Below are positions 1-64,000 of a DNA stretch of 64,000 nucleotides, piece after piece. Positions within the stretch are counted from its first letter, which is position 1. Each line of letters begins with the position of its first letter. A program made the translations under genes and the position numbers. This DNA is from Nitrospinaceae bacterium. Its GTDB lineage: Bacteria; UBA8248. The stretch is taken from contig JABJAL010000072.1 of NCBI GenBank assembly GCA_018669005.1, positions 231,877 through 295,876 on the forward strand, read 5' to 3'. Below the pieces are notes generated by a model. It made no database searches. It was not told where the DNA came from and saw nothing but the letters and a program-made list of their open reading frames with translations.

Positions 1-1480
1 CGGCGATCTGGGCCGAGGGGGTCATGAACAGATCGACGGCCATGTGGAAATCAAGCGCCATGAGGGCGTCGAAGACTTCTCTTGAATTGCTCCAGGTCAT
101 AATCGGGTTGCCGCCGATGCTCACCCAGGCCCGGACGGGGTAGGGTTTGCCGGTGAGGATGGCCTTGAGGACAGCCGGGTTGTTGGCGTAGCGCTTGGTT
201 AGGAGGCCTGCGCAGAGACGGAAGCGATCGGCACCGAGTTGTTTTTCGTAGGCCTCATCGGGCAGCGTTTCCCCAAATTTGTCGGTGAAGGTTCGGCAAC
301 CCTCATAGGAGGGCGCGGGGTGCATGTTTCCGCCGGGAATGTCGATGTTGCCGGTGATGACTTCGAGGATCATGCAGGCGCGGGCCGTCTGGTGGGCCGA
401 GACGCACATGTCGATACCCACGCCCCAGGCGAGGGCGGCGGGATTAGAGGTGGAGTAAAGGCGGGCCGCGCGGGCGATGTCTGCCGCGGGGACCCAGGTG
501 ATTGCCTCGGCCAGTCTGGGTTCGTATTTCGCGCATCGCTCTTTTAAAAGCTGCCAGACCGGTTTGCAATGTACATCGCCAGCGATGTATTCGCCCGAAA
601 TGGCTACGCTGGCGCCCGGTGTGCCCGCCGGGGCCTCGGCATTGGCGTGCAGATCCCAGATGAGATAATCGCCCGATGCGTTTTTGAGCGGTTTACTCGT
701 TTGGGTGTCAATGAGGTAGGAGGCGTTTGACCAGCGCTCGACGAAATTACGGTCATAGAGCTCCTCCTCGATGATGACGTGGATCATGCTCATGGCGAGG
801 GCGGCGTCTGTGCCCGGCCTGACGGGGAGCCAGACATTTGCCTTTCGAGCCAGCGCGGTTCGCCGGGGGTCGATGACGATAGTCTTGCCGCCCTTTTGGG
901 AGTGGGCGAGGGCCTTCCAGCCGAGGATGGAGTTGTGGTGGGTGATCTCGGGTTGATCGCCCCAGAGAAGGAGGCAGTCGGGGCTGCCCTCGTAGTCTGG
1001 CGAGTAGTAGTTGCCAAGGGTGGCGTTTGAGGCCGAGCGGCGGGGCATCATGCACTGGGCGCGTCCGGGCCCTGTTCGGTTGGTTGTGCCCAGGTTGAGC
1101 AGGAAAAGATCGACTATCCAGGCGACCTCGTCGGCCTTGGTGCCGTCGCCGCCGGTGATGGCGAGGGGGCCGTGGCGGTCAATGATATTGCCCAGCTTTG
1201 TCGCGCAGGTTTCAATGGCCTCGTCCCAGCCGATGCGCTCCCATTTGTTCTCTCCCCGGGCGCCAGCGCGCTTCATCGGATGGAGCAGGCGGTCTGGATG
1301 GTAGAGGACCTCGATCCCGGCCCGGCCTTTTACGCAGAGGTTTCCCTTGTTGTTAGGATGATCCGAGTCGCCCTCGACACGCACGGCGCGACCGTCCTCG
1401 ACATGGACCTCGATGCCGCAGCCCCCTTGGCAGAAAAAACAGCCTGACCGCACAACACCAGTGAAATTGTCCTGGCTCAT
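1..1480 (-). CDS. Molybdopterin (bis-MGD) oxidoreductase, DMSO-reductase superfamily; N-terminal ~493 aa, 3' end runs off the window
   Basis: Reverse-strand translation from ATG at 1478-1480 gives MSQDNFTGVVRSGCFFCQGGCGIEVHVEDGRAVRVEGDSDHPNNKGNLCVKG..., with the N-terminal Cys cluster of a 4Fe-4S Mo-bisPGD enzyme. The frame stays open to position 1 with no stop. It is absent from the ORF track because it is open-ended. Confidence 0.6.
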   Translation of the reverse strand, partial: MSQDNFTGVVRSGCFFCQGGCGIEVHVEDGRAVRVEGDSDHPNNKGNLCVKGRAGIEVLYHPDRLLHPMKRAGARGENKWERIGWDEAIETCATKLGNIIDRHGPLAITGGDGTKADEVAWIVDLFLLNLGTTNRTGPGRAQCMMPRRSASNATLGNYYSPDYEGSPDCLLLWGDQPEITHHNSILGWKALAHSQKGGKTIVIDPRRTALARKANVWLPVRPGTDAALAMSMIHVIIEEELYDRNFVERWSNASYLIDTQTSKPLKNASGDYLIWDLHANAEAPAGTPGASVAISGEYIAGDVHCKPVWQLLKERCAKYEPRLAEAITWVPAADIARAARLYSTSNPAALAWGVGIDMCVSAHQTARACMILEVITGNIDIPGGNMHPAPSYEGCRTFTDKFGETLPDEAYEKQLGADRFRLCAGLLTKRYANNPAVLKAILTGKPYPVRAWVSIGGNPIMTWSNSREVFDALMALDFHMAVDLFMTPSAQIA

Positions 1481-1724
1481 CGATTGTCCCCAGAAGGAGA
1501 AGGAAAGAGGGTCAACGTTTCCTTATCAATTAAGATAAAATAGTCTTTAATGTGGATTCTGTCAACATCTACAGGACATTTGTGGTTGAATAGCTCCAGT
1601 CGCCGGGGCGATGAAATGGCTCTATAATTAGGACACACGCTTTGTTGGTGGCTAGCTGTTCATCGAGGTGGCGGCTGATTATCTATCTGTTTTGTTTAGA
1701 GAAATTTCCTTTGAGAGAGGTGGA

Positions 1725-2804
1725 ATGACAACGGCAACGACGGCGTTTTATGAGGCGCTGGAAAAAGGGGCGAGTGGCGAGCGGCTTTCATTCGAGGAAG
1801 GTCTTGCTCTTTTAGAGGGTGATGATTTGGCTGCCCTTGGCGCGGCGGCGGACGAGGTTCGCGCCCGAAAACATCCCGAGGGCATCATCACCTACTGTAT
1901 CGACCGCAACATCAACTACACGAATGTGTGTGATGTGTATTGCACGTTCTGCGCATTCTATCGCCCACCGGGAGATCATCCCGAAAGCTATATCCGCACA
2001 AAAGATGAAATACGGGAAAAACTAGATGGTCTTTATGCAGCAGGCGGCAAGCAGATTCTTCTCCAGGGTGGGCATCATCCCGATCTTCGTATCGAGTGGT
2101 ATGAAGATCTTTTCCGGTGGATGAAGACCGAGTATCCGGATCTTCATCTCCATGCGTTGAGCCCGCCCGAGATTCATCACATCTCAAAGCTTGAGGACAT
2201 GCCCTACGAGAGAGTTATTTCGCGTCTTAGGGAGGCCGGACTTGATTCGATACCGGGCGGCGGCGGCGAGATTCTGGTGGACCGTGTGCGCCAAAAGATC
2301 GCCCGCCTGAAAGTGGACTCAGGTGGCTGGCTCGACGTTATGCGCCAGGCGCACCGGCTTGGTGTGCGCTCCTCGGCGACGATGATGTTCGGGCATGTTG
2401 AAACACCCGAAGAGCGTATCGAGCATCTTGATCGACTGCGCGCTCTTCAGGACGAAACTGGCGGCTTCACGGCTTTTATCTGTTGGACGTTTCAAAATGA
2501 CGGTGCCGCGGCGCTCAAGGCGCAGACGGTGGGGAGTAGCGAGTATCTGCGCACCCTCGCCATTAGCCGACTCTATCTCGATAACATCGACAACGTGCAG
2601 TCTTCCTGGGTGACGCAAGGAATGAAGGTTGGCGAGCTATCGCTTCGTTTCGGGGCGAATGACATGGGTTCAACCATGCTTGAGGAAAACGTTGTCAGCT
2701 CGGCGGGAACGGTTCATTGTTTAAACGAGCCCGACCTTCACCGCATGGCCCAGGCGGCGGGTTTTGAGCCCCGGCGCCGCAACTTTTTCTATGAGTTAAT
2801 TTAA
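1725..2804 (+). CDS. Radical SAM enzyme of the futalosine-pathway MqnC/MqnE (CofH-like) family
   Basis: CxxxCxxC motif (CDVYCTFCAFY) and global similarity pattern to cyclic dehypoxanthine futalosine synthase / aminofutalosine synthase. GAGGTGG RBS before ATG at 1725. The upstream in-frame TTG at 1668 is less likely. Confidence 0.6.
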   Translation: MTTATTAFYEALEKGASGERLSFEEGLALLEGDDLAALGAAADEVRARKHPEGIITYCIDRNINYTNVCDVYCTFCAFYRPPGDHPESYIRTKDEIREKLDGLYAAGGKQILLQGGHHPDLRIEWYEDLFRWMKTEYPDLHLHALSPPEIHHISKLEDMPYERVISRLREAGLDSIPGGGGEILVDRVRQKIARLKVDSGGWLDVMRQAHRLGVRSSATMMFGHVETPEERIEHLDRLRALQDETGGFTAFICWTFQNDGAAALKAQTVGSSEYLRTLAISRLYLDNIDNVQSSWVTQGMKVGELSLRFGANDMGSTMLEENVVSSAGTVHCLNEPDLHRMAQAAGFEPRRRNFFYELI

Positions 2805-2805
2805 A

Positions 2806-3051
2806 ATGACTTTTCTTGCTGCTGCTCTGGGGATCTTCGGTGTGTTAATGCTCCCGACAGGAGGAATTTTCTTGCTGATGGTGTGCGCGCTATTGTGCGC
2901 GCGCGAGTCCCACCGCCTCCGAAATTTGAGCCAACTCGATGACTGGCGCTGGGAGGTTGATTTGGCCGGCCTCAGGCGGGCGGCGTATGCCTACAAAGCG
3001 GGCAAAAAATCGGTTTTTCTAAGGCCCCGCAGATTTTATGACCCACGCTAG
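2806..3051 (+). CDS. Hypothetical small membrane protein (81 aa)
   Basis: ATG immediately after the preceding stop; one or two hydrophobic helices; no recognisable family. Confidence 0.25.
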   Translation: MTFLAAALGIFGVLMLPTGGIFLLMVCALLCARESHRLRNLSQLDDWRWEVDLAGLRRAAYAYKAGKKSVFLRPRRFYDPR

Positions 3052-4327
3052 CGGCAAGGCGAACGGCACCCGTCAAGCTCAGCCTTCTTTTGAAACTAGA
3101 TATCTTTGGCAGGCGGATTTGGTCTGTCCTGTCGGCTCTCCGCCGATAAGGGGTGGCGCTGTCCTCACTCGTGGCGGGCGCGTTGAGGCTCTGGGTTTGC
3201 CAGAGGAGATTCTGTCGCCGGGGCAAGTGGTCCAAGAGAGAGGTTTTGGCCGGGCAATACTTATCCCAGGCCTTGTGAATGCCCATACCCATTTAGAGTT
3301 GAGTGGCGCACGAATTGAGCCCGCCCCGATGGGTGAGTGGATCGTAGGCCTTGTACGGGAGACGCGGGGCTGGCCGCCTCATCTTTTTCTTTCCTCATCA
3401 AGTCTGGGCGTGGCCGCCTCCTTCGAGGTGGGTGTCACCTGTGTGGGCGATATATCGGCCTCGGGACATAGCCGGCGGATAATGTCAGATCTGGGGATGA
3501 AGGGGATTGTCTTTAAAGAAGTGTTAGGGCTTTTATCTGCCGAGGCGGATAAGATTGTCGAGAGTAGAGTGCTAGGCGATGCGGTGCCCGACACGAGTGC
3601 CCTGCGGTTCGGGGTAAGCCCACATGCGCCCTACACCACGTCGCTTTGTCTCTATCGCTCTGCGCTCAAAGCTGCCCGAGAAAACGGATGGCCCACTGTC
3701 ACGCATCTTGCCGAGAGCCCTGAGGAGGCTCGATTTATCAATGGGGGAGATGGTCCGCTTGCCGAAATGCATGAGGCGCTGGGTAGCCCCACGGTGGATT
3801 TTGAGTCTGCTAATTCCTCACCTGTCCGATATCTATCGGATGGTGGTGCGCTAGCAGGAATTGATTTGGCGGTCCACTGCAACCAGACGGATGAGGCGGA
3901 TTGGGCTCTTCTGGCCGAGGCTGGTGTTTGCGTCTGTCTTTGTCCGCGCTCGGCCGTGCACTTGGGACACCCTTTTGCCGACGCCGCTGGCATGCGGCTG
4001 GCGGGGCTGAATTTATGTCTGGGTACGGATAGCCGAGCGAGTAGCCCTTCGCTTTCGGTGCTTGAGGAGGCGGCTGCGCTTTGGGAGGCGGACCCTGAAC
4101 TGAGCCCCGAGGTGCTTCTTGAGATGTGCACAGTGGCGGGCGCTGAAGTGCTCGGATTCAGGCAAGAAGGAGTGGGGCGAATTGTCCCCGGCGGGGTGGC
4201 GGATTTCGCTGTCGTTGAGCCGCCGCCCGGAAAAGATGAGCCTGAGCTTGCTGATATCTTCCACCCGGCGGCAAGAGTTCGCACGACAGTATCGGACGGT
4301 GTTATACGATTTGAGCGTGGCGATTAG
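3038..4327 (+). CDS. Amidohydrolase superfamily protein (chlorohydrolase/deaminase group), candidate aminodeoxyfutalosine deaminase
   Basis: Metal-binding HxH motif (GLVNAHTHLE) and a conserved D near the C-terminus. It sits next to the futalosine-pathway radical SAM gene. Confidence 0.55.
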   Translation: MTHASGKANGTRQAQPSFETRYLWQADLVCPVGSPPIRGGAVLTRGGRVEALGLPEEILSPGQVVQERGFGRAILIPGLVNAHTHLELSGARIEPAPMGEWIVGLVRETRGWPPHLFLSSSSLGVAASFEVGVTCVGDISASGHSRRIMSDLGMKGIVFKEVLGLLSAEADKIVESRVLGDAVPDTSALRFGVSPHAPYTTSLCLYRSALKAARENGWPTVTHLAESPEEARFINGGDGPLAEMHEALGSPTVDFESANSSPVRYLSDGGALAGIDLAVHCNQTDEADWALLAEAGVCVCLCPRSAVHLGHPFADAAGMRLAGLNLCLGTDSRASSPSLSVLEEAAALWEADPELSPEVLLEMCTVAGAEVLGFRQEGVGRIVPGGVADFAVVEPPPGKDEPELADIFHPAARVRTTVSDGVIRFERGD

Positions 4328-4448
4328 CGCCGCTGTTTTCAAGTTCTCCCTTCGGGACTAGAATAGGGTTTTCTCAATTCAAAGGATGGATTGGGATTTT
4401 TTGATCTTTATGTCCCGTCGGGACTAAATTTTTACATGAAAGGATATT

Positions 4449-5069
4449 TTGATGGCAAAGAAAAAATCTGCAAAGGAAGTGATTTTTGATGATAGCAACT
4501 GGAAAACCCGTACGCCGCGCTACGATGTGGCCGAGGCGAATTTCGGGCGCGTTCTCGCTGTGCGGATGGCGCCGGGAGACGATCTCTATGGCACTACGGT
4601 GAAAATCTGCAAGGAAAAAGGCGTGAAGGCCGGGGTAATCGTCAGTGTGGCGGCGAGCCTTCAAAGGGCAACGCTTCGGAACGTTTGGCAGTTTCCCAAT
4701 CCTTGGCCCATCAACGATGAGTGCCGGATCTTCACACCAATTGAGGGCCCGCTCGAATTGCTCCAGATGAGTGGCAACATTACTCAGACCGAAAAGGGCG
4801 AGACCTACCTGCACGCCCATGCAACGATATCGATGGGCCGCCCCGAGGGGACCTGTTTTGGCGGACATCTCGTCGAGGGGTGCACCATTTTCAGCACCTG
4901 CGAGATGGTGATTGCCGAGATCGATAATCTTGCTTTCATGCGCCTGATGGATAAGCAGACGAAAGTGGGCGAGATCTACGGCATCCCGACTGATGGCATG
5001 TCAAAGGCCGATATCAGCAAAGAGGTTGCTCGGCGCAAGGCGCGACCAAGCCCTCACGGGAAAAAATAA
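4449..5069 (+). CDS. PPC/DUF296 domain protein (predicted DNA-binding, PD1-like)
   Basis: Core matches the DUF296 pattern (F..RVL.VR..PG.DL...G.....LEL.SLSGNI...HAH..I.....GG.GGHL). Confidence 0.5.
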   Translation: MMAKKKSAKEVIFDDSNWKTRTPRYDVAEANFGRVLAVRMAPGDDLYGTTVKICKEKGVKAGVIVSVAASLQRATLRNVWQFPNPWPINDECRIFTPIEGPLELLQMSGNITQTEKGETYLHAHATISMGRPEGTCFGGHLVEGCTIFSTCEMVIAEIDNLAFMRLMDKQTKVGEIYGIPTDGMSKADISKEVARRKARPSPHGKK

Positions 5070-5738
5070 ATGCTCACACCCGAGCAGGTTAGTTTTGTTC
5101 TCCGGCTGATTGAAGCCGCCGTTCTGGGCGGCCTCATTGGCCTGGAGCGCGAGCGTAACAACCAGCCCGCCGGGCTGCGCACCCATATAATCCTTTGCCT
5201 CGGTTCCGCTCTGATAATGGAAGTTTCCATGCGCATTGGCGATGGAAGCCCGACGAGCGATCCCGGTCGCATTGCGGCCCAGGTTGTTAGCGGCATCGGT
5301 TTTCTGGGTGCAGGCGCGATTATGAGAATGGGCGCCTCTGTCCGGGGGCTGACGACGGCGGCGAGCATTTGGACGACGGCGGGAATTGGCCTTGCCGTCG
5401 GTGCTGGTTTCCATGTCGAGGCGGTTGCGGCGGTGGTGATCATGCTCATTTCGCTTGGCGTTCTTAAAAAAGTAGGTCGGCGAATTTCTGCCCGGCGAAG
5501 CTTTAAAGTAGTGGAAATTTATGTGAGCGGCGAGGATGAGGAATCGATCATTCCCGAGTTCGAGGACATTCTCTCCAAAGAGCGATGTGATGTGCGTGAA
5601 ATTGATGTGAAAAAAAATCTCGAAAGCGGCGAGATGAGAATACGGATGCAAATCGCCGCCCCCCGGGATTTTGAGCCGCCCCGCCTGGTGGAGGCCATCA
5701 CCCGCAGAGACGGCGTGCTCCGCGCCGAGGTGCGCTAG
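5070..5738 (+). CDS. mgtC: MgtC/SapB family membrane protein
   Basis: N-terminal MgtC signature GLERE...AGLRTH...GSALIM...RIAAQVVSGIGFLGAGAI, with a C-terminal ACT-like region. Confidence 0.7.
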   Translation: MLTPEQVSFVLRLIEAAVLGGLIGLERERNNQPAGLRTHIILCLGSALIMEVSMRIGDGSPTSDPGRIAAQVVSGIGFLGAGAIMRMGASVRGLTTAASIWTTAGIGLAVGAGFHVEAVAAVVIMLISLGVLKKVGRRISARRSFKVVEIYVSGEDEESIIPEFEDILSKERCDVREIDVKKNLESGEMRIRMQIAAPRDFEPPRLVEAITRRDGVLRAEVR

Positions 5739-5760
5739 CCCGATCTTTTTGAACTCTTTT

Positions 5761-6021
5761 TTATTTCAGAGAATCTTTGTAGCGCTGGTTCATGCTCTGG
5801 CCGATTCCGGCCATGACGGCGGTGGTGATATCGAACGTGGCGTCGAGCACATCTTCTGCGATTCCTGCTTTCCCGGCGGCCGCCAGGCGGTGGTCCACTC
5901 AAGGCTGGCAGTTGCGCACGATGGCGACGGCGATACCGATGAGGGACTTTTCGCGGTCGGTGAGTAGATCTGTTGCGTGGGCGTCGCGGTAATATTTTCG
6001 AAAATCTGCTCTCTCACTCAT
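5761..6021 (-). CDS. AhpD-like / carboxymuconolactone decarboxylase family protein with an in-frame TGA (candidate selenocysteine) at 5899-5901
   Basis: Manual reverse translation gives MSERADFRKYYRDAHATDLLTDREKSLIGIAVAIVRNCQP[TGA]VDHRLAAAGKAGIAEDVLDATFDITTAVMAGIGQSMNQRYKDSLK*. The TGA falls exactly at the second Cys of the AhpD C-x-x-C...H redox motif. A strong RBS (AAAGGAGATTGAT) precedes the ATG. Confidence 0.5.
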
Positions 6022-6139
6022 ATCAATCTCCTTTGCGGGCCGGGGCCTTTGGCCCAATGAAAAGCGTTAAACTTCCATATGATTTCGGTGGAATGATTAT
6101 AGGCAGTCGGGTCGGCATCTAAAAGCGGTCGGGGTAATC

Positions 6140-7057
6140 ATGCAAACACGAACGTTGGGCTGGGGTTTTCTCGCAATTTTATGCTGGGGCTTGCTTCCCA
6201 CAGTTGCGGGAGGCTCGCTGAGCCAGACACATCCGGCCTGGGTGCTCACCGGGGCTTTTGTCGCCTCCTCGCTGGTATTCGCCTATCTGCCTCCTTTTAT
6301 GGGGTTGCCGTCCGTTTCCGAGCCCGAGGCGTCCCGCGCCCGTTGGCGCGGACGGCTACTTGGTCTCTGGGGTCTTTTCTTTTTCCATGCTTTTTATTTT
6401 GAGGCAATTCAGCGCGCACCGATTGTCGAGGCGATTTTAATTAATTATCTGTGGCCGCTTTTTATTGTGCTCCTGGCCTGGGTAGTGCTCAGGGAGCCTT
6501 TTCGGCCGGCGATTGCAGTGGGCGCGCTGCTCGGCGCCGGTGGTGCTGTGCTGGTGGTAGGTGGGCAGGCGGCTGTGTTTGAGAGCCGTCATGCGCTGGG
6601 ATACGGATTTGCGCTCGCAAGTGCCACGGCATGGTCAAGCTATACAGTTCTTTTGAGTAAATGGGGCGGGGGTCGCGAGTTTCTCCTTCCCGCATCGATT
6701 TTAAGCGTCGGGCTCTCTATTGTCTGGCTGCTCGTTGCGGCCCCGCCTGGTGTCGCTTGGCCCGAGGTGCCCGGGCCCGCCGCATGGGGAGGTATTTTCT
6801 ATTTGGGCGCCATTGCGGTTGGTGTCGCAATACTCGCCTGGGAGAGAGCTGTATCCGGGGACGAGGTGGCCTTGCTCGGGACCTTGTCATATCTCGCGCC
6901 GTTCCTCGCGGCTTTTTTCCTTTGGCTGATTCTTGGAAAACCAATCGGCGAGTTCACCGCCGCCGGAATGGTATCTATCGTGGCAGGTGGTTTAGTTGCA
7001 GCCCGGTGGGGAGGCGGCGGTAAGAAGAAGCTGGTGTCAGGTGGCCGAGGCGATTGA
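6140..7057 (+). CDS. EamA/DMT family transporter (10 TM)
   Basis: Two EamA-like halves with hydrophobic repeats; typical DMT topology. Confidence 0.6.
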   Translation: MQTRTLGWGFLAILCWGLLPTVAGGSLSQTHPAWVLTGAFVASSLVFAYLPPFMGLPSVSEPEASRARWRGRLLGLWGLFFFHAFYFEAIQRAPIVEAILINYLWPLFIVLLAWVVLREPFRPAIAVGALLGAGGAVLVVGGQAAVFESRHALGYGFALASATAWSSYTVLLSKWGGGREFLLPASILSVGLSIVWLLVAAPPGVAWPEVPGPAAWGGIFYLGAIAVGVAILAWERAVSGDEVALLGTLSYLAPFLAAFFLWLILGKPIGEFTAAGMVSIVAGGLVAARWGGGGKKKLVSGGRGD

Positions 7058-7411
7058 GAAACCGGCCCAGGCGGCAAGCAGGCTGCCCGCAACCGATAGC
7101 GCGATGTTCGCTGCCGCTGCCGACCATCCACCCCCTTGAAGAAGCCGGAGCGTTTCGAGGCTGAAAGTCGAAAAAGTAGTGAACCCGCCGAGTACGCCGA
7201 CCATGACGACAAGCCGAGCCTCTACCGACATGAAATCGCGCTCAAGCACCAGGAAAGCGAGCCATCCAATAATGAAAGAGCCCACAATATTCACCGCCAG
7301 GGTGGCGAGGGGAAACTCGCCCTTCGTCATGCGCTGGACGGCGATGACCGTGCCGTAGCGCATCATGCTTCCTGCCGCTCCTCCGATAGCCACCCATAGC
7401 CAGTCGAGCAT
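7037..7411 (-). CDS. crcB: Fluoride ion channel CrcB/FluC
   Basis: MLDWLWVAIGGAAGSMMRY...GEFPLATLAVNIVGSFIIG...GFTTFSTFSLET are classic CrcB motifs. The internal ATG at 7411 is preferred to the ORF-track start at 7486 (alternative ATG at 7423). Confidence 0.7.
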   Translation of the reverse strand: MLDWLWVAIGGAAGSMMRYGTVIAVQRMTKGEFPLATLAVNIVGSFIIGWLAFLVLERDFMSVEARLVVMVGVLGGFTTFSTFSLETLRLLQGGGWSAAAANIALSVAGSLLAAWAGFSIASAT

Positions 7412-7655
7412 TAGCTTCCTCATCAATAAACCAGGTGGCTCACGCCCGGATTTTATCCCCGGCCACAGCCTCGAAAACCTTTGCATTCAGGTAAATTCGC
7501 CTAAAAATCGCACTTTTTTCGATATCCGGCAAGTTAGTGAGCCGCGTCACTCAATCTATCCCGTATCCCGTCGATATGAATGTCATAGGCGCGATGCCTA
7601 AGGGATTTTTAAGAAGCGAGGCAGAGCCACTTAACTCCAGGGAAGGAGTAGGAAA

Positions 7656-7838
7656 ATGTATTTGAGGACACCGACTCAAGGAAGAGACAGGTCAAACAAG
7701 CAGAACAGATGGGCCAAGCGCGAGGAGGCGCAGGCAGATAATTACATTACTGGTAGCCTCGGGTTTCAGAAATTGCCTGAATGGGTAATTTTTCTGAGGC
7801 ATTCGAAGAGCGATGTAATAAAGAGGCGGAACCGTTAA
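7656..7838 (+). CDS. Hypothetical small basic protein (60 aa)
   Basis: Strong RBS GGAAGGAG 7 nt upstream of the ATG; no known family. Confidence 0.2.
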   Translation: MYLRTPTQGRDRSNKQNRWAKREEAQADNYITGSLGFQKLPEWVIFLRHSKSDVIKRRNR

Positions 7839-8131
7839 TCCTTAACGGGACATCTCCTAATTAGATCAAATGAATTCTGTTCCTATATTCTCGTAGCGCA
7901 CTTTTTAGTCGGGCTCCAAACGGAGCTCGGCCTAAAAACCCCTCGCCGAAAAGTAATCTCCTTCATAGTCCAAAGCATAAAAGTGTGTCGCGTCACTTTG
8001 CGTGAGTAACGCAAGATACATCATTTTATTCTTCCTAAATACATATTTAAATAAAGGCGGTGGCAATGGTTGTCATCGTTTGGAAGCGGCTAGGATTTGT
8101 GTTAGTCGCATTTGTTAAGGAGGGTTGGAGT

Positions 8132-8395
8132 ATGAGCCAGGCTTCTCTCTTCCGCAGTGAGAAAGATAGCCAGCACGAAGAGAAAAAAATATCCGCGCCT
8201 AATAATAAGAAAAAAGAGGAATTGAATATGCCAGCTAGCGTGTTGAAAGAGAAAAGCCATGTTGAGGCGCATGCCGAATCTGTAGATAAAAAAGAAATGG
8301 TACCCGAGTGGATGCGGTATCTGATTCGTTCTTTGGATGAAGCCGAGGAGCGAAAAAAAAAGCGTCTTGAGGAAAAAAGCGATCTGTATAAGTAG
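8132..8395 (+). CDS. Hypothetical charged (K/E-rich) protein, ~88 aa
   Basis: AAGGAGG RBS 7 nt upstream of ATG at 8132; followed by a terminator hairpin. Confidence 0.35.
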   Translation: MSQASLFRSEKDSQHEEKKISAPNNKKKEELNMPASVLKEKSHVEAHAESVDKKEMVPEWMRYLIRSLDEAEERKKKRLEEKSDLYK

Positions 8396-8414
8396 CGAGA
8401 TTTTCTTCCGATAG

Positions 8415-8451
8415 AAGGGCTCGGGCCTGTTGGTCCGGGCCCTTTCTCTTT
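8415..8451 (+). terminator. Rho-independent terminator (GGGCC-loop-GGCCC, then TTTCTCTTT)
   Basis: GC hairpin followed by a T-tract immediately after the stop codon at 8395. Confidence 0.4.
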
Positions 8452-8477
8452 GTCCGGGCAGTGACTAGAATTGAACC

Positions 8478-9716
8478 ATGTCCGGTTCAGATAACTTTCA
8501 GAAAATGGCAACCAACTGGCGCGATTCGATCCTCGAGGATCTCGGTGCATTGTCCGACAGTAACCTGCGCCGCAAGCTCCGGCTCCTCTCTGGCGCTCAG
8601 GGGCCCTTGATTCATTTTGAGGGCCGCGAAGTCATTCATCTTGCTGGTAACAACTATCTTGGCCTGGCAGATCATCCTGCGCTTGCCGATGCCGCCGCCA
8701 AAGCTGCTAGTGAGTGGGGCTCAAGCGCCGCCGCGAGCCCGCTTATCTCCGGTTACATGGAGCCGCACGAAGCGCTTTCCCGGCAGCTTGCCCAATTCAA
8801 GGACAAAGAAGCGGCCATCCTGTTTGGCTCGGGTTTTCTTGCGAACCTGGGTCTTATCTCCAGTCTCGCTGGCGAGGGCGATGCCATTTTCAGCGATAAA
8901 CTCAACCACGCGAGTATTACTGATGGTTGCCGCCTCAGTCGGGCCAAAGTGCATGTTTTTGCGCACAGCGACATGAACGATCTCGAAGATAAATTAGATA
9001 AGGCCACTGGCGCGCGTCGGCGGCTTATCGTTGTGGATGGCGTGTTCAGCATGGATGGTGATCTCGCCCCCCTCGATGATTTGGCGGCTCTTGCCGAGTG
9101 CCATGACGCAATACTGCTCGTGGATGAGGCCCACGCGACGGGTGTTATTGGGCCTGAGGGGAAAGGCGCTGCGGCGCATTTTGGCGTTCAGTCGGGCGTC
9201 GGTGTATCGATGGGAACGCTTGGTAAGGCGCTGGCCTCCTATGGCGCTTTTGCCTGCTCGGATTTTGAGGTGATCGATTATCTCGTTAATCGCGCCCGGA
9301 CGTTTATCTATTCCACTGCGCTGCCTCCAGGCGTGCTGGCGGCGGCGGGGGCTGCTATTGAGCTTGCCTCGGGCGAGGAGGGGGCGCGGCGGCGCGGGCG
9401 GCTGGCCGATCTTTGCGGGGTGTTTCGTGCCGGGCTTGAGGAAATGGGGTTCGAGATGCCGGGGCGGTCTGGGGATGCAGAGGTGCCGATTTTTCCGATC
9501 ATTGTCGGGGAGGCCAAGGATGCACTTGCGCTTGCTGATCATATGCTTGATGCCGGTGTGTTTCTGCTGGCGATTCGTCCGCCGACTGTGCCCGAGGGAA
9601 CCTGCCGCCTCCGGGCGACGCTTACCGCCACCCACACTGCGGCGCAGATTGGCCATGTTCTCGATGCGCTTGAAAGCGGGATAAAGAAGCTGGGTATCGG
9701 GCCGCAAAAGGTCTGA
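8478..9716 (+). CDS. Alpha-oxoamine synthase family PLP enzyme (8-amino-7-oxononanoate synthase BioF / 2-amino-3-ketobutyrate CoA ligase-like)
   Basis: Class II aminotransferase fold; PLP-lysine context SMGTLGKALASYG; HASI.DG and DEAH motifs. Confidence 0.65.
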   Translation: MSGSDNFQKMATNWRDSILEDLGALSDSNLRRKLRLLSGAQGPLIHFEGREVIHLAGNNYLGLADHPALADAAAKAASEWGSSAAASPLISGYMEPHEALSRQLAQFKDKEAAILFGSGFLANLGLISSLAGEGDAIFSDKLNHASITDGCRLSRAKVHVFAHSDMNDLEDKLDKATGARRRLIVVDGVFSMDGDLAPLDDLAALAECHDAILLVDEAHATGVIGPEGKGAAAHFGVQSGVGVSMGTLGKALASYGAFACSDFEVIDYLVNRARTFIYSTALPPGVLAAAGAAIELASGEEGARRRGRLADLCGVFRAGLEEMGFEMPGRSGDAEVPIFPIIVGEAKDALALADHMLDAGVFLLAIRPPTVPEGTCRLRATLTATHTAAQIGHVLDALESGIKKLGIGPQKV

Positions 9717-9803
9717 GGCATCGGAATTTTATTTCAATGACAGGAGAGCTCAAGATGCCGGTCATCACCGCCCATCATCATTTTATGTCCGAGGCGGCTA
9801 TGC

Positions 9804-9944
9804 CTGGGAACCGATTTCCCCCAGGAGATGCACAATGGCGCCGATATCAAGGTGCATGTAGAGAGTATTCTCGCCCTCGATTTTCCACTAGAGGATATTT
9901 CCGCTATCCTGAGCGGGAATATTGCCGAGGCATTGGGGTTGTAA
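9804..9944 (+). pseudogene. C-terminal remnant (~46 aa) of an amidohydrolase-2 (PF04909-like) gene
   Basis: The frame ending at TAA 9942-9944 encodes ...LGTDFPQEMHNGADIKVHVESILALDFPLEDISAILSGNIAEALGL*. This matches the GTDYP...GN..KLY.L C-termini of the intact paralogs at 44402 and 45453. No upstream body exists. Confidence 0.4.
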
Positions 9945-10004
9945 TTGTTAACGATGTAGGAAAATGGTTGCCGCTTTTTTTAAATACTTTAAGGAAATCT
10001 CTTC

Positions 10005-10613
10005 ATGTCGAAATCGAAATCCAGCTCAAAATCGGGAAAGCAACGAAAGAACCAGACAGCACAAAAAAAAGATAACGGAAATGTAATTGCCATTGCCGCT
10101 ATTGTTTTGATAGTGGCGGGCATCGGATATTATTATTGGAATTCACAGTCTGTGGAAAATACTTTTCTAAAAGAAGCGGCCTCTGGGAAATCGGTTACCG
10201 AAAAGATCAAGACTGTTGCTTCAAAGGGAAGGACCCATTTGCGGGCCGGCCAGAATCAAAATTACCAAGACGCCTATCCCACCTCGGGATCGCACGACCC
10301 AAGACCTACCCAAACGGGATTTTATACGGAGCGCCAGAAACCCACAAAGCTCGTTCACGCGCTTGAGCACGGCAACGTTGTCATCTACTACGACAAGCCC
10401 GGCGAGAAGGTTCTTGAAACGCTTCGCTCCTGGGTGTCGCTCTATTCGGGCCCTTGGGACGGTGTCATCGTCGCTCCGTCGGCAGGCATCGGTCAGACAA
10501 TTGTGTTGACGGCCTGGGTCAAGAAACTGCGCCTCGAAAAATTTAACCAAGCCGAGGCGGCAACGTTCATCGATCTTTTCCGGGGCCGCGGGCCTGAAAA
10601 CCGGGTTCGCTAA
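10005..10613 (+). CDS. DUF3105 domain protein with N-terminal membrane anchor
   Basis: One TM helix, then a conserved DUF3105-like block (HALEHGNVVIYY, SG.HD). Confidence 0.5.
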   Translation: MSKSKSSSKSGKQRKNQTAQKKDNGNVIAIAAIVLIVAGIGYYYWNSQSVENTFLKEAASGKSVTEKIKTVASKGRTHLRAGQNQNYQDAYPTSGSHDPRPTQTGFYTERQKPTKLVHALEHGNVVIYYDKPGEKVLETLRSWVSLYSGPWDGVIVAPSAGIGQTIVLTAWVKKLRLEKFNQAEAATFIDLFRGRGPENRVR

Positions 10614-10878
10614 AAGAGGTTGTCGCTAATACTAATTTTCATAAACATAAATATATAAAATATTCTGTTCTCGTTTGTTGCGTAATTAACAATCCTTACC
10701 ACAAACTAGAGAGAAATATGGATACCCTTGATTGGATAACTATATTCGAGTGCCATTTGAATTAGGGTGTGATCTTTCACCTCAAATGGACGCTCTCAAA
10801 ATAATCGAAGAGCACCAAAAAACCTCCGCGAATTTCTGGAAAAATACCATTCCCGGTGGATTGCTTGTCCAAAGAATT

Positions 10879-11307
10879 CTAGCCGTGTGTCACTAATATC
10901 CCAAGAAATACGACGATTGCCGCGAGTACGAGGTTGATCGTGAGCATCGTGCCGCGCTTGGCTTTAAAGCCCTCAAAGCCCGTTTTCGACGTGAGTGCGA
11001 CCCCGATGAAGATGATGATCAGGGCGAGGACGATTTTAGTGATGAGGGCGTGCGGAATGCCCACCCCGGTGCGAATGAGCCGGGTGATGTGGTGAATGCC
11101 CGTGAGAACAAGCATGGCGAATGAGCCGTGCAGAATAGGAACGAATTTGGCGCGAAGGGCGGCCATGCATTTTTGTTTCTCGTCCTCAGGCAGGCTTTCC
11201 ATGTAGGGGAGTGCCACGAATTTTAAAAAAGCTACCCCGCCGACGGCGAGGATGGCGCTGATGACGTGGATCGATGTGACGATGACATTTCCAATGCTGT
11301 AGTTCAT
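10879..11307 (-). CDS. Hypothetical 4-TM membrane protein (CopD-like fold)
   Basis: Four hydrophobic helices with an H..SA.LAVGG motif; last gene of the scoAB operon orientation. Confidence 0.4.
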   Translation of the reverse strand: MNYSIGNVIVTSIHVISAILAVGGVAFLKFVALPYMESLPEDEKQKCMAALRAKFVPILHGSFAMLVLTGIHHITRLIRTGVGIPHALITKIVLALIIIFIGVALTSKTGFEGFKAKRGTMLTINLVLAAIVVFLGILVTHG

Positions 11308-11403
11308 GTTTTCTCCTTGGTTCTTGGGGTGGTGACGGTTAGCCCAAGTATCATTGTTTTTCTCGTATTTCAGAGCAAGTGGTATTTTGAGTGTACGCCC
11401 GGA

Positions 11404-12090
11404 TTATTCGGGCCGCATCGTGCCGAGGGGCTCTGCGATGAGAAGCCGGGGCTCGCTCACGCTTTGGACCTCCTCGGCGGTGAGTCCCGCCGCCACCTCT
11501 CGTAGCAACGGGCCCTCTGGGGTGAATTCGATGAAAGCAATGTCGGTGAAAAGTTTTTTCACAACACGAGAGGCCGTCAGGGGGTAGGAGCACTCCTCTA
11601 GCAGTTTGAGCCCGCCGTCTTTCATCAGGTGGGTCATGATGGCGAATACGCCGCCCGCGCCTGCCGCAAGGTCCATGGCCCCGCCGATGCCGCCCTTTCC
11701 GGCGCCGGGCACCGTCCAGTTCGCAAGATCCCCTTGTGCCGATACCTGAAGCGCACCAAGCACGGCGATGTCCACATGCCCGCCTCGTATCATGGCAAAA
11801 GCATCGGCGTGCCCGAAAATTGCTGCGCCGGGTATCGCCGTGACAGGCTCGCGCGAGGCGTTGATTAAATCCTTGTCCTCCGTGCCGGGCTCTGGGAGTG
11901 GCCCTGCCCCGAGGATGCCGTTCTCAGCCATGAACATCACCCCGCGGGCGGCCTCGACGTAATTGGCCACCAGGGTCGGAATGCCGATGCCGAGGTTGAC
12001 CACAGCTCCGGCAAGAATCTCCCGAGCGACGCGGCGGGCTATGTCGGCTGGCGTCAGCGCGGATTGTTTAAGTTTCTGATCGGAGCTCAA
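11404..12090 (-). CDS. scoB: 3-oxoacid CoA-transferase subunit B (ScoB/AtoA family)
   Basis: Conserved NLGIGIPTLVANY...ENG.LG.GP and SENG/GGAMDL motifs. TTG start overlaps the end of subunit A. The ORF-track N-terminal extension is rejected. Confidence 0.7.
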   Translation of the reverse strand: MSSDQKLKQSALTPADIARRVAREILAGAVVNLGIGIPTLVANYVEAARGVMFMAENGILGAGPLPEPGTEDKDLINASREPVTAIPGAAIFGHADAFAMIRGGHVDIAVLGALQVSAQGDLANWTVPGAGKGGIGGAMDLAAGAGGVFAIMTHLMKDGGLKLLEECSYPLTASRVVKKLFTDIAFIEFTPEGPLLREVAAGLTAEEVQSVSEPRLLIAEPLGTMRPE

Positions 12091-12775
12091 GGTCTTCTCC
12101 CAAAACGACGCGATCAACATAAACACTAGGCGTGTGGACACTCTCGGGTGCGATATCTCCCGGCTCGACGATGACTTCCACCTCGGCGATGGTGATTTTG
12201 GCTGCCGTTGCCATGACAGGATTAAAGTTTGCCGCCGTGCCGCGGTAGGTGAGGTTGCCCAACCGATCCCCTGTGTGGGCTTTGATGATCGCCACATCGC
12301 CGGGCAGGGCGTATTCAAGAAGCGCCTCTCGGCCTCCGAAGGTGCGGCTTTCTTTTCCCTCGGCGGCTTGGGTGCCGGGGCCGGTAGGGGTGTAGAAGGC
12401 GGGGATGCCCGCCCCCGCCGCCCGGATTCGCTCGGCCATGGTGCCCTGGGGGATTTGTTCGAGCTCGATCTTTCCTTCCATATAGATCTCGCGGAACACG
12501 AAGGCGCTCCGGTGGAAGGCGTAGGTGCATATGAGCTTTTGAATTTTTCCCTGCCGGAAAAGAACGGCGAGGCCGCGCTCGCCAAAACCTGCGTGGTTGG
12601 TGACGATGGTCAGCTCTTTGGCCGGGTGGTCCGCCATGGCGACCAGGATATTTTCGGGGACGCCCACCCCGCCGAAGCCGCCGAGGAGAATGGTCGCCCC
12701 GTCGGAGATATTGGCAATGGCGGCGGCCGACCCGGACCACACTTTGTCTTGCACTGCGGGGTGTTCATCGGACAA
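12068..12775 (-). CDS. scoA: 3-oxoacid CoA-transferase subunit A (ScoA/AtoD family)
   Basis: GGFGGVGVPENIL..., typical N-terminal glycine-rich CoA-transferase A motif; 235 aa. Confidence 0.7.
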   Translation of the reverse strand: MSDEHPAVQDKVWSGSAAAIANISDGATILLGGFGGVGVPENILVAMADHPAKELTIVTNHAGFGERGLAVLFRQGKIQKLICTYAFHRSAFVFREIYMEGKIELEQIPQGTMAERIRAAGAGIPAFYTPTGPGTQAAEGKESRTFGGREALLEYALPGDVAIIKAHTGDRLGNLTYRGTAANFNPVMATAAKITIAEVEVIVEPGDIAPESVHTPSVYVDRVVLGEDLELRSET

Positions 12776-12926
12776 CGGATAAATTCCTCTTTAAAAATAG
12801 TGGTTCGCTATTTATGCGGGATTGGCGCTGAAAAATCCAGAGACCGAGGTGTTTTATGCCGCCGGTTGCCTGCACGCCCGCCCTGCCATAAAGTGTGGCC
12901 GCTCAATCCATTCATGCGAGGAAGAC

Positions 12927-14498
12927 ATGGCAAAAAGTAATGCGAACGATGCGGCATCTGGCGGGGAGGCAAGCGGGCTCAAGGGGCTCTACCTTTATCT
13001 TTCGGTTTTTCTATCGGGCGGCTCAATACTAGTCATCGAAATAGCGGCTGGACGTGTGCTGGCCCCCCATTTTGGAAACACGCTCTACACCTGGACTTCC
13101 ATGATCGGGATCATTCTCGCCGCCCTTGCGGTGGGGTACGCCATTGGTGGCCGTATGGCGGACAGGAACCCCTCTTTCAAAGTTTTTTTCATGATTATGG
13201 TGGTCGGCGCGGGTCTGGTGGCGTTGGTGCCATTTTTGCGGGCGGCGCTTTTACCCACACTAGAAAAGGGGCTGAACCTGCGCTCGGGGCCCATCTTTGG
13301 CGGGCTGCTCCTATTCTCGGCGCCAGCTTGTGTCCTCGCGGCGCTTACCCCCTACGCGGTAAAACTCTCGGCCCGCGGAGATGAGACGCTTGGCACAGTG
13401 GCTGGAAACCTTTTCACATGGTCCACTGCCGGGAGCATCTTTGGCACATTCATCACCGGTTTTTTGCTGATTCCTGCCTTTGGTCTGAATGCCATTTTCG
13501 TAGCGACGGCCATCGCGCTGGCGGCGGTCGGCGGCATCGGTATCTATCTGTTTGGCGATGTGAAGAATTTGAATTCGCGAAATCTTCAGAGCGTTCTTGT
13601 TTTTGGTTGTAGCTCGATTCTCGCCGGTGCGGCCTGGTCGGGTAGCCCCCCTGGCTTGACCAAGCAGACGGTCCATTTTCAGGAGAACATGTACCACACC
13701 CTCCGCGTTGTTGAGAAAAAAGAAGATGGCAAAGACGTGCGCCAGCTTTATCTCGACTATCAGCCAGAAGGGGCAATGGTGATTGGTGACGATACCGCCA
13801 CGTTTTTTCGGTACACCCAGTTTTTGAAGCTTGGCCCGGTGGCGGTGCCTAATATCCGGCGGATGTTTTTCATTGGCGGCGGCGCGTTCACGATGCCCAA
13901 GGCGCTTCACCTGCTCCGGCCCGAGGCCGAAGTGCTCGTCGCAGAGCTTGACCCGGATGTGAGTGCGATTGGCCGAAAATACTTCCGGTTGGATAAGTAT
14001 CCAAAAATCAAAATCGAAAACGGTGATGGGCGGAGTACGTTAAAGCGCTCGAAAGGCAAGTGGGATTTTATCGTGGGTGACGCTTATCGGGGCTTGAGGA
14101 ACATTCCCTCACACCTGGTGACGCGCGAGTTTTTTGCCGAGGCGCGAGACCGCCTTGCTCCCGGAGGAGCGATGCTCTTGAATCTCATCGCCGCACGCAC
14201 TGGCCCCGGCGGGACGATATTTGCCTCCGTTTATCGGACGATGGCCGCTGTTTTCCCTGAGATACTTGTCTACAGCGTGGACCCGCATCTGCCCGCCTAT
14301 GCGCAGAATGTTCTCCTGCTGGCCTTCCGGGATCGCGACCCAGATCTTCGTCGTAAGTTTTTAGCGCAAATTGAGACCAATCCTGAGCTTGAGTTCGCCA
14401 GAAAGGCCCGTGTCGAGGCGCCCTCGCCTCGCGTCTATGGACCCGTAATGACTGATGAGTACGCCCCGGTGGAGTATCTGATTAACCTGGGACTTTAG
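12927..14498 (+). CDS. Spermidine/spermine synthase-family protein fused to an N-terminal multi-TM domain
   Basis: About 6-7 N-terminal TM helices, then an aminopropyltransferase fold (FIGGGAFTMP...VAELDPDV...GDGR...DFIVGDAY). Confidence 0.55.
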   Translation: MAKSNANDAASGGEASGLKGLYLYLSVFLSGGSILVIEIAAGRVLAPHFGNTLYTWTSMIGIILAALAVGYAIGGRMADRNPSFKVFFMIMVVGAGLVALVPFLRAALLPTLEKGLNLRSGPIFGGLLLFSAPACVLAALTPYAVKLSARGDETLGTVAGNLFTWSTAGSIFGTFITGFLLIPAFGLNAIFVATAIALAAVGGIGIYLFGDVKNLNSRNLQSVLVFGCSSILAGAAWSGSPPGLTKQTVHFQENMYHTLRVVEKKEDGKDVRQLYLDYQPEGAMVIGDDTATFFRYTQFLKLGPVAVPNIRRMFFIGGGAFTMPKALHLLRPEAEVLVAELDPDVSAIGRKYFRLDKYPKIKIENGDGRSTLKRSKGKWDFIVGDAYRGLRNIPSHLVTREFFAEARDRLAPGGAMLLNLIAARTGPGGTIFASVYRTMAAVFPEILVYSVDPHLPAYAQNVLLLAFRDRDPDLRRKFLAQIETNPELEFARKARVEAPSPRVYGPVMTDEYAPVEYLINLGL

Positions 14499-14573
14499 AA
14501 AAATCTGCGTCTCTCGGGCTGCTATAGCCTCGCAGGCTCTCAGCCCTGAGGCCTTTTGATAAAGGGCACCCCC

Positions 14574-15635
14574 ATGGCTAAGCACCGCATTGCTCTGCTT
14601 CCCGGAGACGGCATCGGAACCGAGGTCGTTAACGAATCCGTTCGCATGCTCAAGGCGCTCTCGAAGATTGAACGCGGGCTCAAGTTCGAATTCACCCGCT
14701 ATCCCTGGGGGAGCGATTTTTATCACAAGACAGGCCGCATGGCCCCTGAGAACTATCTCGATAAGCTGGCGAAACACGATACGATTCTTCTCGGGGCGGT
14801 TGGGCGGCCTGATATACCGGATCACATTACCCTGCAGCAGCTTTTGCTCCCCATCCGACGGGCGTTTGACCTCTACATCAATGTAAGGCCGATTATTCTT
14901 TTCGAGGGGTTAGAGGCGCCGCTCAAGGGATATGGCCCCGGCGATATCGATATGCTGTTTTTCAGGGAAAACGTCGAGGGCGAATATAGCCCCGCCGGTG
15001 GGCGGCACTACGAGGGTTTTCCGACTGAGATAGCGATTCAGAATTGCATCTTCACCCGGCAGGGCTGCGAGCGAATTATCAAAGCGGCTTTCGAGGCGGC
15101 GCTAAAACGAAAAAGAAAGCACGTTACCAACGTCACCAAATCGAATGCCCAGGGCTACACACTTGTACTTTGGGATGAAGTATTTGAAGAAGTTGCTGCG
15201 CGCCCGCGCTATAAAAAAATTAAAACCGCCAAGTTCCTTGTCGATGCCGCAGCCCTTGAGTTCGTGCGCAGGCCTGAGATTTTCGATGTGGTGGTGGCAA
15301 GTAATCTTTTTGCCGATATCCTGACGGATCTGGGTGCAGGCATTGTTGGCGGCCTCGGCGTCGCGCCCAGCGCCAATATCGGCGCCGCAGGATTTCCTGG
15401 TTTTTTCGAGCCCGTGCACGGCTCTGCCCCCGACATCATGGGCAAGGGAATCGCCAATCCGGTGGCGACGATGTTCGCCTCGGCGATGATGCTCGATCAT
15501 CTGGGCGAGAGCCGCTCTGCCAAAAGGGTGGACGCCGCCGTGCGCGCGCATCTGGCGGGCGGCCACCGTACCCGCGATCTGGGCGGCGATGCCAATACGC
15601 GCCAGGCCGCCAACGACATCATCAAACGGCTTTAG
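14574..15635 (+). CDS. Isocitrate/isopropylmalate dehydrogenase family (LeuB/tartrate dehydrogenase-like)
   Basis: LPGDGIG N-terminus, NLFGDILSD-like block (NLFADILTDLGAG), and GSAPDI metal/NAD motif. Confidence 0.65.
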   Translation: MAKHRIALLPGDGIGTEVVNESVRMLKALSKIERGLKFEFTRYPWGSDFYHKTGRMAPENYLDKLAKHDTILLGAVGRPDIPDHITLQQLLLPIRRAFDLYINVRPIILFEGLEAPLKGYGPGDIDMLFFRENVEGEYSPAGGRHYEGFPTEIAIQNCIFTRQGCERIIKAAFEAALKRKRKHVTNVTKSNAQGYTLVLWDEVFEEVAARPRYKKIKTAKFLVDAAALEFVRRPEIFDVVVASNLFADILTDLGAGIVGGLGVAPSANIGAAGFPGFFEPVHGSAPDIMGKGIANPVATMFASAMMLDHLGESRSAKRVDAAVRAHLAGGHRTRDLGGDANTRQAANDIIKRL

Positions 15636-15644
15636 GAGCGCGGC

Positions 15645-16169
15645 ATGTCCATTACGACGGGGCGCGGGGACGACGGGGGGACCGATCTCTGGTTCGGCGA
15701 CCGGGCCGCAAAAAGCTCGCCTCAGGTCGAGGCATTGGGTGCGCTAGATGAAGCCAAGGCGGCGCTTGGTCTTGCGCGCTCGCAGGTCCCGGCGTGGTTG
15801 GCACCTGAAATTCTCAAAATCCAAAAAGATTTATTCTTGGTGAGCAGTGAGGTGGCCACCCTCAGGGGAAAGGTCCATCGTCTCAAAGAGCGCCCCGGCC
15901 CGGAGCTGGTCGATTGGGCGATGGGGCAGATCGCGCGCTATGAAAAAGTTATCCAGATAACCGATTGGGTTATATCGGGGGATACACAATCCGGTGCCGC
16001 GCTCGATCTGGCCACGACATTCATTCGTCGCGCCGAGCGCAGGTGCTCGCATCTTCAAGAAGAGGGTTTTATCGACAACCGGGACCTACTTGTATTTGTG
16101 AATCGCTTATCCGATTTGGTATTCTTGATGGCCCGCGCCGCAGACCGAGGGATTGAAGTGCCAGAGTAG
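15645..16169 (+). CDS. PduO-type ATP:cob(I)alamin adenosyltransferase
   Basis: TGRGDDGGT N-terminal signature of PduO/MMAB family. Confidence 0.7.
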   Translation: MSITTGRGDDGGTDLWFGDRAAKSSPQVEALGALDEAKAALGLARSQVPAWLAPEILKIQKDLFLVSSEVATLRGKVHRLKERPGPELVDWAMGQIARYEKVIQITDWVISGDTQSGAALDLATTFIRRAERRCSHLQEEGFIDNRDLLVFVNRLSDLVFLMARAADRGIEVPE

Positions 16170-16175
16170 GGAGGC

Positions 16176-17240
16176 CTACCCGAGATACTGCTCGCGCACG
16201 AGTTCGATGCCCACCTTGATTGCCGCGGCGAGCGGCACTGCCAGCAGGATGCCGACAAAACCCATCAATTCGCTTCCGATCAGAATCGCCGATATCACCA
16301 CGACGGGGTGAAGTCCCACCCGTCCGCCGATGACACGCGGGACAAGAAACATACCTGCCGCCGGTGAGATGATCGCGAATACGATGAGAACAGAGATTGG
16401 ATGTGTCCAGTCCTGGTGTTGAATCGCGGTGAAGGCGAGGGTGATCGGAAGACCGACTATCCATTCGACATAGGGGAAGATGCTCGCCATGCCGGTGAGG
16501 ATTCCCAGTAGAAGCCAAAAAGGTGCGTCGGCGAGATATAAACCCAGCGTATAGAGCACCGATAGAGTAAGGCCGACGATGAGCTGGCCACGGATGAAAG
16601 AGCCGAGCATTTCGTCGAGCTGATTGAGGCGTTTGTGGACTTCATTCCGGTAGCGAGGGGGAATGTTTTTGTAAAATCCCTTAGTGAACTCTCCAAAGTC
16701 GCGGAGGATGTAGAAGGTGAGGATCGGTATCAGGGCCAAAAATGCCATGCCGATAACGAGAGAGAAAAGGCCCCGCCCGGTTTTGAGCAAAAAGCTTCCG
16801 CCCGATCGTATGGCGTCAAGGGGAAGCTGGCCCAGGGCCGCGAGGTTTTCAGACAAAAACTTTTTTGTCGCCTCGGGTCGCGCTACCTGAAGACGAATCA
16901 GGGCAGCCTCAAGCCAACCTTCTAAAACTTCTATGTATCCGGGCAGCCGATTGCTGAAGGTGACAATCTGTTTTTCGACAAGCGGCGCAAGGGCCACCCA
17001 GAGGAGGAAAATGGAAATCCCGAGAGTGAGCAGGAGGATGAGGATCCCCGCCGTCCGGGGAATTTTTTTCTCCTCCATGATTTTGACTACCGGGTTCAGA
17101 AGATAGGCGAGGATAAAAGAGACGACAATCGGAAATAGGGCCCCGCGCGCGCTAATGGTCAGCCATATCGTCCCTATCAGGATGAGGATGAGCCAGATGC
17201 GCTTCCAGGTGAGCAGGTGTTGTGCGTCCTGTTCTTTCAT
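16176..17240 (-). CDS. AI-2E family transporter (PerM/UPF0118)
   Basis: 8-TM profile with the conserved AI-2E C-terminal region. Confidence 0.6.
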   Translation of the reverse strand: MKEQDAQHLLTWKRIWLILILIGTIWLTISARGALFPIVVSFILAYLLNPVVKIMEEKKIPRTAGILILLLTLGISIFLLWVALAPLVEKQIVTFSNRLPGYIEVLEGWLEAALIRLQVARPEATKKFLSENLAALGQLPLDAIRSGGSFLLKTGRGLFSLVIGMAFLALIPILTFYILRDFGEFTKGFYKNIPPRYRNEVHKRLNQLDEMLGSFIRGQLIVGLTLSVLYTLGLYLADAPFWLLLGILTGMASIFPYVEWIVGLPITLAFTAIQHQDWTHPISVLIVFAIISPAAGMFLVPRVIGGRVGLHPVVVISAILIGSELMGFVGILLAVPLAAAIKVGIELVREQYLG

Positions 17241-17258
17241 TCGCGAAATGGTCCTTTC

Positions 17259-17864
17259 CTAGCCTTCGGCCACGGGCGGCCTGCCGCCGGTCTGATCGCT
17301 GTCCGAGTTCTTGGCGAGCATTCTAGCACCCACGAAAAACGAATAGTGAATCCCCGAAATGGCAGTCAGCGTGCCGGTCAGGTAGTAAAGAGCATCCATT
17401 GCCATGGAGGCCTCCGAGCCCAATGTCCATGCCAGCAATGCGAAAACGATTGTTATCATTTGTGCCGCCGTCGTGTACTTTCCGAGGCGCGAGGGCTCGG
17501 GGGTGATGAAGCCGTGTGTCAAATAGAACGAAAGATAGCCTCCGCTGATCAGCACGTCCCGGCAGATAATAAGAATGGCGAGCCAGGCGGGAATTTGCCC
17601 GTTCATCCCCATGAGGACATAGGCGGAGAACATCAGCAGCTTGTCGGCCATTGGGTCGAGCGTTGCGCCCAGCGAGGAATACTCTTCGCGCGAGCGGGCG
17701 ATGTAGCCGTCGAGTGCATCACCCAGACAAGCGAGACCGAAGACGATGAATCCCAGGCCGGGGCGCCGGTAAACCATGCAGACAGCGAACCCCGGCACCA
17801 TCAGGAGCCGCAATACAGTGATTTTAGTGGCGAGGGTGAAACCCCGTGAAGTATTTACAGCCAT
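17259..17864 (-). CDS. pgsA: CDP-alcohol phosphatidyltransferase (CDP-diacylglycerol--glycerol-3-phosphate 3-phosphatidyltransferase-like)
   Basis: D-G-x2-A-R...G...D...D motif (GDALDGYIARS...LDPMADK). Confidence 0.7.
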   Translation of the reverse strand: MAVNTSRGFTLATKITVLRLLMVPGFAVCMVYRRPGLGFIVFGLACLGDALDGYIARSREEYSSLGATLDPMADKLLMFSAYVLMGMNGQIPAWLAILIICRDVLISGGYLSFYLTHGFITPEPSRLGKYTTAAQMITIVFALLAWTLGSEASMAMDALYYLTGTLTAISGIHYSFFVGARMLAKNSDSDQTGGRPPVAEG

Positions 17865-17926
17865 CTATCCTGAAATCTCCGCACAAATGAAAAATCTCTT
17901 AGGTGCCGCAAATTATAACACAGCTT

Positions 17927-18880
17927 CTATCGGCGGACTTGTGGACTGGCGGTTTTGACGGGTACCGCAGCTCTGACAGGCGGCGGAAACGCCCGTTTCA
18001 CTTCGGGAAGTAGCGAATCGGCCAGCCGAGTACTTGCTCTGGCCAGTGCAGAGCGGTATCCGCGAGCGCCGCGAGCGCGCCGAATACGGATTTGCTTTGA
18101 CCGAATGGCGATGACGGCCCCGTCGTCCACCCGAATAACCCGGGCGTTGGCAAGGCCGACGACCGCCCCCCCCCGTTCACGCTCGACAGTGGCGCTCGCT
18201 GTGATGACAAACGGGCAGCCATAGAGATTGCCTAGTGCTCGGGAGGCGTCCACATCGCCGCTGACGGCGGCGTGAATTTGCCCGGGGCGTGCGGGCTCGC
18301 GCTGACCGCGCGGGCTCACTGGGGTGTATCCGGCGCGGGCGAATTTATACATCAGCCGCCTCTCGGCGACGCCGAGTTTGTCCGATTCAATACGAATCGC
18401 GCTTTTGCGGCCCTGCGCCCCGGCTCTGAGGACTTGTTCCTGAACGAGAAAAAGGAGGCGCGATTTTCCTTTTTTTGTGTCGGTAAGATGAAGAGAGCGA
18501 ATCGCCTCGTTTACGGCAGTGAGATCCACGACAACATCGAGCTTAACTTTGAGAAGCCGGTCTTTACTGTTCACCTTCCGGCTCATCATCCGGTAGCTCT
18601 GTACGTATTGATCCGCCTCTTTGAGGATTGCGCCGTCAATACGCGATTGGTATTGAATCATCGCCGCCTCGCCCATGTTCTTAAGGATTGTTCTGTAGAC
18701 GGCCTTTCGAAGGCCGGCGGCGATGGCCTTTTTCTGGGCCTGGGCCCTGTTCTGACGAAGAATGACCGAGGTGCCGTCCACCTGTTGGTGTCGTTTGTCT
18801 GAATCCGCCGCGGCAAGAGCCGGACCATTTGTCACAGCGAGCATAAGAGCGGCTACGATAGCCCCAAGCAGGCTGTGCAT
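17927..18880 (-). CDS. Hypothetical secreted protein (signal peptide)
   Basis: N-terminal signal peptide; start overlaps rluB stop (ATGA). Confidence 0.4.
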   Translation of the reverse strand: MHSLLGAIVAALMLAVTNGPALAAADSDKRHQQVDGTSVILRQNRAQAQKKAIAAGLRKAVYRTILKNMGEAAMIQYQSRIDGAILKEADQYVQSYRMMSRKVNSKDRLLKVKLDVVVDLTAVNEAIRSLHLTDTKKGKSRLLFLVQEQVLRAGAQGRKSAIRIESDKLGVAERRLMYKFARAGYTPVSPRGQREPARPGQIHAAVSGDVDASRALGNLYGCPFVITASATVERERGGAVVGLANARVIRVDDGAVIAIRSKQIRIRRARGARGYRSALARASTRLADSLLPEVKRAFPPPVRAAVPVKTASPQVRR

Positions 18881-19863
18881 CAGCGTTTTGTCCCGCTTTT
18901 TTTAGGTCGGGCTGCGTACATTTTACTTTTAGGTCGAGACGCGGATGATCTGCTTTTAGGCCGAGATGCAGACGATTTGCTTTTTGGCCGGGTGTCAGAT
19001 GATTTACGCGCAGGCCTGGCGACTGGTTTTTTTTTCTTGGAGACAGCTTTTTTTTCGCTGGGCCGGGCAGAAGGACTTTTTTTTCTTGGCGCGGTGGATA
19101 TGGATTTTTCATGGCCGGGCGTGAGACCCGTGGATGACTTGAGGCGGGCAACTTCTCTATCCGTGAGGGTTCGGATGCTGGCCCGGGAGATGCCTCGGGT
19201 GGTGATGCCGCCGTAGGAGCGCCTGACGAGTTTCAGAACAGGATGGCCGACGGCCTCGCACATTTCCTTGACCTGGTGGTTCTTGCCTTCCCTGAGTTCA
19301 ATTTGAAGCCAAGCGTTTCGCTCGGTTTTGCGGCCCATGAGCTTAACGCGCCTTCCCTCGCTGCCCTCGCCGCCATCACCTCCGGCCATGCGGTCGAGGC
19401 GGCGAATTGCCCGCTCATCGGGAGCGTGTTTCACCTTTACTTCATAGACGCGAGGGATTTCGTATCGTGGATGAGTCAATCGATGTGCGAGATCGCCATC
19501 GTTGGTCAGCAGAAGTAGCCCCTCGGCATCAAAATCGAGCCTTCCGACAGGAAACACACGCTTGCGCTTAGGAGGAAGAAGGCCAGCCACCGTGGGGCGG
19601 TCCTTTCCTTCCTCATCGCGCATGGTGGTGAGTACGTTGATCGGCTTGTTCATGGCCAGATAAACCGGGCCCTCGCGCTCTGAGATGAGCTTTCCCTCGA
19701 CCTTGATCGAGTCCCGCGCCGGGTCGGCTTTCGCTCCCATTTCTTTGACAGTCTCACCGTTAACCGATACGCGCCCCCAGCGGATAAGGCGCTCTGCCTC
19801 GCGGCGAGAGGCGACCCCGGCCTGGGCGATGATTTTCTGGAGCCTGATTTCGGACTCAGACAT
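18880..19863 (-). CDS. rluB: Pseudouridine synthase, RsuA/RluB family, with K/S/R-rich repetitive C-terminal tail
   Basis: S4 domain (IAQAGVASRREAERLI..GRV.VNG) plus pseudouridine synthase core (GRLD...GLLLLTNDG). GGAGA RBS before ATG at 19863. Confidence 0.7.
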   Translation of the reverse strand: MSESEIRLQKIIAQAGVASRREAERLIRWGRVSVNGETVKEMGAKADPARDSIKVEGKLISEREGPVYLAMNKPINVLTTMRDEEGKDRPTVAGLLPPKRKRVFPVGRLDFDAEGLLLLTNDGDLAHRLTHPRYEIPRVYEVKVKHAPDERAIRRLDRMAGGDGGEGSEGRRVKLMGRKTERNAWLQIELREGKNHQVKEMCEAVGHPVLKLVRRSYGGITTRGISRASIRTLTDREVARLKSSTGLTPGHEKSISTAPRKKSPSARPSEKKAVSKKKKPVARPARKSSDTRPKSKSSASRPKSRSSASRPKSKMYAARPKKSGTKR

Positions 19864-20201
19864 TTCGAGTATATCTCCAATGAAAACGGCTGCTATCAAA
19901 AGTCGGGGGAATTATAGCCTTTTCTCCCGGAACACTATAATCTTGACCTACAGCTAAAGAAATTATTTCGCAACCACCCGAAGGAGAGAGTGTCACTATG
20001 GGCGGGTTTGAGGGGCGCACAGCCACCGGCGCCAGCGGGTTGAATCTCCCTGAGGGCTTGCCGGAGCGTCGATATTCATCTCCTCGGCTACTCGGTATCC
20101 TGAGTTCACCGCAGTATAATGAGTTGAGACAATAGCCTGCGGCAGCGGGCGAGGGCTCGCGTCGCTCATTTTCCTGTAATTCATTTTCATGGAGAACGGT
20201 C

Positions 20202-20807
20202 ATGGCAAACTCCCCACCTGGGTTCTCAGGTATCAATCATGTCGCCATCAAGGTTCACAACATCCGGGCTGCGGTGAATTTCTACGTCGAAAAACTGGGT
20301 TTTAAGATTACCCGTGTCGTGGAGCCGGGGATGATGTCAGGTGCGACGAAAATCTTCGGCGGCTGCTTTATCCGCTGCAAGAACCTTCATCACGACGTTT
20401 TGTTAATGTTCACCCCGGAGGATAGCCCCAGCCAGACGGCCCCGAGCGCACTGGTTTCGAACAGGGGGATGCACCATTTTTCTTTGCGCGTGGGCTCAAA
20501 GGCCGAGCTCGATACTTGGGCGGATTATTGTCGGGCCGAGGACATCGAGATGTTCTGGGAGCCAGCAGTTCACAGTGTCACCCATCCCGAGGGGGACGGA
20601 TTTTTCGGCGAGCACCGGGGGTTTTTCATTTCCGACCCCTCGGGAAACCATATCCAGATTCTGTGCGACATGGCGGAAATCGACCCCGAGACGAATCGCG
20701 TCGATGAAGGCTGGTTCCGCGATAGGCTTGAGCGCGACGGGATTGATCGGAATGCTTCCGATCCGCCCCCGGCCTGGGAGCCCGATTCTGCCTTTATGGA
20801 TAAATAG
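20202..20807 (+). CDS. VOC/glyoxalase family protein
   Basis: INHVAIKV...FY...LGF N-terminal VOC module and a second module. Confidence 0.5.
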   Translation: MANSPPGFSGINHVAIKVHNIRAAVNFYVEKLGFKITRVVEPGMMSGATKIFGGCFIRCKNLHHDVLLMFTPEDSPSQTAPSALVSNRGMHHFSLRVGSKAELDTWADYCRAEDIEMFWEPAVHSVTHPEGDGFFGEHRGFFISDPSGNHIQILCDMAEIDPETNRVDEGWFRDRLERDGIDRNASDPPPAWEPDSAFMDK

Positions 20808-20961
20808 CCGTAGTGGCCCCCGGTAGGGGTGGGCCCTTCTTAGGCATGGGCGGACGTACCTTTTTTTGAACATTCATCCGATCAGCCCCGCTTTGGCGGT
20901 TGAAGAATTTGCTATTCACACCATTAACCTGTGGGGCAAAGAAAAAGAGGAGAAATTGATC

Positions 20962-21351
20962 ATGGCCTGTTTTGTTGACCATATTCACCTGCTCTCAGAG
21001 GATCTCGAGGCCGCTGCGAGTTTTTACCAAACGCACTTTGGCGCGACGCTCCACACGCCGTTGGGGCCTCACGGCGATGTGCCCGGTATAAGTGTGGAAC
21101 TGAACGGCGTGGAAATCCGTATCCGAGGCCATCGACCGACCGATCCCAAGGGGCCGGGGAGCAACTTGCATCACATTGGCATTCGGGTCGATGACCTGGA
21201 TGCTTTCTCCGAAGGCCTGGAGCGAGCTGGTGTGGAATTCACTAAAAAGCCCGGCCCGGGCGCCGTGGGGATTAGGACGGCATTCATCAAAGCGCCGGGC
21301 GGCGTTCTGATTGAACTGGCGGATGAGGCGGTCGGAGAATCCGATAAATAA
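20962..21351 (+). CDS. VOC/glyoxalase family protein (paralog)
   Basis: VDHIHLLSEDLEAAASFY...HHIGIRVDDLD, a VOC fold. GAGGAG RBS before ATG at 20962. Confidence 0.5.
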   Translation: MACFVDHIHLLSEDLEAAASFYQTHFGATLHTPLGPHGDVPGISVELNGVEIRIRGHRPTDPKGPGSNLHHIGIRVDDLDAFSEGLERAGVEFTKKPGPGAVGIRTAFIKAPGGVLIELADEAVGESDK

Positions 21352-21424
21352 GATATCGGCGAAAATGGTTGGCCCTAGTGACGCGAGCGGGGTTTCGTGC
21401 CAAGTTCCCATAAAGGGGATTATT

Positions 21425-22651
21425 ATGTCCGAAATAGGCTCGCGACGCTCTATCGCCATTTTTGTTGTCTACCTGACAGGGTTTGGTCAGGGTGCGTGTT
21501 TCGTCACATTCCCCGCGCTGGGAAATGTCTTCAAAAACCAAGCGTTTCATAATTTTTCCAACGCCGATTTTGGCTCCCTGTTTGCGCCGATGATCGCCCT
21601 GGCAATCCTGACCTCGATCTTCGCCGGGCCGGCAGCGAGGCGCTGGGGCCTCAAGGTGGTTTTATTGGCCGGGCTCATTTCCTATGTGCTCTCGATGGGG
21701 GCTCTGGCCTCAACACAATTAATTCTGAGGGAGAATGTTCTCACCTACCGGATAACGCTCCTGGCCATTTCCGGCGTCGGGGTTGGAGTCGGAACCACCC
21801 TGACGGCGCTGAATGCATATGCGGCGGGCCTATTCAGTGAAAAATCCGAGGCCGCCCTCTCTGGCCTCTACGGAATTATGGGCGTGGGAATGGCCCTTAC
21901 GCCCTTGATGGTTGGCGTATTTATCGAGTCGGAAACTTGGTGGGCCGCGCCCATTGTACTCAGCGTGTTTTTCCTCTTTCTCTCGGTGGCGGTCCTCGTC
22001 CTTCCGTTGTGGGTGGCTCCGCCTCCGCCAGACACCGAGGAGGGCGGCGTGTGGTCGTTGCTTCGGGGCCTGCCGCCACGGGTCTGGGGATACGCGGGTT
22101 TTATTTTTCTTTACGGAATCTGCGAGACGCTTTTCGGTAATTGGGCGGTGATTTTTCTTCACGAGGAAAAAGGGCTCTCCCCGCAATTGGCCGGTCTTGC
22201 CCTCTCCGTTTTCTGGGCCATGATGACGGCGGGCCGTTTTCTAGCTGCGGCCATTTCCTACTGGTTTCCGGTTCGCTGGCTTCTTGTTGGTATGCCCGCA
22301 CTTATTCTGGTGACGCTTTTCGCGCTCCCGGGTGTTGAGGGGCATATTGCGAGCATTGCGGTGTTCGGCCTAGGAGGGCTTGCCTGCTCGGCCTGCCTGC
22401 CCTTTGCGGTCAGCTTCGCTGAGGGGGAGTGTCCGGGAACATCGGGGCTCGTCTCGGGATGTATGGTCTCCTCCGTTATGCTTGGCATCGGCGCTGGCTC
22501 CTGGGGCGTGGGGTGGATACAGGAGGCAGGCGGCATTTCCTTTTCGGCGATCTACACGGGCTCAGGGGTTTTTGCGGCGGGAATGGTTGTTCTCGCCTAT
22601 GTGCTTGCGCGGGCGCCCCAAGCCCTCGTGTCTGAATCCGCTGGGGCCTAA
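21425..22651 (+). CDS. MFS transporter
   Basis: 12 predicted TM segments; AGGGGA RBS before ATG at 21425. Confidence 0.6.
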   Translation: MSEIGSRRSIAIFVVYLTGFGQGACFVTFPALGNVFKNQAFHNFSNADFGSLFAPMIALAILTSIFAGPAARRWGLKVVLLAGLISYVLSMGALASTQLILRENVLTYRITLLAISGVGVGVGTTLTALNAYAAGLFSEKSEAALSGLYGIMGVGMALTPLMVGVFIESETWWAAPIVLSVFFLFLSVAVLVLPLWVAPPPPDTEEGGVWSLLRGLPPRVWGYAGFIFLYGICETLFGNWAVIFLHEEKGLSPQLAGLALSVFWAMMTAGRFLAAAISYWFPVRWLLVGMPALILVTLFALPGVEGHIASIAVFGLGGLACSACLPFAVSFAEGECPGTSGLVSGCMVSSVMLGIGAGSWGVGWIQEAGGISFSAIYTGSGVFAAGMVVLAYVLARAPQALVSESAGA

Positions 22652-22827
22652 TCGCCTTTTTTACCCATGTGCTTGGTTCGTGCCTCCGGTCTTCATCGTG
22701 GAAATTATCTATTTCAAAGGATAATTGGACCTCCTCGTGTGCAGGTTTGAATTACCGCACGCTTTTTCCTTACAATATAAACATAGAAATTCGAAGAAAA
22801 AATTCGGGTGGCTCAGGAGGGGGCCGA

Positions 22828-23133
22828 ATGGAAAAGCGATTTGTTTATATTTCTGGAGCCATCACGCTTCTTGGCGTTTTACTGCTATCGGCGCTTTGGG
22901 AGTTTTATCTTGAGGATATTTTCCTCCCCATGCTCGGGGGGCATCATGAGCCTGAGCCCCTCTGGGAGCGCTGGGAGTACATTGCCTCTGCCGTGTTTTT
23001 TGCCGGGATAGCGATAGGAATATCTACCCTGATTTCGCTCCGGTTCATTAAGATTGCCGAGCGCCATAAACAGGAGCTTGAGGAGGCGCAAGAGCGATTC
23101 AAGAACAGCATACTCACCACCCCCTGGGAATAG
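22828..23133 (+). CDS. Hypothetical membrane protein (101 aa)
   Basis: GGAGGGGG RBS, two TM helices and a C-terminal coiled-coil. Confidence 0.35.
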   Translation: MEKRFVYISGAITLLGVLLLSALWEFYLEDIFLPMLGGHHEPEPLWERWEYIASAVFFAGIAIGISTLISLRFIKIAERHKQELEEAQERFKNSILTTPWE

Positions 23134-23236
23134 CGCGGCCCCGCGGTTCGTGATTTTCCTCGGCGATCCCTGTATCCTTCTCTAATCCTTTTATTCGGTT
23201 CCGTCTCGTTCACCTGCCATCAGAGGAGCGTTCTCC

Positions 23237-23320
23237 ATGGCGGACAAAAAAATAACGACCTGGCAATCTCTGTCTCGCGCATCTGTGTGCCGCTACCCAA
23301 ACAGGTGGCGAGCGCGATTT
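23237..23320 (+). pseudogene. Degenerate 5' remnant of an enolase-superfamily gene (paralogous to the start of the CDS at 24283)
   Basis: The 80 nt starting at ATG 23237 align at ~65% identity, without gaps, to the first 80 nt of the gene at 24283. This includes an identical 15-mer GTGTGCCGCTACCCA, and MADKKIT aligns with MANEKLT. The reading frame then degenerates. Confidence 0.35.
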
Positions 23321-23384
23321 TTTTGCTGTCGATGTTGGCAGATGGCGCATCAAGGCCATTTCCAGCTTGGAGGATAATTAGGCG

Positions 23385-24143
23385 ATGGATTTAGAGGGAA
23401 AGGTAGCTCTGGTGACGGGCTCAAGTCGGCGAATTGGCACCGCCATGGCTGTGGCGCTGGGCGAGCGGGGCGCCGCCGTCGTGGTTAATTATTTTTCGGG
23501 AAAAGAGCGGGCCGAGGAGGTCGTGGCGCAGGTGGAGGCTGCGGGAGGCCGGGCCTTTGCCCATGGGGCCGATGTCCGGGACCGAGGCGACGTGCGAGAG
23601 ATGGTGTCGCGGGCTGTCGAGACTTTCGGGGGGCTCGACATTCTCGTTAACAATGCGCGCCAGATTCACCACAGAAAGCCTTTTCTTGAGGTGGATTGGG
23701 AAGAGGAGATGTGCGCCCAAATGGAAGTGCACCTCGGCGGGGCCTTTCACTGTTGTCAGGAGGCCATTCCCCACATGTTGAAGCGGGGCGGCGGCGCTAT
23801 CGTCAACATGCTGAGCACCGCCTACCGGACGGCACTCACTGACCAGCACGCCTACGGGCCGGCCAAGGCGGCGCTGCGCAACTTCACCATGAATTTGGCG
23901 GCCGAGCAGGGCCCGCTCGGCATTCGGGTGAACTCCGTCTCTCCGGGTCACACGGTTTCAAAAGAATATCCAAGTCGGCGCTCGGGGGCCATTCTCGATC
24001 AAATCCGCGAGCGCGCTGCCCTGCGCCGCGTCGCCTCCCCCGAGGAGGTGGCCGAGGCGGTGGTATTTCTTTGCTCGGATGCGGCTCGTCATATCACCGG
24101 GGTAGACTTGCCCGTGAACGGGGGAACGGCCATTGCCCTGTAA
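23385..24143 (+). CDS. SDR family oxidoreductase
   Basis: TGSSRRIG Rossmann motif, NNAR/NNAG-like block, catalytic YxxxK (YGPAKAA). Confidence 0.7.
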   Translation: MDLEGKVALVTGSSRRIGTAMAVALGERGAAVVVNYFSGKERAEEVVAQVEAAGGRAFAHGADVRDRGDVREMVSRAVETFGGLDILVNNARQIHHRKPFLEVDWEEEMCAQMEVHLGGAFHCCQEAIPHMLKRGGGAIVNMLSTAYRTALTDQHAYGPAKAALRNFTMNLAAEQGPLGIRVNSVSPGHTVSKEYPSRRSGAILDQIRERAALRRVASPEEVAEAVVFLCSDAARHITGVDLPVNGGTAIAL

Positions 24144-24282
24144 AAATAATGTTTGGAATCTTGAGCTCAATGGGTTGGGCTAAGTGATAATGAGAAACGC
24201 TATTAGACGAATATTTTTTTAAAATTTAGAATTTATTTTTCGGATTCGGTTTGTTTCCTTTTCCTATGAGGAGCGCTCTCCG

Positions 24283-25392
24283 ATGGCGAACGAAAAGCTC
24301 ACCATTCAGACCATCACCGTCTCGCACATTCGTGTGCCGCTACCCAGGCCAGCGGCGGTCTCGACTTTTAAAATACCTGCCGTTGATACCTGCGCGGTAA
24401 CGTTGAGGACCCGCGAGGGCTTGAGCGGGGTGGGTTGGTGCGCCGCCTTTGGCGCGGAAAAATGCCGTGCCCTGATGGCGATGGTGCGCGATCTGTTCGG
24501 GACGCTCATCAACAAGGACGCAAATGACACAGAGGGAAACTGGGCGGCCATGCGGCAGGCGGCCAGTTTTGTTGGCCGCGACGGCATCAGCGCGATGGCG
24601 ATTGCCGCCCTCGACACAGCGAGCTGGGACATCAAGGCCAAGGCCGCCGGGCTCCCGCTCTGGAAGCTGATTGGCGGCGCGCGCTCCAAGATACCCTGCT
24701 ACGCCAGCGAGGGATTGTGGATCAACGCCGATATTGAATCTCTGAAGGAGGAGGCCGCCTCTTTTATCGAGCGGGGCCACACCGCCATGAAGCTTCGGGT
24801 TGGAAAACCCGATCTTGCCGAGGACATTGCCCGCGTTGCTGCCGTGCGCGAGGTGATAGGAGACGCCACCCTCATGGTGGACGCCAATCAGGGCTGGAGT
24901 GTCGAGCAGGCCAAGGAGGCCTGCCGCGAGCTTGCCGCGTTTGATCTCGAATGGGTTGAGGAGCCGGTTGATCACGAAGACGTTCGCGGCTGCGCCCTGG
25001 TTGCTGCCGAGACCGACATTCCCATCTGCCAGGGGGAGACGAGCTGGAACGAGCGGGGAATGCGCCACCTGCTCGTCACCGGGGCCTGCGACGTTCTGAT
25101 GGCCGACCTCCAGCGCTGCTCGGGCCCCACCGGATGGCTAAAAGCCGCCGGGGCCGCCGGGGAGCACGGCACGCCGATCACCTCACATCTATTTCACGAA
25201 ACCTCGGCGCATTTGATGAGCGCTGTTTCAGGCTCTGTTTGGTGCGAGCACATGCCCTGGTGGGAGCCGATTCTAAAAGAGCCCGCCCCTTTTAAAGATG
25301 GCTGCATCCATCTCACCGACAAACCCGGCATCGGCGCCGAATGGGACGAGGAGGCATGCCGGAAATTTGCGCCCACCCCGGGCGGGGATTAA
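24283..25392 (+). CDS. Mandelate racemase/muconate lactonizing enzyme family (enolase superfamily) protein
   Basis: KxK/MKLRVG, DANQGW, EEP and metal-ligand D/E/D pattern typical of MR/MLE acid-sugar dehydratases. Confidence 0.7.
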   Translation: MANEKLTIQTITVSHIRVPLPRPAAVSTFKIPAVDTCAVTLRTREGLSGVGWCAAFGAEKCRALMAMVRDLFGTLINKDANDTEGNWAAMRQAASFVGRDGISAMAIAALDTASWDIKAKAAGLPLWKLIGGARSKIPCYASEGLWINADIESLKEEAASFIERGHTAMKLRVGKPDLAEDIARVAAVREVIGDATLMVDANQGWSVEQAKEACRELAAFDLEWVEEPVDHEDVRGCALVAAETDIPICQGETSWNERGMRHLLVTGACDVLMADLQRCSGPTGWLKAAGAAGEHGTPITSHLFHETSAHLMSAVSGSVWCEHMPWWEPILKEPAPFKDGCIHLTDKPGIGAEWDEEACRKFAPTPGGD

Positions 25393-25799
25393 ACCCGCGC
25401 GAGGCCTTTATCCCCCACAAGTGATTTTAGCTCCTCAATCGACAGGCCCGGCTCTTTCATGTGGAGCATGGCGTGGCAGTTGGGGCACACGAGGGCAAGG
25501 TCTAAAAGACGGGTTTTTTCATCGGCCGTAAGACAGGCGGCCGGTTTTGTGTGGTGGAATTCGATGAAACCGCGCCCTAGTTCGCCATAGGCTTCCTCGA
25601 AGTTAAAGCGGCAAATCTCACAGCATAAATATCCGTTTTTCTTTTGAAACATTTTTTTCTTCTCGCTCCTCAGCTTTGGATTGTTTTCCCGAGAGCGGTG
25701 AATTCTCTCAAAAAGCTTTTTTTTCTCTGTCGATGTATTTTCAGCCTCTTCATCCAGGCTGAACTTTAGGGGGAAAAGCCCCTTCCAGGGTTTGTTCAT
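25389..25799 (-). CDS. HNH endonuclease family protein
   Basis: CEICRFNF...EFHHTKP...CPNCH zinc-binding HNH motif, with a K/E-rich N-terminal extension; locally lower GC. Confidence 0.55.
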   Translation of the reverse strand: MNKPWKGLFPLKFSLDEEAENTSTEKKKLFERIHRSRENNPKLRSEKKKMFQKKNGYLCCEICRFNFEEAYGELGRGFIEFHHTKPAACLTADEKTRLLDLALVCPNCHAMLHMKEPGLSIEELKSLVGDKGLARV

Positions 25800-25945
25800 G
25801 TCGTTTGCTCGCTACCTTTAGTCAAAAGGTTTCCGGGCGGAGCGGAACAAAATTCGGGCGGCGTCCTCAAAATTAATTTACATCAGGCTGGCCGGGGCCG
25901 CGCAATTTTGTGGGTGCATCTGGCCACGGGAATCGTGTGAACCTG

Positions 25946-26020
25946 GTCACAGGGCGGTGTGGCACCGAGCCGGTGTGGCGTTTGATGGGAGCGGCACCCC
26001 GCATGGTGTGGCGCCGCATG
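25946..26020 (+). repeat. Direct repeats of GGTGTGGC (4 copies), including a tandem CGCATGGTGTGGC x2, upstream of the cupin gene
   Basis: Copies at 25946, 25962, 25995 and 26010; 13-nt units at 25990-26002 and 26005-26017. Confidence 0.45.
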
Positions 26021-26079
26021 GTGTGGCAACGTGTATGGACGGTTTATTTTAGGAAATTTTTTAAGAAAGGGGGATTTCA

Positions 26080-26502
26080 ATGCCTTTTTACAACGCGCGG
26101 GAGATTAAAAAAGCCAGGCTTCAAGACCCCCGGAATCCGGAAGGGAATCCGGGAGAATATCAGCCGTTGGCGGGGGAGTTGATGAAGGCCGGGGTGGTCA
26201 CTTACCCGAAAGCCACCGGGTCGAAGCCTCACTGGCACGAGAGGGAGGAGCAATACATTTACCTTTTGGAGGGCAGACGGTACATGCGGCTGGGGGATGA
26301 GGAAAAAGTGATTGGCCCCGGCGATATCATTCATATACCCAGGAGCACGCTTCACGTTGGGAGAACCCTGACCGAGACGGCGGTGATGTTTGTCGTGAAG
26401 TCACCCGCCGAGAACAAGGATCTCGGGGCGGACCATCACTACCCGGACGATATGCAGGAAATCATCGACCACATGGACGCGAAGGCGAAAGAGTTAACCT
26501 AG
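26080..26502 (+). CDS. Cupin domain protein
   Basis: Two-motif cupin pattern (HWHEREEQYIYLLEG...GPGDIIHIP). AAGGGGGA RBS. Confidence 0.6.
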   Translation: MPFYNAREIKKARLQDPRNPEGNPGEYQPLAGELMKAGVVTYPKATGSKPHWHEREEQYIYLLEGRRYMRLGDEEKVIGPGDIIHIPRSTLHVGRTLTETAVMFVVKSPAENKDLGADHHYPDDMQEIIDHMDAKAKELT

Positions 26503-26699
26503 CACCGGAAAAAATGCGCCTCTTTGGAAAGAAATTTCGGGTATTGATTCTATTAAGAAAACGAGCGGCCCGAAAGCCGCCGGGCTAACCAGAGCGAAAT
26601 CCTCCCCCAACCTCCTAAAACCAGTGGCATTTCCCGAAGGATGAGCCCACATTAAAAGTGTTAAAGGAGATTAACAGAGTTTAAACTCGCTTACATTGG

Positions 26700-27278
26700 T
26701 TGAAGATGATTGATAAACAATCAGATACGGCGGTTGACCAGTCCCGGATAAAGCTCTCGCCCAGCCTCGGGAATTACCTGAAGGCGGTCCACGACTTTCA
26801 GGCGGAAAAGGGCTATGCCCGGGTGACGGACATCGCCGGGGCCCTCCAGGTGGCCAAGCCGGCGGTATCGGCGGCCCTCAAGAATCTCGCGCAGCTCGGG
26901 CTGATTCACCACCGCGCTTACGAGGGAGTGCGTCTCACCGAGCCGGGCGCTCAAATGGCCCGGGGGATTTCCGGCAAGTTCGCTATCCTTTCCCGGTTCA
27001 TCACCGAGGTGCTCGGGGTGGACGAGGAGCGGGCCGCTGCCGACGCCGCCCTGATGGAGCACCATGCCAGCGGCGTTACGATGGACCGGCTGGTCGATCT
27101 CATCCGGTTTTTCGAGGGCGCGGATCAGAAAAAAGCGCTTGAGGCGTTCCGGGAATACCGGCGGGAATGCGAGAGCGACGAGAGTTGTCCCGAATGCGAA
27201 TTTTTCTGTGAGTTGAGTACCCAGTCTTCCATTGAATCACAAGAAAAAACAATTCCGATCAATATTCCGGCGGGCTGA
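26700..27278 (+). CDS. DtxR/MntR family metal-dependent transcriptional regulator with Cys-rich C-terminal tail
   Basis: HTH region (RVTDIAGALQVAKPAVSAALKNL) and DtxR dimerisation/metal site, with CESDESCPECEFFC at the C-terminus. It lies immediately upstream of feoB. Confidence 0.65.
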   Translation: MKMIDKQSDTAVDQSRIKLSPSLGNYLKAVHDFQAEKGYARVTDIAGALQVAKPAVSAALKNLAQLGLIHHRAYEGVRLTEPGAQMARGISGKFAILSRFITEVLGVDEERAAADAALMEHHASGVTMDRLVDLIRFFEGADQKKALEAFREYRRECESDESCPECEFFCELSTQSSIESQEKTIPINIPAG

Positions 27279-27335
27279 GGATCTACCGTCTCCGCCCGGC
27301 GATACACCGGGCGGGGGCTTCCCAAGAGGGCGCAA

Positions 27336-29303
27336 ATGAGTTGTTGCGAAGAAGCTGATCAAGCGGTACTCGATTCCGAATCGATACTCCTGATCGGAAA
27401 TCCCAACGTGGGAAAGAGCGCCCTGTTTCAGGCGCTCACGAATTCGCGGGTTACGATTTCGAACTACCCGGGTACGACCATCTCCCTCAGCAGCGGGCGC
27501 ATGAACGGGCACGGGGTTACGCTTTTTGACACGCCCGGCGTCTACGGCCTGCTGCCGATTACCGAGGATGAGTTCATCACACGGGACGCCCTGGCCGCCT
27601 CGGAAGACGCGCGTCTTGTCCTCGTGCTCGACGCGAAGAATTTGCTGCGCGGCCTGACCATCGCCCTTGAGGTGGCCGAGACTGGCCGCTCGTTCGCCAT
27701 CGCGCTGAACATGGAGGACGAGGCCCGGAGGATGGGGCTTCAAATCGATCACGAAGCGCTATCCGGCATGCTGGGCGTTCCGGTGGTGCCGACGGTCGCC
27801 GTCCGCGGGGAGGGGGTGGAAGACCTCATCCGGGCGATTGACGGAGCGGGGCGCCCGGGCGGAATCGCGAACTATCCCGAGCCTCTGGCCGCCGCTCTCG
27901 AGGCCGTCGAAGGGCGGCTGCCCGAAAGTCTCAGGGAAAAAAGATATCTGGCCATCTGCCTTCTGTGCGGCGACGAGGGCGCGCCGGAGATTTTCCGGGT
28001 GACGCTTTCCGAGGCCGATCGGGCCGATATCGCGGACCTCCGCGAGCGCGTGTCGAATCAACTGGGCATGCCCCTGCGGGCCGCGTTCATGCGCCACCGC
28101 CTCTCCAGGGCCGAGGGCCTGCTTCGGGAGGTGATGACTCGGGGCACCGGGGCGGGCGGGGCCGTTTGGGCGGAGCGCCTTGGCGAGTGGGCCACCCACC
28201 CGCTGTGGGGGGGCTTCATTTTTTTCGGCGTTCTTTATGTCCTTTATAAATTCGTCGGCGAATTCGGTGCCGGTTTTTTGGTGGACCTGGTGGAAGTCCG
28301 CCTTTTCGAGGAGATGCTGAACCCCGCCCTTGCCCGCTGGGTGGATTTTCTGATTCCCTCTCCCTTCTTGCGCGATATGCTGGTGGGGCAATACGGTCTG
28401 TTCACCATGGGCGTGACCTATGCCCTGGCCATCATCCTGCCCCTGGTGGGTACGTTCTTCGTGGCGTTCTCGATTCTGGAGGACTCGGGCTACCTTCCGC
28501 GCCTCTCGCTCCTCGCCAACCGGTTTTTCCGGGCGATGGGGATGAACGGCAAGGCGGTTCTTCCGATGGTGCTCGGGCTGGGTTGCGACACCATGGCCAC
28601 GCTGACGGCGCGCATCATGGAGACAAAAAAGGAGCGCATTCTGGTGACGCTGCTTCTCGCGCTCGGGGTTCCGTGCTCGGCCCAGCTTGGGGTGATTCTG
28701 GGAATGCTGGGCGCAAGCTCGGCCGCCTTTGTCTTGATCTGGGTCGGTGTTATCGCGGGGGTGCTTTTTCTGGTCGGCTTCGTGGCGGCGCGGCTCCTTC
28801 CCGGCGAGACTTCTGACTTTTTGGTGGAGTTGCCTCCGATTCGGCTGCCTCGCGCCTCGAACGTGGCGATCAAAACGCTGGCGCGGATTGAGTGGTACCT
28901 GAAGGAGGCGGTTCCTCTTTTTCTTCTCGGCACCTTCTGCCTGTTTCTTCTGGACAGGTCGGGGCTCCTGGCAGGCGTGCAGGTTCTCGCCGCGCCGGTG
29001 GTGGAAAATTTCCTGGGGCTCCCCCGGGAGGCGACCGAGTCGTTTCTGATCGGATTCTTCCGGCGCGACTACGGGGCGGCGGGGCTATTCGCCCTGGCCA
29101 AGGCTGGCGCCCTCAACCCCGTGCAGGTATTGGTAAGTCTGGTGACGATCACGCTTTTCATCCCCTGCGTGGCGAATTTTCTCATCATCGTCAAGGAGCG
29201 GGGTCTTCGGATGGCGCTGGGGATGGCGGCGTTTATTTTTCCATTCGCCTTTTTGGTCGGGGGGGCGCTGCGATGGTCACTTTACCTCTTCGGGGTGGAA
29301 TGA
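27336..29303 (+). CDS. feoB: Ferrous iron transporter FeoB
   Basis: G-protein domain (GNPNVGKS, DTPG, G4/G5 motifs) followed by the polytopic membrane domain. Confidence 0.85.
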   Translation: MSCCEEADQAVLDSESILLIGNPNVGKSALFQALTNSRVTISNYPGTTISLSSGRMNGHGVTLFDTPGVYGLLPITEDEFITRDALAASEDARLVLVLDAKNLLRGLTIALEVAETGRSFAIALNMEDEARRMGLQIDHEALSGMLGVPVVPTVAVRGEGVEDLIRAIDGAGRPGGIANYPEPLAAALEAVEGRLPESLREKRYLAICLLCGDEGAPEIFRVTLSEADRADIADLRERVSNQLGMPLRAAFMRHRLSRAEGLLREVMTRGTGAGGAVWAERLGEWATHPLWGGFIFFGVLYVLYKFVGEFGAGFLVDLVEVRLFEEMLNPALARWVDFLIPSPFLRDMLVGQYGLFTMGVTYALAIILPLVGTFFVAFSILEDSGYLPRLSLLANRFFRAMGMNGKAVLPMVLGLGCDTMATLTARIMETKKERILVTLLLALGVPCSAQLGVILGMLGASSAAFVLIWVGVIAGVLFLVGFVAARLLPGETSDFLVELPPIRLPRASNVAIKTLARIEWYLKEAVPLFLLGTFCLFLLDRSGLLAGVQVLAAPVVENFLGLPREATESFLIGFFRRDYGAAGLFALAKAGALNPVQVLVSLVTITLFIPCVANFLIIVKERGLRMALGMAAFIFPFAFLVGGALRWSLYLFGVE

Positions 29304-29836
29304 TGGAGAGAGTGAATCTGTATTCGGAAAACGGGCGGTCGGGGGCCGCAGAGCGGTGCCCCTTGTGCGGCTACCGGTTCGATATGAGCGAAATGCCCGA
29401 GCGGGGCTGCCGGATCTGCCCGATGAAGCGGAGCTGCGACGCGCTGATATGCCCGAACTGCGGCTACTGCCAGCCACAGACGACGCGGACGGAGGCGGCT
29501 CTCCGCCGCCTGGCCGGGTGGGTGCGGGCGCTCTTTCGCCCGGCGGCGGCGGCCGGGGACCCGAAGCGGGTCCGCTTGCGGGACCTGAAGCGCATGTCGT
29601 GGGCCCGTGTTCTGGAGGTAAACGCGAAATCTCCCGACACCGAGGCCCGCCTGGCCGGGATGTGCATCCTCCCGGGGGTGGTGTTTCAGGTCCGCCAGCA
29701 GCGGCCGGCCGCCGTGGTGCGCGTGGACGAGACGATGCTGGCCATCGACCGCGCCCTGGCCGAGCGGATTTGGGTGGAGCCGCTCGAGGGGCGGGAGAGC
29801 ACCGAGAAGATGTGGGCGGCCCCCTCCCAGCCCTAG
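29300..29836 (+). CDS. FeoA-domain protein with N-terminal 8-Cys zinc-ribbon-like region
   Basis: Start ATGATG overlaps the feoB stop (ATGA). The N-terminus is CPLCGYRF...CRICPMKRSCDALICPNCGYC; the C-terminus has an SH3-like FeoA pattern (MSWARVLEVN...ARLAGMCILPGVVFQV...VVRVDETMLAIDRALAERIWVE). Confidence 0.55.
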   Translation: MMERVNLYSENGRSGAAERCPLCGYRFDMSEMPERGCRICPMKRSCDALICPNCGYCQPQTTRTEAALRRLAGWVRALFRPAAAAGDPKRVRLRDLKRMSWARVLEVNAKSPDTEARLAGMCILPGVVFQVRQQRPAAVVRVDETMLAIDRALAERIWVEPLEGRESTEKMWAAPSQP

Positions 29837-30103
29837 GCGCGAGCCAATGCCTCTCCCGGCAACCGCGAAGGGGGGGGCGCGAATTTCCTCAAATTTCGAG
29901 AATCCCAAAAGTACGGCGGCTAGTTAACCGCGGATTTCCTGTAGCCGGAAAATCAGGGGCCGGATGAAGTTAGCGGATGTACGCATTTCCTGTAGGTGCG
30001 GATTGGCTGGGAGGGCGTAAAATTGTTGCGGGGCCGAGTGTCCCCTGGCGGGGGATAGGAGCGGCATGTGGCTGTGATGATCGAGATATTCGCCTTGGGG
30101 GGC

Positions 30104-30580
30104 CTATCTGGCGCTCGCACCCGCCATCCGGAGGACTTCGGTGTACTCAGCGGCCGTGACGGGCTGGACGCTGAGGCGCTGGCCCTTTTGGACGACGAGC
30201 ATTTTAGCGAGCTTGGGGTTGGCCTTGAGATCGGCGAGTGGAACTATTGTGGGGAGCTTTTTGATGGCGCGCACATCGACCATAAACCAGCGGGGGTTGT
30301 CGGGCGAGGATTTGGAGTCGTAATATTTCGATTTCTCGTCGAAGGCGGTGTGGTCCGGATATGCCTCGCGGGCGATTTCGGCGATTCCTACAACGTGGGG
30401 TGGCGCAGTGCTCGAGTGGTAAAAGAGTACGCGATCCCCTTTTGTCATCTCCTGCATCGAGTTACGTGCTTGGTAATTGCGGACACCGTCCCAGTGGTCG
30501 GTATTCCTGGGTGAATCGAGAAGATCGTTGAATGAGAAAGCGGATGGTTCGCTTTTCATCAGCCAATAGCGGCGCGCCAT
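30104..30580 (-). CDS. EVE (PUA-like) domain protein
   Basis: YWLMKSEP...GVRNYQARN...GDRVLFYHS, the EVE/DUF55 signature. Confidence 0.6.
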   Translation of the reverse strand: MARRYWLMKSEPSAFSFNDLLDSPRNTDHWDGVRNYQARNSMQEMTKGDRVLFYHSSTAPPHVVGIAEIAREAYPDHTAFDEKSKYYDSKSSPDNPRWFMVDVRAIKKLPTIVPLADLKANPKLAKMLVVQKGQRLSVQPVTAAEYTEVLRMAGASAR

Positions 30581-30591
30581 GAGGAAGGCTC

Positions 30592-31536
30592 CTATAAAAT
30601 GGGTTTTATTTCTCCAGAAATTTGCATGTCTGCGAGCTTGAGTGTTCGGTAGATGAAATCGTTGAGTGGTGTAGGGATGCCTATTTCTTTGCCCATTCTA
30701 GAGACAGTTCCGCATAGCGCGTCAATTTCGAGGCGGCGGCCCGCTTCAAGATCGTGACAGAGGCTACCTTTGCTGGCCGGATTTTGCTCGTCGAGAAAAC
30801 GAAATCGGTTTTCAACGACATCTTCCGGCAAATCTACTCCCTGCGCCCTCCCAACTTCATATACCTCACACATGATCTCGTGCATCATCTCATGGGTTTC
30901 TGGAGAGGCTACTATTACCCCGAGTGGAGAACGGGTGAGGGCTGTCATGCCGCTGACAGCACAGATGAAGATGAATTTTGTCCAGAGTTCGACTTGAATG
31001 TCATCAGATAACTCTGCGTTGATTCCAGCGGATCTCATGGTAGAAAGAATTTCCTCGCCTCTTTTGCTGGGCCCGCCTCCCATCTCTCCAAAGACGATGC
31101 GTTTAGGCCCTCCTATCTGTTGGATCAGGCCCGGGGCCCCAAGTGCGGTGAAAATATAAGCAGCTCCGCCCATGACACGATTTTGCCCGTAGGTCTTGGC
31201 AAGATGTTCTTCGTTGTCCACGCCATTTTGGAGATTGATGATGACTGTGGTGTCGCCGACCATGGGTGCGATAGCTGGGATGGTCTTTTCGTTTGCGACG
31301 GTTTTCACACAGTAAAGTATGATATCACAAGGCCCAGCCTCGTTGGGATTGTCTGTGGCGAAAACTTTTTCGAGCTTGAAGAATTCTGAATCCACAGACT
31401 CAATACGAAGTCCATAGCTTCGAATGGCTTCGAGGTGTTTTCCTCGAGCGATGAATCGAATATCTTCTCCGGCACGGGATAGCAAGCCCCCAAAATATCC
31501 CCCTACACCGCCGGTTGCCATAATTCCGAATCGCAA
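30592..31536 (-). CDS. panE: 2-dehydropantoate 2-reductase (ketopantoate reductase)
   Basis: N-terminal GxGxxG (IMATGGVGGYFGG) ApbA fold and the C-terminal ApbA_C domain. Confidence 0.65.
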   Translation of the reverse strand: MRFGIMATGGVGGYFGGLLSRAGEDIRFIARGKHLEAIRSYGLRIESVDSEFFKLEKVFATDNPNEAGPCDIILYCVKTVANEKTIPAIAPMVGDTTVIINLQNGVDNEEHLAKTYGQNRVMGGAAYIFTALGAPGLIQQIGGPKRIVFGEMGGGPSKRGEEILSTMRSAGINAELSDDIQVELWTKFIFICAVSGMTALTRSPLGVIVASPETHEMMHEIMCEVYEVGRAQGVDLPEDVVENRFRFLDEQNPASKGSLCHDLEAGRRLEIDALCGTVSRMGKEIGIPTPLNDFIYRTLKLADMQISGEIKPIL

Positions 31537-31611
31537 GGGCTAATCTCCATTAGTTGTTTATGAAGTAAAGAATGTCTTGGGTTTATTTTTTTGCTGGATG
31601 GCGCTATCTAA

Positions 31612-32724
31612 TTAGTTGGTGTCGTTTTTCTCAATTAGATGGGATGTCGTGGCCTCTCTCACTCTCTCTTCCCCGTTACTATTCACGTTAGCATGGGTGT
31701 TAGTTAATCCGTTAGTCTGATGCATAACTGGCTCTTCGGAGACATTATCACCCATCTTCAAATTTGTTTCCCCTTTGATAGGAATCACATCGGAGTCTGG
31801 ACCTTGATTTTCAAAGTCGAGGTTCAGATTAAACTCTTCAGGTTTAGGCAAGTCTGTTAGGCTCTTGAACCCAAAGTGTTCAAGGAATTGTAGTGTGGTG
31901 CCATAAACGATTGGTTTGCCGACTACATCTCGGCGCCCGAGAATTCGGATCATTTTACGTTCCAAAAGGGTATTGATTGTGCCGCCACAATCCACCCTTC
32001 GAATCTCTTCAACTTCTAACTTCGTTATGGGTTGCTTGTATGCAATTATCGCTAGTGTTTCTAGCCCGGCATTTGATACGCGCCATTTTTTCTCTTGCTT
32101 AAAAAAGCGGCGTAACCAATGGGAGAACTCCATTCTGGTACACATGCGGAAGCCTTCTGCCACTTCGGTGATTTGGAGGGTGCGATTCTTGTATTCTTCC
32201 TTTAGCTCTGCGAGGAGTTTGCGTACGACTTTAGCATTTATATTTTCAACACCTCTGAAAACCATTGATATGTCACGGGGGCGTAATGTTTCATGTGTGG
32301 CGAAGAGTAAGGTTTCGATAATCCTCTTCGCCTCATCGAGATTTACGAGTAGGGGTGTATTTGGGGCACTGCCGGTACCGCCAAATTTTTCGACTTTACT
32401 TTCTGAGATATCAATTCTGAACGAAGAGGATTCAACGATTTCGTTGCTGTGTTTTTTTCTTTTTGTTGTGGTTGCGTTGATTTTAAACGTTGGAGATTCG
32501 ATGCTTCTGTCTATTTGTTCTTCTTTTAATTCGAGTGGGACCATCATTTCTTGATTTTCATCTTCTTCTTTGTCGAGTCCAAAGATGGTATTTTCTGATT
32601 CGCCGGAAATCTGGTGTTCTTCAAGTGTGCGGGCGGCTGTTTCTGAAGAAGAAGTGTTGTCACCTTCTAGCTGGAAAACGGATTCCTGTAGTTCTTTGCC
32701 TTTTTCGTATCTTAAATTATTCAT
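31612..32724 (-). CDS. scpB: Segregation and condensation protein B with ~130-aa acidic N-terminal extension
   Basis: Winged-helix ScpB core (IETLLFATHETL...GLETLAIIAYKQPITKLEVEEIRRVD...LLERKMI); lies downstream of scpA with a 4-nt overlap. Confidence 0.6.
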   Translation of the reverse strand: MNNLRYEKGKELQESVFQLEGDNTSSSETAARTLEEHQISGESENTIFGLDKEEDENQEMMVPLELKEEQIDRSIESPTFKINATTTKRKKHSNEIVESSSFRIDISESKVEKFGGTGSAPNTPLLVNLDEAKRIIETLLFATHETLRPRDISMVFRGVENINAKVVRKLLAELKEEYKNRTLQITEVAEGFRMCTRMEFSHWLRRFFKQEKKWRVSNAGLETLAIIAYKQPITKLEVEEIRRVDCGGTINTLLERKMIRILGRRDVVGKPIVYGTTLQFLEHFGFKSLTDLPKPEEFNLNLDFENQGPDSDVIPIKGETNLKMGDNVSEEPVMHQTNGLTNTHANVNSNGEERVREATTSHLIEKNDTN

Positions 32725-33715
32725 CGTCTTTTATCGCCTTGTGGACTCTAATTTCTCCATAAATTTCTGATTGGGTTGCAATAATTAGGCTTAGCCGTAT
32801 TAACTCGAGAATTGCCAGTAATGTAACAACAATAATGAGTCTCTTTGGGCCGTTACCTTTGAATAGATTTTCAAATTCAACTCCTTCAGGCCCGGAATTT
32901 TCAAGCATGTCTAGTACATGAGTCTGGCGGTCAGCCACTTCGAGTTCATCGACTTCAACGAGGTGAATGCCTTCCTCTCCAGCCTCTTCAATCATCTTTT
33001 GGATGGCGCTGATAAGATCAAAAACGGTCACTTCCAAAGGGGGAGGGTTTTCGAAGTCTTCTGGATTTAGAATGATTCCGTCGCCGTTGCCTCCTCTCGG
33101 GAAGATGGCTGACTGTACTTCCTCTGCGTCACGGAAAATTTGGCTTATACCCTTGAATTTTTGATACTCAAGCAATTGACGTTGGAGTTCTAGTCGAAGA
33201 GCTTCAGGGTCCTCTTCGCTTTCCTCCGCACCTCCTTGCTGGGGGAGTAATGTACGACTTTTGATATAAACGAGCCAGGAGGCCATTACGAGATAATCTG
33301 AGGCGATGTTAATGTTCAGGAGCTTCATCATTTCGATGTGTCTTAGGTACTGCTCGGTGATGAATGCGATAGGAATGTCGTATATATCTAATTTATGTTC
33401 GCGGATGAGATGTAACAGAAGTTCTAGTGGCCCTTCAAATACGTCTAGTTTGATGCTGAATTGATCGTTGACGTTTTTTTGTGTGTGAGGGGGCTGAAAT
33501 TCTTCTTTTAATTTATCAAGATTCTGAGGTTCCAAAGCGGTGACTTGGGGAGGTGAGACGATCTCCCAAGAATAGGGTGAACCCGCAGAGCGGTCGCTCC
33601 CTAGATTCAAATCTTTAAGATTCATTGTTTCGATAAGGTCGTTGTTAGGTTCTGAGGCAGATAAACTCTTCTCAGATTCTGACATGTTTGAGTGCTCTGG
33701 CTTAGCTGACGCCAT
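32717..33715 (-). CDS. scpA: Segregation and condensation protein A
   Basis: FEGPLELLLHLIREHKLDIYDIPIAFITEQYL, the kleisin ScpA N-terminal motif. Confidence 0.65.
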   Translation of the reverse strand: MASAKPEHSNMSESEKSLSASEPNNDLIETMNLKDLNLGSDRSAGSPYSWEIVSPPQVTALEPQNLDKLKEEFQPPHTQKNVNDQFSIKLDVFEGPLELLLHLIREHKLDIYDIPIAFITEQYLRHIEMMKLLNINIASDYLVMASWLVYIKSRTLLPQQGGAEESEEDPEALRLELQRQLLEYQKFKGISQIFRDAEEVQSAIFPRGGNGDGIILNPEDFENPPPLEVTVFDLISAIQKMIEEAGEEGIHLVEVDELEVADRQTHVLDMLENSGPEGVEFENLFKGNGPKRLIIVVTLLAILELIRLSLIIATQSEIYGEIRVHKAIKDDE

Positions 33716-33953
33716 GGGGAAGGTCCCCTGTAAGGCGAATGGTGGGCGGAACAGTGATTCTTAATTCATTTAACTATCAGGGTGTAGGTACCCTTCATTT
33801 CCCCCAATACAACTTGGTACCGTAAAAAATACCACAACGCTTGTCAATAGAAAGGATTGCAAGAGGGGCAAAAGTAGATTCGTTTAAAATGTTGGATGTG
33901 TGGTTATAGGGAGTGATAAATTTGATTGTAAAGGAGGGGTTGATTGGGGGGGG

Positions 33954-34322
33954 GTGAATGTGGCGAAAATTATTGAAAGGCATAAGAAAAAAGGCCGACT
34001 GTATGGTCGTGTTTTGGCGCATCAGATTAAGGATGGTGATAGGGTTTACATGAGGTGGTGTTTGCCTTATCTCCATGAAAAAGCCCAGGCCGTTCGGAGC
34101 CAGACAGAGTTATTTGACCTTTCCTCTCGAGGAGGGCTTGATTTTGTGTTTTTAAGTGGCGCTCAGATTGACACCCATAGTGATGTCAATCGGTTGTTTA
34201 TCGGTGATCCAGCGAATCTCGAAGTTCGTTTTCTTGGCGGGGCAGGTGGTTGCCGCTATTTTACCGACAGCGAAGCGGGTGGTTCTCTGTCGGCCTGTTC
34301 ACGATTAAAGAATTTTTCCTGA
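33954..34322 (+). CDS. Hypothetical protein (~122 aa)
   Basis: AGGAGGGG RBS upstream of GTG 33954; no family recognised; low-GC context. Confidence 0.3.
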   Translation: MNVAKIIERHKKKGRLYGRVLAHQIKDGDRVYMRWCLPYLHEKAQAVRSQTELFDLSSRGGLDFVFLSGAQIDTHSDVNRLFIGDPANLEVRFLGGAGGCRYFTDSEAGGSLSACSRLKNFS

Positions 34323-34338
34323 ATGTAGTGAATATATA

Positions 34339-34581
34339 ATGACTTCTGGTCGTGTGGATAGGGTGGTCATTCCAATTTACATCTTCAAAAATGGTAATGA
34401 TGAGCACCTCTGTCCAGAGTTGCTGCACGCAGATGTGACATCTAAAATGGTTCAGAATGCTACGGGATTTCATGTTGAAGTTTTAAATGTAATGCTCGAA
34501 ACGGTTGATCTATCATATGAAGAGCCTTTGGCTTTGGAATCGGTAGATCATTGCGGAGTCCATTTCGGTGAATTTTTTTAG
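34339..34581 (+). CDS. Hypothetical protein (80 aa)
   Basis: ORF directly downstream of the previous gene; no family. Confidence 0.2.
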   Translation: MTSGRVDRVVIPIYIFKNGNDEHLCPELLHADVTSKMVQNATGFHVEVLNVMLETVDLSYEEPLALESVDHCGVHFGEFF

Positions 34582-34604
34582 TCTTATTCCCTCTGGATTA
34601 GTGA

Positions 34605-35537
34605 ATGGTAGAATTTCAGTTTGATGTAGTTGGAGTCGGTCTCAACTCGGTAGATCTCTTGTGCCAAGTTAAGCATTTTCCAGTATTTAACACAAAAGGT
34701 TCTCTGGATGATATAAGCCGTCAGGGTGGCGGACAGGTGGCGACGGCTTTGGCCGCTTTGTCTCGTCTTGAAATGAAAACAGCATTTATTGGTGTTGTAG
34801 GTGATGATGAGAATGGTGTTTTTTCGATATCCTCTCTTAAAGCGGATGGTGTTAATGTCGAGGGCGTGGTTGTGCGGCCTGATTTCGCAACTCAATTTGC
34901 AATCATCATTGTTCAATCCGACGGTGACGATGAAGAAAGAGGAGGACGAACGATTCTATGGCATCGTGAGGTTATTCTTCGGCCTGAGGATGTCAGAGAG
35001 GATATCGTGAAGTCAGCTCGGATGATTCACGTTGACGGCCACTCTCTTGAGGCAGAAATAAAAGTTGCTAAGTGGGCCCAGGAAGAGGGGATTCTTGTTT
35101 CATTTGACGCAGAGCGTGTTGTGCCGGGAGTTGAAAAATTGATTTCGCTAACGGATTATCTGGTTGCGTCCGAGGGTTTTCCGTCGGAATTCTCTGGGAG
35201 TGCAAATGTGAAAGAGGGGCTGAAGAAAATTTGTTCTCTGGGGCCACGTGTAGCTGCCATGACAAAAGGTCCCCGGGGTGTCGTCGCTTTTGATGGAGAG
35301 CGATTTTACAATTCACCTGGATTTCCAATTAATGTGGTTGATACCACTGGGGCTGGTGATGTGTTTCATGCTGGGTTTATCTATGGGGTTTTACAAGGAT
35401 TTGAACTGTCTCGAACTCTGCGGTTTGCTAATGCTCTTGCGGCTCTGAGTTGCAGAGAACTAGGTGGTCGTGCTGGTCTTTGTTGTCTTGAGGAAGTGGA
35501 TAGCTTTATTGCGAAATTTCCTGATTTGGAGGCTTAA
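34605..35537 (+). CDS. PfkB-family carbohydrate kinase (ribokinase-like)
   Basis: N-terminal GG motif (VVGVGLNSVDL), C-terminal DTTGAGD anion-hole motif. Confidence 0.65.
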   Translation: MVEFQFDVVGVGLNSVDLLCQVKHFPVFNTKGSLDDISRQGGGQVATALAALSRLEMKTAFIGVVGDDENGVFSISSLKADGVNVEGVVVRPDFATQFAIIIVQSDGDDEERGGRTILWHREVILRPEDVREDIVKSARMIHVDGHSLEAEIKVAKWAQEEGILVSFDAERVVPGVEKLISLTDYLVASEGFPSEFSGSANVKEGLKKICSLGPRVAAMTKGPRGVVAFDGERFYNSPGFPINVVDTTGAGDVFHAGFIYGVLQGFELSRTLRFANALAALSCRELGGRAGLCCLEEVDSFIAKFPDLEA

Positions 35538-36427
35538 TGAGTAGGTTTCTTAATGATATAGAGATGGTCTGGCTTCGCAAGATTTTTTTCGTATTTTTAC
35601 TTACATTGCTGGGTGCCGGAGCAGGTGCCTGTAATTCGGGTTTGCCAGAAAATTCAGTTTCTGGTGCCATTCTATTGTCTCCTGGGCTTCCTGCTAAGGC
35701 CGCTAGAACGGGGACGCTTTTTATTGTGCTTGCTCCGGTTGGCGGCGGTCCTCCGCTTGCTGTTCAGCGACTGGTCCGAGTGAAGTTTCCTTATAAATAC
35801 ATCCTCACGAAAGACGATCTGATGTTTAAGGGCGGGCCCTTCACTGGACAGGTCAAAGTACGCGCCCGGCTCGATTCGGATGGAGTTGTCGGGCGGCTAG
35901 TAAGGGGTGACTACGAAGGAAGAAATGAAACACCTGTTTCGATTGGTGCTAGAGGAGTTGACGTTGTTATCAATAAGGCTGGAACTGCACCCCCTCCTCG
36001 CAAGGTGTCAAAAAAGACGGTGCCCATGCGACCGATTGCTCCGATGTCGTCCGCTGGCAAACAATCTTCCGCTTCTAGTTTGGGCGATGGTCCCACGATA
36101 AGTGGGACCATCAAAATTGCGCCTTCCCTAGTTCAAAAGGCCGAGGGAATTCCCGTTCTGTTCATCATTGCCCGCACGGAGCGACCCGGCCCGCCGCTTG
36201 CGGTGGTGAAGGTGGCACGTCCGCGCTTTCCGTTCCCCTTCACCATCTCCGGGCGCAACGTCATGATGCAGGGTCTACGCTTTGAGGGCAGGGTACGCAT
36301 CACGGCCCGCTTAGATGCCGATGGCAACGCCGGTGCGCCCAAGCCAGGCGACATGGAAGGGAAGACTCCCTCCTTGGTCACGGTGGGCGACAGCAAGGTT
36401 GTCATCACGGTGGACAAGGCCTACTAG
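35537..36427 (+). CDS. Hypothetical lipoprotein with an internal tandem domain duplication
   Basis: Signal peptide plus lipobox (LLGAGAGAC); two ~90-aa homologous halves (GTLFIVLAPVGGGPPLAV...VRARLDSDG vs GIPVLFIIARTERPGPPLAV...ITARLDADG). Confidence 0.5.
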   Translation: MSRFLNDIEMVWLRKIFFVFLLTLLGAGAGACNSGLPENSVSGAILLSPGLPAKAARTGTLFIVLAPVGGGPPLAVQRLVRVKFPYKYILTKDDLMFKGGPFTGQVKVRARLDSDGVVGRLVRGDYEGRNETPVSIGARGVDVVINKAGTAPPPRKVSKKTVPMRPIAPMSSAGKQSSASSLGDGPTISGTIKIAPSLVQKAEGIPVLFIIARTERPGPPLAVVKVARPRFPFPFTISGRNVMMQGLRFEGRVRITARLDADGNAGAPKPGDMEGKTPSLVTVGDSKVVITVDKAY

Positions 36428-36494
36428 GCGAATATCTCGATCACAGCAACATGCCGCTCATAGCCTAGGTGTGAGCTTGACGGCCCTAATATAT

Positions 36495-36506
36495 GTGTAT
36501 ATACAT
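36495..36506. promoter_or_regulatory. Palindromic candidate operator GTGTATATACAT (core TGTATATACA) upstream of marR
   Basis: Perfect 10-bp palindrome in the AT-rich intergenic region. Related copies at 37327-37334 (TGTATACA) and 37426-37437 (GTGTATATACAC, a perfect 12-bp palindrome) lie downstream of marR and upstream of the next gene. Confidence 0.4.
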
Positions 36507-36767
36507 ATATGGCTCTTGCTAAAACCCAGTTTATTTTACCCAGTACCCAGTAGATGGGAATTCCACAAGGCCCGCTAATGCGAATCGCCTCGGGGCGTGT
36601 CGCCGGGGAAGCCCAAAGGGGCCCCTCAAAGGGACGCAAGAGGAGCCGCCCAGAAATTTTACCGGGAGTTTAATAGGTCGGAGTGTGCATTGTTACGGGC
36701 CCATTTGTTCATGAAAGAGTGCACAGGCCGATAGGCACGCCCCCTTTTAAAAAAAAAGGATCCCCCG

Positions 36768-37292
36768 ATGGCAGACACGCTCAACGCCCGCGAAATCAGG
36801 CTCCGTGATGCCGCCGCAGCAGGTTGCTATTCCAATGCCCTTCGCCGCGCCGCCCGCGCCGCTGGAAGTATGTACGACGATGCCCTGCGCCCCGCCGGGC
36901 TCCGCGGCACCCAGTTTACCCTCCTCGCCGCGCTCTCGAAAATGGGTGAGCCCACCTTGGGTGAGCCCATCCTGGGTGATACCCCCATGGGCGGTGGCAC
37001 CGCTAGTGGTACCCCAATGGGGCCGCTCGGCGAAGCCCTCGCCCTCGACCGCACCACCCTCACGCGAAACCTCGCTCCCCTTGAGCGCCGGGGCCTCATC
37101 GCCTCCGCACCCGGCCCCGACCGGCGCACCCGCATTGTCAGGCTCACCCCAGAGGGCGCCCAAGCCCTCGCCCAGGCGCTTCCCCTCTGGGAGGGGGCCC
37201 AATTAAAACTAGCCGCCGCCCTCGGGTTTGAAACCGCTGGCCGTATTCGCGCAGATCTGTCGAAAACACTCGCCGCTGCCCGTGCGGGCTGA
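36768..37292 (+). CDS. MarR family transcriptional regulator containing an in-frame pentapeptide tandem-repeat insert
   Basis: MarR wHTH (LRGTQFTLLAALSKMG ... LGEALALDRTTLTRNLAPLERRGLI...DRRTRIVRLTPEG). It is interrupted by GEPTL-GEPIL-GDTPM-GGGTA-SGTPM, encoded by 15-nt tandem repeats at 36945-37023. Confidence 0.6.
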   Translation: MADTLNAREIRLRDAAAAGCYSNALRRAARAAGSMYDDALRPAGLRGTQFTLLAALSKMGEPTLGEPILGDTPMGGGTASGTPMGPLGEALALDRTTLTRNLAPLERRGLIASAPGPDRRTRIVRLTPEGAQALAQALPLWEGAQLKLAAALGFETAGRIRADLSKTLAAARAG

Positions 37293-37425
37293 ACATAAGC
37301 CGCATTTTTTTTAATCCATAAGGTGTGTATACATATAAATAAAAGGAGATGAACATGAATAACTTTCAAATTCTCATCCCAGCGCAGGAGGGTTGACCCT
37401 AATCAGTATTTTTTTAACCTGTTAA

Positions 37426-37437
37426 GTGTATATACAC
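37426..37437. promoter_or_regulatory. Perfect 12-bp palindrome GTGTATATACAC, candidate MarR operator before the membrane-protein gene
   Basis: Same motif as upstream of marR; located ~85 bp before the ATG at 37523. Confidence 0.4.
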
Positions 37438-37522
37438 TGAAGCGAAAACTCTTCCCCGCCGCCTAATTTTTACGGTGGCGCGGTTTTCACAGGCAATTCA
37501 AGACAAAAGGAGATTTTAAAAG

Positions 37523-38002
37523 ATGGACACCATGACAATTTTCGGCCTGCAATTCGCTTTAAGCCTCCTCGCCTGGGGCGCGGCGGCCCGGTGGCTCGCA
37601 GTCTCTCATCTTGAAAAATTATCCGCTCATGAGGCGCTCTCGTGGCTCATTCTGCCGCACACTTTCCGGCACTTAGGATTAGTCTTCCTCGTCCCCGGCG
37701 TCGTGGCGCGGCCGCTCCCCGAAGCATTTGCCAATCCCGCCGCCTATGGCGATCTCCTGGCGGGCCTCCTCGCGCTCGCCGCCTTTGCCGCCCTCCGCAG
37801 CGGCAAATCCTTCGCGCGCCCCCTCGCCTGGCTTTTCAACATCGTCGGGACAATGGACCTGCTCTATGCCGTCACCATTGGCACCCTCAACAACGCCGCC
37901 CCCGCCATGGGCGCCACATGGTACATCCCCACTTTTGTCGTGCCCTTGCTGCTCATCACGCATGGAATGATTTTTGTCAGGTTGGTGAGGGGGGAGGGGT
38001 GA
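37523..38002 (+). CDS. Hypothetical 4-5 TM membrane protein
   Basis: AAAGGAGA RBS; hydrophobic profile; no family assigned. Confidence 0.45.
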   Translation: MDTMTIFGLQFALSLLAWGAAARWLAVSHLEKLSAHEALSWLILPHTFRHLGLVFLVPGVVARPLPEAFANPAAYGDLLAGLLALAAFAALRSGKSFARPLAWLFNIVGTMDLLYAVTIGTLNNAAPAMGATWYIPTFVVPLLLITHGMIFVRLVRGEG

Positions 38003-38193
38003 TATGGTCGACTAATGGACTGGATAATTTCGTGCAAATCGTGAATACTTTCTATGTATTCACTCACTAAATTTTCCGCCCGATATGGCCGATATGACAT
38101 CAAAAGAGTGATTTGCGCTGAAGATGGATTTTCGCTATAATTTCGTCTATCAGTATTTCCTTTAATGTCGAGTAGTGTCAGGAGAGTAAATTC

Positions 38194-39441
38194 GTGGGGC
38201 GTCCAATCGGAATTGATCTTTTTGCTGGGGCAGGAGGCTTAAGCCTAGGTTTCGAGCAGGCGGGGTTTAAAATTGCCGCTGCTGTCGATATTGACCCAAT
38301 TCATTGTGCAGCACATGAGTACAATTTCCCCAATTGTAAAACTATTTGCAAAGATGTCGCTGAATTGACGGGAGAAGAAATTCGAAAAATTTCTGGTGTC
38401 AAAGAAAAAAAAATAGATGTAGTTTTCGGAGGAGCGCCTTGTCAGGGTTTTTCGCTGATTGGTAAAAGAGCATTAAACGACCCGCGTAATCGTCTCGTTA
38501 ATCATTTTGTTCGATTGGTACTTGAGCTAGCCCCTTCTTATTTTCTATTTGAGAATGTCAAAGGATTAACAATCGGCAAGCATCGCCAATTTCTCGAAGA
38601 AATAATTTCAACGTTCGAAAAAAATGGTTATTCGGTTGAGGGTAATTATCGTGTGTTAAATGCATCTAATTACGGAGTGCCGCAGAAGAGAGAACGGTTA
38701 TTTCTATTCGGGTGTAGAAAAAATCTTAAAATTCCTATATATCCAAAAAAATTGAGCGAAATTTCAATCTCCGATGCGTTGGCAGATTTGCCAGAAGTTG
38801 AAAAATTTACAGAACTGCTTGATAGGGATTGGGTGGAGACAATTCTTGGAAGTCCATCAAAATATGCTGAAAAATTACGAGAAGCTGAATTTGCTTCTTG
38901 TAATTATGGATACAGTCGAAAATATAATCCCAATCTACTAACATCAAGCGCAAGAACAACTCATACGCCACTTTCTCGAAAACGATTTGCCGAAACGCCA
39001 CACGGAAAAACAGAACCAGTTAGTAGATTTTTCAAATTAGATCCGCAGGGTGTTTGTAATACCTTGCGGGCTGGGACGGCAAGTGATCGGGGAGCTTTCA
39101 CTTCTCCAAGACCTATCCATCCCTTTACTCCTCGATGTATTACAGTTCGCGAGGCAGCCCGAATACACAGCTACCCTGATTGGTTTCGATTTCATGTCAC
39201 CAAGTGGCATGGGTTTAGGCAGATTGGAAATTCGGTCCCACCTCTTTTGGCCCAAGCGGTCGCTATGGAAATTTTGAGGGCTCTTGAAAAAAAACCTTCA
39301 AAGCCCAAAAAAATTTTAAGGTTAGGCGATTCATTGTTGCTTAATTTGTCAATGTCGCAAGCGGCTTATTATTATGGCGTGTCTCCAAATGTGATTCCAA
39401 AACGTACCAGATCGGCCCGTCCAAAGGTGATTTGTGCCTAA
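38194..39441 (+). CDS. DNA (cytosine-5)-methyltransferase
   Basis: Motif I (IDLFAGAGGLSLGF), motif IV PC (GGAPCQGFS), motif VI ENV (ENVKGL), motif VIII and a C-terminal target-recognition domain. GTG start with AGGAGAG RBS; GC ~40%. Confidence 0.8.
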   Translation: MGRPIGIDLFAGAGGLSLGFEQAGFKIAAAVDIDPIHCAAHEYNFPNCKTICKDVAELTGEEIRKISGVKEKKIDVVFGGAPCQGFSLIGKRALNDPRNRLVNHFVRLVLELAPSYFLFENVKGLTIGKHRQFLEEIISTFEKNGYSVEGNYRVLNASNYGVPQKRERLFLFGCRKNLKIPIYPKKLSEISISDALADLPEVEKFTELLDRDWVETILGSPSKYAEKLREAEFASCNYGYSRKYNPNLLTSSARTTHTPLSRKRFAETPHGKTEPVSRFFKLDPQGVCNTLRAGTASDRGAFTSPRPIHPFTPRCITVREAARIHSYPDWFRFHVTKWHGFRQIGNSVPPLLAQAVAMEILRALEKKPSKPKKILRLGDSLLLNLSMSQAAYYYGVSPNVIPKRTRSARPKVICA

Positions 39442-40234
39442 AAAGCGAACTGGTCTTTATGATGTGATAATAGAGCAAATTTTCAAGAATCATTTCACGG
39501 CGGGTATTTCTTCATTCGATTTTGATAGGGACGAAATTGAAAAAGTTGCAGAGAAAATTGAAGCAAACCTTCCAAAAAATGTAGGCGATGTGGTTTATTC
39601 CTTTCGTTACCGTAGGGCACTTCCTAAATCTATTCAAGATACTGCATCGAATGATAATGAATGGGTCATCGAAGGAGCAGATAGAGCCAAATATACATTT
39701 AAATTGGTGAAAATTAATCGAATTGTACCCAACCAAAATTTAATTGCTATAAAAATTCCAGATGCAACTCCAGAAATAATTTCATCTTATGCGCTGTCAG
39801 ATGAGCAAGCCCTGTTGGCAAAGGTCAGATACAATAGATTAGTAGATATATTTTTGGGGCTAACAACATATTCTTTGCAGAATCATCTGAGAACTACTGT
39901 TAAAAGAGTTCAAATCGAGATAGACGAAATTTATGTCGGCATAGATCGAGAAGGATGCCACTACATAATACCTATTCAAGCGAAGGGAGGAAAAGATCAA
40001 CTTTCAGTGGTTCAAACAAAACAGGATATATCTTGTTGTACCGATAAGTTTCCAAATTTAATTTGCCGAGCACTATCAAGTCAATTTATGACAGAAAATC
40101 TTATTGCTATTTTCGAATTGACTGTGCAGGATGATCAGATAAGAATTGTTGATGAAAAACATTATCGATTAGTCCCTTCGGAGCAAATATCTTCAGAAGA
40201 TATGAAAGCATACAGGTCACACACTTCAGGGTAA
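39434..40234 (+). CDS. Hypothetical protein, candidate type II restriction endonuclease partner of the C5-MTase
   Basis: Overlaps the MTase by 8 nt, shares its low GC, and has a possible PD-(D/E)xK-like element (VGIDREG...IPIQAKGG). No family otherwise recognised. Confidence 0.35.
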   Translation: MPKKRTGLYDVIIEQIFKNHFTAGISSFDFDRDEIEKVAEKIEANLPKNVGDVVYSFRYRRALPKSIQDTASNDNEWVIEGADRAKYTFKLVKINRIVPNQNLIAIKIPDATPEIISSYALSDEQALLAKVRYNRLVDIFLGLTTYSLQNHLRTTVKRVQIEIDEIYVGIDREGCHYIIPIQAKGGKDQLSVVQTKQDISCCTDKFPNLICRALSSQFMTENLIAIFELTVQDDQIRIVDEKHYRLVPSEQISSEDMKAYRSHTSG

Positions 40235-40260
40235 ATATTTTTTCAACCAAGACCCCCATC

Positions 40261-40330
40261 TCACTTCCCCCATATGACCAAGAACACCCTAACAACCGAA
40301 ATCATCTCCCCCCAGACAACGCGGGGCGAC
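40261..40330 (-). pseudogene. 3' remnant of a fourth EamA/DMT transporter paralog
   Basis: Positions 40261-40330 are ~75% identical to the 3' end of the DMT gene at 41315 (ttacttcccccatacgacgagaaacacc...cagacgacgcggg), but the frame is broken. Lies at the right edge of the low-GC R-M island. Confidence 0.4.
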
Positions 40331-40396
40331 TAAGAATTCATGAAGAATCAATAATTTTGAAAGAGCGCAGGACTCATTTAAAAGCCCGCCCCGTCT

Positions 40397-41215
40397 TCAG
40401 GCTTGGGCCAGAACGAAATGGCGCAGTTTCTCGATGGCGTCTTTTGAGGCCTCTGTGTCCGGCTCGGTGAGGATGAACATGTGGGGCTGGCCCTCGTATT
40501 TGTGGAGGTCGATCGAGCCGCCGGCTGCGCGATAGCGCTCGGCGAAGATATCGGCGCGGGTATGCTCGACATTGGCGTCCTCGGTGCCCTGGATGATTAT
40601 CATTGGCGGCATGTGGGTCGCCTCGCCGCGATCAAGGACCATAAAAGGGTTGCCGGTTTCCATGTCCTCATCCGTGGGAAAATAGGCCTTGGTGGCGGCT
40701 ATCAGCCGCTCATTGCCCACTTTTTGTGCCATCTGGTAGCGCGCCAGCGGATCGAGTATCGACCAGCACGCGATAAAAAAAGCAATGCTGGCATCCACAT
40801 CAGCCAGGGAGGGGTCTGGTGCCATGTAGCGCGCATCATCAGGCGTGAGCGCCACCAGCCCCATCTGATTCCCGCCGCTTGATGCGCCCATCGCGCCGAT
40901 GATGCTTGGCGCCACCCCGAGTGCGCTGGCGTTCGCTTTGAACCAGCGCACGCCGTAATTGATGTCAATCACCGGTGCCGGGAATTGCGTCTCGCCCGAT
41001 AAGCGAAAATCCAGCGCGAACACGCCGATGCCGTTTTTTGCGAAATCCTGATGGATGACCTCGTTGCTAAGACGGCTGCCTCTGCCCCAGGCCCCGCCAT
41101 GCGCATCTATCACGAATGGGGCTGGTCCCTCGGGATGAGGCCGATACAGCCGGGCTTTCAACTCGGTGCCCTCGATAGTCCGGTAGGGAATGTCCTCGAC
41201 GACCGGGTTTGTCAC
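40397..41215 (-). CDS. Alpha/beta hydrolase (esterase/lipase, hydrolase fold-3-like)
   Basis: HGGAW oxyanion motif and a GxSxG-like nucleophile elbow (GAMGASSGG). Confidence 0.6.
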   Translation of the reverse strand: MTNPVVEDIPYRTIEGTELKARLYRPHPEGPAPFVIDAHGGAWGRGSRLSNEVIHQDFAKNGIGVFALDFRLSGETQFPAPVIDINYGVRWFKANASALGVAPSIIGAMGASSGGNQMGLVALTPDDARYMAPDPSLADVDASIAFFIACWSILDPLARYQMAQKVGNERLIAATKAYFPTDEDMETGNPFMVLDRGEATHMPPMIIIQGTEDANVEHTRADIFAERYRAAGGSIDLHKYEGQPHMFILTEPDTEASKDAIEKLRHFVLAQA

Positions 41216-41314
41216 GTTATTTCCTTTTCATGGCATTTGGTTGTTTTCATGGGTAATCAATTACAGGCTAATGGGCCGAGCAGGCGCTTGCAATGAGGAA
41301 GATATCGGCCCCAA

Positions 41315-42193
41315 TTACTTCCCCCATACGACGAGAAACACCCCGGCAACAGATAGCAGCCCGCCCCAGACGACGCGGGAGGTGATCTGTTCGAGTTGTC
41401 GGTAGAAAAGCCAGGAGGTGAAAATCATCAAGAGGACCGAGATGCGGGTGACGGGCACCACCTGCACGAGATCCCCGTGCTGGACGGCAGTCCAGAAGAA
41501 CAGGGCGGCCAGGGCGTTGAACACCGCCCCCACCACAATAAAGAGAACGGCCTGCCGCCCAAAGGATTTGGGTATTCCCTCGCCGGTAAAGGGCATGATG
41601 GCGATCATCGTCACGACCGAAAAAGTGTTGGAAATGCTCATGCCGAGCGTGGCCGAATCGATCCAGCCATATCCGTATTTGCGCAGCAGGTGGGAGAGCC
41701 CTTGTAGAAATGCCGCCACCACCGGGATGAGGTAGTAAGACATGGGGATTTTCTTGAGCTCAATTTCTCCTTTGTTGACCAGGAGAATTGAGCCAATCAT
41801 GATCGCCGCCGTTCCCGCGCCGATGGCCATGTTCAGATTCTCCCCCAGAAGGGCGATGGCCAGCCCCGTTGACCAGATGAGGCTTGTTTGAAGAATGATC
41901 GCCGTCCGGGCGAGGCCAAGCTCTTTCATTGATAAAAATTGAAGGTAGCGCCCGCCCACACCGTTTATGATTCCGATGCCCACGAACCAGGCAACCCCCT
42001 GAAGGGGCCAATGCTCCACCTGGCCTGAATAGAAATAATAACCCCAGATGAGGACCAGCGAGATTGAGCCCGAGATCAGAGCTGTTGTGTTTGCGCCGAA
42101 ATGGAGCAGTACGCTTCGGTAGAGTGTTCGCGCTATCGAGATGTTGACCGCGGATAAAAGTGCCAACAGGCTGGGGTGTATTGAATCGAGCAA
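41315..42193 (-). CDS. EamA/DMT superfamily transporter, tandem paralog 1 (292 aa)
   Basis: 10-TM DMT profile; ~70% identical to the next two genes. Confidence 0.6.
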   Translation of the reverse strand: MLDSIHPSLLALLSAVNISIARTLYRSVLLHFGANTTALISGSISLVLIWGYYFYSGQVEHWPLQGVAWFVGIGIINGVGGRYLQFLSMKELGLARTAIILQTSLIWSTGLAIALLGENLNMAIGAGTAAIMIGSILLVNKGEIELKKIPMSYYLIPVVAAFLQGLSHLLRKYGYGWIDSATLGMSISNTFSVVTMIAIMPFTGEGIPKSFGRQAVLFIVVGAVFNALAALFFWTAVQHGDLVQVVPVTRISVLLMIFTSWLFYRQLEQITSRVVWGGLLSVAGVFLVVWGK

Positions 42194-42291
42194 ATCGCCA
42201 CCAGAGAGGATAGAAACTAAAAAACTATTATTGCATGGAACGAAAAATAGAGCGATGAGGGGAGTCTGAATTTCTTAATTGGCGGGCGGCT

Positions 42292-43170
42292 TTATTTTCC
42301 CCAAACGATGAGGAACACCCCGGCAACGGAGAGCACCCCCCCGTAAACGACGCGGGCCGTGACGCTTTCTTGTTTTCGGAAAAAAAGCCATGAAGTGAAA
42401 ATCATCAAGAGGACCGAGATTCTGGTGATGGGGACGACCTGCACGAGTTCTCCCCGCCTGACAGCCGTCCAGAAAACTATCGCGGACATAAAGTTGAACA
42501 GCGCCCCTCCCACGATGCAGAGTATGGGCCGCCGCTCCAAGGTTTTTGGGATGCGCTCGTTCGTGAACGGCATGATGGCGAGCATCGTCATGACCGAAAC
42601 GGTGTTGGAGATACTCAGGCCGAAGGTGGCCGAATCAATCCATGCGTAACCGTATTTACGTAGCAGGTGAGATAGCCCGAGAAAAAACGCCGCCGCCAGC
42701 GGGATAAGATAGTAGGTGAGGGGAATCTTCTTAGGCTCCGAGCCTCCCTTTTTGACCAGGAGAATGGAGCCGATCATGATTGCGGCTGTTCCCGCGCCGA
42801 TAGCCAGGCTCAAGCGCTCGCCCAAAAGAATGATGGCCAGCCCCGTGGACCAGATGATGCTTGTCTGCATCAGGATCGATGTCCGGGCAAGGCCGATTTC
42901 TTTTATCGAATAAAAGCTGAGATAGCGACCGCCCAGACCACCCAATATCCCGACAACCATGAACAAGGCAATCCCCTGAAGGGGGTAGTTGTCCACCGTT
43001 CCCGTGTACAAATAAAAGCTCCATACGCAGACAAGCGTAATCGAGCCCGAGGCCAGAGCCGTCGTGCCGGCACCTAGGCGGAGCATCGCGCCCCGGTAGA
43101 GGGTCCGCGCCATAGAGATGTTGAACGCGGAGATCAGCGCCAACATGTTGGGATGAATGGTATCGAGCAA
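42292..43170 (-). CDS. EamA/DMT superfamily transporter, tandem paralog 2 (292 aa)
   Basis: Same length and conserved blocks as paralogs 1 and 3; a ~99-bp conserved spacer separates the copies. Confidence 0.6.
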   Translation of the reverse strand: MLDTIHPNMLALISAFNISMARTLYRGAMLRLGAGTTALASGSITLVCVWSFYLYTGTVDNYPLQGIALFMVVGILGGLGGRYLSFYSIKEIGLARTSILMQTSIIWSTGLAIILLGERLSLAIGAGTAAIMIGSILLVKKGGSEPKKIPLTYYLIPLAAAFFLGLSHLLRKYGYAWIDSATFGLSISNTVSVMTMLAIMPFTNERIPKTLERRPILCIVGGALFNFMSAIVFWTAVRRGELVQVVPITRISVLLMIFTSWLFFRKQESVTARVVYGGVLSVAGVFLIVWGK

Positions 43171-43269
43171 ATCGCCACCAGAGAGGAGAGAAACTAAAGA
43201 TCTATTATTGCATGTAACGAAAAACAGATCGATGAAGACTGTCAGGGTTTCTAGAAATGGCGGGCGGTT

Positions 43270-44148
43270 TTATTTTCCCCAAACGACGAGAAACACCCCG
43301 GCAACGGAGAGTACCCCCCCGTAAACGACGCGGGCGGTGACTCTTTCTTGTTTTCGAAAAAACAGCCAGGAAGTGAAAATCATCATGAGGACCGAGATCC
43401 GGGTGATGGGAACGACCTGCACGATTTCTCCTCGTTGTACGGCTGTCCAAAAGAACAGGGCGGACAAGGCGTTGAACACCGCCCCCGCCACAATGAAGAA
43501 AATAGGGCGCCACCCCCAAGTTTTGGGGATGCCCTCATTCGTGAAAGGCAAGATGGCGATCATCGTCATGACCGAAACGGTGTTGGAGATGCTCAGGCCG
43601 AAGGTGGCCGAATCAATCCAGTTGTAGCCGTATTTGCGGAGCAGGTGAGATAGGCCCAGCAAAAAAGCCGCCACCACGGGAATGAAGTAGTAGGAGAAAG
43701 GTACTTCTTTAAGCTCTGAGCCCCCTTTGTAGACCAGGAGAATGGAGCCAATCATGATTGCGGCTGTTCCCGCGCCGATAGTCAGGTTCACCTGCTCGCC
43801 CAGGAGGACGATGGCCAGCCCCGTGGACCAGATAATGCTCGTTTGCATCAGAACCGAGGTTCGGGCGAGGCCGAGCTCTTTCATCGAGAAAAAATTAAGG
43901 TAGCGCCCGCCCACGCCTCCCAGCATTCCGACGATGACGAACCAGGCAATCCCTTGAAGGGGCCAGCTGTCCACCGTGCCGGTATAAAAATAATAGCTCC
44001 AGATAAGGCCCAGCGAAATTATCCCTGAGGCCAGTGCCGTCGTGCCGGCACCGAGGCGAAGCAGGACGCTTCGATAGAACGTTCGCGCTATCGCGATGTT
44101 GAGCGCGGCTAACAGTGCCAACGCTGTGGGATGAAATGAATCGAGCAA
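43270..44148 (-). CDS. EamA/DMT superfamily transporter, tandem paralog 3 (292 aa)
   Basis: As above. Confidence 0.6.
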   Translation of the reverse strand: MLDSFHPTALALLAALNIAIARTFYRSVLLRLGAGTTALASGIISLGLIWSYYFYTGTVDSWPLQGIAWFVIVGMLGGVGGRYLNFFSMKELGLARTSVLMQTSIIWSTGLAIVLLGEQVNLTIGAGTAAIMIGSILLVYKGGSELKEVPFSYYFIPVVAAFLLGLSHLLRKYGYNWIDSATFGLSISNTVSVMTMIAILPFTNEGIPKTWGWRPIFFIVAGAVFNALSALFFWTAVQRGEIVQVVPITRISVLMMIFTSWLFFRKQERVTARVVYGGVLSVAGVFLVVWGK

Positions 44149-44401
44149 ATTGCCACCAGGGAATAAGGCAAGAAAAGAACGCGACGTCTATTATCGCACG
44201 GAATGCACTATAGGGCGATGGGCGCGCCGCACTTCCAGCTCTTTAAAAGGGCTCTACAGTTGCCTCCACCCGGTTTTCTTTACCCCGGATATGTTGGATA
44301 ATTCCCGCCTCTGTACACAATCGGACCTCCGGGCAGGGTTTGGGCCCGGTGCAATTTCCTTTTGTCTGATTCACGTCTTATTTTTAACAAGGAGAGTCAT
44401 A

Positions 44402-45415
44402 GTGATTATCGATCCCCACGCACACATTTCGCCCGAAAGTTTTATTGATGACGTTCGCAAAAAACGCTTCGGCAAGTCAGTAACGATCAGAAAGGGCAAG
44501 CCCTGGGAGTTTCTCGTCACGCGCACGAAGATCCTCGGCAAGGAGCGGGTCCACGTAAACCCGCTGCCCAAAGAAACCTACGATGTGAGTCTTCGCCTGA
44601 AGGGCATGAAGAAGCAGAACGTCGATATGCAGATTCTCTCGGTCGTGCCGCCGATGACCTACTACGCGCTCGACAAGGGGCTGAACAAAGAGCTCTCGGC
44701 CTCGCTCAACGAATCCTTGCTTAAAATCGTGGACGAGAATCCGGATAAATTCCGCTGCATGGCGCAGATTCCTCTCCAGGATCCCAAGGCGGCGGCCAAG
44801 GAGCTAGAGCGCGCGGTCAAAAAGGGCCACCTCGGCTGCCAGATTGGCTCGAACGTCGCGGGAACCAACCTTGATGACAAAAAGCTCGACCCCGTATGGC
44901 GTATGGCGCAAAAACTCGATGTGCCCATTTTCATCCATCCCACAGACGTGATGGGCGTGAATGATCGCCTCAAGGACTATTACTTGCGCAACTTCATCGG
45001 CAACCCGCTCGACACCACCATCGCGGCGGCCTGTCTCATCTTCGGCGGGGTGTTTGACCGCTTCCCGAAGGTTAAATTTCTGCTCTCCCACGTGGGTGGC
45101 TTCACCCCCTGGATCAGAGGCCGCTGGCAGCACGGCTACGGCGAGCGCCAGGAGCCCAAGGTCAACAAGGCCAAGGCACCCGAGAACTACTTCAAAAAGT
45201 TCTACTACGACACGATCATTCACAATGCCGATTCATTTGAGTTTGCCGTTAAGTCGCTGGGCGTGAACCGCATCCTCTACGGGACGGATTACCCGTTCGA
45301 CATGGGCAACCTGAGCCGGGCCGAGAAGATTCCGGGCCTCTCGCGTTTTTCGAAAAAAGATCAGCAGAAAATGCTCGTGGGCAACGTGAAGAAGCTCTAT
45401 AAACTAAAAGTGTGA
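44402..45415 (+). CDS. Amidohydrolase-2 family (PF04909-like; ACMSD/LigW-type metal-dependent hydrolase/decarboxylase)
   Basis: IDPHAHI N-terminal His pair, HVGG and GTDYP metal-site motifs. GTG start at 44402 with AAGGAGAG RBS; the ORF-track N-terminal extension is rejected. Confidence 0.65.
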   Translation: MIIDPHAHISPESFIDDVRKKRFGKSVTIRKGKPWEFLVTRTKILGKERVHVNPLPKETYDVSLRLKGMKKQNVDMQILSVVPPMTYYALDKGLNKELSASLNESLLKIVDENPDKFRCMAQIPLQDPKAAAKELERAVKKGHLGCQIGSNVAGTNLDDKKLDPVWRMAQKLDVPIFIHPTDVMGVNDRLKDYYLRNFIGNPLDTTIAAACLIFGGVFDRFPKVKFLLSHVGGFTPWIRGRWQHGYGERQEPKVNKAKAPENYFKKFYYDTIIHNADSFEFAVKSLGVNRILYGTDYPFDMGNLSRAEKIPGLSRFSKKDQQKMLVGNVKKLYKLKV

Positions 45416-45452
45416 ATTTTAAGACCAAAACGAACATTAAAAGGAGAATTAG

Positions 45453-46460
45453 ATGGCCATTGATCCACATACACATATTCTGCCGATGGGGTTTCTGGAC
45501 GACCTGCGCAAGGGCCGCCTCGGCAAGGCTGTAAGCATCGAGAAGGATGGCGATAATGAGTTCATGGCGTTCGAGGGCACCATCTTCGGCAAGGAGCGCC
45601 GCTGGCATAACAATCTCAAGCCGCCTTATTACGATGTGGACATCCGCCTCGGGGCGATGAAGAACATGGGGGTCGAGCGCCAGGTGCTCTCGGTCTCGCC
45701 CTTCATGACGCTCTATGCCCTCGACGCCGGGTTGAATAAAGAGCTTTCGGCCTCGATCAACGACGGTTTGACCGAGTTGGCAAACAAGTACCCCGATCAG
45801 CTCTCCTGCATGGCGCAGGTGCCGCTCCAGGATCCCGATGCCGCGGTGGCCGAGCTCGACCGGGCTGTGAAAAATGGCCACATCGGCGTGCAGATCGCAG
45901 CCAACGTCGCGGGGGAGAATCTCGACGCGCCAGAGCTCGATGTTTTCTGGGCCAAAGCGGTCGCGCTCGATATTCCGATTTTCATCCATCCCCAAGGCCA
46001 GGCGGCGGCCCCTGAGCGGCTCGGCGATTACTACATGAGAAACTTCATCGGCAACCCGCTCGACACGACCATTGCTGTCTCGTGCCTAATCTTCGGCGGG
46101 GTGCTCGACCGTTTCCCGGACATTAAATTCTATCTCTCCCACGTGGGTGGCTTCGTTCCCTGGATCAGAGGCCGCTGGCAGCACGGCTACGGCGAGCGCG
46201 ATGAGCCCAAGGTAAACGGCGCCAAAGATCCCGAACAGTATTTCGGCAAATTTTACTACGACACGATTATTCATAATGCCGATGCCTTCGTGTATGCCGT
46301 TGAAACGCTGGGAGCCGACCGCATTCTCTACGGGACGGACTATCCGGCCGATATGGGCTACCACCAGCCGGCCAAGGATATTCCTGGCCTCTCGCGGTTG
46401 TCAGCCGAGGATCAGGAGAAAATCCTCATCGGCAACGCGAAGAAGCTCTATAAGCTCTAG
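45453..46460 (+). CDS. Amidohydrolase-2 family protein, tandem paralog
   Basis: ~65% identical to the preceding gene (IDPHTHI, HVGGF.PWIRGRWQHGYGER, GTDYP). Confidence 0.65.
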   Translation: MAIDPHTHILPMGFLDDLRKGRLGKAVSIEKDGDNEFMAFEGTIFGKERRWHNNLKPPYYDVDIRLGAMKNMGVERQVLSVSPFMTLYALDAGLNKELSASINDGLTELANKYPDQLSCMAQVPLQDPDAAVAELDRAVKNGHIGVQIAANVAGENLDAPELDVFWAKAVALDIPIFIHPQGQAAAPERLGDYYMRNFIGNPLDTTIAVSCLIFGGVLDRFPDIKFYLSHVGGFVPWIRGRWQHGYGERDEPKVNGAKDPEQYFGKFYYDTIIHNADAFVYAVETLGADRILYGTDYPADMGYHQPAKDIPGLSRLSAEDQEKILIGNAKKLYKL

Positions 46461-46571
46461 CTCGCAATTTGGCGAAATAGCCCCGGTGGACAGCCGGGCC
46501 GGGGCTATGCAAGATCGGAGAATCAACGGAATTTTTTGAACTGCCATTTTCTCTTTTTGGGGGGAAGTCGC

Positions 46572-46856
46572 ATGGAGCCCAGGTACAAGGTAGGCGATGA
46601 GGTAGTTGTGCAGAACCGCTTTCCGCCCGGCCATATCCGCACCCCTGAGTTTGTCCGGGGCAAGGCGGGCCGCATCGCTCGTTATTTTGGCAAATTTCGT
46701 AATCCCGAAAAGCTGGCCTATGGCAAAGATGGTCTGCCGCTCTGCCCGCTCTATTGGGTCGAGTTCATGGTTAACGATGTGTGGGCCAATAAGCCAGGTA
46801 AGCAGCAGGACAAGATAGTGATTGAAATTTACGAACACTGGCTCGACCCGGCCTAG
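46572..46856 (+). CDS. Nitrile hydratase beta-subunit C-terminal-half homolog (SCNase alpha-like), ~94 aa
   Basis: YKVGDEVVV...GHIRTPEFVRGKAGRI...LYWVEF...DVW...IVIEIYEHWLD matches the C-terminal domain of NHase beta. GGGGGGAAG RBS. Confidence 0.5.
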   Translation: MEPRYKVGDEVVVQNRFPPGHIRTPEFVRGKAGRIARYFGKFRNPEKLAYGKDGLPLCPLYWVEFMVNDVWANKPGKQQDKIVIEIYEHWLDPA

Positions 46857-46901
46857 CGGGTTAGGGCCTTGGCGAAAACCGAAACCGATTCGAGGTGAGC
46901 C

Positions 46902-47627
46902 ATGGTAACGACGAACGATCCTAATTATTACAATTCGCACAAAGGTGGTGGCCACGATCACGGCAACGGCCATGATCACGGTCACACCCACGATGACACG
47001 CCGGTTGAGCGCGTCGAGCACGATCTCGACTATTTTCAGGTGCGCATCCTCGCGCTGGCCGATATTTTGAAAGAAAAAGGGCTGCTCACCACCGACGAAA
47101 TGCGCCGCGCTGTCGAGGACATCTACAGCAAGACGCCTGCCATCGGCTCGCGCGTCGTCGCAAAAGCCTGGGTGGACCCGGCCTTTAAAGAGCGCCTCTT
47201 AGAAGACGCTGCCTCGGCCTGCCACGAGATCGGCATCAGCACCGGGACGATTAACCACCTCGTCGCGCTCGAGAACACCGATAAAGTGCATTACATGGTG
47301 GTGTGCACCCTGTGCTCATGCTACCCGCGCCCGCTGCTGGGCCAGCCGCCCACCTGGTACAAGAGCTTTCCCTACCGCTCCAAAGCCGTTTCCGACCCCA
47401 GAGGGGCGCTGGCGGATCTCGGCTACACCGCGCCCGAGGATATTGAACTGCGCGTCGTGGATTCGACAGCCGACTGCCGCTATCTGATCATTCCGCGCCG
47501 CCCGGCAGGCACCGAGGGCTGGAGCGAGGAGAAACTTGTTGCCCTCGTCGTGCGCGATTCGATGATCGGAGTTGGCGATGCGCTCTCTCCCGCCGAGTAC
47601 GAGGCCTCCGCCGCGCTGGCCGAGTAG
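46902..47627 (+). CDS. Nitrile hydratase alpha / thiocyanate hydrolase gamma-like subunit, cobalt type, with His-rich N-terminus
   Basis: Active-site VCTLCSCYPRPLLGQPP (Co-type C-T-L-C-S-C) and a downstream YKS.PYRS block. N-terminal HKGGGHDHGNGHDHGHTHDD. Confidence 0.65.
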   Translation: MVTTNDPNYYNSHKGGGHDHGNGHDHGHTHDDTPVERVEHDLDYFQVRILALADILKEKGLLTTDEMRRAVEDIYSKTPAIGSRVVAKAWVDPAFKERLLEDAASACHEIGISTGTINHLVALENTDKVHYMVVCTLCSCYPRPLLGQPPTWYKSFPYRSKAVSDPRGALADLGYTAPEDIELRVVDSTADCRYLIIPRRPAGTEGWSEEKLVALVVRDSMIGVGDALSPAEYEASAALAE

Positions 47628-47659
47628 GGATTTGAGTTAGATTTAATAGACATCACCAT

Positions 47660-47700
47660 CGGCGGGGAGGCGAGAGCTTCCCCGTCGTTTTTGTTTTACG
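47660..47700 (+). terminator. Bidirectional rho-independent terminator / repeated palindromic element
   Basis: CGGCGGGGAGGCGAGAGCTTCCCCGTCG hairpin followed by TTTTTGTTTT. A near-identical copy is at 54088-54127. Confidence 0.4.
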
Positions 47701-47711
47701 CGGGATTTTTT

Positions 47712-48170
47712 TTAAACGAACTCCCCGGCGTCCGCCCTCGCGCGCACGGTGCCGCCCACCACGATGGCGGCGCTGATCAGGATGAGATTTTTGATGATGT
47801 ACTGCCCTTCCAGCGTCAGGCCGAAAGGGAACTGGGTGAAGCAGACCTCGGGGAGAAGGATCAAGGGCAATACCGTTCCCGGCATCTGAAGAAACAGCAG
47901 AAAGAGGGCAAGGCGGATGAGTGGGCGGAACAGGAGTCCGGCCCCTATCGCCACCTCCCACCATCCCAGGATCGGGACAAATAGCGCGGGGGAGAACCAG
48001 TAGACTGTCCGGCTGACCAGCTCTTCGGCCGGACTTATGCCGAGGAGCTTGAGTGCGCCGAACCAGATGAAAATGACGGCAAGGGAAATCCTGAGCAGCA
48101 TCCTTCCGTACTTTTCCATCCATCCCGAAATTCGAAGGTCGATTCTTTCTAATTCCTGTGTCCATTCCAT
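47712..48170 (-). CDS. DUF417/DoxX-like small membrane protein
   Basis: 4 TM helices with the FGALKLL motif typical of YkgB/DUF417. Confidence 0.4.
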
Positions 48171-48444
48171 GGGGGTTGCTCCCTGTTCACGCTGCGGCGG
48201 TTCGTATTATCCAGCAGGCGGGCCGCAGTTTCAATGGCTCCACCCGGCGGGTACCGGGGGCTGGAGCGATGGTGCTCGAAGGGGCTTGGATTTTTGCAAA
48301 TAAGGTCTTGAATGAGGATCGAATTTTAAGAGGGTCTTTTTATGGAAAGGCATCCTTAGAGATCGTCTAATGTTAGATTAAACAACCTGGGTATTTTCAA
48401 CGGGCCTTTACGATGTCGCTTGCCAATTTTTCAAGGAGTGATTT

Positions 48445-49278
48445 ATGCGGGTGATATCCTGGAATACAAACGCCAGATCCCGGCAAGTCGCCAGGCAGGT
48501 TGAATATCTTAAAAGTAGAGTTCCCGACGTCATCGCTCTTCAGGAAGTAACCCCTAGCGGCGCCCCCGAGCTTCGCTCCAGTTTAAAAGAAATCGGATTC
48601 AAGTTTGTTCATGACAGTTTTGAATTGTTTCGCAATCCGTCACAATTAAAAGGGGCGAGGCGGCTCGGCACACTGATCGCATCGAAGTATCCCGCCAGGT
48701 TGATACGCCGCAAGATTTTTCAAATCCCGTGGAAAGAAAAATTAATATCCGTTTCGATTAAGGCCCCCGAAATTTCATTCGATTTGCATAACACCTATAT
48801 CCCCTCGGGCGCATCTCACGGCTGGAAGAAGGTGGAGACGCTAGAAGGAATCTATCGGGGGCTCGCTAAGAAAACGAGGCGGCCCCGTATTTTATGCGGG
48901 GATTTCAACGCCCCGCAGGTTGAATACCCGACGGGAGAGGTCGTCACCTGGGCCCAATGGATTCGGGCGAGCGGCGAGGTCGTGCTGCGAAAACAATTTC
49001 GGCATGGAGATGGCGCGCGCTGGGATGCGGCCGAGCGCAATATCATGACGGGGTTAGGAAAATTCGATCTTCTGGATGTCTACCGGACGCTTTGTGGGTG
49101 GGAGGCGCAGGGATTTAGCTGGTATCCGATTCGCAAAAAGATAAAGGTCCAGGGAAGGCGGTTCGATCATATCTTTGCCTCGCGTTCCCTGAATGTCGCC
49201 AGGTGTCGCTACCTCGATGAGGCCAGGCTCGCCAGCTTGAGCGATCATGCCCCGATCGAGGCAGATTTTTCTCTCTAG
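48445..49278 (+). CDS. Endonuclease/exonuclease/phosphatase (EEP) family protein
   Basis: VISWNTN...ALQEV N-terminal motif, CGDFN, and SDHAPIEADF C-terminal motif. Confidence 0.6.
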   Translation: MRVISWNTNARSRQVARQVEYLKSRVPDVIALQEVTPSGAPELRSSLKEIGFKFVHDSFELFRNPSQLKGARRLGTLIASKYPARLIRRKIFQIPWKEKLISVSIKAPEISFDLHNTYIPSGASHGWKKVETLEGIYRGLAKKTRRPRILCGDFNAPQVEYPTGEVVTWAQWIRASGEVVLRKQFRHGDGARWDAAERNIMTGLGKFDLLDVYRTLCGWEAQGFSWYPIRKKIKVQGRRFDHIFASRSLNVARCRYLDEARLASLSDHAPIEADFSL

Positions 49279-49492
49279 GTTTATCAGAGGGCGCCGTCGA
49301 CGACGCCCTCTGCCTGCCGAGTACGAGGCCTCCACTGCGCTGGCTGAGTAGGGGTTTGCGCTATTTGGAATTTGTCATCTCATCCGCCTTGGTTCGTGTT
49401 TGTGGCGTAATAGTAAATCTAGGTGAATATTAAACTTTGATGGGTACCGTTGTTAATCTCGGCGCAATGGATTGAAGAAAGGAGATTTCTTC

Positions 49493-49855
49493 GTGAGAAA
49501 GTTAATTCCTGTTTTTGTTTGTGCGGCGGTCGCCATTGTTCTGGCGGCCAGTAGGATGGATGCTTCTGGGGCAAATGCCGATGCCGGTAAGGCGAATTAT
49601 CAAAGATTCTGTGCGGGTTGCCATGGCATAAATGGCAAGGGAGACGGGCCTTCATCTCAAATGTTGAATCCCAAGCCTCGGGATCATACCAATGCCAAGT
49701 ACATGAAAAACCTTTCTGATGAGCATATCTTCAAGGCCATAAAAATGGGCGGCGCAGGGGTTGGTAAATCATTTTCCATGCCTTCGTGGGGCGGCCAATT
49801 GAGTGATAAAGATATTGAAAATATAGTTGCCTTTATCCGAACACTCTCCAAGTAA
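49493..49855 (+). CDS. Class I c-type cytochrome (mono-haem)
   Basis: Signal peptide, CAGCHG haem-binding site, and a distal Met ligand region (SMPSWG). GTG start with AAAGGAG RBS. Confidence 0.65.
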   Translation: MRKLIPVFVCAAVAIVLAASRMDASGANADAGKANYQRFCAGCHGINGKGDGPSSQMLNPKPRDHTNAKYMKNLSDEHIFKAIKMGGAGVGKSFSMPSWGGQLSDKDIENIVAFIRTLSK

Positions 49856-50326
49856 GGCCACGGGATGTTACGAGAATCAAAATGCCGGGTGTGCCCCGGG
49901 AACACCACTTGGAGCCCGTGCAAGCGACCTGCCTCTACTCAAACCGGCCCCAAGTCAAATGAGAGGTGTGCTCCGTAATATCTGGGTCTCGAATAAAATC
50001 CATTTTTTGAAATCAGGTAACAATTCCATGGCCTATACCAATTCCTTAACATTTCAGTCTGCTCGCAATCATTTGTGTCCAAAACACGATTAAAAAGACT
50101 CCGAGAATAGAAAAAGGTCCGACGTAAGTATCCAGATTCATCGTCATATCCAAAAAATTCGCCATTGTCGACAAATGCGCGCCCAACGAAACTGGCTGAA
50201 ATTTTCTCTCCCCCAAATTCTATATATGTACTGTTTGAATGGGGATGACATGCCACTGGGAATATCATCATTCCCAAAGAGAGTTCTGTAATCTTTGGAC
50301 TTGTCCCGCCAAACCCGCTACCTATT

Positions 50327-53300
50327 TCATGAACAACTACCCGAAGTGGTGGAAACCAGCGCGCGGAAGCTGGCGCCGCTATCCACTTTGAAGCCCGGCT
50401 CGAGCCGGATGCCGCCTGTCGCGCTTTTCATGTGGAAGGTCACCCGGCTGCCTCGGCCCACGTTGACCCCTTTTCCCGCGACGATGGTGTCCGTCGCGGT
50501 GATAGAAGAGGGTGCTGTGAAGGCGCGGTTTGAGAGAGCGAGGTTTTTGGGGGGGGCCACACAGACCGACCTCTCATTTCCCAGATTGCTAAGGCCGCCC
50601 GATGCGTCCACCGCCTGGACGGAATAGATGTAGCTCATTCCCACCAGCACCGCAGTGTCCACGAACTGCGTTCCCGTTTGGTCCGAGGCGACGAGCACCT
50701 TCTCGCACGTCGGGCAGGATTTTCTGTAAACATTGTAGGAAACTGCCTCGCTCACAGCTGTCCAGTCGACTGTTGCTTGGCCGTTCCCCTGACTGATAGG
50801 CACCGACACAGTAACGGTTTTCAAGCTGTTATTTCCGCTCTCATCAGTGCTCTGAACCGTGATCGTATAGATCCTTCCGTTTCCCCCGCCCGAGCGCTCA
50901 GCCCGAAGGTTCAGCGTCAGATCTCCCGTAATCTCCCAATCAGGGGCGGTATCTCCGTCACCCGTACCGTTGACCGGCTCGTTGCTTGTCACCGATATGA
51001 TCTTCGAGCTTGGGAAAAGAGAGACATTGTCTTCTGCATCAACCGTTACACTCACCGGCTTCATTTTATGGTCCGGAGGAAAGAGTACATTAGAATTCAC
51101 CGAAACGCTGTTTATGACAGGAGGCGCCGTGTCCTGCACGGTGACCGTGAAGGTTTTTTCGGAACTGTTGTTGTTGGCGTCCATCGCCGTAACCGTCACC
51201 GCTGTCGCCCCGAGAGGGAACGTCGAGCCAGAGACCGGGCTGGACGCGACAGAAACGCTCGCGTCGCAGGCATCGGTAGTGCCCGGAAGACTAAAGCTGA
51301 CAACCGCGCCGCTCGGGCCCGTCGCCTCGGCCACGACGTCGGCAGGCTGGGCGAGGGCTGGCGCCGTCGTATCCTGGACGGTCACCGTCGCAGAGCAGGA
51401 GTCAGAATCTCCCAGATCGTCCGTGACCGTCAGCGTCACCGAGGTATTCCCCAAGCTGTAGGGACCCGGGGGAACCTGGGACAGCGTTATCGGATCGCCG
51501 TCCGGGTCCGAGGAGCCCGCGTCGATATCTGCCGCGGCCACACCGCCTGCCCCGCACTCTGCGATTACTACCTGGCACGAAGCCAGCGGCGGGTTATTCG
51601 GGGGTGCGGGCGGAGCCAATTCGATCTTCGCTATAAAGGCATCATATGTGCCGCCACCGAACGTGGTCTGGAATGCACCATCTGTGGTTGGGTAAGATGA
51701 AGAAAAAGCTATTCCAGATACATAAATATTTTCCTGGGGGTCAATTGCAATAGCTCTGCAATAATTTCGGCCACCTCCCAAGAAAGTAGAGTAGGTAACA
51801 TCTGTCCCAGTGGCGTTTAATTCCAAAACAAAACAAAGATCGGTATCAATAAAATCTGACTGAAAAGCATCCGGAGTTGTTGGGAAATCTAAAGATTTTG
51901 TACGTCCTGCCAAGTATGTTAATCCGGAAGAGTTAATTGCAATCGCCGATCCATCATCTAAATACGACCCTCCCAAATAAGTCGAAAAAAGAAGACCTGT
52001 GCCAGAGGCATTTAGTTTCGTTACGAATGCGTCCCAATCGCCACCCAATGACCTCTGGTAAGCCGCTTCCGTTGTCGGAAAATCTGTTGAGTCTGTTTGC
52101 CCCGCCACGGTTGCATTACCCGACAGATCGACAACTATACCTCTGCCAAGCTCTGTTCCACTTCCTCCCAAAAATGTTGAGTAAACAAGTGCAGTTCCTG
52201 ATGAATTCAGCTTACTTACAAATACGTCGTAATTTGAGCCACTGCCAAGGAGTGATGCCTGAAAAACACCAGGAGTAATTGGGAACTCCGCAGAATACGT
52301 TCCCCCCGTGACGAATGCGTTGCCTGAAATATCAACAGCCAAACCATATGCGGCATCGTTCTCGCTTCCACCCAAAAGTGTTGAATATAGAAGTGTCTCC
52401 CCCGTTGAATTTATCTTAAAAACGAAAGCATCGGTTTGATATCCACCAAAAACTGTCTGGACCGCCCCTGAGGTTGTAGGAAATAGAGATACGGGATCTC
52501 CCGAATAGTCCCGCCCCCATGTACTCCCAGCCACATAAGCGTTACCTGATAAGTCAAGGGCAATCGCAGTTCCAGCATCTGCCCCTCCCCCTCCCACCAA
52601 AGTCGAATATATTAAATTCGATCCATCCGAATTCAATTTACTTACAAAAACGTCGTATTCGCCAGCATTTACTTCGCTGAAAGCTCCTGATGTCACGGGA
52701 AAATCAACTGACCGGGTACTGCCCGTCAAATATGCATTCCCAGTCGAGTCGACAGCGATTGAGTTGGCATTGTCAATTCCACTTCCACCAAGATAGGTCG
52801 AATAGATTAGAGCAGTTCCCGAATCGTTTAGCTTGGCCACAAAAATGTCACTGCTCGATCCACTACCTGAAATCGAAGGTTGATAAGTTCCCGTCGAAAT
52901 GGGGAAATCCGTTGAATTTGTGTATCCGACAATTAATACGTTCCCCAAAGAATCAACTGCCATGTCTACGCCTATATCATCGCTGGCGCCCCCTAAGTAG
53001 GTCGAATATATCAAGACAGGATCGATTACGAGGGGTTTGGACTTATCGTAGGAGGCTACCTGGAAGCTCACTTCGTTTTGGGCGCCTAGGATAAACTTTC
53101 CGGAGATAGATTTTCTCTCGCCATTAATTTGCTGATAAATCACCGGCGCCTTTTGGACCACCTCGCCGCCCGGGGTGGAGAGAATTAGATCTCTTGCCGA
53201 ATTTAAAGAAATCTTCTTTGCGCCTTTAAATTTAAGCCGAATCCGCTCGGGGTCGGCGCCGGGTGAGACGATGAAGTCGAATTCGAGTTTTCTCTGGTTT

Positions 53301-53794
53301 CCGTAATAGATGAGATCGATGCCGGGATAGACGTCTTGGTAGCGTACTTTTTCATAAAGGGGGACCCTCGTGCGCCACTTGGCCGAATCCCTGCCGATGA
53401 AGTAATTGATCTTGCCCGCCAGCTGGGCTTCGCCCGCCATCTCGGGATTTTTCTTCGCGCCGATAAGGCTCATCCGGAGGACATCGGACGCGCGGAGGCC
53501 ACCGCCAACCGGAAGAGAGCCTAGGCGGTCCGCCGCGCTTTTCTTTGGCGAGGGTTTATAGAGGGAGAGCACTGCTTCGCTGGGTGTGAGGTAAAGGGTG
53601 TAGCCACGGCTTCTGGCGAGGTACTTAACCTGCCCGTCCGTTTGACCCTGGTTTTTTTCAAATGAGAGCGGGGTCTTGCTGAATGATTTGATCAAATGCC
53701 CATGATTTGTTTTTTTGGCGTATGCCCCCGCTGGAATCAGCAGCAAAAAGGCAAAATAGATGGTGAAAATCACGCCTGCGGTTCGTGTAGACAT
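50327..53794 (-). CDS. Large secreted beta-propeller (SBBP-type) repeat protein with C-terminal Ig/HYR/FN3-like domains (~1155 aa)
   Basis: Signal peptide; about 9 repeats of the pattern LxYSTYLGG..D.G..IAVD..GN.Y..G.T.S.DFP; Ig-like C-terminal region. AAGAGG RBS before ATG 53794. Confidence 0.6.
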   Translation of the reverse strand: MSTRTAGVIFTIYFAFLLLIPAGAYAKKTNHGHLIKSFSKTPLSFEKNQGQTDGQVKYLARSRGYTLYLTPSEAVLSLYKPSPKKSAADRLGSLPVGGGLRASDVLRMSLIGAKKNPEMAGEAQLAGKINYFIGRDSAKWRTRVPLYEKVRYQDVYPGIDLIYYGNQRKLEFDFIVSPGADPERIRLKFKGAKKISLNSARDLILSTPGGEVVQKAPVIYQQINGERKSISGKFILGAQNEVSFQVASYDKSKPLVIDPVLIYSTYLGGASDDIGVDMAVDSLGNVLIVGYTNSTDFPISTGTYQPSISGSGSSSDIFVAKLNDSGTALIYSTYLGGSGIDNANSIAVDSTGNAYLTGSTRSVDFPVTSGAFSEVNAGEYDVFVSKLNSDGSNLIYSTLVGGGGADAGTAIALDLSGNAYVAGSTWGRDYSGDPVSLFPTTSGAVQTVFGGYQTDAFVFKINSTGETLLYSTLLGGSENDAAYGLAVDISGNAFVTGGTYSAEFPITPGVFQASLLGSGSNYDVFVSKLNSSGTALVYSTFLGGSGTELGRGIVVDLSGNATVAGQTDSTDFPTTEAAYQRSLGGDWDAFVTKLNASGTGLLFSTYLGGSYLDDGSAIAINSSGLTYLAGRTKSLDFPTTPDAFQSDFIDTDLCFVLELNATGTDVTYSTFLGGGRNYCRAIAIDPQENIYVSGIAFSSSYPTTDGAFQTTFGGGTYDAFIAKIELAPPAPPNNPPLASCQVVIAECGAGGVAAADIDAGSSDPDGDPITLSQVPPGPYSLGNTSVTLTVTDDLGDSDSCSATVTVQDTTAPALAQPADVVAEATGPSGAVVSFSLPGTTDACDASVSVASSPVSGSTFPLGATAVTVTAMDANNNSSEKTFTVTVQDTAPPVINSVSVNSNVLFPPDHKMKPVSVTVDAEDNVSLFPSSKIISVTSNEPVNGTGDGDTAPDWEITGDLTLNLRAERSGGGNGRIYTITVQSTDESGNNSLKTVTVSVPISQGNGQATVDWTAVSEAVSYNVYRKSCPTCEKVLVASDQTGTQFVDTAVLVGMSYIYSVQAVDASGGLSNLGNERSVCVAPPKNLALSNRAFTAPSSITATDTIVAGKGVNVGRGSRVTFHMKSATGGIRLEPGFKVDSGASFRALVSTTSGSCS

Positions 53795-54087
53795 GAGGAA
53801 GCCTCTTTCAATGAGAAAAATTGACTTCAAATACCTCAGGGTCATATCAAATTGTAATGGCCTAAGAGATTCGCCGGGCTTGAAGGATGTTATTATTTAA
53901 TGATATCGATGGCCCGTATTAGATATTCTTAATATGGGAATTCTTCTCCTCTTTATCTAGGATCAAAATCGAGTAAAGTGATTTTGGTTACAAAAAAAAG
54001 TGACCCAAATCACACTTTAGATAGCGGGAGTTTTTCGGCGGGGTTCGGCACTACAATTTTCGAACTGGCGATCCAAGGGCCCTACTG

Positions 54088-54127
54088 CGGCGGGGCGGCG
54101 AGAGCTTCCCCGCCGGTTAAATTTTTT
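54088..54127 (+). repeat. Second copy of palindromic terminator-like element (CGGCGGGGCGGCGAGAGCTTCCCCGCCGG + T-tract)
   Basis: About 90% identical to the element at 47660-47700; lies immediately 3' of the MFS gene at 54126. Confidence 0.35.
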
Positions 54128-55415
54128 AGGATTCTGCTTCGGGTTTCTTCATTCGCCCGAGCGCTACGGCGAGAAGGTAGCCAGCCACAAAAATAGCGAC
54201 CATCAGAAAAAACGCTTCCAGGTAGCCACCCGAGGCATCATAGAGCGCACCGGTTGCCCATGCGCCCAGCGCCCCGAAAACGCTGAAGACCACCATGATC
54301 GCCCCGTTCAGTTTGCCAAAACCTGGCCCCTCGAAATGGTCAGCGGTCATGGTCGAGATAGTCGGGCGAAGCAGCCCTATGGAGAGGCCCGACAGCGCCG
54401 CGCCAAAATGGAACTGCAAGGGATTTGCGCCTGGCCCGAACAGGGCAAGTGTGAACATCGCCGCTATTCCCAAGGCGGTGCCGATTAGGTGGGTGGGCGT
54501 GCGACCGATTCGATCAGAAATGGCGCTCGCGAAATTCCCCGCCATGATGCAGAACCCCCAGATGAGGAAAATGATGCTCGCCCCGGAGAGCGTGAAGCCC
54601 TGGTCCGTCGCATGGGGAACAAGATGGACCGCCGTTCCAGTAAAAATATATGCCAAAGAGGCGTAGACCCCGCCGAGCAGCAAAAAGCGAAGTGTCAAAA
54701 TTCGGCTCATAAGGCTTGGTGGTGCGGGAGCTTCCATCGGGAGGGGAATCGTTCGCTGAGCGGCGATGGACATCCGCTCCTCGAAGTCTAAAAAAGGCGC
54801 GTCCGGCACCGTGTCTTTTTCCTCGGGGCTGTTTCTTAAAAACAGTGCCGCGAGCGGGCAGGCGAACAGGATGATGAAGATGGCCAGGGCGATGTAGCTC
54901 ATTCGCCAGCCGATCATGGCGATCAGAGGCGGCATCGCCAGGTTAAGCATGGGGGCGAGGCCCTGTGAGGAGGTGGAGATGCCCATCGCCAGGCCGCGCC
55001 GCTTATTAAACCAGTTCGAGAGGATGTAGACCTGGGGAATGAAGGTGGCCAGCGCAAAGCCCACCGAAAGCAAGGCGTACATGGCATAGAGTTGCCAGAG
55101 GCTGTGGATGGTAAAGCCGATTAGAAAAGAGGAGCCGCCGATGAAAATCCCCGCCGAGATTGTCCAGCGCATGCTCCAGCGGTCGCTCAGCCACCCGGAA
55201 ATGGGTGAGGTGAGACCCTGGAAAATCATGCCAATCGAATAGGCGGCGGCAATTTGTGCGCGGTTCCAGCCGAATTCAGCCGACATTTCCTTGAAGAAAA
55301 AGCCCAGCGAATTGCGCGCCCCGATCAGGATGGCCATGACCGTGAACATGACGGCGAGTATCACCCAGCCGTACCAAATACGGGGTTTGAGGCGCTCTTC
55401 GATAGAACGGCTCAT
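54126..55415 (-). CDS. MFS transporter (oxalate/formate antiporter-like)
   Basis: 12 TM; N-terminal YGWVIL...G and FGWNR motifs. Confidence 0.6.
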   Translation of the reverse strand: MSRSIEERLKPRIWYGWVILAVMFTVMAILIGARNSLGFFFKEMSAEFGWNRAQIAAAYSIGMIFQGLTSPISGWLSDRWSMRWTISAGIFIGGSSFLIGFTIHSLWQLYAMYALLSVGFALATFIPQVYILSNWFNKRRGLAMGISTSSQGLAPMLNLAMPPLIAMIGWRMSYIALAIFIILFACPLAALFLRNSPEEKDTVPDAPFLDFEERMSIAAQRTIPLPMEAPAPPSLMSRILTLRFLLLGGVYASLAYIFTGTAVHLVPHATDQGFTLSGASIIFLIWGFCIMAGNFASAISDRIGRTPTHLIGTALGIAAMFTLALFGPGANPLQFHFGAALSGLSIGLLRPTISTMTADHFEGPGFGKLNGAIMVVFSVFGALGAWATGALYDASGGYLEAFFLMVAIFVAGYLLAVALGRMKKPEAES

Positions 55416-56746
55416 TTAGCGTCCTCCGCCCCGGGGCGTTTTAATTTCTCAAGCGTCGCCGCAGAAAAACAACTACACAAAAATATTGTCGAAAGAAGAA
55501 TCGCCCCTTCTCGATAGCGGCCCGTCAGGTCAAAAAGATATCCGAGGGTAATGGGCCCCAGCGCGCCAGAAAACGCGAAGAGCATCATCATTGTTCCGTT
55601 CACGCGGCCAAAGTTTGGGCCGCCGAAATGATCGGCCAATAGAGCGGCGATCGTGGGTCGCGCCATGCCGATGCCGATTCCAGCGAAAATGGTTCCGGTG
55701 ATTAGCTGGTAAGCTCCTCCGCCGAGGAGCGAGGCGAGCAAAAGGCAGGCCACTGCGACCATAATTGTGCCAATCATGTAGGTGAGCGTTCTTCCGATGC
55801 GATCCGAAATGCCGCTCGAAAGGTTGCCGGTGCAAACCGAGAGCCCGAACGTGGTGAATAGCGCGGCTCCGCCGGATGGCGAGAAGCCGCTGTCCGTCAC
55901 CAGCGGGACAAGGTGGACGACGATGGCGGTAAAGCTGAAGCCGCTGGCACCAAAAATTCCATAAAGAAGGGCAAATCTGAGGGAGAAAACCTGTTCGCTC
56001 GGAAATCTCGATATGGTGGGCTTGGCATTTTTGATTAACGAGGCTTTGGCCCGCGCGCTAGCGATTTCCTCTGAATTAAGAAATGGTGCATCGGCTACTG
56101 TCCCTTTATCCGAAGGAAAATCCCGGATGAAGATGACAACGAGTGGCAACGTTACAAACAGGGTAAGCCCCGAGAAAACCAGATAGGTCTCCCGCCAGCC
56201 TAGCCAGGCAATTAGCGATGCGATAATCACGCTGGTCGCGAAGGCGAGGCCTTGTGCCGAGTACGAGAGCCCGAAGGCCAGTCCGCGCTTTCGGACAAAC
56301 CAGTTCGACAGAACCTGCACCTGGGGCACATGGGTCGCCGCACCAAATCCGAGCGAAAGAAGAAAGTTCATCAAGTAAAGTTGCCAGAGGGCGTTCACGA
56401 AATAGCCCATGAACATTCCCAGGCCAAAGAGGAGCACCCCGAGCGACATCGTCCAGCGGATGCTCCACCTGTCGAGCATCAAGCCCACGAATGGCGCACT
56501 TATCGCGAAACCAACCATTCCCACTGAAAAGGCGCCCGAGGTCTGTGCGCGGTTCCAGCCAAATTCGGTCGAGAGCGTTTTGAAGAAAACGCCGAATGAG
56601 GTGCGCGTCCCGATTAAAGAGCACAGAACGATGAACACGACGAAGAGGATTATCCATCCGTACCAGAGGGCAAAGCGGCTCGCCTCGCCGGATTGTGGCT
56701 GGGCCTGGTTACTCATTAGGTATTTGTTCCGTGGTGTTGAATCCAA
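55412..56746 (-). CDS. MFS transporter, tandem paralog of the previous gene
   Basis: Same conserved blocks (WYGWIILFVV...FGWNRAQ); stop overlaps the next start by 4 nt. Possible alternative ATG start at 56716. Confidence 0.6.
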   Translation of the reverse strand: MDSTPRNKYLMSNQAQPQSGEASRFALWYGWIILFVVFIVLCSLIGTRTSFGVFFKTLSTEFGWNRAQTSGAFSVGMVGFAISAPFVGLMLDRWSIRWTMSLGVLLFGLGMFMGYFVNALWQLYLMNFLLSLGFGAATHVPQVQVLSNWFVRKRGLAFGLSYSAQGLAFATSVIIASLIAWLGWRETYLVFSGLTLFVTLPLVVIFIRDFPSDKGTVADAPFLNSEEIASARAKASLIKNAKPTISRFPSEQVFSLRFALLYGIFGASGFSFTAIVVHLVPLVTDSGFSPSGGAALFTTFGLSVCTGNLSSGISDRIGRTLTYMIGTIMVAVACLLLASLLGGGAYQLITGTIFAGIGIGMARPTIAALLADHFGGPNFGRVNGTMMMLFAFSGALGPITLGYLFDLTGRYREGAILLSTIFLCSCFSAATLEKLKRPGAEDAK

Positions 56747-56932
56747 GGTTGCCGGGCGCAGAGGCTGAGTTTCGAATCATGGCGAGCCTTTGTTTTACGG
56801 GACAGATTGCCAGCGCCCATGGGGAATGTGAATGCAATAAACCATATGAGATACTTGCCGCACGGAAGATAGCACAGGCCCCCGGTGGGTGTCAGGAAGA
56901 CGCGGTGGTTTTTGGATGGGAGTGATTCGCAA

Positions 56933-57805
56933 ATGTACTGGATAAGTCTGTCTGTTGTGGCGGCGCTGTTTCAGGCCTCGCGCAATGCCGTGATGAAACG
57001 GCTTGGCCACGAGCTCGATGAGTATATCAACGTATTCGGGCGTTTCTTCTTTCTGCTTCCCTTCGCAGGGGTGGCGGTTTTGTGGAACGGCGTGCCGGAG
57101 ATTCGGCCAGATTTCTACTGGGCGTGCATCCTGTTTGGTTTTAGCCAGACGACGGCGACGCTTCTTTTGTCGAAGGCGCTCCTCCACGGCAATATCTCAA
57201 TGGTGGTGCCTATCTGGCGCACCTCGCTCATCTGGCTGGTGCTGGTGTCGTTTTTCACGCTTGGCGAGGCGCCCACGGCGATAGGTCTCGCCGGTATCGG
57301 CATCACAATCGCCGGGGTGTATTTACTCAACATATCACGCGCAAAAATATCGCTTTGGGAGCCGTTTCGAGTGTTGGTTCGTGATCGGGGGCAGCGCTAT
57401 GCGCTTCTCTCGGCCATCATGTACGCGCCCTCGGTGGTCACTTTCAAATGGGCGATCCTCGCCTCGGACGTTCCCTTCGCAACCTTTGGATCTTATGTTG
57501 CTGCGACGCTTTGCGTCTTGCCGATAGCACTGTGGAACTCGTCGCATCATTTCGCACAAATTCCCAGGCTATGGAAGAGTTTTGTATCGCTCGGTCTTTT
57601 CGCCGTGATGACCAACCTCACGCAAGGGGAGGCCTACCGGGTGCAGCTCTCCTCTTATGTTGAGGCGCTCAAGCAAACTGAAATCCTTTTTGCGCTGGCG
57701 ATGGGATATGTTTTATTCGGAGAGCGCGAGGGGTTCCGCGAAATCGTGACTGGCGCGGCGGTAATTCTCGTTGGCGTTGTTGTTCTCGTTCTTTTTGTCG
57801 GATGA
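56933..57805 (+). CDS. EamA/DMT family transporter
   Basis: 10 TM, two EamA halves. Confidence 0.55.
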   Translation: MYWISLSVVAALFQASRNAVMKRLGHELDEYINVFGRFFFLLPFAGVAVLWNGVPEIRPDFYWACILFGFSQTTATLLLSKALLHGNISMVVPIWRTSLIWLVLVSFFTLGEAPTAIGLAGIGITIAGVYLLNISRAKISLWEPFRVLVRDRGQRYALLSAIMYAPSVVTFKWAILASDVPFATFGSYVAATLCVLPIALWNSSHHFAQIPRLWKSFVSLGLFAVMTNLTQGEAYRVQLSSYVEALKQTEILFALAMGYVLFGEREGFREIVTGAAVILVGVVVLVLFVG

Positions 57806-57935
57806 ATCGCTCCTAAATTTCAGAGCGGAATTATTAGCTATCCCCCGGCGGCAGGGTTGATCTATCCTTGTTAAAGGATGAATTTTTGCTCGAATTTATA
57901 TGCCTCTCATGGGGCAGGGAGTGTAAAAAAAGGAA

Positions 57936-58397
57936 ATGGAAAAAGCGATGTTTGGCGCAGGATGTTTCTGGGGAGTAGAGGCGGCCTTCCGCAAGGTACC
58001 CGGAGTTGCATCGACGGCTGTCGGTTATTCTGGTGGCCACAATGAGAACCCGACATATAAAGAAGTGTGCACTGGCGGCACCGGGCATGCCGAGGTCGTC
58101 GAGATTGAGTTCGACCCGGCAGCCGTTTCTTATGAGACGCTTCTGGATGTTCTTTGGCAGATTCATGATCCGACGACAATGAACCGCCAGGGTCCTGATA
58201 TGGGTACCCAGTACAGATCGGCAATTTACTATCACAGCACCGACCAGGAGGCCGCCGCAAAAGCCTCGGCGAAGGTGCTCGATGCTTCTGGGCGGCTGGA
58301 TAACCCGGTTGTCACCGAAATTACGCCGGCCTCGGTTTTCTGGCGGGCCGAGGAATATCATCAGCAGTATTTTGAGAAGCAGGGGATTGTTCATTAG
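57936..58397 (+). CDS. msrA: Peptide methionine sulfoxide reductase MsrA
   Basis: GCFWG active-site motif and conserved MsrA core. Confidence 0.8.
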
Positions 58398-58408
58398 AAG
58401 GAGCTCCC

Positions 58409-59056
58409 ATGCGATATGTTGGTAATGTTTTAGGGGCTGCGTTGCTCGTCGTTTTCCTCGCGGGGCCGCTTGTTGCCTCGGCGGAGCCGCCAAGCGGAAC
58501 GCTTAAGCGCTTGAAAAGTGAGCATGCCTCTGAGCGTTATGAAGCGGCTTTGACCCTTGGCCAATTGGGTGAGATGAAGCATGCCCCTTTGCTCGCGGGG
58601 CGACTCAAGGACCGTGACGAGGTGGTTCGCGATGCGGCGTATGCCGGGCTGTGGAAAATTTGGATGCGCTCGGGGGACCCGGACATAGATATAATGATGA
58701 AGCGCGGGGTCGCCTTGATGAACTCGGATCAACCTGACAAGGCGGTCGCTGTTTTCTCTGAAATGATCCGCTTGAAGCCAGCCTATGCCGAGGGTTGGAA
58801 CAAGCGGGCGACGGCTCTCTATATGGCCAAGCGCTTCCATGACTCCATTGCCGATTGCCTAAAAGTGCTTGCGCTTAATCCGCATCATTTTGGCGCCGCC
58901 TCGGGAATGGGAATGAACTACCTTGGCCTCGATAATTTCGAGGGGGCGCTCGATGCCTTCAAGCAAACTCTCAAAATAATACCCTACTCAAAGAGCACGG
59001 CTCGCTATATTGAAATGCTCGAATCGGCGCTGGCGGGCAAGCGAAAAAAAATTTAG
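58409..59056 (+). CDS. Secreted TPR/HEAT-repeat protein
   Basis: Signal peptide; HEAT-like PEHLGE-type repeat followed by three TPR-like repeats. Confidence 0.5.
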   Translation: MRYVGNVLGAALLVVFLAGPLVASAEPPSGTLKRLKSEHASERYEAALTLGQLGEMKHAPLLAGRLKDRDEVVRDAAYAGLWKIWMRSGDPDIDIMMKRGVALMNSDQPDKAVAVFSEMIRLKPAYAEGWNKRATALYMAKRFHDSIADCLKVLALNPHHFGAASGMGMNYLGLDNFEGALDAFKQTLKIIPYSKSTARYIEMLESALAGKRKKI

Positions 59057-59151
59057 GCCGGATATTTCCTTTAAAATCAGGAAATTAAGAGTTTTTGGTC
59101 TTTTTCTTCTCCGGATCCCTGTAATATATGGGTTTTTAAGGCTTTGATTTG

Positions 59152-59180
59152 TTGACACCTCTGGAAGTCGTGATTAAAGT
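59152..59180 (+). promoter_or_regulatory. Candidate sigma70-type promoter for the nuo operon (TTGACA-17-TAAAGT)
   Basis: Hexamers with 17-bp spacing, ~70 bp upstream of nuoA. Confidence 0.25.
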
Positions 59181-59249
59181 AAGGCCGTTGAGAGTGGCAT
59201 TAGAGCCGGTTTATTAATAAAGAGAGTTCGATCTCACTGAGGTCTGGTT

Positions 59250-59606
59250 GTGCCTGAGGCTTATATACCAATTTTGATTCTTCTTGCCCTTGCGGCTGGA
59301 TTTTCCGCCGTTAGTCTGGGTGTTTCCTTCTTTTTGGGCAAACAGCGGCCCACCTCCGAAAAAAACATGGCCTATGAGTGCGGAATTGTCCCCGAGACAA
59401 GCGCCCGGGGGCGTTTTTCGGTTAAGTTTTTCTTGGTGGCCATGCTTTTCATCGTATTCGATGTTGAGACGATATTCCTGTTTCCCTGGGCGGTGGTGTT
59501 CCGCGAAATGCCTAGCTACGCCTTTGTCGCCATACTGCCGTTCATGCTCCTCTTGGTGGCCAGCCTGATTTATGAATGGAAGCGAGGAGCCCTCGAATGG
59601 GACTAG
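59250..59606 (+). CDS. nuoA: NADH-quinone oxidoreductase subunit A
   Basis: 3-TM NuoA/ND3 with the conserved YECG and FDVE motifs. Confidence 0.8.
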
Positions 59607-60094
59607 AAGAAAAACTTGAAGGCCAGGTTGTTCTTGGTCGCGCCACCGACGTAATTAAGTGGGCGCGAAAAAATAGTCTCTGGCCCGCGCTGTTCGGCCT
59701 TGCCTGTTGTGCCATCGAGATGATGTCGGCCTCGGCGAGCAAATACGACATAGCGCGTTTTGGCGCCGAGGTGTTTCGCGCCTCGCCAAGACAGGCGGAT
59801 CTGATGATAGTTGCGGGCCGGGTCTCCCGGAAGATGGCGCCCGTTCTTCGCCAGATCTATGACCAGATGCCCGAGCCCAAGTGGGTGATTTCGATGGGCG
59901 CCTGCGCCTCGACCGGAGGGGTTTTCAATAATTATGCTTTAGTCCAGGGCGTGGACGAGGTGGTCCCGGTGGATATTTACGTGCCCGGTTGCCCGCCGCG
60001 CCCTGAAACGCTGATTGATGGCATTCTCAAGCTCCAAAAGAAGATCGAAGCCGGGGCCCTATACGAGGATCGAAGCAAAACGCTTTCCGCCTAA
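59597..60094 (+). CDS. nuoB: NADH-quinone oxidoreductase subunit B
   Basis: [17 protein letters not shown] and PGCPP motifs (N2 cluster ligands). Confidence 0.8.
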
Positions 60095-60201
60095 TTGCGG
60101 GATTTCACTGACCGCACGGAAAGTTTTTTTTGGGCTGAGGCTTGTACCATTTTTCACAAGCTTGGGCGGGCCGCTTTGGCCCCGAAGGAGAAGTTCGAAT
60201 C

Positions 60202-60765
60202 ATGGTGGATGAGACCGGGGAGGCTCCGGCGGCCGAGGAAGAAAAGCCAGAGGAACTCGACGAGGACGTACGGGCCTTGAGGGACAAGCTGGGCGCTGAT
60301 GTGTTGTCGGTTAGGCTTCACCGAGGCCAGCTCGCCGTGGAGATTGCCCCTGCCTCTCTAGTGGCGGCGGCTAGCTTTCTCCGGGATTCGCGGGGTTTCA
60401 AGATGCTGAGCTTTCTCGCCGGGGTGGATTGTCTGGAGCTGCCGGTATCCTATCGGTTCAAGGTGACCTACTCCCTTCTCGATTTGGATCGCGCCAAGCG
60501 GATACGCCTTGAGGTTCCCTGCGGGGATGATCTGGCGCCGAGTCTGCCGAGCGTGGCTGGGGTGTGGCCCACCGCTGCGCCCCATGAGTGCGAGGCTTTT
60601 GATCTAGTCGGTATCGACTTTGAGGGAAACGAGAATCTTGAGCGAATACTCACGCCAGAGGGTTTCGAGGGGTATCCCCACAGAAAAGATTTTGACATCT
60701 CGGCAGAGCCCGTGGCGTTTTCGTTCAGAAGCACTCCCGAGGGTAAACCGAAGGCAGTGGAGTAG
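60202..60765 (+). CDS. nuoC: NADH-quinone oxidoreductase subunit C
   Basis: NuoC/30 kDa subunit core (EAFDL.GI.F.G...L.R.L.P). Confidence 0.75.
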   Translation: MVDETGEAPAAEEEKPEELDEDVRALRDKLGADVLSVRLHRGQLAVEIAPASLVAAASFLRDSRGFKMLSFLAGVDCLELPVSYRFKVTYSLLDLDRAKRIRLEVPCGDDLAPSLPSVAGVWPTAAPHECEAFDLVGIDFEGNENLERILTPEGFEGYPHRKDFDISAEPVAFSFRSTPEGKPKAVE

Positions 60766-60801
60766 CCGCCCGTCGGGCGCGCACTCCTGCAGGAGATAGT
60801 G

Positions 60802-62025
60802 ATGAGCACCGAGGTCGAACGGGCCGATTGGCAAGACGACGATCTGCTCGGTCCCATACGCACCGAGACTATGACCCTCAACATGGGGCCGCAGCATCCC
60901 AGCACCCATGGTGTGCTGCGCATGGTGCTCGACCTTGAGGGTGAAACGGTTAAGGGTTGCCGGCCGGTTATCGGTTATCTCCATACGGGTATTGAGAAGT
61001 CCATGGAGGAGCGGACCTATAACAAGGCCCTCCCCATGACCGACCGGATGGATTATCTCGCCCCCATGTCGAACAACCTGGGCTACGTCCTTGCGGTCGA
61101 AAAACTCCTTGGCATGGAAATTCCCCCGCGCTGTCAGTATTTGAGGGTGCTCCTGGCCGAGATGACGCGGATACAGAGCCATCTCGTCTGGCTGGGCACC
61201 CACGCACTCGACCTCGGGGCGATGACGGTTTTTCTTTATTGCTTCAGGGAGCGCGAGGCGATTATTAAGATTTTTGAGAAGGTCGCGGGCGTGCGGATGA
61301 TGACAAGCTATTTCCGCGTCGGGGGAGTATCGAGAGAGCCCTACCCGGAATTTTACGATGATTGCCGAAAATTTTTCGACGATTTTCCATCAAAGGTGGA
61401 CGACTACGAAGAGCTTCTTACGGACAATCCAATTTTCCGAGGCCGCACGCGAGGAGTCGGTGCGATATCGGCGGACAAGGCCATCGCCCTGGGCGTGACG
61501 GGGCCGCTGCTTCGTGCCTGCGGGATAGACTACGACATTCGCAAGAAAGAGCCCTATCTCGTCTACGATAAAATGAATTTCAATGTGCCCCTTGGCGAGT
61601 CTGGCGATATCTATGACCGCTATCTTGTGCGCATGGCAGAGCTTCGTGAGTCGCAAAATATCGCTGTTCAGGCGCTAGAGGGTATGCCCGAAGGATCGCT
61701 CATGGCGGACGATCCCAAGGTTGTGCCGCCGCCCAAAGAGCAGCTTGGGCATGACATGGAAGCGCTTATTCACCATTTCAAGATTTTCACCGAGGGCTAT
61801 CAGGTCCCGGCGGGCGAGGTATATCAGGCCATCGAGTCGCCGCGCGGCGAGCTGGGCTACTACATCATCAGCGACGGCAGCCCGAGCCCTTACAAGGTGA
61901 AGGTGCGCGCTCCGAGTTTTTCGAATCTTTTTTCGATGGCAGAAATGGTTAAGGGCGGAATGTTCGGCGATGTAGTGGCCGCGCTGGGAAGCGTAGATAT
62001 CGTTTTGGGAGAAATCGACCGCTAG
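60802..62025 (+). CDS. nuoD: NADH-quinone oxidoreductase subunit D
   Basis: NuoD/49 kDa signature (MTLNMGPQHPSTHGVLR...ESPRGELG). Confidence 0.85.
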   Translation: MSTEVERADWQDDDLLGPIRTETMTLNMGPQHPSTHGVLRMVLDLEGETVKGCRPVIGYLHTGIEKSMEERTYNKALPMTDRMDYLAPMSNNLGYVLAVEKLLGMEIPPRCQYLRVLLAEMTRIQSHLVWLGTHALDLGAMTVFLYCFREREAIIKIFEKVAGVRMMTSYFRVGGVSREPYPEFYDDCRKFFDDFPSKVDDYEELLTDNPIFRGRTRGVGAISADKAIALGVTGPLLRACGIDYDIRKKEPYLVYDKMNFNVPLGESGDIYDRYLVRMAELRESQNIAVQALEGMPEGSLMADDPKVVPPPKEQLGHDMEALIHHFKIFTEGYQVPAGEVYQAIESPRGELGYYIISDGSPSPYKVKVRAPSFSNLFSMAEMVKGGMFGDVVAALGSVDIVLGEIDR

Positions 62026-62053
62026 GCGCGGTTGGTGTTTCGGGAGAGATAAA

Positions 62054-62644
62054 TTGTCGGTAGACAGATTTCCGCATTCCCCGAAAGAGGAAAAGTTCGA
62101 GTTCGAGCCCGAGGTTCGTGCCGAGCTTGATCGAATAATCACAAAATATCCGGTCAAACGCTCGGCGCTGCTGCCAGCGCTCAAGCTTGGGCAAAAGCAA
62201 AATGGTTTTATCTCAAGTGCCGTGATGCAGCATCTGGCAGAGATATTCGAAATCTCGTCGATGGAAGTCTGGGGTGTGGTGACTTTTTACAGCATGTTCA
62301 AGACCCATCCCCTGGGCGAGTTTCATTTTCAGTTGTGCAATAACCTTTCGTGCACGCTGATGGGCTCGGGCGCTCTGTTGAAGGCCATCGAGGCGCGGCT
62401 GGGCATTAAAGCAGGCGAGAGACGCGAGGACGGAAAGTTTTCAATCGAGAAGGTGGAGTGCCTGGGTGCATGTGGCGGCGCGCCTTGTGTTCAGATTAAC
62501 GAGGATTATTTTGAGCGTGCAACTCCCGAGATGATTGAGGAAATCGTCTCGGCGCTTGAGAAGGGCGAGTACGTTGCTCCCGTCGGGGCCGATGAGGTGG
62601 CGCCGCCGAGGGCGGGCGCCGAGGTCGCGAAAATTGAAGATTAG
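62054..62644 (+). CDS. nuoE: NADH-quinone oxidoreductase subunit E (24 kDa, 2Fe-2S)
   Basis: CxxxxC...CxxxC cluster (QLCNNLSC...CLGACGGAPC). TTG start with GGAGAG RBS. Confidence 0.8.
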   Translation: MSVDRFPHSPKEEKFEFEPEVRAELDRIITKYPVKRSALLPALKLGQKQNGFISSAVMQHLAEIFEISSMEVWGVVTFYSMFKTHPLGEFHFQLCNNLSCTLMGSGALLKAIEARLGIKAGERREDGKFSIEKVECLGACGGAPCVQINEDYFERATPEMIEEIVSALEKGEYVAPVGADEVAPPRAGAEVAKIED

Positions 62645-62659
62645 GGAAAGGCTGCAAAG

Positions 62660-63973
62660 ATGAATCAGCGTTTGGACGCTCTGGTCGAGGAGAAGATTGT
62701 TTCGGCGCGCTTTGGCAATTCCGAGGCGCCGAGCATCGAGGGGTACGAAACCTCGGGTGGCTACGAGGCTATCCGGAAAATTCTCGGCAAGACCGATCCC
62801 AAGGATGTTACTGATATCGTTAAAGCCTCGGGCCTGCGCGGGCGCGGCGGCGCGGGATTCCCCTGCGGTCTAAAGTGGAGTTTCATTCCCGACGTGGAAG
62901 GGCCCAAGTACCTCACTGTCAACGGCGATGAGGGCGAGCCGGGCACCTTTAAAGACAGGGAACTCATGCTTCGCGATCCGCACCAGCTGATCGAGGGCAT
63001 TATTATTGCCTGCTATGCCGTGGGCATTGAGAAGGCCTACATCTATATCCGGGGAGAATTTGCCGCCCCCGGTCGCGCTGTCGATAAGGCGCTTGCCGAG
63101 GCCTACGAGCGCGGCTATGTCGGCGAAAATATTTTGGGCAGCGGTTTTTCCTGCGACATCTACACCCACATGGGCGCCGGGGCCTACATATGCGGAGAGG
63201 AAACGGGGCTGATCGAATCGCTTGAGGGTAAACGCGGGCATCCGCGGCTCAAGCCGCCATTCCCGGCCATCGTGGGTGTCTACGGGCGCCCCACCGTGGT
63301 GAACAACGTCGAGACGCTCTCGAATCTTCCCCACATTATTAATAAGGGAGCCGAGTGGTTCGCCGGAATCGGCATCGATGAGAGAAACACCGGCACCCGG
63401 ATGTATTGCGTCTCGGGCCATGTCGAGAAACCAGGGCTTTACGAGTTGCCGCTCGGTTTAACGCTTGAGGAAGTCATTTTTGAGCACTGCGGCGGGATGC
63501 GTGATGGCAAGGCGCTCAAGGCCGTGATTCCCGGTGGCGCGAGCGCGCCGGTCCTAACCGCCAAGGAAATTCTCGAAGATAAAATTCGGATGGATTTCGA
63601 TGCGCTGGCCAAGGCTGGAAGCATGGGTGGCAGCGGCGGGGTGATCGTCATGGATGAGACAACCTGCATGGTTCAGGCCGCGCAACGGCTGGCGCTTTTC
63701 TATGAGCATGAATCTTGCGGCCAGTGTTCGGTCTGCCGTGAGGGTACGGGCTGGGTGGCCGGTATCCTCTCGCGCATCGAGGCGGGCAAGGGCGTTCCGG
63801 ACGATATGTCTACGCTTGGCTCTATTGATACCAGTATGCGGGGCAACACCATCTGTGTTCTTTCGGACGCCTGCGCGATGATGTTTGGCGCGTTCGTGAA
63901 GAAATTTAAAAGTGAGTTCGAGGCGCACATCGAAGGCGGGCGATGCCCGCATGGGAGTCCCTACCCCGCCTGA
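62660..63973 (+). CDS. nuoF: NADH-quinone oxidoreductase subunit F (51 kDa, FMN/NADH, 4Fe-4S)
   Basis: GRGGAGFP NADH/FMN motif; CGQCSVCREG and C-terminal Cys for N3 cluster. Confidence 0.85.
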   Translation: MNQRLDALVEEKIVSARFGNSEAPSIEGYETSGGYEAIRKILGKTDPKDVTDIVKASGLRGRGGAGFPCGLKWSFIPDVEGPKYLTVNGDEGEPGTFKDRELMLRDPHQLIEGIIIACYAVGIEKAYIYIRGEFAAPGRAVDKALAEAYERGYVGENILGSGFSCDIYTHMGAGAYICGEETGLIESLEGKRGHPRLKPPFPAIVGVYGRPTVVNNVETLSNLPHIINKGAEWFAGIGIDERNTGTRMYCVSGHVEKPGLYELPLGLTLEEVIFEHCGGMRDGKALKAVIPGGASAPVLTAKEILEDKIRMDFDALAKAGSMGGSGGVIVMDETTCMVQAAQRLALFYEHESCGQCSVCREGTGWVAGILSRIEAGKGVPDDMSTLGSIDTSMRGNTICVLSDACAMMFGAFVKKFKSEFEAHIEGGRCPHGSPYPA

Positions 63974-64000
63974 TCGCGGTGTAGGGCTTAGAGGCGAAAG

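What the first reader, a model, noticed from the sequence alone, without database searches (positions are those of the whole stretch)
39434..40234. Uncharacterised 266-aa ORF coupled to the C5-MTase: possible novel restriction endonuclease
Translational coupling (8-nt overlap) and shared low GC suggest it is the R partner. It has no recognisable nuclease family except a weak PD-(D/E)xK-like element (GIDREG...IPIQAKGG). Type II REases are notoriously sequence-diverse, so this may be a new specificity or a new family.
Basis: inference. Interest (0 to 1): 0.5.

Follow-up and report, generated by a model that had tools for sequence, protein, structure and literature searches.

The report
Ordinary Type II restriction enzyme gene
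The 266-aa ORF is almost certainly the restriction endonuclease partner of the upstream cytosine-5 methyltransferase, but it belongs to a very large family already catalogued as restriction enzymes, so it is not a new kind of nuclease.

The parts
38000..40330 (.). Low-GC island holding only the two R-M genes; no mobility genes and no convincing terminal repeats
   Evidence: GC 0.34-0.47 vs flanks 0.55-0.68; repeat search found only short chance-level matches; the flanking genes are an unannotated membrane-like ORF and an alpha/beta hydrolase
38113..38141 (+). Possible operon promoter, TTGCGC-17 nt-TATAAT (read directly from the sequence; below the scan tool's threshold)
   Evidence: Sequence; not listed by the consensus scan because the -35 hexamer matches only 3 of 6 positions. 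Inference only.
38180..38184 (+). Shine-Dalgarno AGGAG, 9 nt before the MTase GTG start
   Evidence: Sequence
38194..39441 (+). Cytosine-5 DNA methyltransferase (415 aa), the protective partner; it includes a C-terminal extension of about 50 aa with sub-threshold HTH hits
   Evidence: PF00145 at 2.8e-71 and TIGR00675 at 3.2e-60; PADLOC MTase_II PDLC03326 at 3.1e-173; PDB 3g7u at 1e-79; the recognition-proximal TRD (residues 261-310) is conserved at 0.69-0.85 across 78 orthologues; HTH_psq hits at E = 8e-4 to 0.06 in 4/8 orthologues
39346..39375 (+). Promoter-like site inside the 3' end of the MTase gene (TTGTCA-18-TATTAT, 10/12), about 60 nt upstream of the REase start; function untested
   Evidence: 10 sites found vs 5.6 +/- 2.3 expected in shuffles, so weak evidence
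39434..39441 (+). 8-nt overlap (GTGCCTAA) between the REase start codon and the MTase stop codon; a translational-coupling junction
   Evidence: the same ATGnCTAA/ATGnCTGA 8-nt overlap occurs in 48/82 loci, including an E. coli plasmid and Chamaesiphon
39434..40234 (+). Type II restriction endonuclease (266 aa)
   Evidence: PADLOC PDLC03404 REase_II at 8.9e-122, full length; homologues; synteny with the MTase; fold
39455..39760 (+). N-terminal winged-helix domain (residues ~8-109; H-S-H-H-S-S). The putative recognition helix 51-60 carries invariant N49, G51, D52, Y55, R58 and R60
39800..40183 (+). C-terminal PD-(D/E)xK nuclease domain (residues ~123-250)
39923..39985 (+). Predicted catalytic hairpin: D164 (GAC, 39923-39925), Q182 (CAA, 39977-39979), K184 (AAG, 39983-39985), with E162, E165, D188 and helix residue E124 as further invariant acidic residues
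   Evidence: 100% invariant E162, D164, E165, Q182 and D188; 99.6% K184 and E124, in 260 sequences. Strands 159-170 and 176-182 form the beta2-beta3 hairpin. The catalytic roles are inferred, not shown.

Best explanation
The ORF encodes the restriction endonuclease of a two-gene Type II restriction-modification module that was acquired horizontally by a Nitrospinaceae genome. The upstream C5-methyltransferase methylates a short palindromic site on host DNA. The endonuclease most likely acts as a homodimer. It would read the same site with an N-terminal winged-helix domain and cut unmethylated DNA with a C-terminal Mg2+-dependent PD-(D/E)xK domain (predicted core D164...Q182-x-K184). The M->R order and the 8-nt start/stop overlap couple R translation to prior M translation, so protection comes before restriction. 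Shown: homology to a catalogued REase family, conserved linkage to MTases, and the fold class. Inferred: the catalytic residues, the dimeric state and the coupling mechanism. The recognition site is probably CGATCG (PvuI/XorII/RshI type; about 0.55), but that is unproven.
For: There is a full-length match to PADLOC REase_II PDLC03404 (E = 8.9e-122); PADLOC's R-M models cite REBASE. An orthologous C5-MTase lies directly upstream on the same strand in 78/80 species loci, and the 8-nt overlap recurs in 48/82 loci. The same pair sits on about 57 small mobilizable ColE1-type plasmids of Klebsiella, Salmonella and E. coli. In L073 the REase (PDLC03404 at 7e-130) instead overlaps an N6_N4_Mtase with an SPPY motif. 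Fusion proteins exist with both C5 and N6_N4 MTases. So the nuclease always travels with some protective MTase. The AF2 model (pLDDT 79, pTM 0.73) gives PD-(D/E)xK and winged-helix neighbours. The invariant residues are D164, Q182 and K184. For CGATCG: family member AFY94201.1/K9UIC4 in C. minutus PCC 6605 lies directly downstream of a C5 MTase at 53% of the chromosome. That fits Cha3188 (MTase) and Cha3189 (RE), which Elhai lists as putative CGATCG-specific from REBASE. Elhai also notes that CGATCG MTases exist in both m5C and m4C forms, which matches the two partner classes seen here.
Confidence: 0.88

Rival explanations
1. It is a genuine Type II restriction enzyme, but its site is not CGATCG. 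It could be, for example, CTGCAG (AplI-like), CTCGAG or an uncatalogued palindrome.
For: Prokka's best Swiss-Prot match for the TRD-containing half of the plasmid orthologue is M.AplI, and AplI cuts CTGCAG. CTCGAG is as depleted as CGATCG in carrier loci and is the most depleted 6-mer in the window. DmtC/M.Ssp6803I orthology was not demonstrated.
Against: The AplI label is only a best hit within a small curated set, and the full-length protein is labelled HaeIII by the same pipeline. Palindrome depletion is generic here. The only curated, REBASE-based assignment I could tie to a family member is CGATCG. KcmA (MTCGAK) is a different gene; its primers are absent from all loci.
Confidence: 0.4
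2. It is not a restriction enzyme but another nuclease that travels with 5mC methyltransferases. It could be, for example, a deamination-mismatch repair nuclease (a functional analogue of Vsr) or a methyl-directed Type IV enzyme.
For: The nearest structural neighbours are repair and recombination nucleases (NucS/EndoMS, Hjc, Cas4) rather than solved REases. There is no biochemical evidence.
Against: A separate bona fide Vsr gene flanks the pair in 37/83 loci, so this ORF is not the Vsr substitute. It also pairs with and fuses to amino-MTases, whose products do not deaminate to T. Small plasmids consisting of little more than M + this ORF + replication/mobilisation functions are typical of R-M modules. 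A methyl-directed nuclease co-translated with a methylase of the same cell would be suicidal. The PADLOC REase model matches over its full length.
Confidence: 0.05
3. The gene is a decaying or inactive remnant, and the MTase acts as an orphan.
For: It uses a GTG start. There is no Vsr and there are no other defence genes in the island. Solitary MTases derived from R-M systems are common (for example the cyanobacterial DmtC family).
Against: The ORF is full length and aligns end to end with homologues. It retains every one of the 67 positions that are at least 99% conserved in the family. The identical protein occurs on 21 contigs from several MAGs. GTG or TTG starts occur in 16/82 orthologues.
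Confidence: 0.05

Closest known systems
PvuI / XorII / RshI-type CGATCG restriction-modification systems (REBASE); m5C MTases M.XorII, M.Rsp241I, DmtC/M.AvaVIII, M.Ssp6803I
   Same: A Type II two-gene module with an m5C MTase. A family member in C. minutus PCC 6605 coincides by position and gene order with the pair that Elhai lists (from REBASE) as CGATCG MTase + CGATCG RE. CGATCG protection is known in both m5C and m4C forms, matching the two MTase classes found with this REase. Vsr genes are often adjacent; from memory, a vsr homologue was reported beside M.XorII.
   Different: No sequence of a biochemically proven PvuI, XorII or RshI endonuclease was available to compare, so membership is inferred. 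The solitary cyanobacterial CGATCG MTases did not appear among the closest relatives of the R-M-linked MTase.
SdaI and DpnI (REases combining a winged-helix DNA-binding domain with a PD-(D/E)xK catalytic domain)
   Different: There is no detectable sequence similarity. DpnI has the opposite domain order and is methyl-dependent. SdaI did not appear among the top structural hits. That SdaI has wH at the N-terminus is from my memory of the literature and was not tested here.
HinP1I-type active-site variant (S-D-X18-Q-X-K)
   Same: A Gln replaces the acidic residue of (D/E)xK: here D164-X17-Q182-A-K184, invariant in 260 sequences.
   Different: This resemblance is recalled from memory. No sequence or structural match to HinP1I was found, so it is an analogy, not membership.
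Plasmid-borne enterobacterial Type II R-M modules on small ColE1-type plasmids
   Same: Orthologues (57% REase identity, 61% MTase identity) with the same 8-nt overlap sit on 4.2-5.4 kb mobilizable plasmids of Klebsiella, Salmonella, E. coli and Citrobacter.
   Different: In the window the module is a chromosomal 2.3-kb low-GC island with no replication or mobilisation genes.

Membership tests
Type II restriction endonuclease of an R-M system | Encoded next to a DNA methyltransferase, with the linkage conserved across genomes | tested here: met
   78/80 loci have an orthologous C5 MTase directly upstream on the same strand. One locus has an N6_N4 MTase instead. Fusions exist with both MTase classes.
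Type II restriction endonuclease of an R-M system | Sequence membership in a family catalogued as REases | tested here: met
   PADLOC PDLC03404 REase_II, E = 8.9e-122, residues 6-261 on profile positions 3-259 of 260
Type II restriction endonuclease of an R-M system | A nuclease catalytic fold with conserved active-site residues | tested here: met
Type II restriction endonuclease of an R-M system | Site-specific cleavage of unmethylated DNA that is blocked by the cognate methylation | not testable with these tools
   Needs expression and a cleavage assay
PvuI/XorII/RshI-type CGATCG isoschizomers | Sequence orthology to an endonuclease with proven CGATCG cleavage | not testable with these tools
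   No REBASE access. The R. sphaeroides record is not in the collections, and no Rhodobacter plasmid carries a homologue.
PvuI/XorII/RshI-type CGATCG isoschizomers | A family member carries a curated (REBASE-based) CGATCG prediction | tested here: inconclusive
   The C. minutus PCC 6605 pair at 3.347 Mb (53.3% of the chromosome; expected locus tag about 3170, given that tags run to at least 5913) fits Cha3188/Cha3189 in gene order and adjacency. No accession or sequence match could be made.
PvuI/XorII/RshI-type CGATCG isoschizomers | The cognate MTase is orthologous to proven m5C CGATCG MTases (M.Ssp6803I, DmtC, M.XorII) | tested here: inconclusive
   The top 120 hits of the Snowella R-M MTase (at least 66% identity) include no Synechocystis or PCC 7120 protein. 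More distant orthology is not excluded.
PvuI/XorII/RshI-type CGATCG isoschizomers | Selective avoidance of CGATCG in carrier genomes | tested here: inconclusive
   CGATCG O/E is 0.54 in the pooled loci and 6 observed vs 24 expected in the window, but about 12 palindromes have O/E of 0.48-0.70.
C-protein-controlled R-M systems | A small HTH controller gene within the module | tested here: not met
   The island contains no ORF of 50 aa or more on the + strand other than M and R. No recurrent third gene other than vsr was found in 83 loci.
Vsr-type very-short-patch repair endonuclease (rival) | Vsr fold and motif (FVDGCFWHG), about 140 aa | tested here: not met
   The ORF lacks the motif. Separate Vsr genes accompany the pair in 37/83 loci.

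The most novel reading that the evidence does not exclude
The family could recognise a site other than CGATCG. Independently of that, it is a structurally uncharacterised REase lineage: an N-terminal winged helix plus a PD-(D/E)xK domain with an invariant D...QxK core, and no solved relative. Its MTase may autoregulate the operon through a C-terminal mini-HTH in place of a C-protein. A structure with DNA would then show a new way of reading a 6-bp palindrome.
Probability: 0.25. Interest if true: 0.3.

Novelty: new member of a known kind. Interest (0 to 1): 0.12.

Why it matters
It matters little for discovery. This is one more copy of a widespread R-M module, and an identical protein is already deposited. 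The practical value is in annotation. A family with thousands of members, labelled only 'endonuclease' or 'hypothetical protein' and absent from Pfam and NCBIfam, can be confidently named a Type II restriction endonuclease with a wH + PD-(D/E)xK architecture, probably of PvuI type. It also marks a horizontally acquired defence island in a Nitrospinaceae genome. The same module on small Klebsiella and Salmonella plasmids may affect plasmid stability and DNA uptake in clinical strains.

Tried and rejected
1. KcmA (MTCGAK, a 5mC Type II R-M MTase of K. pneumoniae, PMC9684165) looked promising because CTCGAG is depleted. Its cloning primers match none of the 83 loci, and KcmA starts MKKVSC rather than M(G/T)RPI, so it is a different gene.
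2. Palindrome-avoidance statistics (maximal-order Markov expectation, 80 carrier loci plus the window): CGATCG and CTCGAG rank at the top, but a dozen palindromes are equally depleted, so the result is unspecific.
3. Orthology to M.Ssp6803I/DmtC via a search with the Snowella MTase: no named CGATCG MTase appeared in the top 120.
4. The Prokka label 'M.AplI' (CTGCAG) on plasmid orthologues is only a best hit in a small database and is not evidence of specificity.
5. Fetching R. sphaeroides 2.4.1 (RshI/M.Rsp241I): the record is not in the collections.
6. Accession and locus-tag literature searches to calibrate Cha6605 numbering found no accession pairs.
7. RIMS-seq2 supplements are not held, and the MspJI-seq paper has no sequence link.
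8. The AFDB50 fold library was unavailable.
9. Flanking repeats as integration scars: none convincing.
10. Phage records and complete E. coli genomes: no copies.
11. PDB sequence search: only a chance GTP cyclohydrolase hit at E = 0.59.

Full report
OBSERVATION. It runs from 39434 to 40234 on the + strand, is 266 aa long and starts with GTG. It lies directly after a 415-aa ORF at 38194..39441. The junction reads AAG GTG ATT TGT GCC TAA. The REase GTG is at 39434 and the MTase TAA ends at 39441, so the overlap is 8 nt. An SD-like AAGGTGA lies just upstream. GC is 0.34-0.47 from about 38000 to 40330 and 0.55-0.68 on both sides. This makes a 2.3-kb low-GC island that contains only these two genes. 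There are no convincing terminal repeats and no mobility genes. The flanking genes are an unannotated membrane-like ORF and an alpha/beta hydrolase.

WHAT THE UPSTREAM GENE IS. It is a canonical C5 DNA methyltransferase: PF00145 at 2.8e-71, TIGR00675 at 3.2e-60, PADLOC MTase_II PDLC03326 at 3.1e-173, and PDB 3g7u at 1e-79.

WHAT THE ORF IS BY SEQUENCE. PADLOC's model PDLC03404, 'Type II restriction enzyme', matches residues 6-261 against profile positions 3-259 of 260 at E = 8.9e-122. PADLOC cites REBASE for its R-M content. The large protein database returns at least 8,000 homologues. The listed ones are 61-68% identical over the full length and come from many phyla; several are named 'endonuclease'. 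An identical protein is on record from Nitrospinaceae MAGs (MBT3351791.1 and others). The exhaustive search finds 342 clusters at 50% identity with E <= 1e-30. So this is a big, tight, previously catalogued family, not a new one.

CONTEXT ELSEWHERE. Over 547 species genomes encode a relative.
- In 78 of the 80 loci fetched, an orthologue of the window's MTase (53-69% identity) lies immediately upstream on the same strand. In one locus it is divergent, and in one it is absent.
- The same 8-nt overlap, of the form ATGnCTAA or ATGnCTGA, occurs in 48 of 82 loci. Nearly all the others have junctions between -10 and +14 nt. The overlap is seen in an E. coli plasmid, in a Chamaesiphon MAG and in C. 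minutus PCC 6605.
- The pair also sits on about 57 small (4.2-5.4 kb) mobilizable ColE1-type plasmids of Klebsiella, Salmonella, E. coli and Citrobacter.
- The exception is informative. In L073 the REase (PDLC03404 at 7e-130) overlaps a quite different upstream gene, an N6_N4_Mtase (PF01555) with DPFCGTGTT and TSPPY motifs.
- Among the cluster representatives there are 686-735-aa proteins in which the REase is fused to a C5 MTase (P0413, P0447) or to an N6_N4 MTase (P0414, P0416).
- A nuclease that always travels with some DNA methyltransferase, of either chemical class, behaves as a restriction enzyme should.
- Vsr genes flank the pair in 37 of 83 sources, as V-M-R or M-R-V, though not in the window. 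This argues against the ORF itself being a deamination-repair nuclease. No other gene recurs.

STRUCTURE. AlphaFold2 with a 25-sequence alignment gave pLDDT 79 and pTM 0.73. Residues 113-128 are disordered in the model. Residues 8-109 have the H-S-H-H-S-S order of a winged helix. Residues 123-250 have the alpha-beta-beta-beta-alpha-beta pattern of PD-(D/E)xK nucleases.
- Foldseek independently ranks ACE1/Cas4, EndoMS/NucS, SSO0001 and AdnAB first, with probability up to 0.97.
- No solved restriction enzyme is a close relative, so the scores support the fold class only.

ACTIVE SITE. In a 260-member alignment, E162, D164, E165, Q182, D188 and D138 are 100% invariant, and K184 and E124 are 99.6%. 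Strands 159-170 and 176-182 form the beta2-beta3 hairpin. This places D164 opposite Q182 and E162 opposite K184. I therefore propose D164...Q182-x-K184 as the core, with E124, E162, E165 or D188 as extra metal ligands. This is an inference; I could not read the model coordinates. The putative recognition helix (51-60) carries invariant N49, G51, D52, Y55, R58 and R60.

SPECIFICITY. This is the weak point.
(a) Palindrome avoidance in the carrier loci puts CGATCG (O/E 0.54) and CTCGAG (0.48) at the top, and CGATCG is 6 observed vs 24 expected in the window. However, about twelve palindromes fall between 0.48 and 0.70, so the test is unspecific.
(b) A K. pneumoniae 5mC enzyme, KcmA (MTCGAK), was excluded by primer matching.
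(c) Prokka labels the TRD half of the plasmid MTase 'M.AplI' (CTGCAG), but that is only a best hit in a small set.
(d) Elhai (2015, PMC4390886) took specificities from REBASE. For Chamaesiphon minutus PCC 6605 he lists Cha3188 as the putative CGATCG MTase and the adjacent Cha3189 as the putative CGATCG restriction enzyme. My family has exactly one member from that strain in the hit list, AFY94201.1/K9UIC4. It lies directly downstream of a 426-aa C5 MTase, again with an 8-nt overlap, at 3.347 Mb, which is 53.3% of the chromosome. Locus tags run to at least 5913, so the expected tag is about 3170. The window REase is 59% identical to this protein. The recognition-proximal part of the TRD is as conserved across the MTase family as the catalytic motifs, which suggests one specificity throughout the family.
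(e) Elhai also notes that CGATCG MTases exist in both m5C and m4C forms, matching the two partner classes I found. m5C CGATCG methylation with a PvuI isoschizomer (RshI) is documented in R. sphaeroides.
Against this, a search with the Snowella R-M MTase did not retrieve M.Ssp6803I or DmtC among its 120 best hits, and I could not compare any proven PvuI, XorII or RshI sequence. I put CGATCG at about 0.55.

MECHANISM. This is a compact Type II R-M operon.
- Transcription may start from a TTGCGC-17-TATAAT element at 38113-38141. I read this directly from the sequence; it is below the scan threshold. An internal promoter-like site lies at 39346-39375.
- The MTase has its own AGGAG-N9-GTG start. 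The REase start overlaps the MTase stop, so ribosomes finishing M can re-initiate on R. This ties R synthesis to prior M synthesis (inference from the conserved junction).
- No C-protein gene is present.
- The MTase carries a conserved C-terminal extension of about 50 aa that gives sub-threshold HTH_psq hits in 4 of 8 orthologues. This might be an autoregulatory DNA-binding tail, but it is only a hint.

COMPARISON AND NOVELTY. The ORF works like, and by every test I could run is, a Type IIP restriction endonuclease. It is a new member of a known, REBASE/PADLOC-catalogued family. It is probably a PvuI-type isoschizomer, and it has a wH + PD-(D/E)xK architecture reminiscent of SdaI and DpnI, and a D...QxK core reminiscent of HinP1I. 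The last two comparisons are from memory and were not tested. The family lacks a Pfam or NCBIfam model and a solved structure. That is a gap in annotation, not a discovery. No phage record and no complete E. coli genome carries it.

VERDICT. The claim of novelty is not. Interest is low.

Noticed in passing
L073:3213-5401: The same REase family (PDLC03404 at 7e-130) is paired, with a 16-nt overlap, with an N6_N4-type amino-methyltransferase (PF01555, SPPY motif) instead of a C5 MTase. Database representatives P0414 and P0416 are fusions of this MTase type with the REase, and P0413 and P0447 are C5-MTase fusions.
   Followed up: yes
L017:6789-7217, L051:6801-7229 and 35 other loci: Vsr (very-short-patch repair) genes with the FVDGCFWHG motif flank the M-R pair in 37 of 83 sources. 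They lie either just upstream of M or just downstream of R. The window module has none.
   Followed up: yes
window 39290-39441 (MTase residues ~366-415): There is a conserved C-terminal extension of the MTase (...LGDxxLLxxxMSxAAxYxGVxxxxIxxRxR). It gives sub-threshold HTH_psq hits in 4 of 8 orthologues (E = 8e-4 to 0.06) and may be an autoregulatory DNA-binding tail in a system that lacks a C-protein.
   Followed up: partly
window 41315-44148 (- strand): There are three tandem paralogous 292-aa EamA-family transporter genes (41315..42193, 42292..43170, 43270..44148).
   Followed up: no
window 44150-46460 (+ strand): There are two adjacent paralogous Amidohydro_2 (PF04909) genes (44150..45415, 45453..46460).
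   Followed up: no
window ~31000-35000: A second stretch of lowered GC (0.42-0.47 vs about 0.56) may be another acquired segment. It was not examined.
   Followed up: no
L081, L082 (plasmids NZ_CP083635.1, NZ_OQ821088.1): Orthologues of the whole module, with the same 8-nt overlap, are carried by about 57 small ColE1-type mobilizable plasmids of Klebsiella, Salmonella, E. coli and Citrobacter. One of these is a 15.7-kb plasmid that also bears Tn4401 (KPC context). In several records the REase is annotated only as 'hypothetical protein'.
   Followed up: partly
window 38041-38063: A perfect 8-bp inverted repeat, GTGAATAC-N7-GTATTCAC, lies between the upstream membrane-protein gene and the R-M promoter region. 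It could be a terminator stem or an operator, and it was not analysed.
   Followed up: no

What the first reader, a model, noticed from the sequence alone, without database searches (positions are those of the whole stretch)
41315..47627. Paralog-rich accessory cluster: three tandem DMT transporters, two tandem amidohydrolase-2 genes and the NHase-like pair
Three 292-aa EamA/DMT genes (~70% identity) sit head-to-tail on the minus strand, separated by conserved ~99-bp spacers. They are followed on the plus strand by two tandem PF04909-type amidohydrolases (~65% identical) and then by the NHase-like genes. A fourth DMT copy survives only as a 3' remnant (40261-40330), and an extra amidohydrolase-2 C-terminus survives at 9804-9944. 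This points to repeated duplication and decay of a transporter/hydrolase cassette, possibly a catabolic island for an amide/nitrile or aromatic-acid substrate.
Basis: seen in the sequence. Interest (0 to 1): 0.65.

Follow-up and report, generated by a model that had tools for sequence, protein, structure and literature searches.

The report
Transporter gene array beside nitrile operon
A marine nitrite-oxidising bacterium (Nitrospinaceae) carries a conserved four-gene operon, made of two ACMSD-like enzymes and an unusual cobalt nitrile hydratase that lacks half of its beta subunit, and next to it this strain has built a fast-changing array of three transporter genes.

Summary
Three 292-aa EamA/DMT genes (70-77% identical) lie head to tail, each behind a conserved promoter-like box. 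Two ACMSD-like PF04909 genes (63% identical) and a nitrile hydratase (NHase) pair follow on the other strand. A 3' stub of a fourth DMT copy exists. The claimed amidohydrolase remnant at 9804-9944 has no tool support.

The locus is not one duplicating transporter/hydrolase cassette. A1-A2-betaC-alpha is an old operon under strong purifying selection. It sits in the same chromosomal slot in many Nitrospinota, including a complete genome. Only the DMT flank changes: relatives carry 0, 1, 2, or 2 plus a pseudogene, against 3 plus a stub here.

The NHase has an intact Co-type alpha subunit (VCTLCSC) but only the C-terminal half of beta. No beta-N gene and no activator were found nearby. That layout is absent from the six organisations listed in a 2020 review. 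One sister lineage lacks the NHase and carries a NIT4-like nitrilase at the same locus, which supports a nitrile substrate.

The substrate is unknown. I rate this moderately interesting: a new variant of known kinds.

The parts
36768..37292 (+). MarR-like regulator gene. It also neighbours the DMT array in the related strain L097 and is a candidate regulator of the locus.
   Evidence: Weak Pfam MarR_2/MarR/HTH_27 matches. It is syntenic with the MarR gene next to the array in L097/L098 and L018. Its role is inferred only.
38194..40234 (+). Low-GC insertion made of a C-5 cytosine DNA methyltransferase (38194-39441) and an unassigned 266-aa protein (39434-40234). It sits next to the DMT stub.
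   Evidence: PF00145 match, E = 2.8e-71. GC is 0.42 and 0.36 against 0.55-0.61 for the neighbouring genes. It is absent from the syntenic locus L097.
40270..40338 (-). Decayed 3' stub of a fourth DMT copy, of the D1 type.
   Evidence: tblastn with D1 residues 271-290 gives 60% identity, E = 0.006. The DNA aligns with the 3' ends of D1-D3 and of the L097 copies. It shares the VVW residue with D1 only.
40397..41215 (-). Alpha/beta-hydrolase esterase of 272 aa, downstream of D1 on the same strand. It is specific to this strain.
   Evidence: Pfam BD-FAE (E = 6.9e-25) and Abhydrolase_3. NCBIfam gives hormone-sensitive-lipase-like matches below cutoff. No homolog was found in any related locus.
41315..42193 (-). 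DMT paralog D1 (EamA, 292 aa, TTG start).
   Evidence: About 10 hydrophobic segments. Orthologs at 84% in L097 and 78% in L099.
42194..42291 (-). Spacer between D2 and D1. It holds the promoter-like box TTCCATGCAATAATAG (42225-42240; extended -10 TGCAATAAT at 42227-42235), the leader and the Shine-Dalgarno-like CTGGTGGC.
42292..43170 (-). DMT paralog D2 (EamA, 292 aa, TTG start).
   Evidence: Ortholog P0096 at 76% in another organism.
43171..43269 (-). Spacer between D3 and D2, with the box TTACATGCAATAATAG (43202-43217; extended -10 at 43204-43212).
43270..44148 (-). DMT paralog D3 (EamA, 292 aa, TTG start). It is transcribed divergently from A1.
   Evidence: Ortholog at 89% in L097.
44149..44401 (.). 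Divergent control region. It holds the D3 box TTCCGTGCGATAATAG (44188-44203, minus strand). On the plus strand it holds a GATAAT box (44297-44302), a GC hairpin followed by a T-rich run (44329-44349) and the A1 Shine-Dalgarno sequence (44389-44396).
   Evidence: No Rfam family matches and no conserved RNA structure was found.
44402..45415 (+). A1, an ACMSD-like PF04909 metal-dependent enzyme of 337 aa with a GTG start.
   Evidence: Pfam E = 3.7e-32. Match to human ACMSD (PDB 4ign) E = 4e-51. The HxH, His, His and Asp ligands and the GR Arg are present. Ortholog dN/dS is 0.04-0.13.
45453..46460 (+). A2, the paralog of A1 (335 aa, 63% identical). It is always found directly after A1 in relatives.
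   Evidence: Ortholog dN/dS is 0.10-0.22.
46572..46856 (+). NHase beta subunit reduced to its C-terminal SH3-like domain (94 aa). It keeps the GHxR arginine.
   Evidence: PF02211 E = 2.3e-20. It aligns to residues 129-219 of the P. putida Co-NHase beta subunit. It matches NCBIfam nitrile_beta positions 136-226 only. dN/dS is 0.05-0.12.
46902..47627 (+). Co-type NHase alpha subunit (241 aa) with an intact VCTLCSC metal site and a His/Asp-rich N-terminal tail.
   Evidence: PF02979 E = 3e-75. Matches to PDB Co-NHase alpha subunits at E = 1e-57 to 1e-68. The motif is conserved in all relatives. dN/dS is 0.06-0.18.
47660..47687 (+). Intrinsic-terminator-like hairpin that ends the A1-A2-betaC-alpha operon.
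   Evidence: Stem of 12 pairs, 9 of them G-C, followed by TTTTTGTTTT.

Best explanation
Two things of different age sit back to back.

(1) An old enzyme operon. A1-A2-betaC-alpha is vertically inherited in Nitrospinota. It encodes two ACMSD-like metal-dependent decarboxylase/hydrolase paralogs, which probably work as a pair. It also encodes a cobalt NHase made only of the alpha subunit and the C-terminal half of beta. It has no beta-N gene and no activator gene, and the alpha subunit carries a His-rich tail. The enzyme most likely hydrates the cyano group of an imported nitrile-bearing organic acid (aromatic, heteroaromatic or amino-acid-like). A1/A2 then act on the carboxylated or amide product, so the cell gains nitrogen and/or removes a toxic compound.

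(2) A lineage-specific transporter flank. A Nitrospinota-specific EamA/DMT transporter has been amplified by unequal crossing-over into a tandem array with a period of 977-978 bp. Each unit carries its own extended -10 promoter, a short leader and a TTG start. The array gains and loses copies. This strain has three intact copies under purifying selection and a stub. The stub was truncated when an esterase gene arrived, and a foreign methyltransferase cassette inserted beside it. The transporters most likely move the substrate or product of the operon.

Shown: gene families, paralogy, conservation, selection, copy-number variation and promoter-box conservation. Inferred: the promoter function of the box, enzyme activity, substrate class, pairing of A1 with A2, and the direction of transport.
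For: The four-gene module:
- It is present, in the same order, in L011, L012, L017, L018, L021-L024, L097, L098, L102, L105 and L116. Alpha identity runs from 66 to 95%.
- It sits in the same chromosomal slot in these relatives.
- The A1 and A2 ortholog groups predate these lineages.
- dN/dS is 0.04-0.22 for all four genes.

The NHase:
- No beta-N was found within 10 kb in any module-bearing locus. More distant relatives (L006, L008, L013) have beta-N, beta-C and alpha as three genes.
- In the characterised three-subunit ScNHase, AnhE (beta-C) plus AnhA (alpha) alone keep about 4% activity, and cobalt enters AnhA without an activator (PMC7329996).

The nitrile theme:
- The lineage L099/L104 lacks the NHase. 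It has a nitrilase that matches plant NIT4 at E = 9e-112 (roughly 55-60% identical by eye over the printed alignment), next to its single DMT gene and opposite A1-A2.
- NIT4 enzymes convert 3-cyanoalanine to Asp plus NH4+ or to Asn (PMC8567248).
- A beta-N-less NHase in L025 is followed by an isochorismatase-family hydrolase. I know this family to include amidases, but I did not check that here.
- L018, L019 and L105 have a gentisate/5-aminosalicylate-dioxygenase-like bicupin directly after alpha.

The DMT array:
- Three orthologous clades exist.
- Paralog dN/dS is about 0.2 and dS is 0.58-0.78.
- Copy number across strains is 0, 1, 2, 2 plus a pseudogene, or 3 plus a stub, and the gene order differs in L103.
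- The box ATTCCGTGCGATAAT, or its AATAAT variant, lies upstream of every intact copy in every strain examined (degenerate before L103b). It occurs exactly three times in the window, against 0.33 expected by chance.

A different transporter sits next to the module in other lineages: an MFS gene in L011, L018, L021-L024 and L105, and another EamA gene in L017.
Against: - No substrate can be named, and nothing here is experimental.
- Beta-N carries betaArg52/56, whose mutation abolishes activity in canonical NHases (PMC7193024). A beta-N-less enzyme might be weak, might need a partner encoded elsewhere in the genome, or might do different chemistry.
- No canonical amidase is in the operon. ACMSD-family enzymes are known as decarboxylases, hydratases and lactonases, not as amidases (my own knowledge).
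- The position aligned to ACMSD substrate residue Arg47 is Gly in A2 in the printed alignment and, by my reading of the raw sequences, in A1 as well. The enzymes are therefore not ACMSD itself.
- The NHase-to-nitrilase replacement is effectively one evolutionary event, because L099 and L104 are near-identical.
- Most characterised EamA proteins are exporters (my own knowledge), so the direction of transport is open.
- Only 16 clade-fixed, mostly conservative differences separate the three DMT clades. Specialisation cannot be told apart from a dosage effect.
Confidence: 0.55

Rival explanations
1. The DMT array is an efflux or detoxification device, not an uptake system. The amplified EamA genes, each with its own promoter, would export the amide or acid product of the operon, or a toxic analogue of it.
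For: Each copy keeps its own extended -10 box, which fits selection for high dosage. Only 16 conservative clade-specific differences exist, so there is little sign of new specificities. The characterised EamA members I know of (EamA, RhtA, YddG) are exporters.
Against: In other lineages the module is flanked by MFS proteins. Their best NCBIfam matches are lactate, oxalate:formate and aromatic-acid:H+ transporter families, which fit carboxylate uptake or exchange. In L099, L104 and L101 the DMT genes lie next to catabolic enzymes.
Confidence: 0.3
2. The NHase pair is a crippled relic, because its beta subunit is truncated, and it plays no part in nitrile metabolism. The conserved function would lie only in A1-A2, acting as decarboxylases of a hydroxy- or amino-aromatic or heteroaromatic acid.
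For: Beta-N, which carries the essential Arg, is missing (PMC7193024). AnhE+AnhA of ScNHase keeps only about 4% activity (PMC7329996). L099/L104 keep A1-A2 without the NHase. A1-like genes occur singly in other contexts, next to CMD-family, TPP-dependent or molybdenum-hydroxylase genes.
Against: betaC and alpha are under strong purifying selection (dN/dS 0.05-0.18). The VCTLCSC motif is intact across lineages down to 66% alpha identity and 42-52% betaC identity, including in a closed genome. Beta-N-less pairs also occur in other lineages, L010 and L025, the latter assigned to Syntrophobacterales. The lineage that lost the NHase gained a nitrilase.
Confidence: 0.15
3. The whole cluster is a horizontally acquired catabolic island.
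For: A low-GC methyltransferase cassette and a strain-specific esterase lie inside the locus. Accessory genes vary between lineages: MBL hydrolase, bicupin, nitrilase operon and DMT copies.
Against: The core module has host-like GC (0.55-0.61). It is syntenic in the same slot in Nitrospinota whose A1 is only 58-77% identical, including a complete chromosome. The DMT family itself was found only among Nitrospinota-labelled or unlabelled metagenome proteins.
Confidence: 0.1
4. The tandem DMT copies are an assembly artefact, that is, an expanded or collapsed repeat.
For: Two contigs, L003 and L005, end inside the array, so assemblers do struggle there.
Against: The copies differ by 19-25% at the DNA level, which is far above the level that confuses assemblers. 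At least three independent assemblies span all three copies with 100% identical proteins, including a 214-kb contig. Each copy has its own orthologs in other organisms.
Confidence: 0.02

Closest known systems
Three-subunit cobalt NHases: Streptomyces canus ScNHase AnhD/AnhE/AnhA (PMC7329996) and toyocamycin NHase ToyJKL (my own knowledge)
   Same: Both have a Co-type alpha subunit with VCTLCSC, a separate small beta-C (AnhE-like) protein encoded just upstream of alpha, no activator gene, and a His/Asp-rich alpha N-terminus. The nearest non-Nitrospinota relatives of this betaC (56-57% identical) sit in exactly such three-gene operons.
   Different: The beta-N (AnhD-like) gene is missing here and in all module-bearing relatives. 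In ScNHase, AnhD is needed for full activity and for cobalt chaperoning. Here the pair is fused into an operon with two ACMSD-like genes.
Canonical two-subunit Co-type NHases (P. putida 3qxe, Pseudonocardia thermophila 1ire)
   Same: Alpha is about 50-55% identical by eye in the printed alignments, and the metal-binding motif is complete. The betaC domain aligns over residues 129-219, including the GHxR Arg.
   Different: There is no beta N-terminal half, which carries betaArg52/56 and the residues lining the substrate pocket. There is no activator downstream. NCBIfam scores fall just below (alpha, 244 against 250) or far below (beta, 73 against 152) the equivalog cutoffs. The layout is not among the six gene organisations in the 2020 review (PMC7193024).
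Thiocyanate hydrolase (SCNase alpha/beta/gamma)
   Same: It has a split beta subunit. SCNase alpha corresponds to beta-C and SCNase gamma to NHase alpha (PDB 2dd4 matches).
   Different: The alpha subunit scores 188 bits against a cutoff of 291 for the SCNase gamma model, lower than its score for the NHase alpha model. The betaC match to SCNase alpha is only E = 0.08. The beta-N-like SCNase beta subunit is absent.
ACMSD and the ACMSD family of non-oxidative decarboxylases within PF04909 (gamma-resorcylate, 2,3-dihydroxybenzoate, 5-carboxyvanillate and isoorotate decarboxylases)
   Same: ACMSD is the best PDB match for both A1 and A2 (E = 1e-46 to 1e-51). They have the same length, the HxH/His/His/Asp residues and the GR Arg that reaches into the partner subunit.
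   Different: The position aligned to substrate-binding Arg47 is Gly, next to a 7-residue insertion. They occur as a fixed tandem pair next to an NHase, not in a kynurenine or nitrobenzoate pathway. No NCBIfam equivalog matches.
EamA/DMT 10-TMS transporters (EamA, RhtA, YddG)
   Same: They have two EamA domains, about 290 aa and about 10 hydrophobic segments.
   Different: They form a Nitrospinota-restricted subfamily with no characterised member. They are arranged as a tandem array in which every unit has its own promoter.
NIT4-type 3-cyanoalanine nitrilase/hydratase pathway (plants, Pseudomonas; PMC8567248)
   Same: A nitrile-converting enzyme is tied to nitrogen salvage or cyanide detoxification. 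A NIT4-like gene replaces the NHase at this very locus in the lineage L099/L104.
   Different: The window has no nitrilase. The chemistry here would stop at the amide unless A1/A2 or a housekeeping amidase continues it. 3-Cyanoalanine as substrate is only a lead.

Membership tests
DMT superfamily, EamA family (PF00892) | Two tandem EamA domains in a protein of about 280-300 aa | tested here: met
   All three ORFs match PF00892 with two stretches, at 57-65 bits against a cutoff of 28.
DMT superfamily, EamA family (PF00892) | Ten transmembrane segments (5 + 5) | tested here: met
   A crude Kyte-Doolittle scan gives about 10 hydrophobic segments at matching positions in D1-D3. No dedicated topology predictor was available.
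DMT superfamily, EamA family (PF00892) | Demonstrated transport of a metabolite | not testable with these tools
   No characterised homolog was found. The only names given by sources are generic.
ACMSD (EC 4.1.1.45) sensu stricto | Metal ligands HxH, His and Asp, plus the catalytic His | tested here: met
   DPHAH/DPHTH, IFIHP, LSHVGG and GTDYP are present in A1 and A2 and in their orthologs.
ACMSD (EC 4.1.1.45) sensu stricto | Both substrate-binding arginines (human Arg47 and Arg235*) | tested here: not met
   The Arg235* equivalent (WIRGRWQHGY) is present. The residue aligned to Arg47 is Gly in A2 in the printed alignment, next to a 7-residue insertion. I read the same Gly in A1 from its sequence. 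The alignment is to the R47A mutant chain 4ign. That position 47 is the substrate arginine is my own knowledge.
ACMSD (EC 4.1.1.45) sensu stricto | Pathway context (3-hydroxyanthranilate dioxygenase, aminomuconate semialdehyde dehydrogenase) | tested here: not met
   No such genes lie next to the module in the window or in relatives.
Amidohydrolase_2 (PF04909), ACMSD-like subgroup | A significant full-length match to PF04909, with ACMSD-family decarboxylases as the nearest solved structures | tested here: met
   Pfam 113 and 120 bits against a cutoff of 26. The PDB ranking starts with ACMSD and continues with gamma-resorcylate and 2,3-DHBA decarboxylases.
Cobalt-type nitrile hydratase (canonical alpha-beta enzyme) | Alpha subunit with the VCTLCSC cysteine-claw motif | tested here: met
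   VVCTLCSCYPRP is present and invariant in all relatives.
Cobalt-type nitrile hydratase (canonical alpha-beta enzyme) | Full-length beta subunit, including the N-terminal half with betaArg52/56 | tested here: not met
   The beta protein has 94 aa and covers only positions 136-226 of the 226-position model. No beta-N-like sequence occurs in the 64-kb window or within 10 kb in 15 or more related loci. The rest of the genome could not be searched.
Cobalt-type nitrile hydratase (canonical alpha-beta enzyme) | Activator or accessory protein gene in the cluster | tested here: not met
   No NCBIfam or Pfam accessory match was found for the flanking gene or for the small ORFs downstream of alpha.
Cobalt-type nitrile hydratase (canonical alpha-beta enzyme) | Nitrile-to-amide hydration activity | not testable with these tools
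   This needs an enzyme assay.
Three-subunit NHase (AnhDEA / ToyJKL type) | Separate beta-N and beta-C genes directly upstream of alpha | tested here: not met
   Beta-C is present and beta-N is absent. The gap between A2 and betaC is only 111 nt. Relatives L006, L008 and L013 do meet this feature.
Thiocyanate hydrolase | Gamma subunit reaching the TIGR03887 cutoff, plus alpha and beta subunits | tested here: not met
   188 bits against a cutoff of 291. The match to SCNase alpha is E = 0.08. No beta-N-like subunit is present.

The most novel reading that the evidence does not exclude
Nitrospinaceae, the main marine nitrite oxidisers, would carry as a core trait a natural two-piece cobalt NHase (alpha plus beta-C only, with no beta-N and no activator). 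It would be catalytically competent because something else takes over the role of beta-N. The candidates are the conserved DEMRR motif in alpha or docking of the co-encoded ACMSD-like A1/A2 heteromer. Together with A1/A2 it would form a previously undescribed pathway that lets these chemolithoautotrophs use a nitrile-bearing dissolved organic compound as a nitrogen source, alongside urea and cyanate.
Probability: 0.2. Interest if true: 0.7.

Novelty: new variant of a known kind. Interest (0 to 1): 0.5.

Why it matters
Nitrospinaceae carry out much of the nitrite oxidation in the ocean. They are known to meet their nitrogen needs partly from organic nitrogen such as urea and cyanate (my own knowledge). 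A conserved and strongly selected operon built around an NHase would point to another class of organic nitrogen or toxin that they process.

For enzymology, an NHase that naturally lacks the beta N-terminal half tests which parts of the enzyme are truly needed. That half holds an arginine considered essential.

The DMT array is a clear small-scale example of gene birth and death in which each duplicated unit carries its own promoter. It also shows that copy number at this locus differs between closely related ocean populations.

Tried and rejected
- Riboswitch or structured RNA in the DMT spacers or the A1 leader. Rfam gave nothing at gathering thresholds for the whole window. In permissive mode it gave only a chance-level sRNA hit. 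The spacers fold no better than shuffled sequences, with z-scores of 0.0, -1.5 and +0.5. The alignment of eight A1 leaders shows no covarying structure, only a 5-pair helix that could cover the Shine-Dalgarno sequence.
- Sigma-70 consensus scan. It found no promoter in the spacers, because the -35 element is weak. I read the extended -10 element from the conserved box instead.
- Amidohydrolase remnant at 9804-9944. No similarity to A1/A2 and no Pfam hit.
- A hidden beta-N gene. None was found in the window. The only weak hit (E = 0.008) lies inside the alpha gene and reflects a shared DE-x-RR-x-x-E motif, not a fusion.
- NHase accessory protein among the small ORFs near alpha. None found.
- Thiocyanate hydrolase reading. 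Scores are below those for NHase.
- Specialisation of the three DMT clades. Only 16 conservative clade-fixed differences exist, so the test is inconclusive.
- Literature search for NHase in Nitrospina, or for NHase together with PF04909 or ACMSD. Nothing relevant turned up in the searchable library.
- A 7-deazapurine (preQ0) substrate idea. No preQ1 or other riboswitch and no queuosine genes were seen nearby, so I dropped it for lack of support.

Full report
**What is in the sequence**

- Three 292-aa genes lie on the minus strand at 41315-42193 (D1), 42292-43170 (D2) and 43270-44148 (D3).
- All three are two-domain EamA/DMT proteins with about ten hydrophobic segments.
- They are 70, 75 and 77% identical in protein and 75-81% in DNA.
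- On the plus strand follow two PF04909 genes: A1 at 44402-45415 and A2 at 45453-46460, which are 63% identical.
- Next come a 94-aa NHase_beta_C protein (46572-46856), a 241-aa NHase alpha subunit (46902-47627) and a strong terminator (47660-47687).
- A 272-aa alpha/beta-hydrolase esterase (40397-41215) lies downstream of D1.

The two claimed remnants fare differently.
- The 3' stub of a fourth DMT gene is real. It reads VVWGEMISVVRVFLVIWGK-stop at about 40270-40338 on the minus strand. It aligns with the ends of D1-D3 and shares a Trp with D1 only.
- The 'amidohydrolase C-terminus' at 9804-9944 has no detectable similarity to A1/A2 or to any Pfam family.

The window comes from a Nitrospinaceae MAG (source names). 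The same locus, with 100% identical proteins, is present in at least five independent assemblies, so it is not an artefact.

**The enzyme operon is old and conserved**

Related loci came from a genome-collection scan with alpha, a metagenome scan with A1 and exact-protein look-ups.
- They show A1-A2-betaC-alpha in the same order in many Nitrospinota: L011, L012, L017, L018, L021-L024, L097, L098, L102, L105 and L116. Alpha identity falls as low as 66% and A1 identity as low as 58-77%.
- The module always sits in the same slot. On one side are EVE, ApbA, ScpB, ScpA, CoA-transferase, PfkB and CycH-Ig. On the other side are two MFS genes and another EamA gene.
- This holds for the window, for L097 and for the closed 2.93-Mb genome L116.
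- A1 and A2 orthologs form separate groups, so the duplication predates these lineages.
- All four genes are under strong purifying selection. dN/dS is 0.04-0.13 for A1, 0.10-0.22 for A2, 0.06-0.18 for alpha and 0.05-0.12 for betaC.

The tandem amidohydrolases are therefore a fixed functional pair, not recent duplicates on the way to decay. The operon is core, not an island.

**What the enzymes look like**

A1 and A2:
- Both are closest to ACMSD among solved structures (E = 1e-46 to 1e-51). Gamma-resorcylate, 2,3-dihydroxybenzoate and 5-carboxyvanillate decarboxylases follow.
- Both keep the HxH, His, His and Asp residues.
- Both keep the GR arginine that, in ACMSD, reaches into the partner subunit. 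That role is my own knowledge.
- The position aligned to ACMSD substrate residue Arg47 is Gly, next to an insertion. They are therefore ACMSD-like but not ACMSD.

The NHase:
- Alpha is a Co-type subunit with an intact VCTLCSC motif. It is about 50-55% identical, by eye in the printed alignments, to crystallised Co-NHase alpha subunits.
- It has a His/Asp-rich N-terminal tail. Its split-beta relatives share this tail.
- The beta protein covers only the C-terminal SH3-like half: residues 129-219 of P. putida beta, or model positions 136-226 of 226. It keeps the GHxR arginine.
- No beta-N-like sequence exists in the window or within 10 kb of any module-bearing locus.
- No accessory protein gene is present.
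- Relatives of betaC at 56-57% identity (L006, L008, L013) sit in beta-N, beta-C, alpha three-gene operons. This is the AnhD-AnhE-AnhA layout of the characterised Streptomyces canus enzyme.
- In that enzyme, AnhE+AnhA without AnhD keep about 4% activity, AnhA alone has none, and cobalt enters AnhA without an activator (PMC7329996).
- A 2020 review lists six NHase gene organisations. None is 'beta-C plus alpha only'. The review also stresses that betaArg56, which lies in beta-N, is essential (PMC7193024).
- The beta-N-less form also occurs in L010, L015/L016 and L025, the last assigned to Syntrophobacterales.

Conservation and selection argue that this is a working two-piece variant and not a relic. 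Activity remains unproven.

**Evidence about function from variable neighbours**

- In the lineage L099/L104, A1-A2 are present but the NHase is absent. The divergent operon there reads DMT, a further PF04909 gene, a nitrilase, a beta-propeller and a TPP enzyme.
- That nitrilase matches plant NIT4 at E = 9e-112 and is roughly 55-60% identical by eye over the printed alignment.
- NIT4 enzymes turn 3-cyanoalanine into Asp plus ammonium, or into Asn (PMC8567248).
- A1 of L099/L104 nests inside the NHase-bearing clade. This looks like replacement of one nitrile-converting enzyme by another, although it is effectively a single event.
- L018, L019 and L105 carry a gentisate/5-aminosalicylate-1,2-dioxygenase-like bicupin directly after alpha. 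L011, L018 and L105 carry an MBL-fold hydrolase before A1.
- L021-L024 and L116 carry an extra PF04909 gene and MFS carboxylate-type transporters.
- L025 has an isochorismatase-family hydrolase after alpha.

Taken together these contexts point to a small nitrile-bearing organic acid, either aromatic/heteroaromatic or amino-acid-like. They do not identify it.

**The transporter array**

- D-type DMT proteins were found only in Nitrospinota-labelled or unlabelled metagenome sequences.
- They fall into three orthologous clades: D1-type, D2-type and D3-type. These clades are older than the split between this strain and L097.
- Paralog dS is 0.58-0.78, against about 0.43-0.76 for orthologous genes of the two strains.
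- Paralog dN/dS is about 0.2.
- Copy number varies:
  - none next to the module in L011, L017, L018, L021-L024, L105 and L116;
  - one in L099 and L104;
  - two in L097;
  - two plus a copy with two frameshifts in L103, where the order of the types also differs;
  - three plus a stub here.
- The repeat period is 977-978 bp.
- The spacers are more conserved than synonymous sites: 91% identity in the 57 nt before each start, against 58-66% at third codon positions.
- Every intact copy in every strain has ATTCCGTGCGATAAT, or the AATAAT variant, about 35-45 nt upstream of a conserved TTG start. The box is degenerate in front of the second copy of L103. I read it as an extended -10 promoter, TGnGATAAT or TGnAATAAT.
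- The box occurs exactly three times in the window, against 0.33 expected by chance.
- The spacers show no significant RNA structure and no Rfam match.

Each duplicated unit is thus a promoter plus a gene. This is typical of amplification by unequal crossing-over. Only 16 conservative substitutions are fixed between the clades, so dosage and specialisation cannot be separated.

The stub lies beyond a strain-specific esterase and next to a low-GC cassette (GC 0.36-0.42) made of a C-5 methyltransferase and an unknown gene. That cassette is absent from L097. The simplest reading is that a terminal D1-type copy was truncated when the esterase arrived, and that foreign DNA later inserted beside it.

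**Verdict**

Duplication and decay apply to the DMT flank only. The amidohydrolase pair and the NHase form an ancient, conserved operon rather than an accessory cassette.

The most notable feature is the beta-N-less, activator-less cobalt NHase, which is permanently coupled to two ACMSD-like genes in a key group of marine nitrifiers. I rate it a new variant of known kinds and of moderate interest. The substrate and the activity remain to be shown.

Noticed in passing
window 47091-47117 (alpha residues about 64-72); same position in L001-L025, L097-L116: The alpha subunit carries a DEMRRAVED motif. It resembles the beta-N motif DE(L/F)R(R/F)xIE, which (from my own recollection of the P. thermophila beta sequence) holds the essential betaArg52/56. 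All 24 beta-N-less alpha subunits keep the RR pair, whereas canonical alpha subunits have AALDLLIE at this position. This could compensate for the missing beta-N.
   Followed up: partly
window 44297-44401 (+): The A1 leader has a conserved GATAAT box, a GC hairpin (44329-44349) followed by a T-rich run, and a short element complementary to the Shine-Dalgarno sequence. Similar hairpin-plus-T-run leaders occur in L097, L099 and L018. No Rfam family matches and no covariation was seen. This could be a simple attenuator.
   Followed up: partly
window 38194-40234 (+): A low-GC (0.36-0.42) two-gene cassette holds a C-5 cytosine DNA methyltransferase and an overlapping 266-aa protein with no family match. 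The second protein is possibly the cognate restriction enzyme. The cassette is inserted between the 159-aa/MarR genes and the DMT stub and is absent from L097.
   Followed up: partly
L099 10971-16187 and L104 2-5870: A sister lineage has no NHase. Instead it has an operon reading DMT, PF04909 (311 aa), a NIT4-like nitrilase (E = 9e-112 to plant NIT4), a YVTN beta-propeller and a TPP enzyme, opposite A1-A2.
   Followed up: partly
L103 4950-5828 (-): The third DMT copy in this related strain carries two frameshifts and is a pseudogene. The order of the D1-type and D3-type copies relative to A1 is reversed compared with the window.
   Followed up: yes
L018 10745-11893; L019 2745-3839; L105 5550-6695: A bicupin resembling gentisate/5-aminosalicylate 1,2-dioxygenase lies directly downstream of alpha in three lineages. 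It is fragmented in L105. The window has no such gene.
   Followed up: partly
window 47712-48170 (-): A 152-aa DoxX/DUF417-like membrane protein lies convergent with alpha. It is present in this strain but absent from the same position in L097.
   Followed up: no
window 30000-36000: The syntenic core genes EVE, ApbA, ScpB, ScpA and PfkB lie in a stretch with GC 0.43-0.51, against 0.55-0.58 for most of the window. I have no explanation for this.
   Followed up: no
window 50327-53845 (-) and about 54100-57800: A 1172-aa DUF7948/SBBP/HYR beta-propeller protein, two tandem MFS transporter genes and a fifth, distant EamA gene (about 27% identical to D1) lie downstream. The MFS-MFS-EamA trio is conserved with the module in relatives.
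   Followed up: partly
L101 8556-10882: More distant members of the same DMT subfamily (45% and 57% identical to D3) also occur as a tandem pair. They lie next to creatinase/M24, cyclase, BKACE, TPP-enzyme and TctABC genes. Tandem duplication therefore recurs in this transporter family.
   Followed up: no

What the first reader, a model, noticed from the sequence alone, without database searches (positions are those of the whole stretch)
46572..47627. Atypical nitrile-hydratase/thiocyanate-hydrolase-like module: beta C-half homolog plus Co-type alpha with His-rich N-terminus, no beta N-half
The 241-aa protein carries the cobalt-type NHase/SCNase active site VCTLCSCYPRPLLGQPP. Its N-terminus is an extension HKGGGHDHGNGHDHGHTHDD, a plausible metal (Co) acquisition tag. 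The preceding ~94-aa ORF matches only the C-terminal half of NHase beta (GHIRTPEFVRGKAGRI...LYWVEF...IYEHWLD). No N-terminal beta half is encoded in the vicinity. This resembles the split-subunit architecture of thiocyanate hydrolase (alpha/gamma) or ToyJKL, but with one component missing. Substrate and quaternary structure are unpredictable from the sequence.
Basis: partly seen in the sequence, partly recalled or inferred. Interest (0 to 1): 0.75.

Follow-up and report, generated by a model that had tools for sequence, protein, structure and literature searches.

The report
Nitrile hydratase lacking half its beta subunit
A marine Nitrospinaceae genome carries a well-conserved cobalt-type nitrile hydratase made of the catalytic alpha subunit plus only the C-terminal half of the usual beta subunit, a stripped-down natural variant of a known enzyme family that lacks parts considered essential in the textbook enzyme.

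Summary
ORF 46572-46856 (94 aa) matches only the C-terminal half of nitrile hydratase (NHase) beta. ORF 46902-47627 (241 aa) is a complete cobalt-type alpha with VCTLCSCY and a His-rich, predicted-disordered N-terminal tail. No beta N-half is encoded in the 64-kb window or in 22 related loci.

It is not an orphan oddity. It belongs to a large clade of split-beta NHases (at least 584 species genomes). These normally have three genes (betaN, betaC, alpha), like the characterised Streptomyces canus AnhDEA.

Within that clade, the alphas of the two-gene form (betaC + alpha) group together (NJ bootstrap 81/100). They occur in Nitrospinota, NC10/Tectomicrobia-type, Chloroflexota and Deltaproteobacteria MAGs.

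Both genes are under strong purifying selection (dN/dS 0.05-0.07). In the Nitrospinota and NC10-type loci they sit in a conserved operon behind ACMSD-like decarboxylase genes (two paralogs in Nitrospinota, one seen in the NC10 type).

The His-rich tail is not special. It is common in three-gene alphas and present in the solved P. putida enzyme.

Most likely this is a functional, self-maturing, reduced Co-NHase. Its substrate is unknown, and a betaN gene elsewhere in the genome could not be excluded. Verdict: new variant of a known kind, moderately interesting.

The parts
44402..45415 (+). AH2_A: ACMSD-like Amidohydro_2 paralog (337 aa, GTG start, RBS AAGGAGAG). First gene of the conserved operon.
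   Evidence: Pfam PF04909, E 4e-33. Best solved relatives are ACMSD, E 1e-50. Start placed by comparison with L001. Found upstream of betaC-alpha at 72-97% identity in L001-4, L009-L015, L017 and L090-92, L094.
45453..46460 (+). AH2_B: second ACMSD-like Amidohydro_2 paralog (335 aa, 62-63% identical to AH2_A; N-terminal HxH motif IDPHTH).
   Evidence: Pfam PF04909, E 2e-34. PDB best hit ACMSD, E 5e-46. Conserved position directly upstream of betaC in the Nitrospinota loci.
46477..46508 (+). GC-rich hairpin just after the AH2_B stop codon, in the 111-nt spacer before betaC. Role unknown.
   Evidence: RNA fold of 46455-46580: -46.5 kcal/mol, z = -2.45. No Rfam family matches.
46572..46856 (+). 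betaC: 94-aa NHase beta C-terminal (SH3-like barrel) half. Key residues are H21 (46632-46634), R23 (46638-46640) and the C-terminal IYEHWL motif.
   Evidence: Pfam and NCBIfam hits. Aligns to the C-half of all solved beta chains; R23 aligns with the Arg of GHTRMP in P. putida beta. H21, R23 and IYEHWL are invariant in family alignment A1. The AF2 model superposes on beta C-halves at 1.2-1.7 A over 92-94 residues. dN/dS 0.045 against L001.
46902..47627 (+). alpha: 241-aa Co-type NHase alpha subunit. An SD-like GAGGTG lies upstream of the ATG, which is 45 nt after the betaC stop codon.
   Evidence: Pfam PF02979, E 3e-75. TIGR01323 scores 244.1 bits against a cutoff of 249.85. Co-type PDB alphas give E 1e-55 to 1e-68, Fe-type 1e-43 to 1e-46. 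The AF2 model fits 1ire_A at 1.5 A rmsd over 188 columns. dN/dS 0.069.
46938..46997 (+). His-rich N-terminal tail of alpha (residues 13-32, HKGGGHDHGNGHDHGHTHDD).
   Evidence: Read directly from the sequence. pLDDT is below 50 over most of the tail in the AF2 model. His-rich tails are also present in three-gene alphas and in 3qxe_A.
47301..47330 (+). Metal-binding and active-site segment V134-C-T-L-C-S-C-Y-P-R143. Arg143 stands where canonical Co-NHases have Trp.
   Evidence: Sequence. Invariant in clade alignment A3. YPR occurs in 12/12 two-gene and 61/66 three-gene alphas, against YPW in the canonical enzymes. The same position is mutated in PDB 3vyh (PtNHase aW116R) and 3vyg (SCNase R136W).
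47660..47697 (+). Intrinsic-terminator-like hairpin (12-bp stem, 9 GC pairs) followed by TTTTTGTTTT. Marks the end of the operon.
   Evidence: The next gene (47712-48170) is convergent, on the - strand.

Best explanation
This is a functional, reduced two-component member of the cobalt nitrile hydratase family. It consists of a catalytic alpha subunit plus only the C-terminal barrel half of beta.

Origin. It descends from the split-beta, three-gene NHases (betaN + betaC + alpha, the S. canus AnhDEA / ToyJKL type) and has lost betaN from the operon.

Proposed mechanism (inferred):
- Alpha binds Co through C135, C138, S139 and C140, with the cysteines oxidised post-translationally.
- BetaC docks on alpha as in canonical enzymes. 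It supplies the conserved H21/R23 pair to the oxidised cysteines.
- The pocket wall and the Arg/Tyr normally given by betaN are missing. The active site is therefore more open, or is completed by alpha's own betaN-like N-terminal arm (E39-H40, D65-E-M-R68-R69), possibly in an (alpha-betaC)2 dimer.
- No activator gene is present. Known Co-type activators are reported to resemble the beta subunit weakly, and in S. canus it is the N-half subunit AnhD that acts as chaperone. Alpha therefore probably self-metallates, perhaps helped by the disordered His-rich tail.

Physiology (inferred). The enzyme hydrates a still unknown nitrile to its amide. This would be part of a small catabolic or nitrogen-scavenging operon with two ACMSD-like decarboxylases. 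That linkage, plus the pocket Arg143, hints at a carboxylate-bearing, possibly heteroaromatic, substrate.

What is shown: homology, domain content, absence of betaN in cis, clade conservation, purifying selection and operon conservation. What is inferred: activity, metal, maturation route, quaternary structure and substrate.
For: Domain content and key residues:
- Pfam, NCBIfam and PDB alignments agree on a full alpha and a C-half-only beta.
- An AF2 model of the betaC-linker-alpha pseudo-fusion has mean pLDDT 87 and pTM 0.82. Both parts superpose on solved NHase chains at 1.2-1.7 A.

No betaN in cis:
- None in the window.
- None in 360 kb of window plus 22 related two-gene loci, using a sensitive 120-sequence profile.
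- By contrast, betaN lies immediately upstream of betaC at all 66 three-gene alphas of the genome-locus set. The same holds in the metagenome loci wherever enough upstream sequence is present, apart from L110, where betaN is truncated.

Evolution:
- Two-gene alphas form one clade among three-gene alphas: NJ bootstrap 81/100, and 100/100 for the Nitrospinota core.
- dN/dS is 0.045 for betaC and 0.069 for alpha.
- Clade-specific conserved substitutions exist in alpha (H40, T114, I117, N118 and others) and in betaC (Y38, F39, W62, H73 and others).
- Alpha's arm is more betaN-like in the two-gene clade: median 26.6 against 18.2 bits.

Operon:
- The AH2-betaC-alpha arrangement is conserved across Nitrospinota (two AH2 copies) and the NC10 type (one copy seen).
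- It ends in a terminator-like hairpin.

Experimental precedents:
- S. canus AnhE+AnhA (betaC + alpha without betaN) retains 4.2% of AnhDEA activity and binds Co without an activator (PMC7329996).
- The ToyJ alpha alone is reported to be catalytically competent and self-modifying (Nelp 2014, as cited in PMC7329996).
Against: - In canonical NHases the betaN arginine is essential: Fe-type betaR56Y and betaR56E are inactive (PMC7193024).
- The artificial betaN-less S. canus complex keeps only about 4% activity, and S. canus alpha alone keeps none.
- A betaN gene elsewhere in the genome was not excluded. Only 64 kb here, and about +-10 kb in relatives, could be read.
- L006 shows that the beta halves can be unlinked or missing in other lineages, so linkage is not absolute.
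- The AF2 model used an unpaired alignment and a single chain. Contacts could not be inspected.
- The two-gene versus three-gene contrasts are not phylogenetically independent.
- The NJ bootstrap for the whole two-gene clade is only 81%.
- No biochemical data exist for any member.
Confidence: 0.6

Rival explanations
1. It is an ordinary three-subunit split-beta NHase whose betaN gene has moved elsewhere in the genome. The working enzyme would still be betaN + betaC + alpha.
For: - BetaN residues are essential in canonical enzymes.
- S. canus needs AnhD (betaN) for full activity and for maturation.
- Only part of each genome could be inspected.
- L006 (betaN-alpha fusion with no betaC within 8 kb) and L110 (truncated betaN) show that gene linkage in this family is not inviolable.
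Against: - At all 66 three-gene alphas of the genome-locus set, and in the metagenome loci with enough upstream sequence, betaN overlaps or abuts betaC.
- In the two-gene clade it is absent from every locus across at least four phylum-level lineages, including +-10 kb on contigs of 0.24-2.9 Mb.
- Clade-specific conserved changes in alpha and betaC suggest adaptation to a different partner set.
- No Nitrospinota entry appears among the 120 best standalone betaN proteins. This is weak evidence, because only the top hits are listed.
Confidence: 0.2
2. The alpha+betaC pair is an NHase-fold enzyme with a different chemistry or substrate class. Candidates are thiocyanate or another anionic or bulky compound, or a substrate handed over by the co-encoded ACMSD-like proteins, which would physically complete the open active site.
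For: - Arg143 occupies the pocket position that is Trp in Co-NHases. By numbering and PDB mutant titles, this is the position of gammaArg136 in thiocyanate hydrolase.
- Loss of betaN removes most of the canonical substrate pocket.
- Linkage to the ACMSD-like genes is strictly conserved.
- Alpha falls just below the NHase alpha equivalog cutoff, 244.1 against 249.85 bits.
Against: - YPR is shared with three-gene relatives, so it is a clade-wide trait and is not tied to the loss of betaN.
- The SCNase gamma model scores far below its cutoff, 188 against 291 bits.
- The betaC search did not retrieve SCNase alpha at E <= 0.01.
- Other two-gene loci (L005, L007, L084) lack the close ACMSD-like pair found in the Nitrospinota loci, although L005 has a distant Amidohydro_2 gene on the opposite strand.
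- There is no evidence of a physical complex.
Confidence: 0.13
3. Alpha alone is the enzyme. The 94-aa betaC is only a folding or metal-insertion helper, not a stoichiometric subunit.
For: - ToyJ alone is reported active.
- Small beta-like proteins act as swapping chaperones in Co-NHases.
Against: - The S. canus paper reports that swapping chaperones resemble the beta subunit only weakly. There it is AnhD (betaN) that acts as chaperone, and AnhE (betaC) does not.
- BetaC keeps the active-site His/Arg pair and the invariant C-terminal motif.
- It is modelled in the canonical docked position with pTM 0.82.
- S. canus alpha alone is inactive.
Confidence: 0.05

Closest known systems
Three-subunit split-beta Co-NHase of Streptomyces canus CGMCC 13662 (AnhD/AnhE/AnhA), and by report ToyJKL of S. 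rimosus
   Same: - Separate ~95-100-aa betaC (AnhE-like, with His21) plus a Co-type alpha.
- No activator gene.
- The gene order betaC then alpha.
- The three-gene loci surveyed here share the betaC signatures GHIRTP and IYEHWL, the alpha YPR motif and His-rich alpha N-termini. The S. canus and S. rimosus sequences themselves were not compared.
- Alpha nests among three-gene alphas (PMC7329996, PMC13243292).
   Different: - The betaN gene (AnhD-like, ~100 aa) that sits immediately upstream in three-gene loci is absent.
- In S. canus, betaN is both a structural subunit and the maturation chaperone.
- The artificial AnhE+AnhA complex has only 4% activity.
Canonical Co-type NHase (alpha2beta2; P. 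thermophila 1IRE, P. putida 3QXE)
   Same: - Alpha fold and the VCTLCSCY motif.
- The beta C-half fold and its Arg.
- The P. putida alpha also has a His-rich N-terminus.
   Different: - No beta N-terminal helical domain, so no betaArg52/56 or betaTyr68/72 equivalents.
- No P14K-type activator gene.
- Arg instead of Trp after CSCYP.
- Beta C-terminus reads IYEHWL rather than LWDDYL.
Thiocyanate hydrolase (SCNase alpha/beta/gamma, Thiobacillus thioparus 2DD4)
   Same: - The beta homolog is split into two polypeptides.
- The gamma subunit is alpha-like, and an Arg occupies the pocket position equivalent to R143.
   Different: - SCNase has the betaN-like subunit (2dd4_B).
- The gamma equivalog model is not met, 188 against 291 bits.
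- SCNase alpha is not retrieved by betaC.
Fused eukaryotic NHase (Monosiga brevicollis beta-(His)17-alpha), and the bacterial betaN-His-alpha fusions seen here (P0048, P0049)
   Same: A His-rich segment lies immediately N-terminal of the alpha core, and there is no activator.
   Different: Those proteins carry a full beta, or at least the full betaN, fused to alpha. Here nothing betaN-like precedes the His-rich stretch.

Membership tests
Nitrile hydratase, cobalt type (canonical alpha/beta) | Alpha subunit of the NHase_alpha family with the metal-binding C-(T/S)-L-C-S-C motif; Co-type signature V-C-T-L-C-S-C-Y | tested here: met
   PF02979, E 3e-75. VCTLCSCY at residues 134-141. Co-type PDB chains score higher than Fe-type chains. 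The link between signature and metal rests on established knowledge.
Nitrile hydratase, cobalt type (canonical alpha/beta) | Alpha reaches NCBIfam equivalog TIGR01323 cutoff | tested here: not met
   244.1 bits against a cutoff of 249.85, a marginal miss.
Nitrile hydratase, cobalt type (canonical alpha/beta) | Full-length beta subunit (N-terminal helical domain plus C-terminal barrel; TIGR03888) | tested here: not met
   Only model positions 136-226 are matched, 72.8 bits against a cutoff of 152. No PF21006 or betaN ORF in the window.
Nitrile hydratase, cobalt type (canonical alpha/beta) | Two beta arginines H-bonding the oxidised cysteines (N-half Arg52/56 and C-half Arg) | tested here: not met
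   The C-half Arg is present (R23). The N-half Arg has no carrier because betaN is absent. Its importance is documented in PMC7193024.
Nitrile hydratase, cobalt type (canonical alpha/beta) | Activator or accessory gene in the cluster | tested here: not met
   The operon ends in a terminator-like hairpin, and the neighbours are Amidohydro_2, DoxX/DUF417-like and Exo_endo_phos. No dedicated activator profile was run on every small ORF.
Nitrile hydratase, cobalt type (canonical alpha/beta) | Nitrile-to-amide hydration activity, Co(III) centre, Cys-SO2H/Cys-SOH modification | not testable with these tools
   Needs expression, metal analysis, mass spectrometry and enzyme assays.
Split-beta three-subunit NHase (AnhDEA / ToyJKL type) | Stand-alone ~95-aa betaC with the GH(I)RTP and IYEHWL signatures, next to a Co-type alpha with CSCYPR | tested here: met
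   Alignment A1. Genome scan and locus survey. YPR counts. Alpha nests among three-gene alphas.
Split-beta three-subunit NHase (AnhDEA / ToyJKL type) | Stand-alone ~100-aa betaN gene immediately upstream of betaC | tested here: not met
   Absent from the window and from 22 related loci. Present at all 66 three-gene alphas of the genome-locus set.
Thiocyanate hydrolase | Gamma subunit reaching TIGR03887; separate beta (betaN-like) and alpha (betaC-like) subunits | tested here: not met
   188 bits against a cutoff of 291. No betaN-like gene. SCNase alpha is not among the betaC PDB hits at E <= 0.01.
NHLP-type RiPP precursor | Short leader-plus-core peptide without the metal site, next to RiPP maturation genes | tested here: not met
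   The TIGR03793 domain hit (57.8 bits, residues 158-212) reflects shared ancestry only. The protein is a full 241-aa alpha with an intact CTLCSC motif, and no RiPP enzymes are nearby.

The most novel reading that the evidence does not exclude
The two-gene clade is a naturally minimal NHase that works without any betaN and without an activator. Its wide-open active site would be completed either by a domain-swapped alpha N-terminal arm that mimics betaN hairpin 1 (E39-H40, D65-E-M-R68-R69) or by the co-encoded ACMSD-like proteins. This would give a nitrile-hydration/decarboxylation metabolon for a carboxylated, possibly N-heteroaromatic, natural nitrile that marine nitrite oxidisers use as a nitrogen source.
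Probability: 0.25. Interest if true: 0.75.

Novelty: new variant of a known kind. Interest (0 to 1): 0.55.

Why it matters
- NHase mechanism papers treat the beta N-half as indispensable for three reasons: its Arg52/56, its Tyr and Trp pocket residues, and its role as the model for the maturation chaperones. A conserved, selected lineage that dispenses with it would show which of those roles are truly required.
- It would offer a smaller, activator-free scaffold (about 335 aa in total) for biocatalysis.
- It would point to an unrecognised nitrile-using pathway, linked to ACMSD-like decarboxylases, in Nitrospinota, the main marine nitrite oxidisers, and in NC10-type bacteria.
- The survey also shows that split-beta NHases, described as a novelty in one Streptomyces strain, occur in at least several hundred species genomes.

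Tried and rejected
1. The invariant betaC C-terminus IYEHWL looked like the betaN motif YYEHWL (P. putida beta 68-73), so it might replace it. Rejected. IYEHWL is equally present in three-gene betaC, where betaN exists. It aligns with the canonical C-terminal LWDDYL.

2. Alpha as a betaN/alpha chimera. The N-arm does match betaN hairpin 1, and more strongly in the two-gene clade. However, three-gene alphas and canonical alphas have the same helix-hairpin and DExRR-like motif. This is a paralogous repeat, not proof of a fusion. Kept only as a lead.

3. The His-rich tail as a hallmark of the betaN-less form. Rejected.

4. A simple evolutionary series from betaN-alpha fusion through truncation to loss. 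Not supported, because the full fusion P0049/L006 does not group with the two-gene clade. A remnant hairpin is nevertheless fused to alpha in the L005/P0028 group.

5. A riboswitch or known RNA in the operon: none found.

6. A solved structure of a short beta: none found.

7. A literature search for a natural betaC+alpha NHase or for a Nitrospina NHase: nothing found. A review lists six gene organisations and none is this one.

8. A search for a Nitrospinota betaN among standalone betaN proteins. Uninformative, because only the top 120 of 2502 hits are listed and many have no source name.

9. Technical failures:
- A Biopython bootstrap timed out and was redone with numpy.
- PMC4075990 is not held.
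Full report
**1. What is in the sequence**

Two same-strand, same-frame ORFs occupy the stated interval.
- ORF 46572-46856 encodes 94 aa. It is preceded by a G-rich SD-like stretch.
- ORF 46902-47627 encodes 241 aa. Its ATG lies 45 nt after the first ORF's stop codon, behind GAGGTG.
- A 12-bp GC-rich hairpin followed by a T-run comes next (47660-47697). The next gene is convergent.

The 94-aa protein:
- It matches Pfam NHase_beta_C over essentially the whole profile (E 4e-20).
- It matches only positions 136-226 of the 226-position NCBIfam beta model.
- Against solved structures it aligns to the C-terminal ~90 residues of every NHase beta chain. His21 and Arg23 match the GH(T)R(M)P active-site loop.

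The 241-aa protein:
- It is a full NHase alpha (PF02979, E 3e-75).
- It scores just under NCBIfam's alpha equivalog cutoff, 244.1 against 249.85 bits.
- It scores far under the thiocyanate hydrolase gamma cutoff, 188 against 291 bits.
- It carries VCTLCSCY, the cobalt-type form of the motif (established knowledge).
- Its best solved relatives are Co-type alphas.

**2. Is the beta N-half really missing?**

Three searches of the window found no separate beta N-half ORF:
- tblastn with beta N-half sequences;
- a small profile;
- a 120-sequence profile of stand-alone betaN proteins, run with all filters off on every ORF of at least 25 aa.

The only match is alpha's own N-terminal arm (residues 25-77). 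The last search also covered 22 related loci, 360 kb in all, with the same result.

Genome-wide absence could not be tested. Only the window and about +-10 kb around relatives were readable.

**3. What family this belongs to**

Short betaC-only proteins are common.

I surveyed 80 genome loci and 80 metagenome loci with my own alpha, betaC and betaN profiles.
- The normal arrangement is three genes: betaN (~100 aa), betaC (~95 aa) and alpha.
- BetaN overlaps or abuts betaC at all 66 three-gene alphas of the genome-locus set. The same holds in the metagenome contigs that have enough upstream sequence, apart from L110, where betaN is truncated.
- This is the architecture characterised in Streptomyces canus. 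There AnhD is the beta N-half, AnhE the C-half and AnhA the alpha, with no activator (PMC7329996; PMC13243292). It is also reported for ToyJKL.

The window's module shares the clade's signatures with the three-gene loci surveyed here:
- betaC GHIRTP and the C-terminal IYEHWL;
- alpha CSCYPR instead of the canonical CSCYPW;
- a His-rich alpha N-terminus.

**4. The two-gene form is a conserved clade, not an assembly accident**

Loci with betaC+alpha and no betaN are:
- the window, L001-4 and L089-90 (same or sister species);
- L009, L011-15, L017 and L094 (Nitrospinae, Nitrospinaceae, Nitrospinota and unnamed MAGs, some on contigs of 0.24-2.9 Mb);
- L010 and L091-93 (NC10 type; a Tectomicrobia homolog is P0016);
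- L005;
- L007/8 (Chloroflexota);
- L084 (Deltaproteobacteria).

Their alphas form one group nested among three-gene alphas. NJ bootstrap is 81/100 for the whole group and 100/100 for the Nitrospinota core.

Both genes are under strong purifying selection. Window against L001 gives dN/dS 0.045 for betaC and 0.069 for alpha.

Conserved substitutions specific to the two-gene clade occur in both proteins:
- alpha: E39, H40, T64, S83, A103, T114, I117, N118, E234;
- betaC: Y38, F39, L57, W62, N68, H73, Q79.

Part of the clade (the L005/P0028 group) still has one betaN-like hairpin fused in front of the His-rich stretch of alpha. The window's alpha has none.

**5. Structure**

I modelled betaC, the 16-residue intergenic translation and alpha as one chain, with an unpaired alignment of 73 homologs.
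- Mean pLDDT is 87 and pTM is 0.82. A pTM this high indicates a defined betaC-alpha arrangement.
- The alpha part fits 1IRE chain A at 1.5 A over 188 columns. That includes the N-terminal arm in its canonical extended pose.
- The betaC part fits beta C-halves at 1.2-1.7 A.
- Most of alpha residues 1-30 (the His-rich tail) have pLDDT below 50, and confidence reaches 90 only from about residue 40. The tail is therefore predicted to be disordered.

Coordinates could not be inspected. What occupies the vacant betaN site is unknown.

**6. Context**

Immediately upstream lie two paralogous Amidohydro_2 genes, at 44402-45415 and 45453-46460.
- They are 62-63% identical to each other.
- Their closest solved relatives are ACMSD decarboxylases, E 1e-46 to 1e-50.
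- The pair is conserved directly upstream of betaC-alpha in all Nitrospinota loci. One copy is seen in the NC10-type loci.

The conserved unit is therefore AH2(-AH2)-betaC-alpha.

Other two-gene loci have different neighbours:
- L005: TRAP transporter, NicX-like, isochorismatase-family and fumarase genes;
- L007: ABC transporter, xanthine-dehydrogenase-like and M20 peptidase genes.

These suggest small-molecule, possibly N-heterocycle, catabolism, but they do not fix the substrate. No Rfam element lies in the operon.

**7. How it most likely works**

The main reading is a functional reduced Co-NHase.
- Alpha holds the metal site.
- BetaC docks canonically and supplies His21 and Arg23. AnhE-His21 is reported as catalytically relevant in S. 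canus.
- BetaN's contributions are missing.

This is remarkable because the N-half arginine is essential in canonical enzymes: betaR56Y and betaR56E are inactive (PMC7193024).

It is nevertheless not implausible.
- The artificial S. canus AnhE+AnhA complex keeps 4.2% activity and binds Co without an activator.
- ToyJ alone is reported active and self-modifying.

A lineage under selection could have compensated. Candidate compensating features:
- Alpha's N-arm resembles betaN hairpin 1 (PVERVEHDLDYFQVR...DEMRRAVEDI against GPINRAEHELSWWEKR...DELRRAIES). It does so more strongly than in three-gene alphas, median 26.6 against 18.2 bits. That comparison is not phylogenetically independent.
- The clade-specific residues listed in section 4.

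Maturation must proceed without a betaN-like chaperone. The His-rich tail may help capture cobalt. Against a special role: such tails also occur in three-gene alphas and in the P. putida alpha, and the Monosiga (His)17 linker was reported dispensable for metal insertion.

**8. Rivals**

- BetaN encoded in trans elsewhere: about 0.2.
- A different substrate class or chemistry, possibly with the ACMSD-like proteins completing the site: about 0.13. Arg143, at the SCNase gammaArg136 / PtNHase alphaTrp116 position, fits an anionic substrate. It is clade-wide, however, and not specific to the loss of betaN.
- BetaC as a mere chaperone: about 0.05.

**9. Novelty**

- Split-beta NHases are known.
- His-rich alpha N-termini are known.
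- A natural betaC+alpha NHase without betaN was not found in the searchable literature. It is not among the six gene organisations listed in a 2020 review.
- Database pipelines simply label the small gene 'nitrile hydratase subunit beta' or 'SH3-like domain-containing protein'.

I rate it a new variant of a known kind, with interest 0.55. It would surprise an NHase specialist and can be tested directly. It remains a member of a familiar enzyme family, and its key claim, no betaN anywhere in the genome, is still unverified.

Noticed in passing
L006:8001-8984 (protein P0049); also P0048: The complementary architecture exists. A full beta N-half is fused through a His-rich linker to alpha (324-327 aa), with no betaC gene detected within +-8 kb. 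This resembles a bacterial counterpart of the Monosiga beta-His-alpha fusion, minus the C-half.
   Followed up: partly
L110:2064-2279: A truncated stand-alone betaN (~68 aa) lies upstream of betaC and alpha. It matches only profile positions 2-48 and then diverges. This suggests that betaN is evolutionarily labile in this clade.
   Followed up: partly
window 47301-47330; all split-beta loci: Alphas of the whole split-beta clade read CTLCSC-YPR (or YPK) where canonical Co-NHases read YPW. The Arg sits at the position mutated in PDB 3vyh (PtNHase aW116R) and 3vyg (SCNase R136W). It is therefore an SCNase-like pocket residue in hundreds of putative NHases.
   Followed up: partly
alpha residues 34-76 (window 47001-47129) against betaN proteins (P0204 and others): The alpha N-terminal arm and both hairpins of betaN share one repeated motif: aromatic-x-x-R-x-x-A-L-x-x-L-L-x-E-K-G-x-x-T-x-D-E-x-R-R-x-I-E. 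This suggests an ancient internal duplication shared between the two subunits.
   Followed up: partly
window 41315-44148 (- strand): Three tandem EamA-family transporter paralogs of 292 aa each. By their tblastn identities to the two L001 copies they are roughly 70-90% related to one another. They are transcribed divergently from the AH2 operon. The 95%-identical relative L001 has only two copies, so the duplication is recent.
   Followed up: partly
window 38194-41215: A C-5 cytosine DNA methylase (38194-39441) overlaps a 266-aa ORF with no Pfam hit (39434-40234), possibly a restriction-modification pair. An Abhydrolase_3/BD-FAE hydrolase follows on the - strand (40397-41215). No gene of these families was called in the corresponding stretch of relative L001, so this may be an insertion.
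   Followed up: no
window 49472-53845: A small c-type cytochrome (49472-49855) and a 1172-aa protein with DUF7948, five SBBP beta-propeller repeats and a HYR domain (50327-53845, - strand). They lie between the Exo_endo_phos gene and the two MFS transporter genes. Those genes are adjacent in L001.
   Followed up: no
window 46477-46508: A stable GC-rich hairpin (AGCCCCGG...CCGGGGCU) lies right after the AH2_B stop codon, inside the operon. It has no T-run and no Rfam match. It might be an mRNA-processing or stability element that sets the AH2:NHase expression ratio.
   Followed up: partly
L074 (two operons at ~5000-6350 and ~9400-11000); L034, L062, L066: Some genomes carry two split-beta NHase operons within 5 kb. 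Others have two tandem betaN copies upstream of betaC.
   Followed up: no
L091:7186-7584 (- strand): In the NC10-type two-gene loci, a 132-aa Gly/His/Tyr-rich lipoprotein-like ORF lies on the opposite strand between the AH2 gene and betaC. No function could be assigned, and it may not be a real gene.
   Followed up: no
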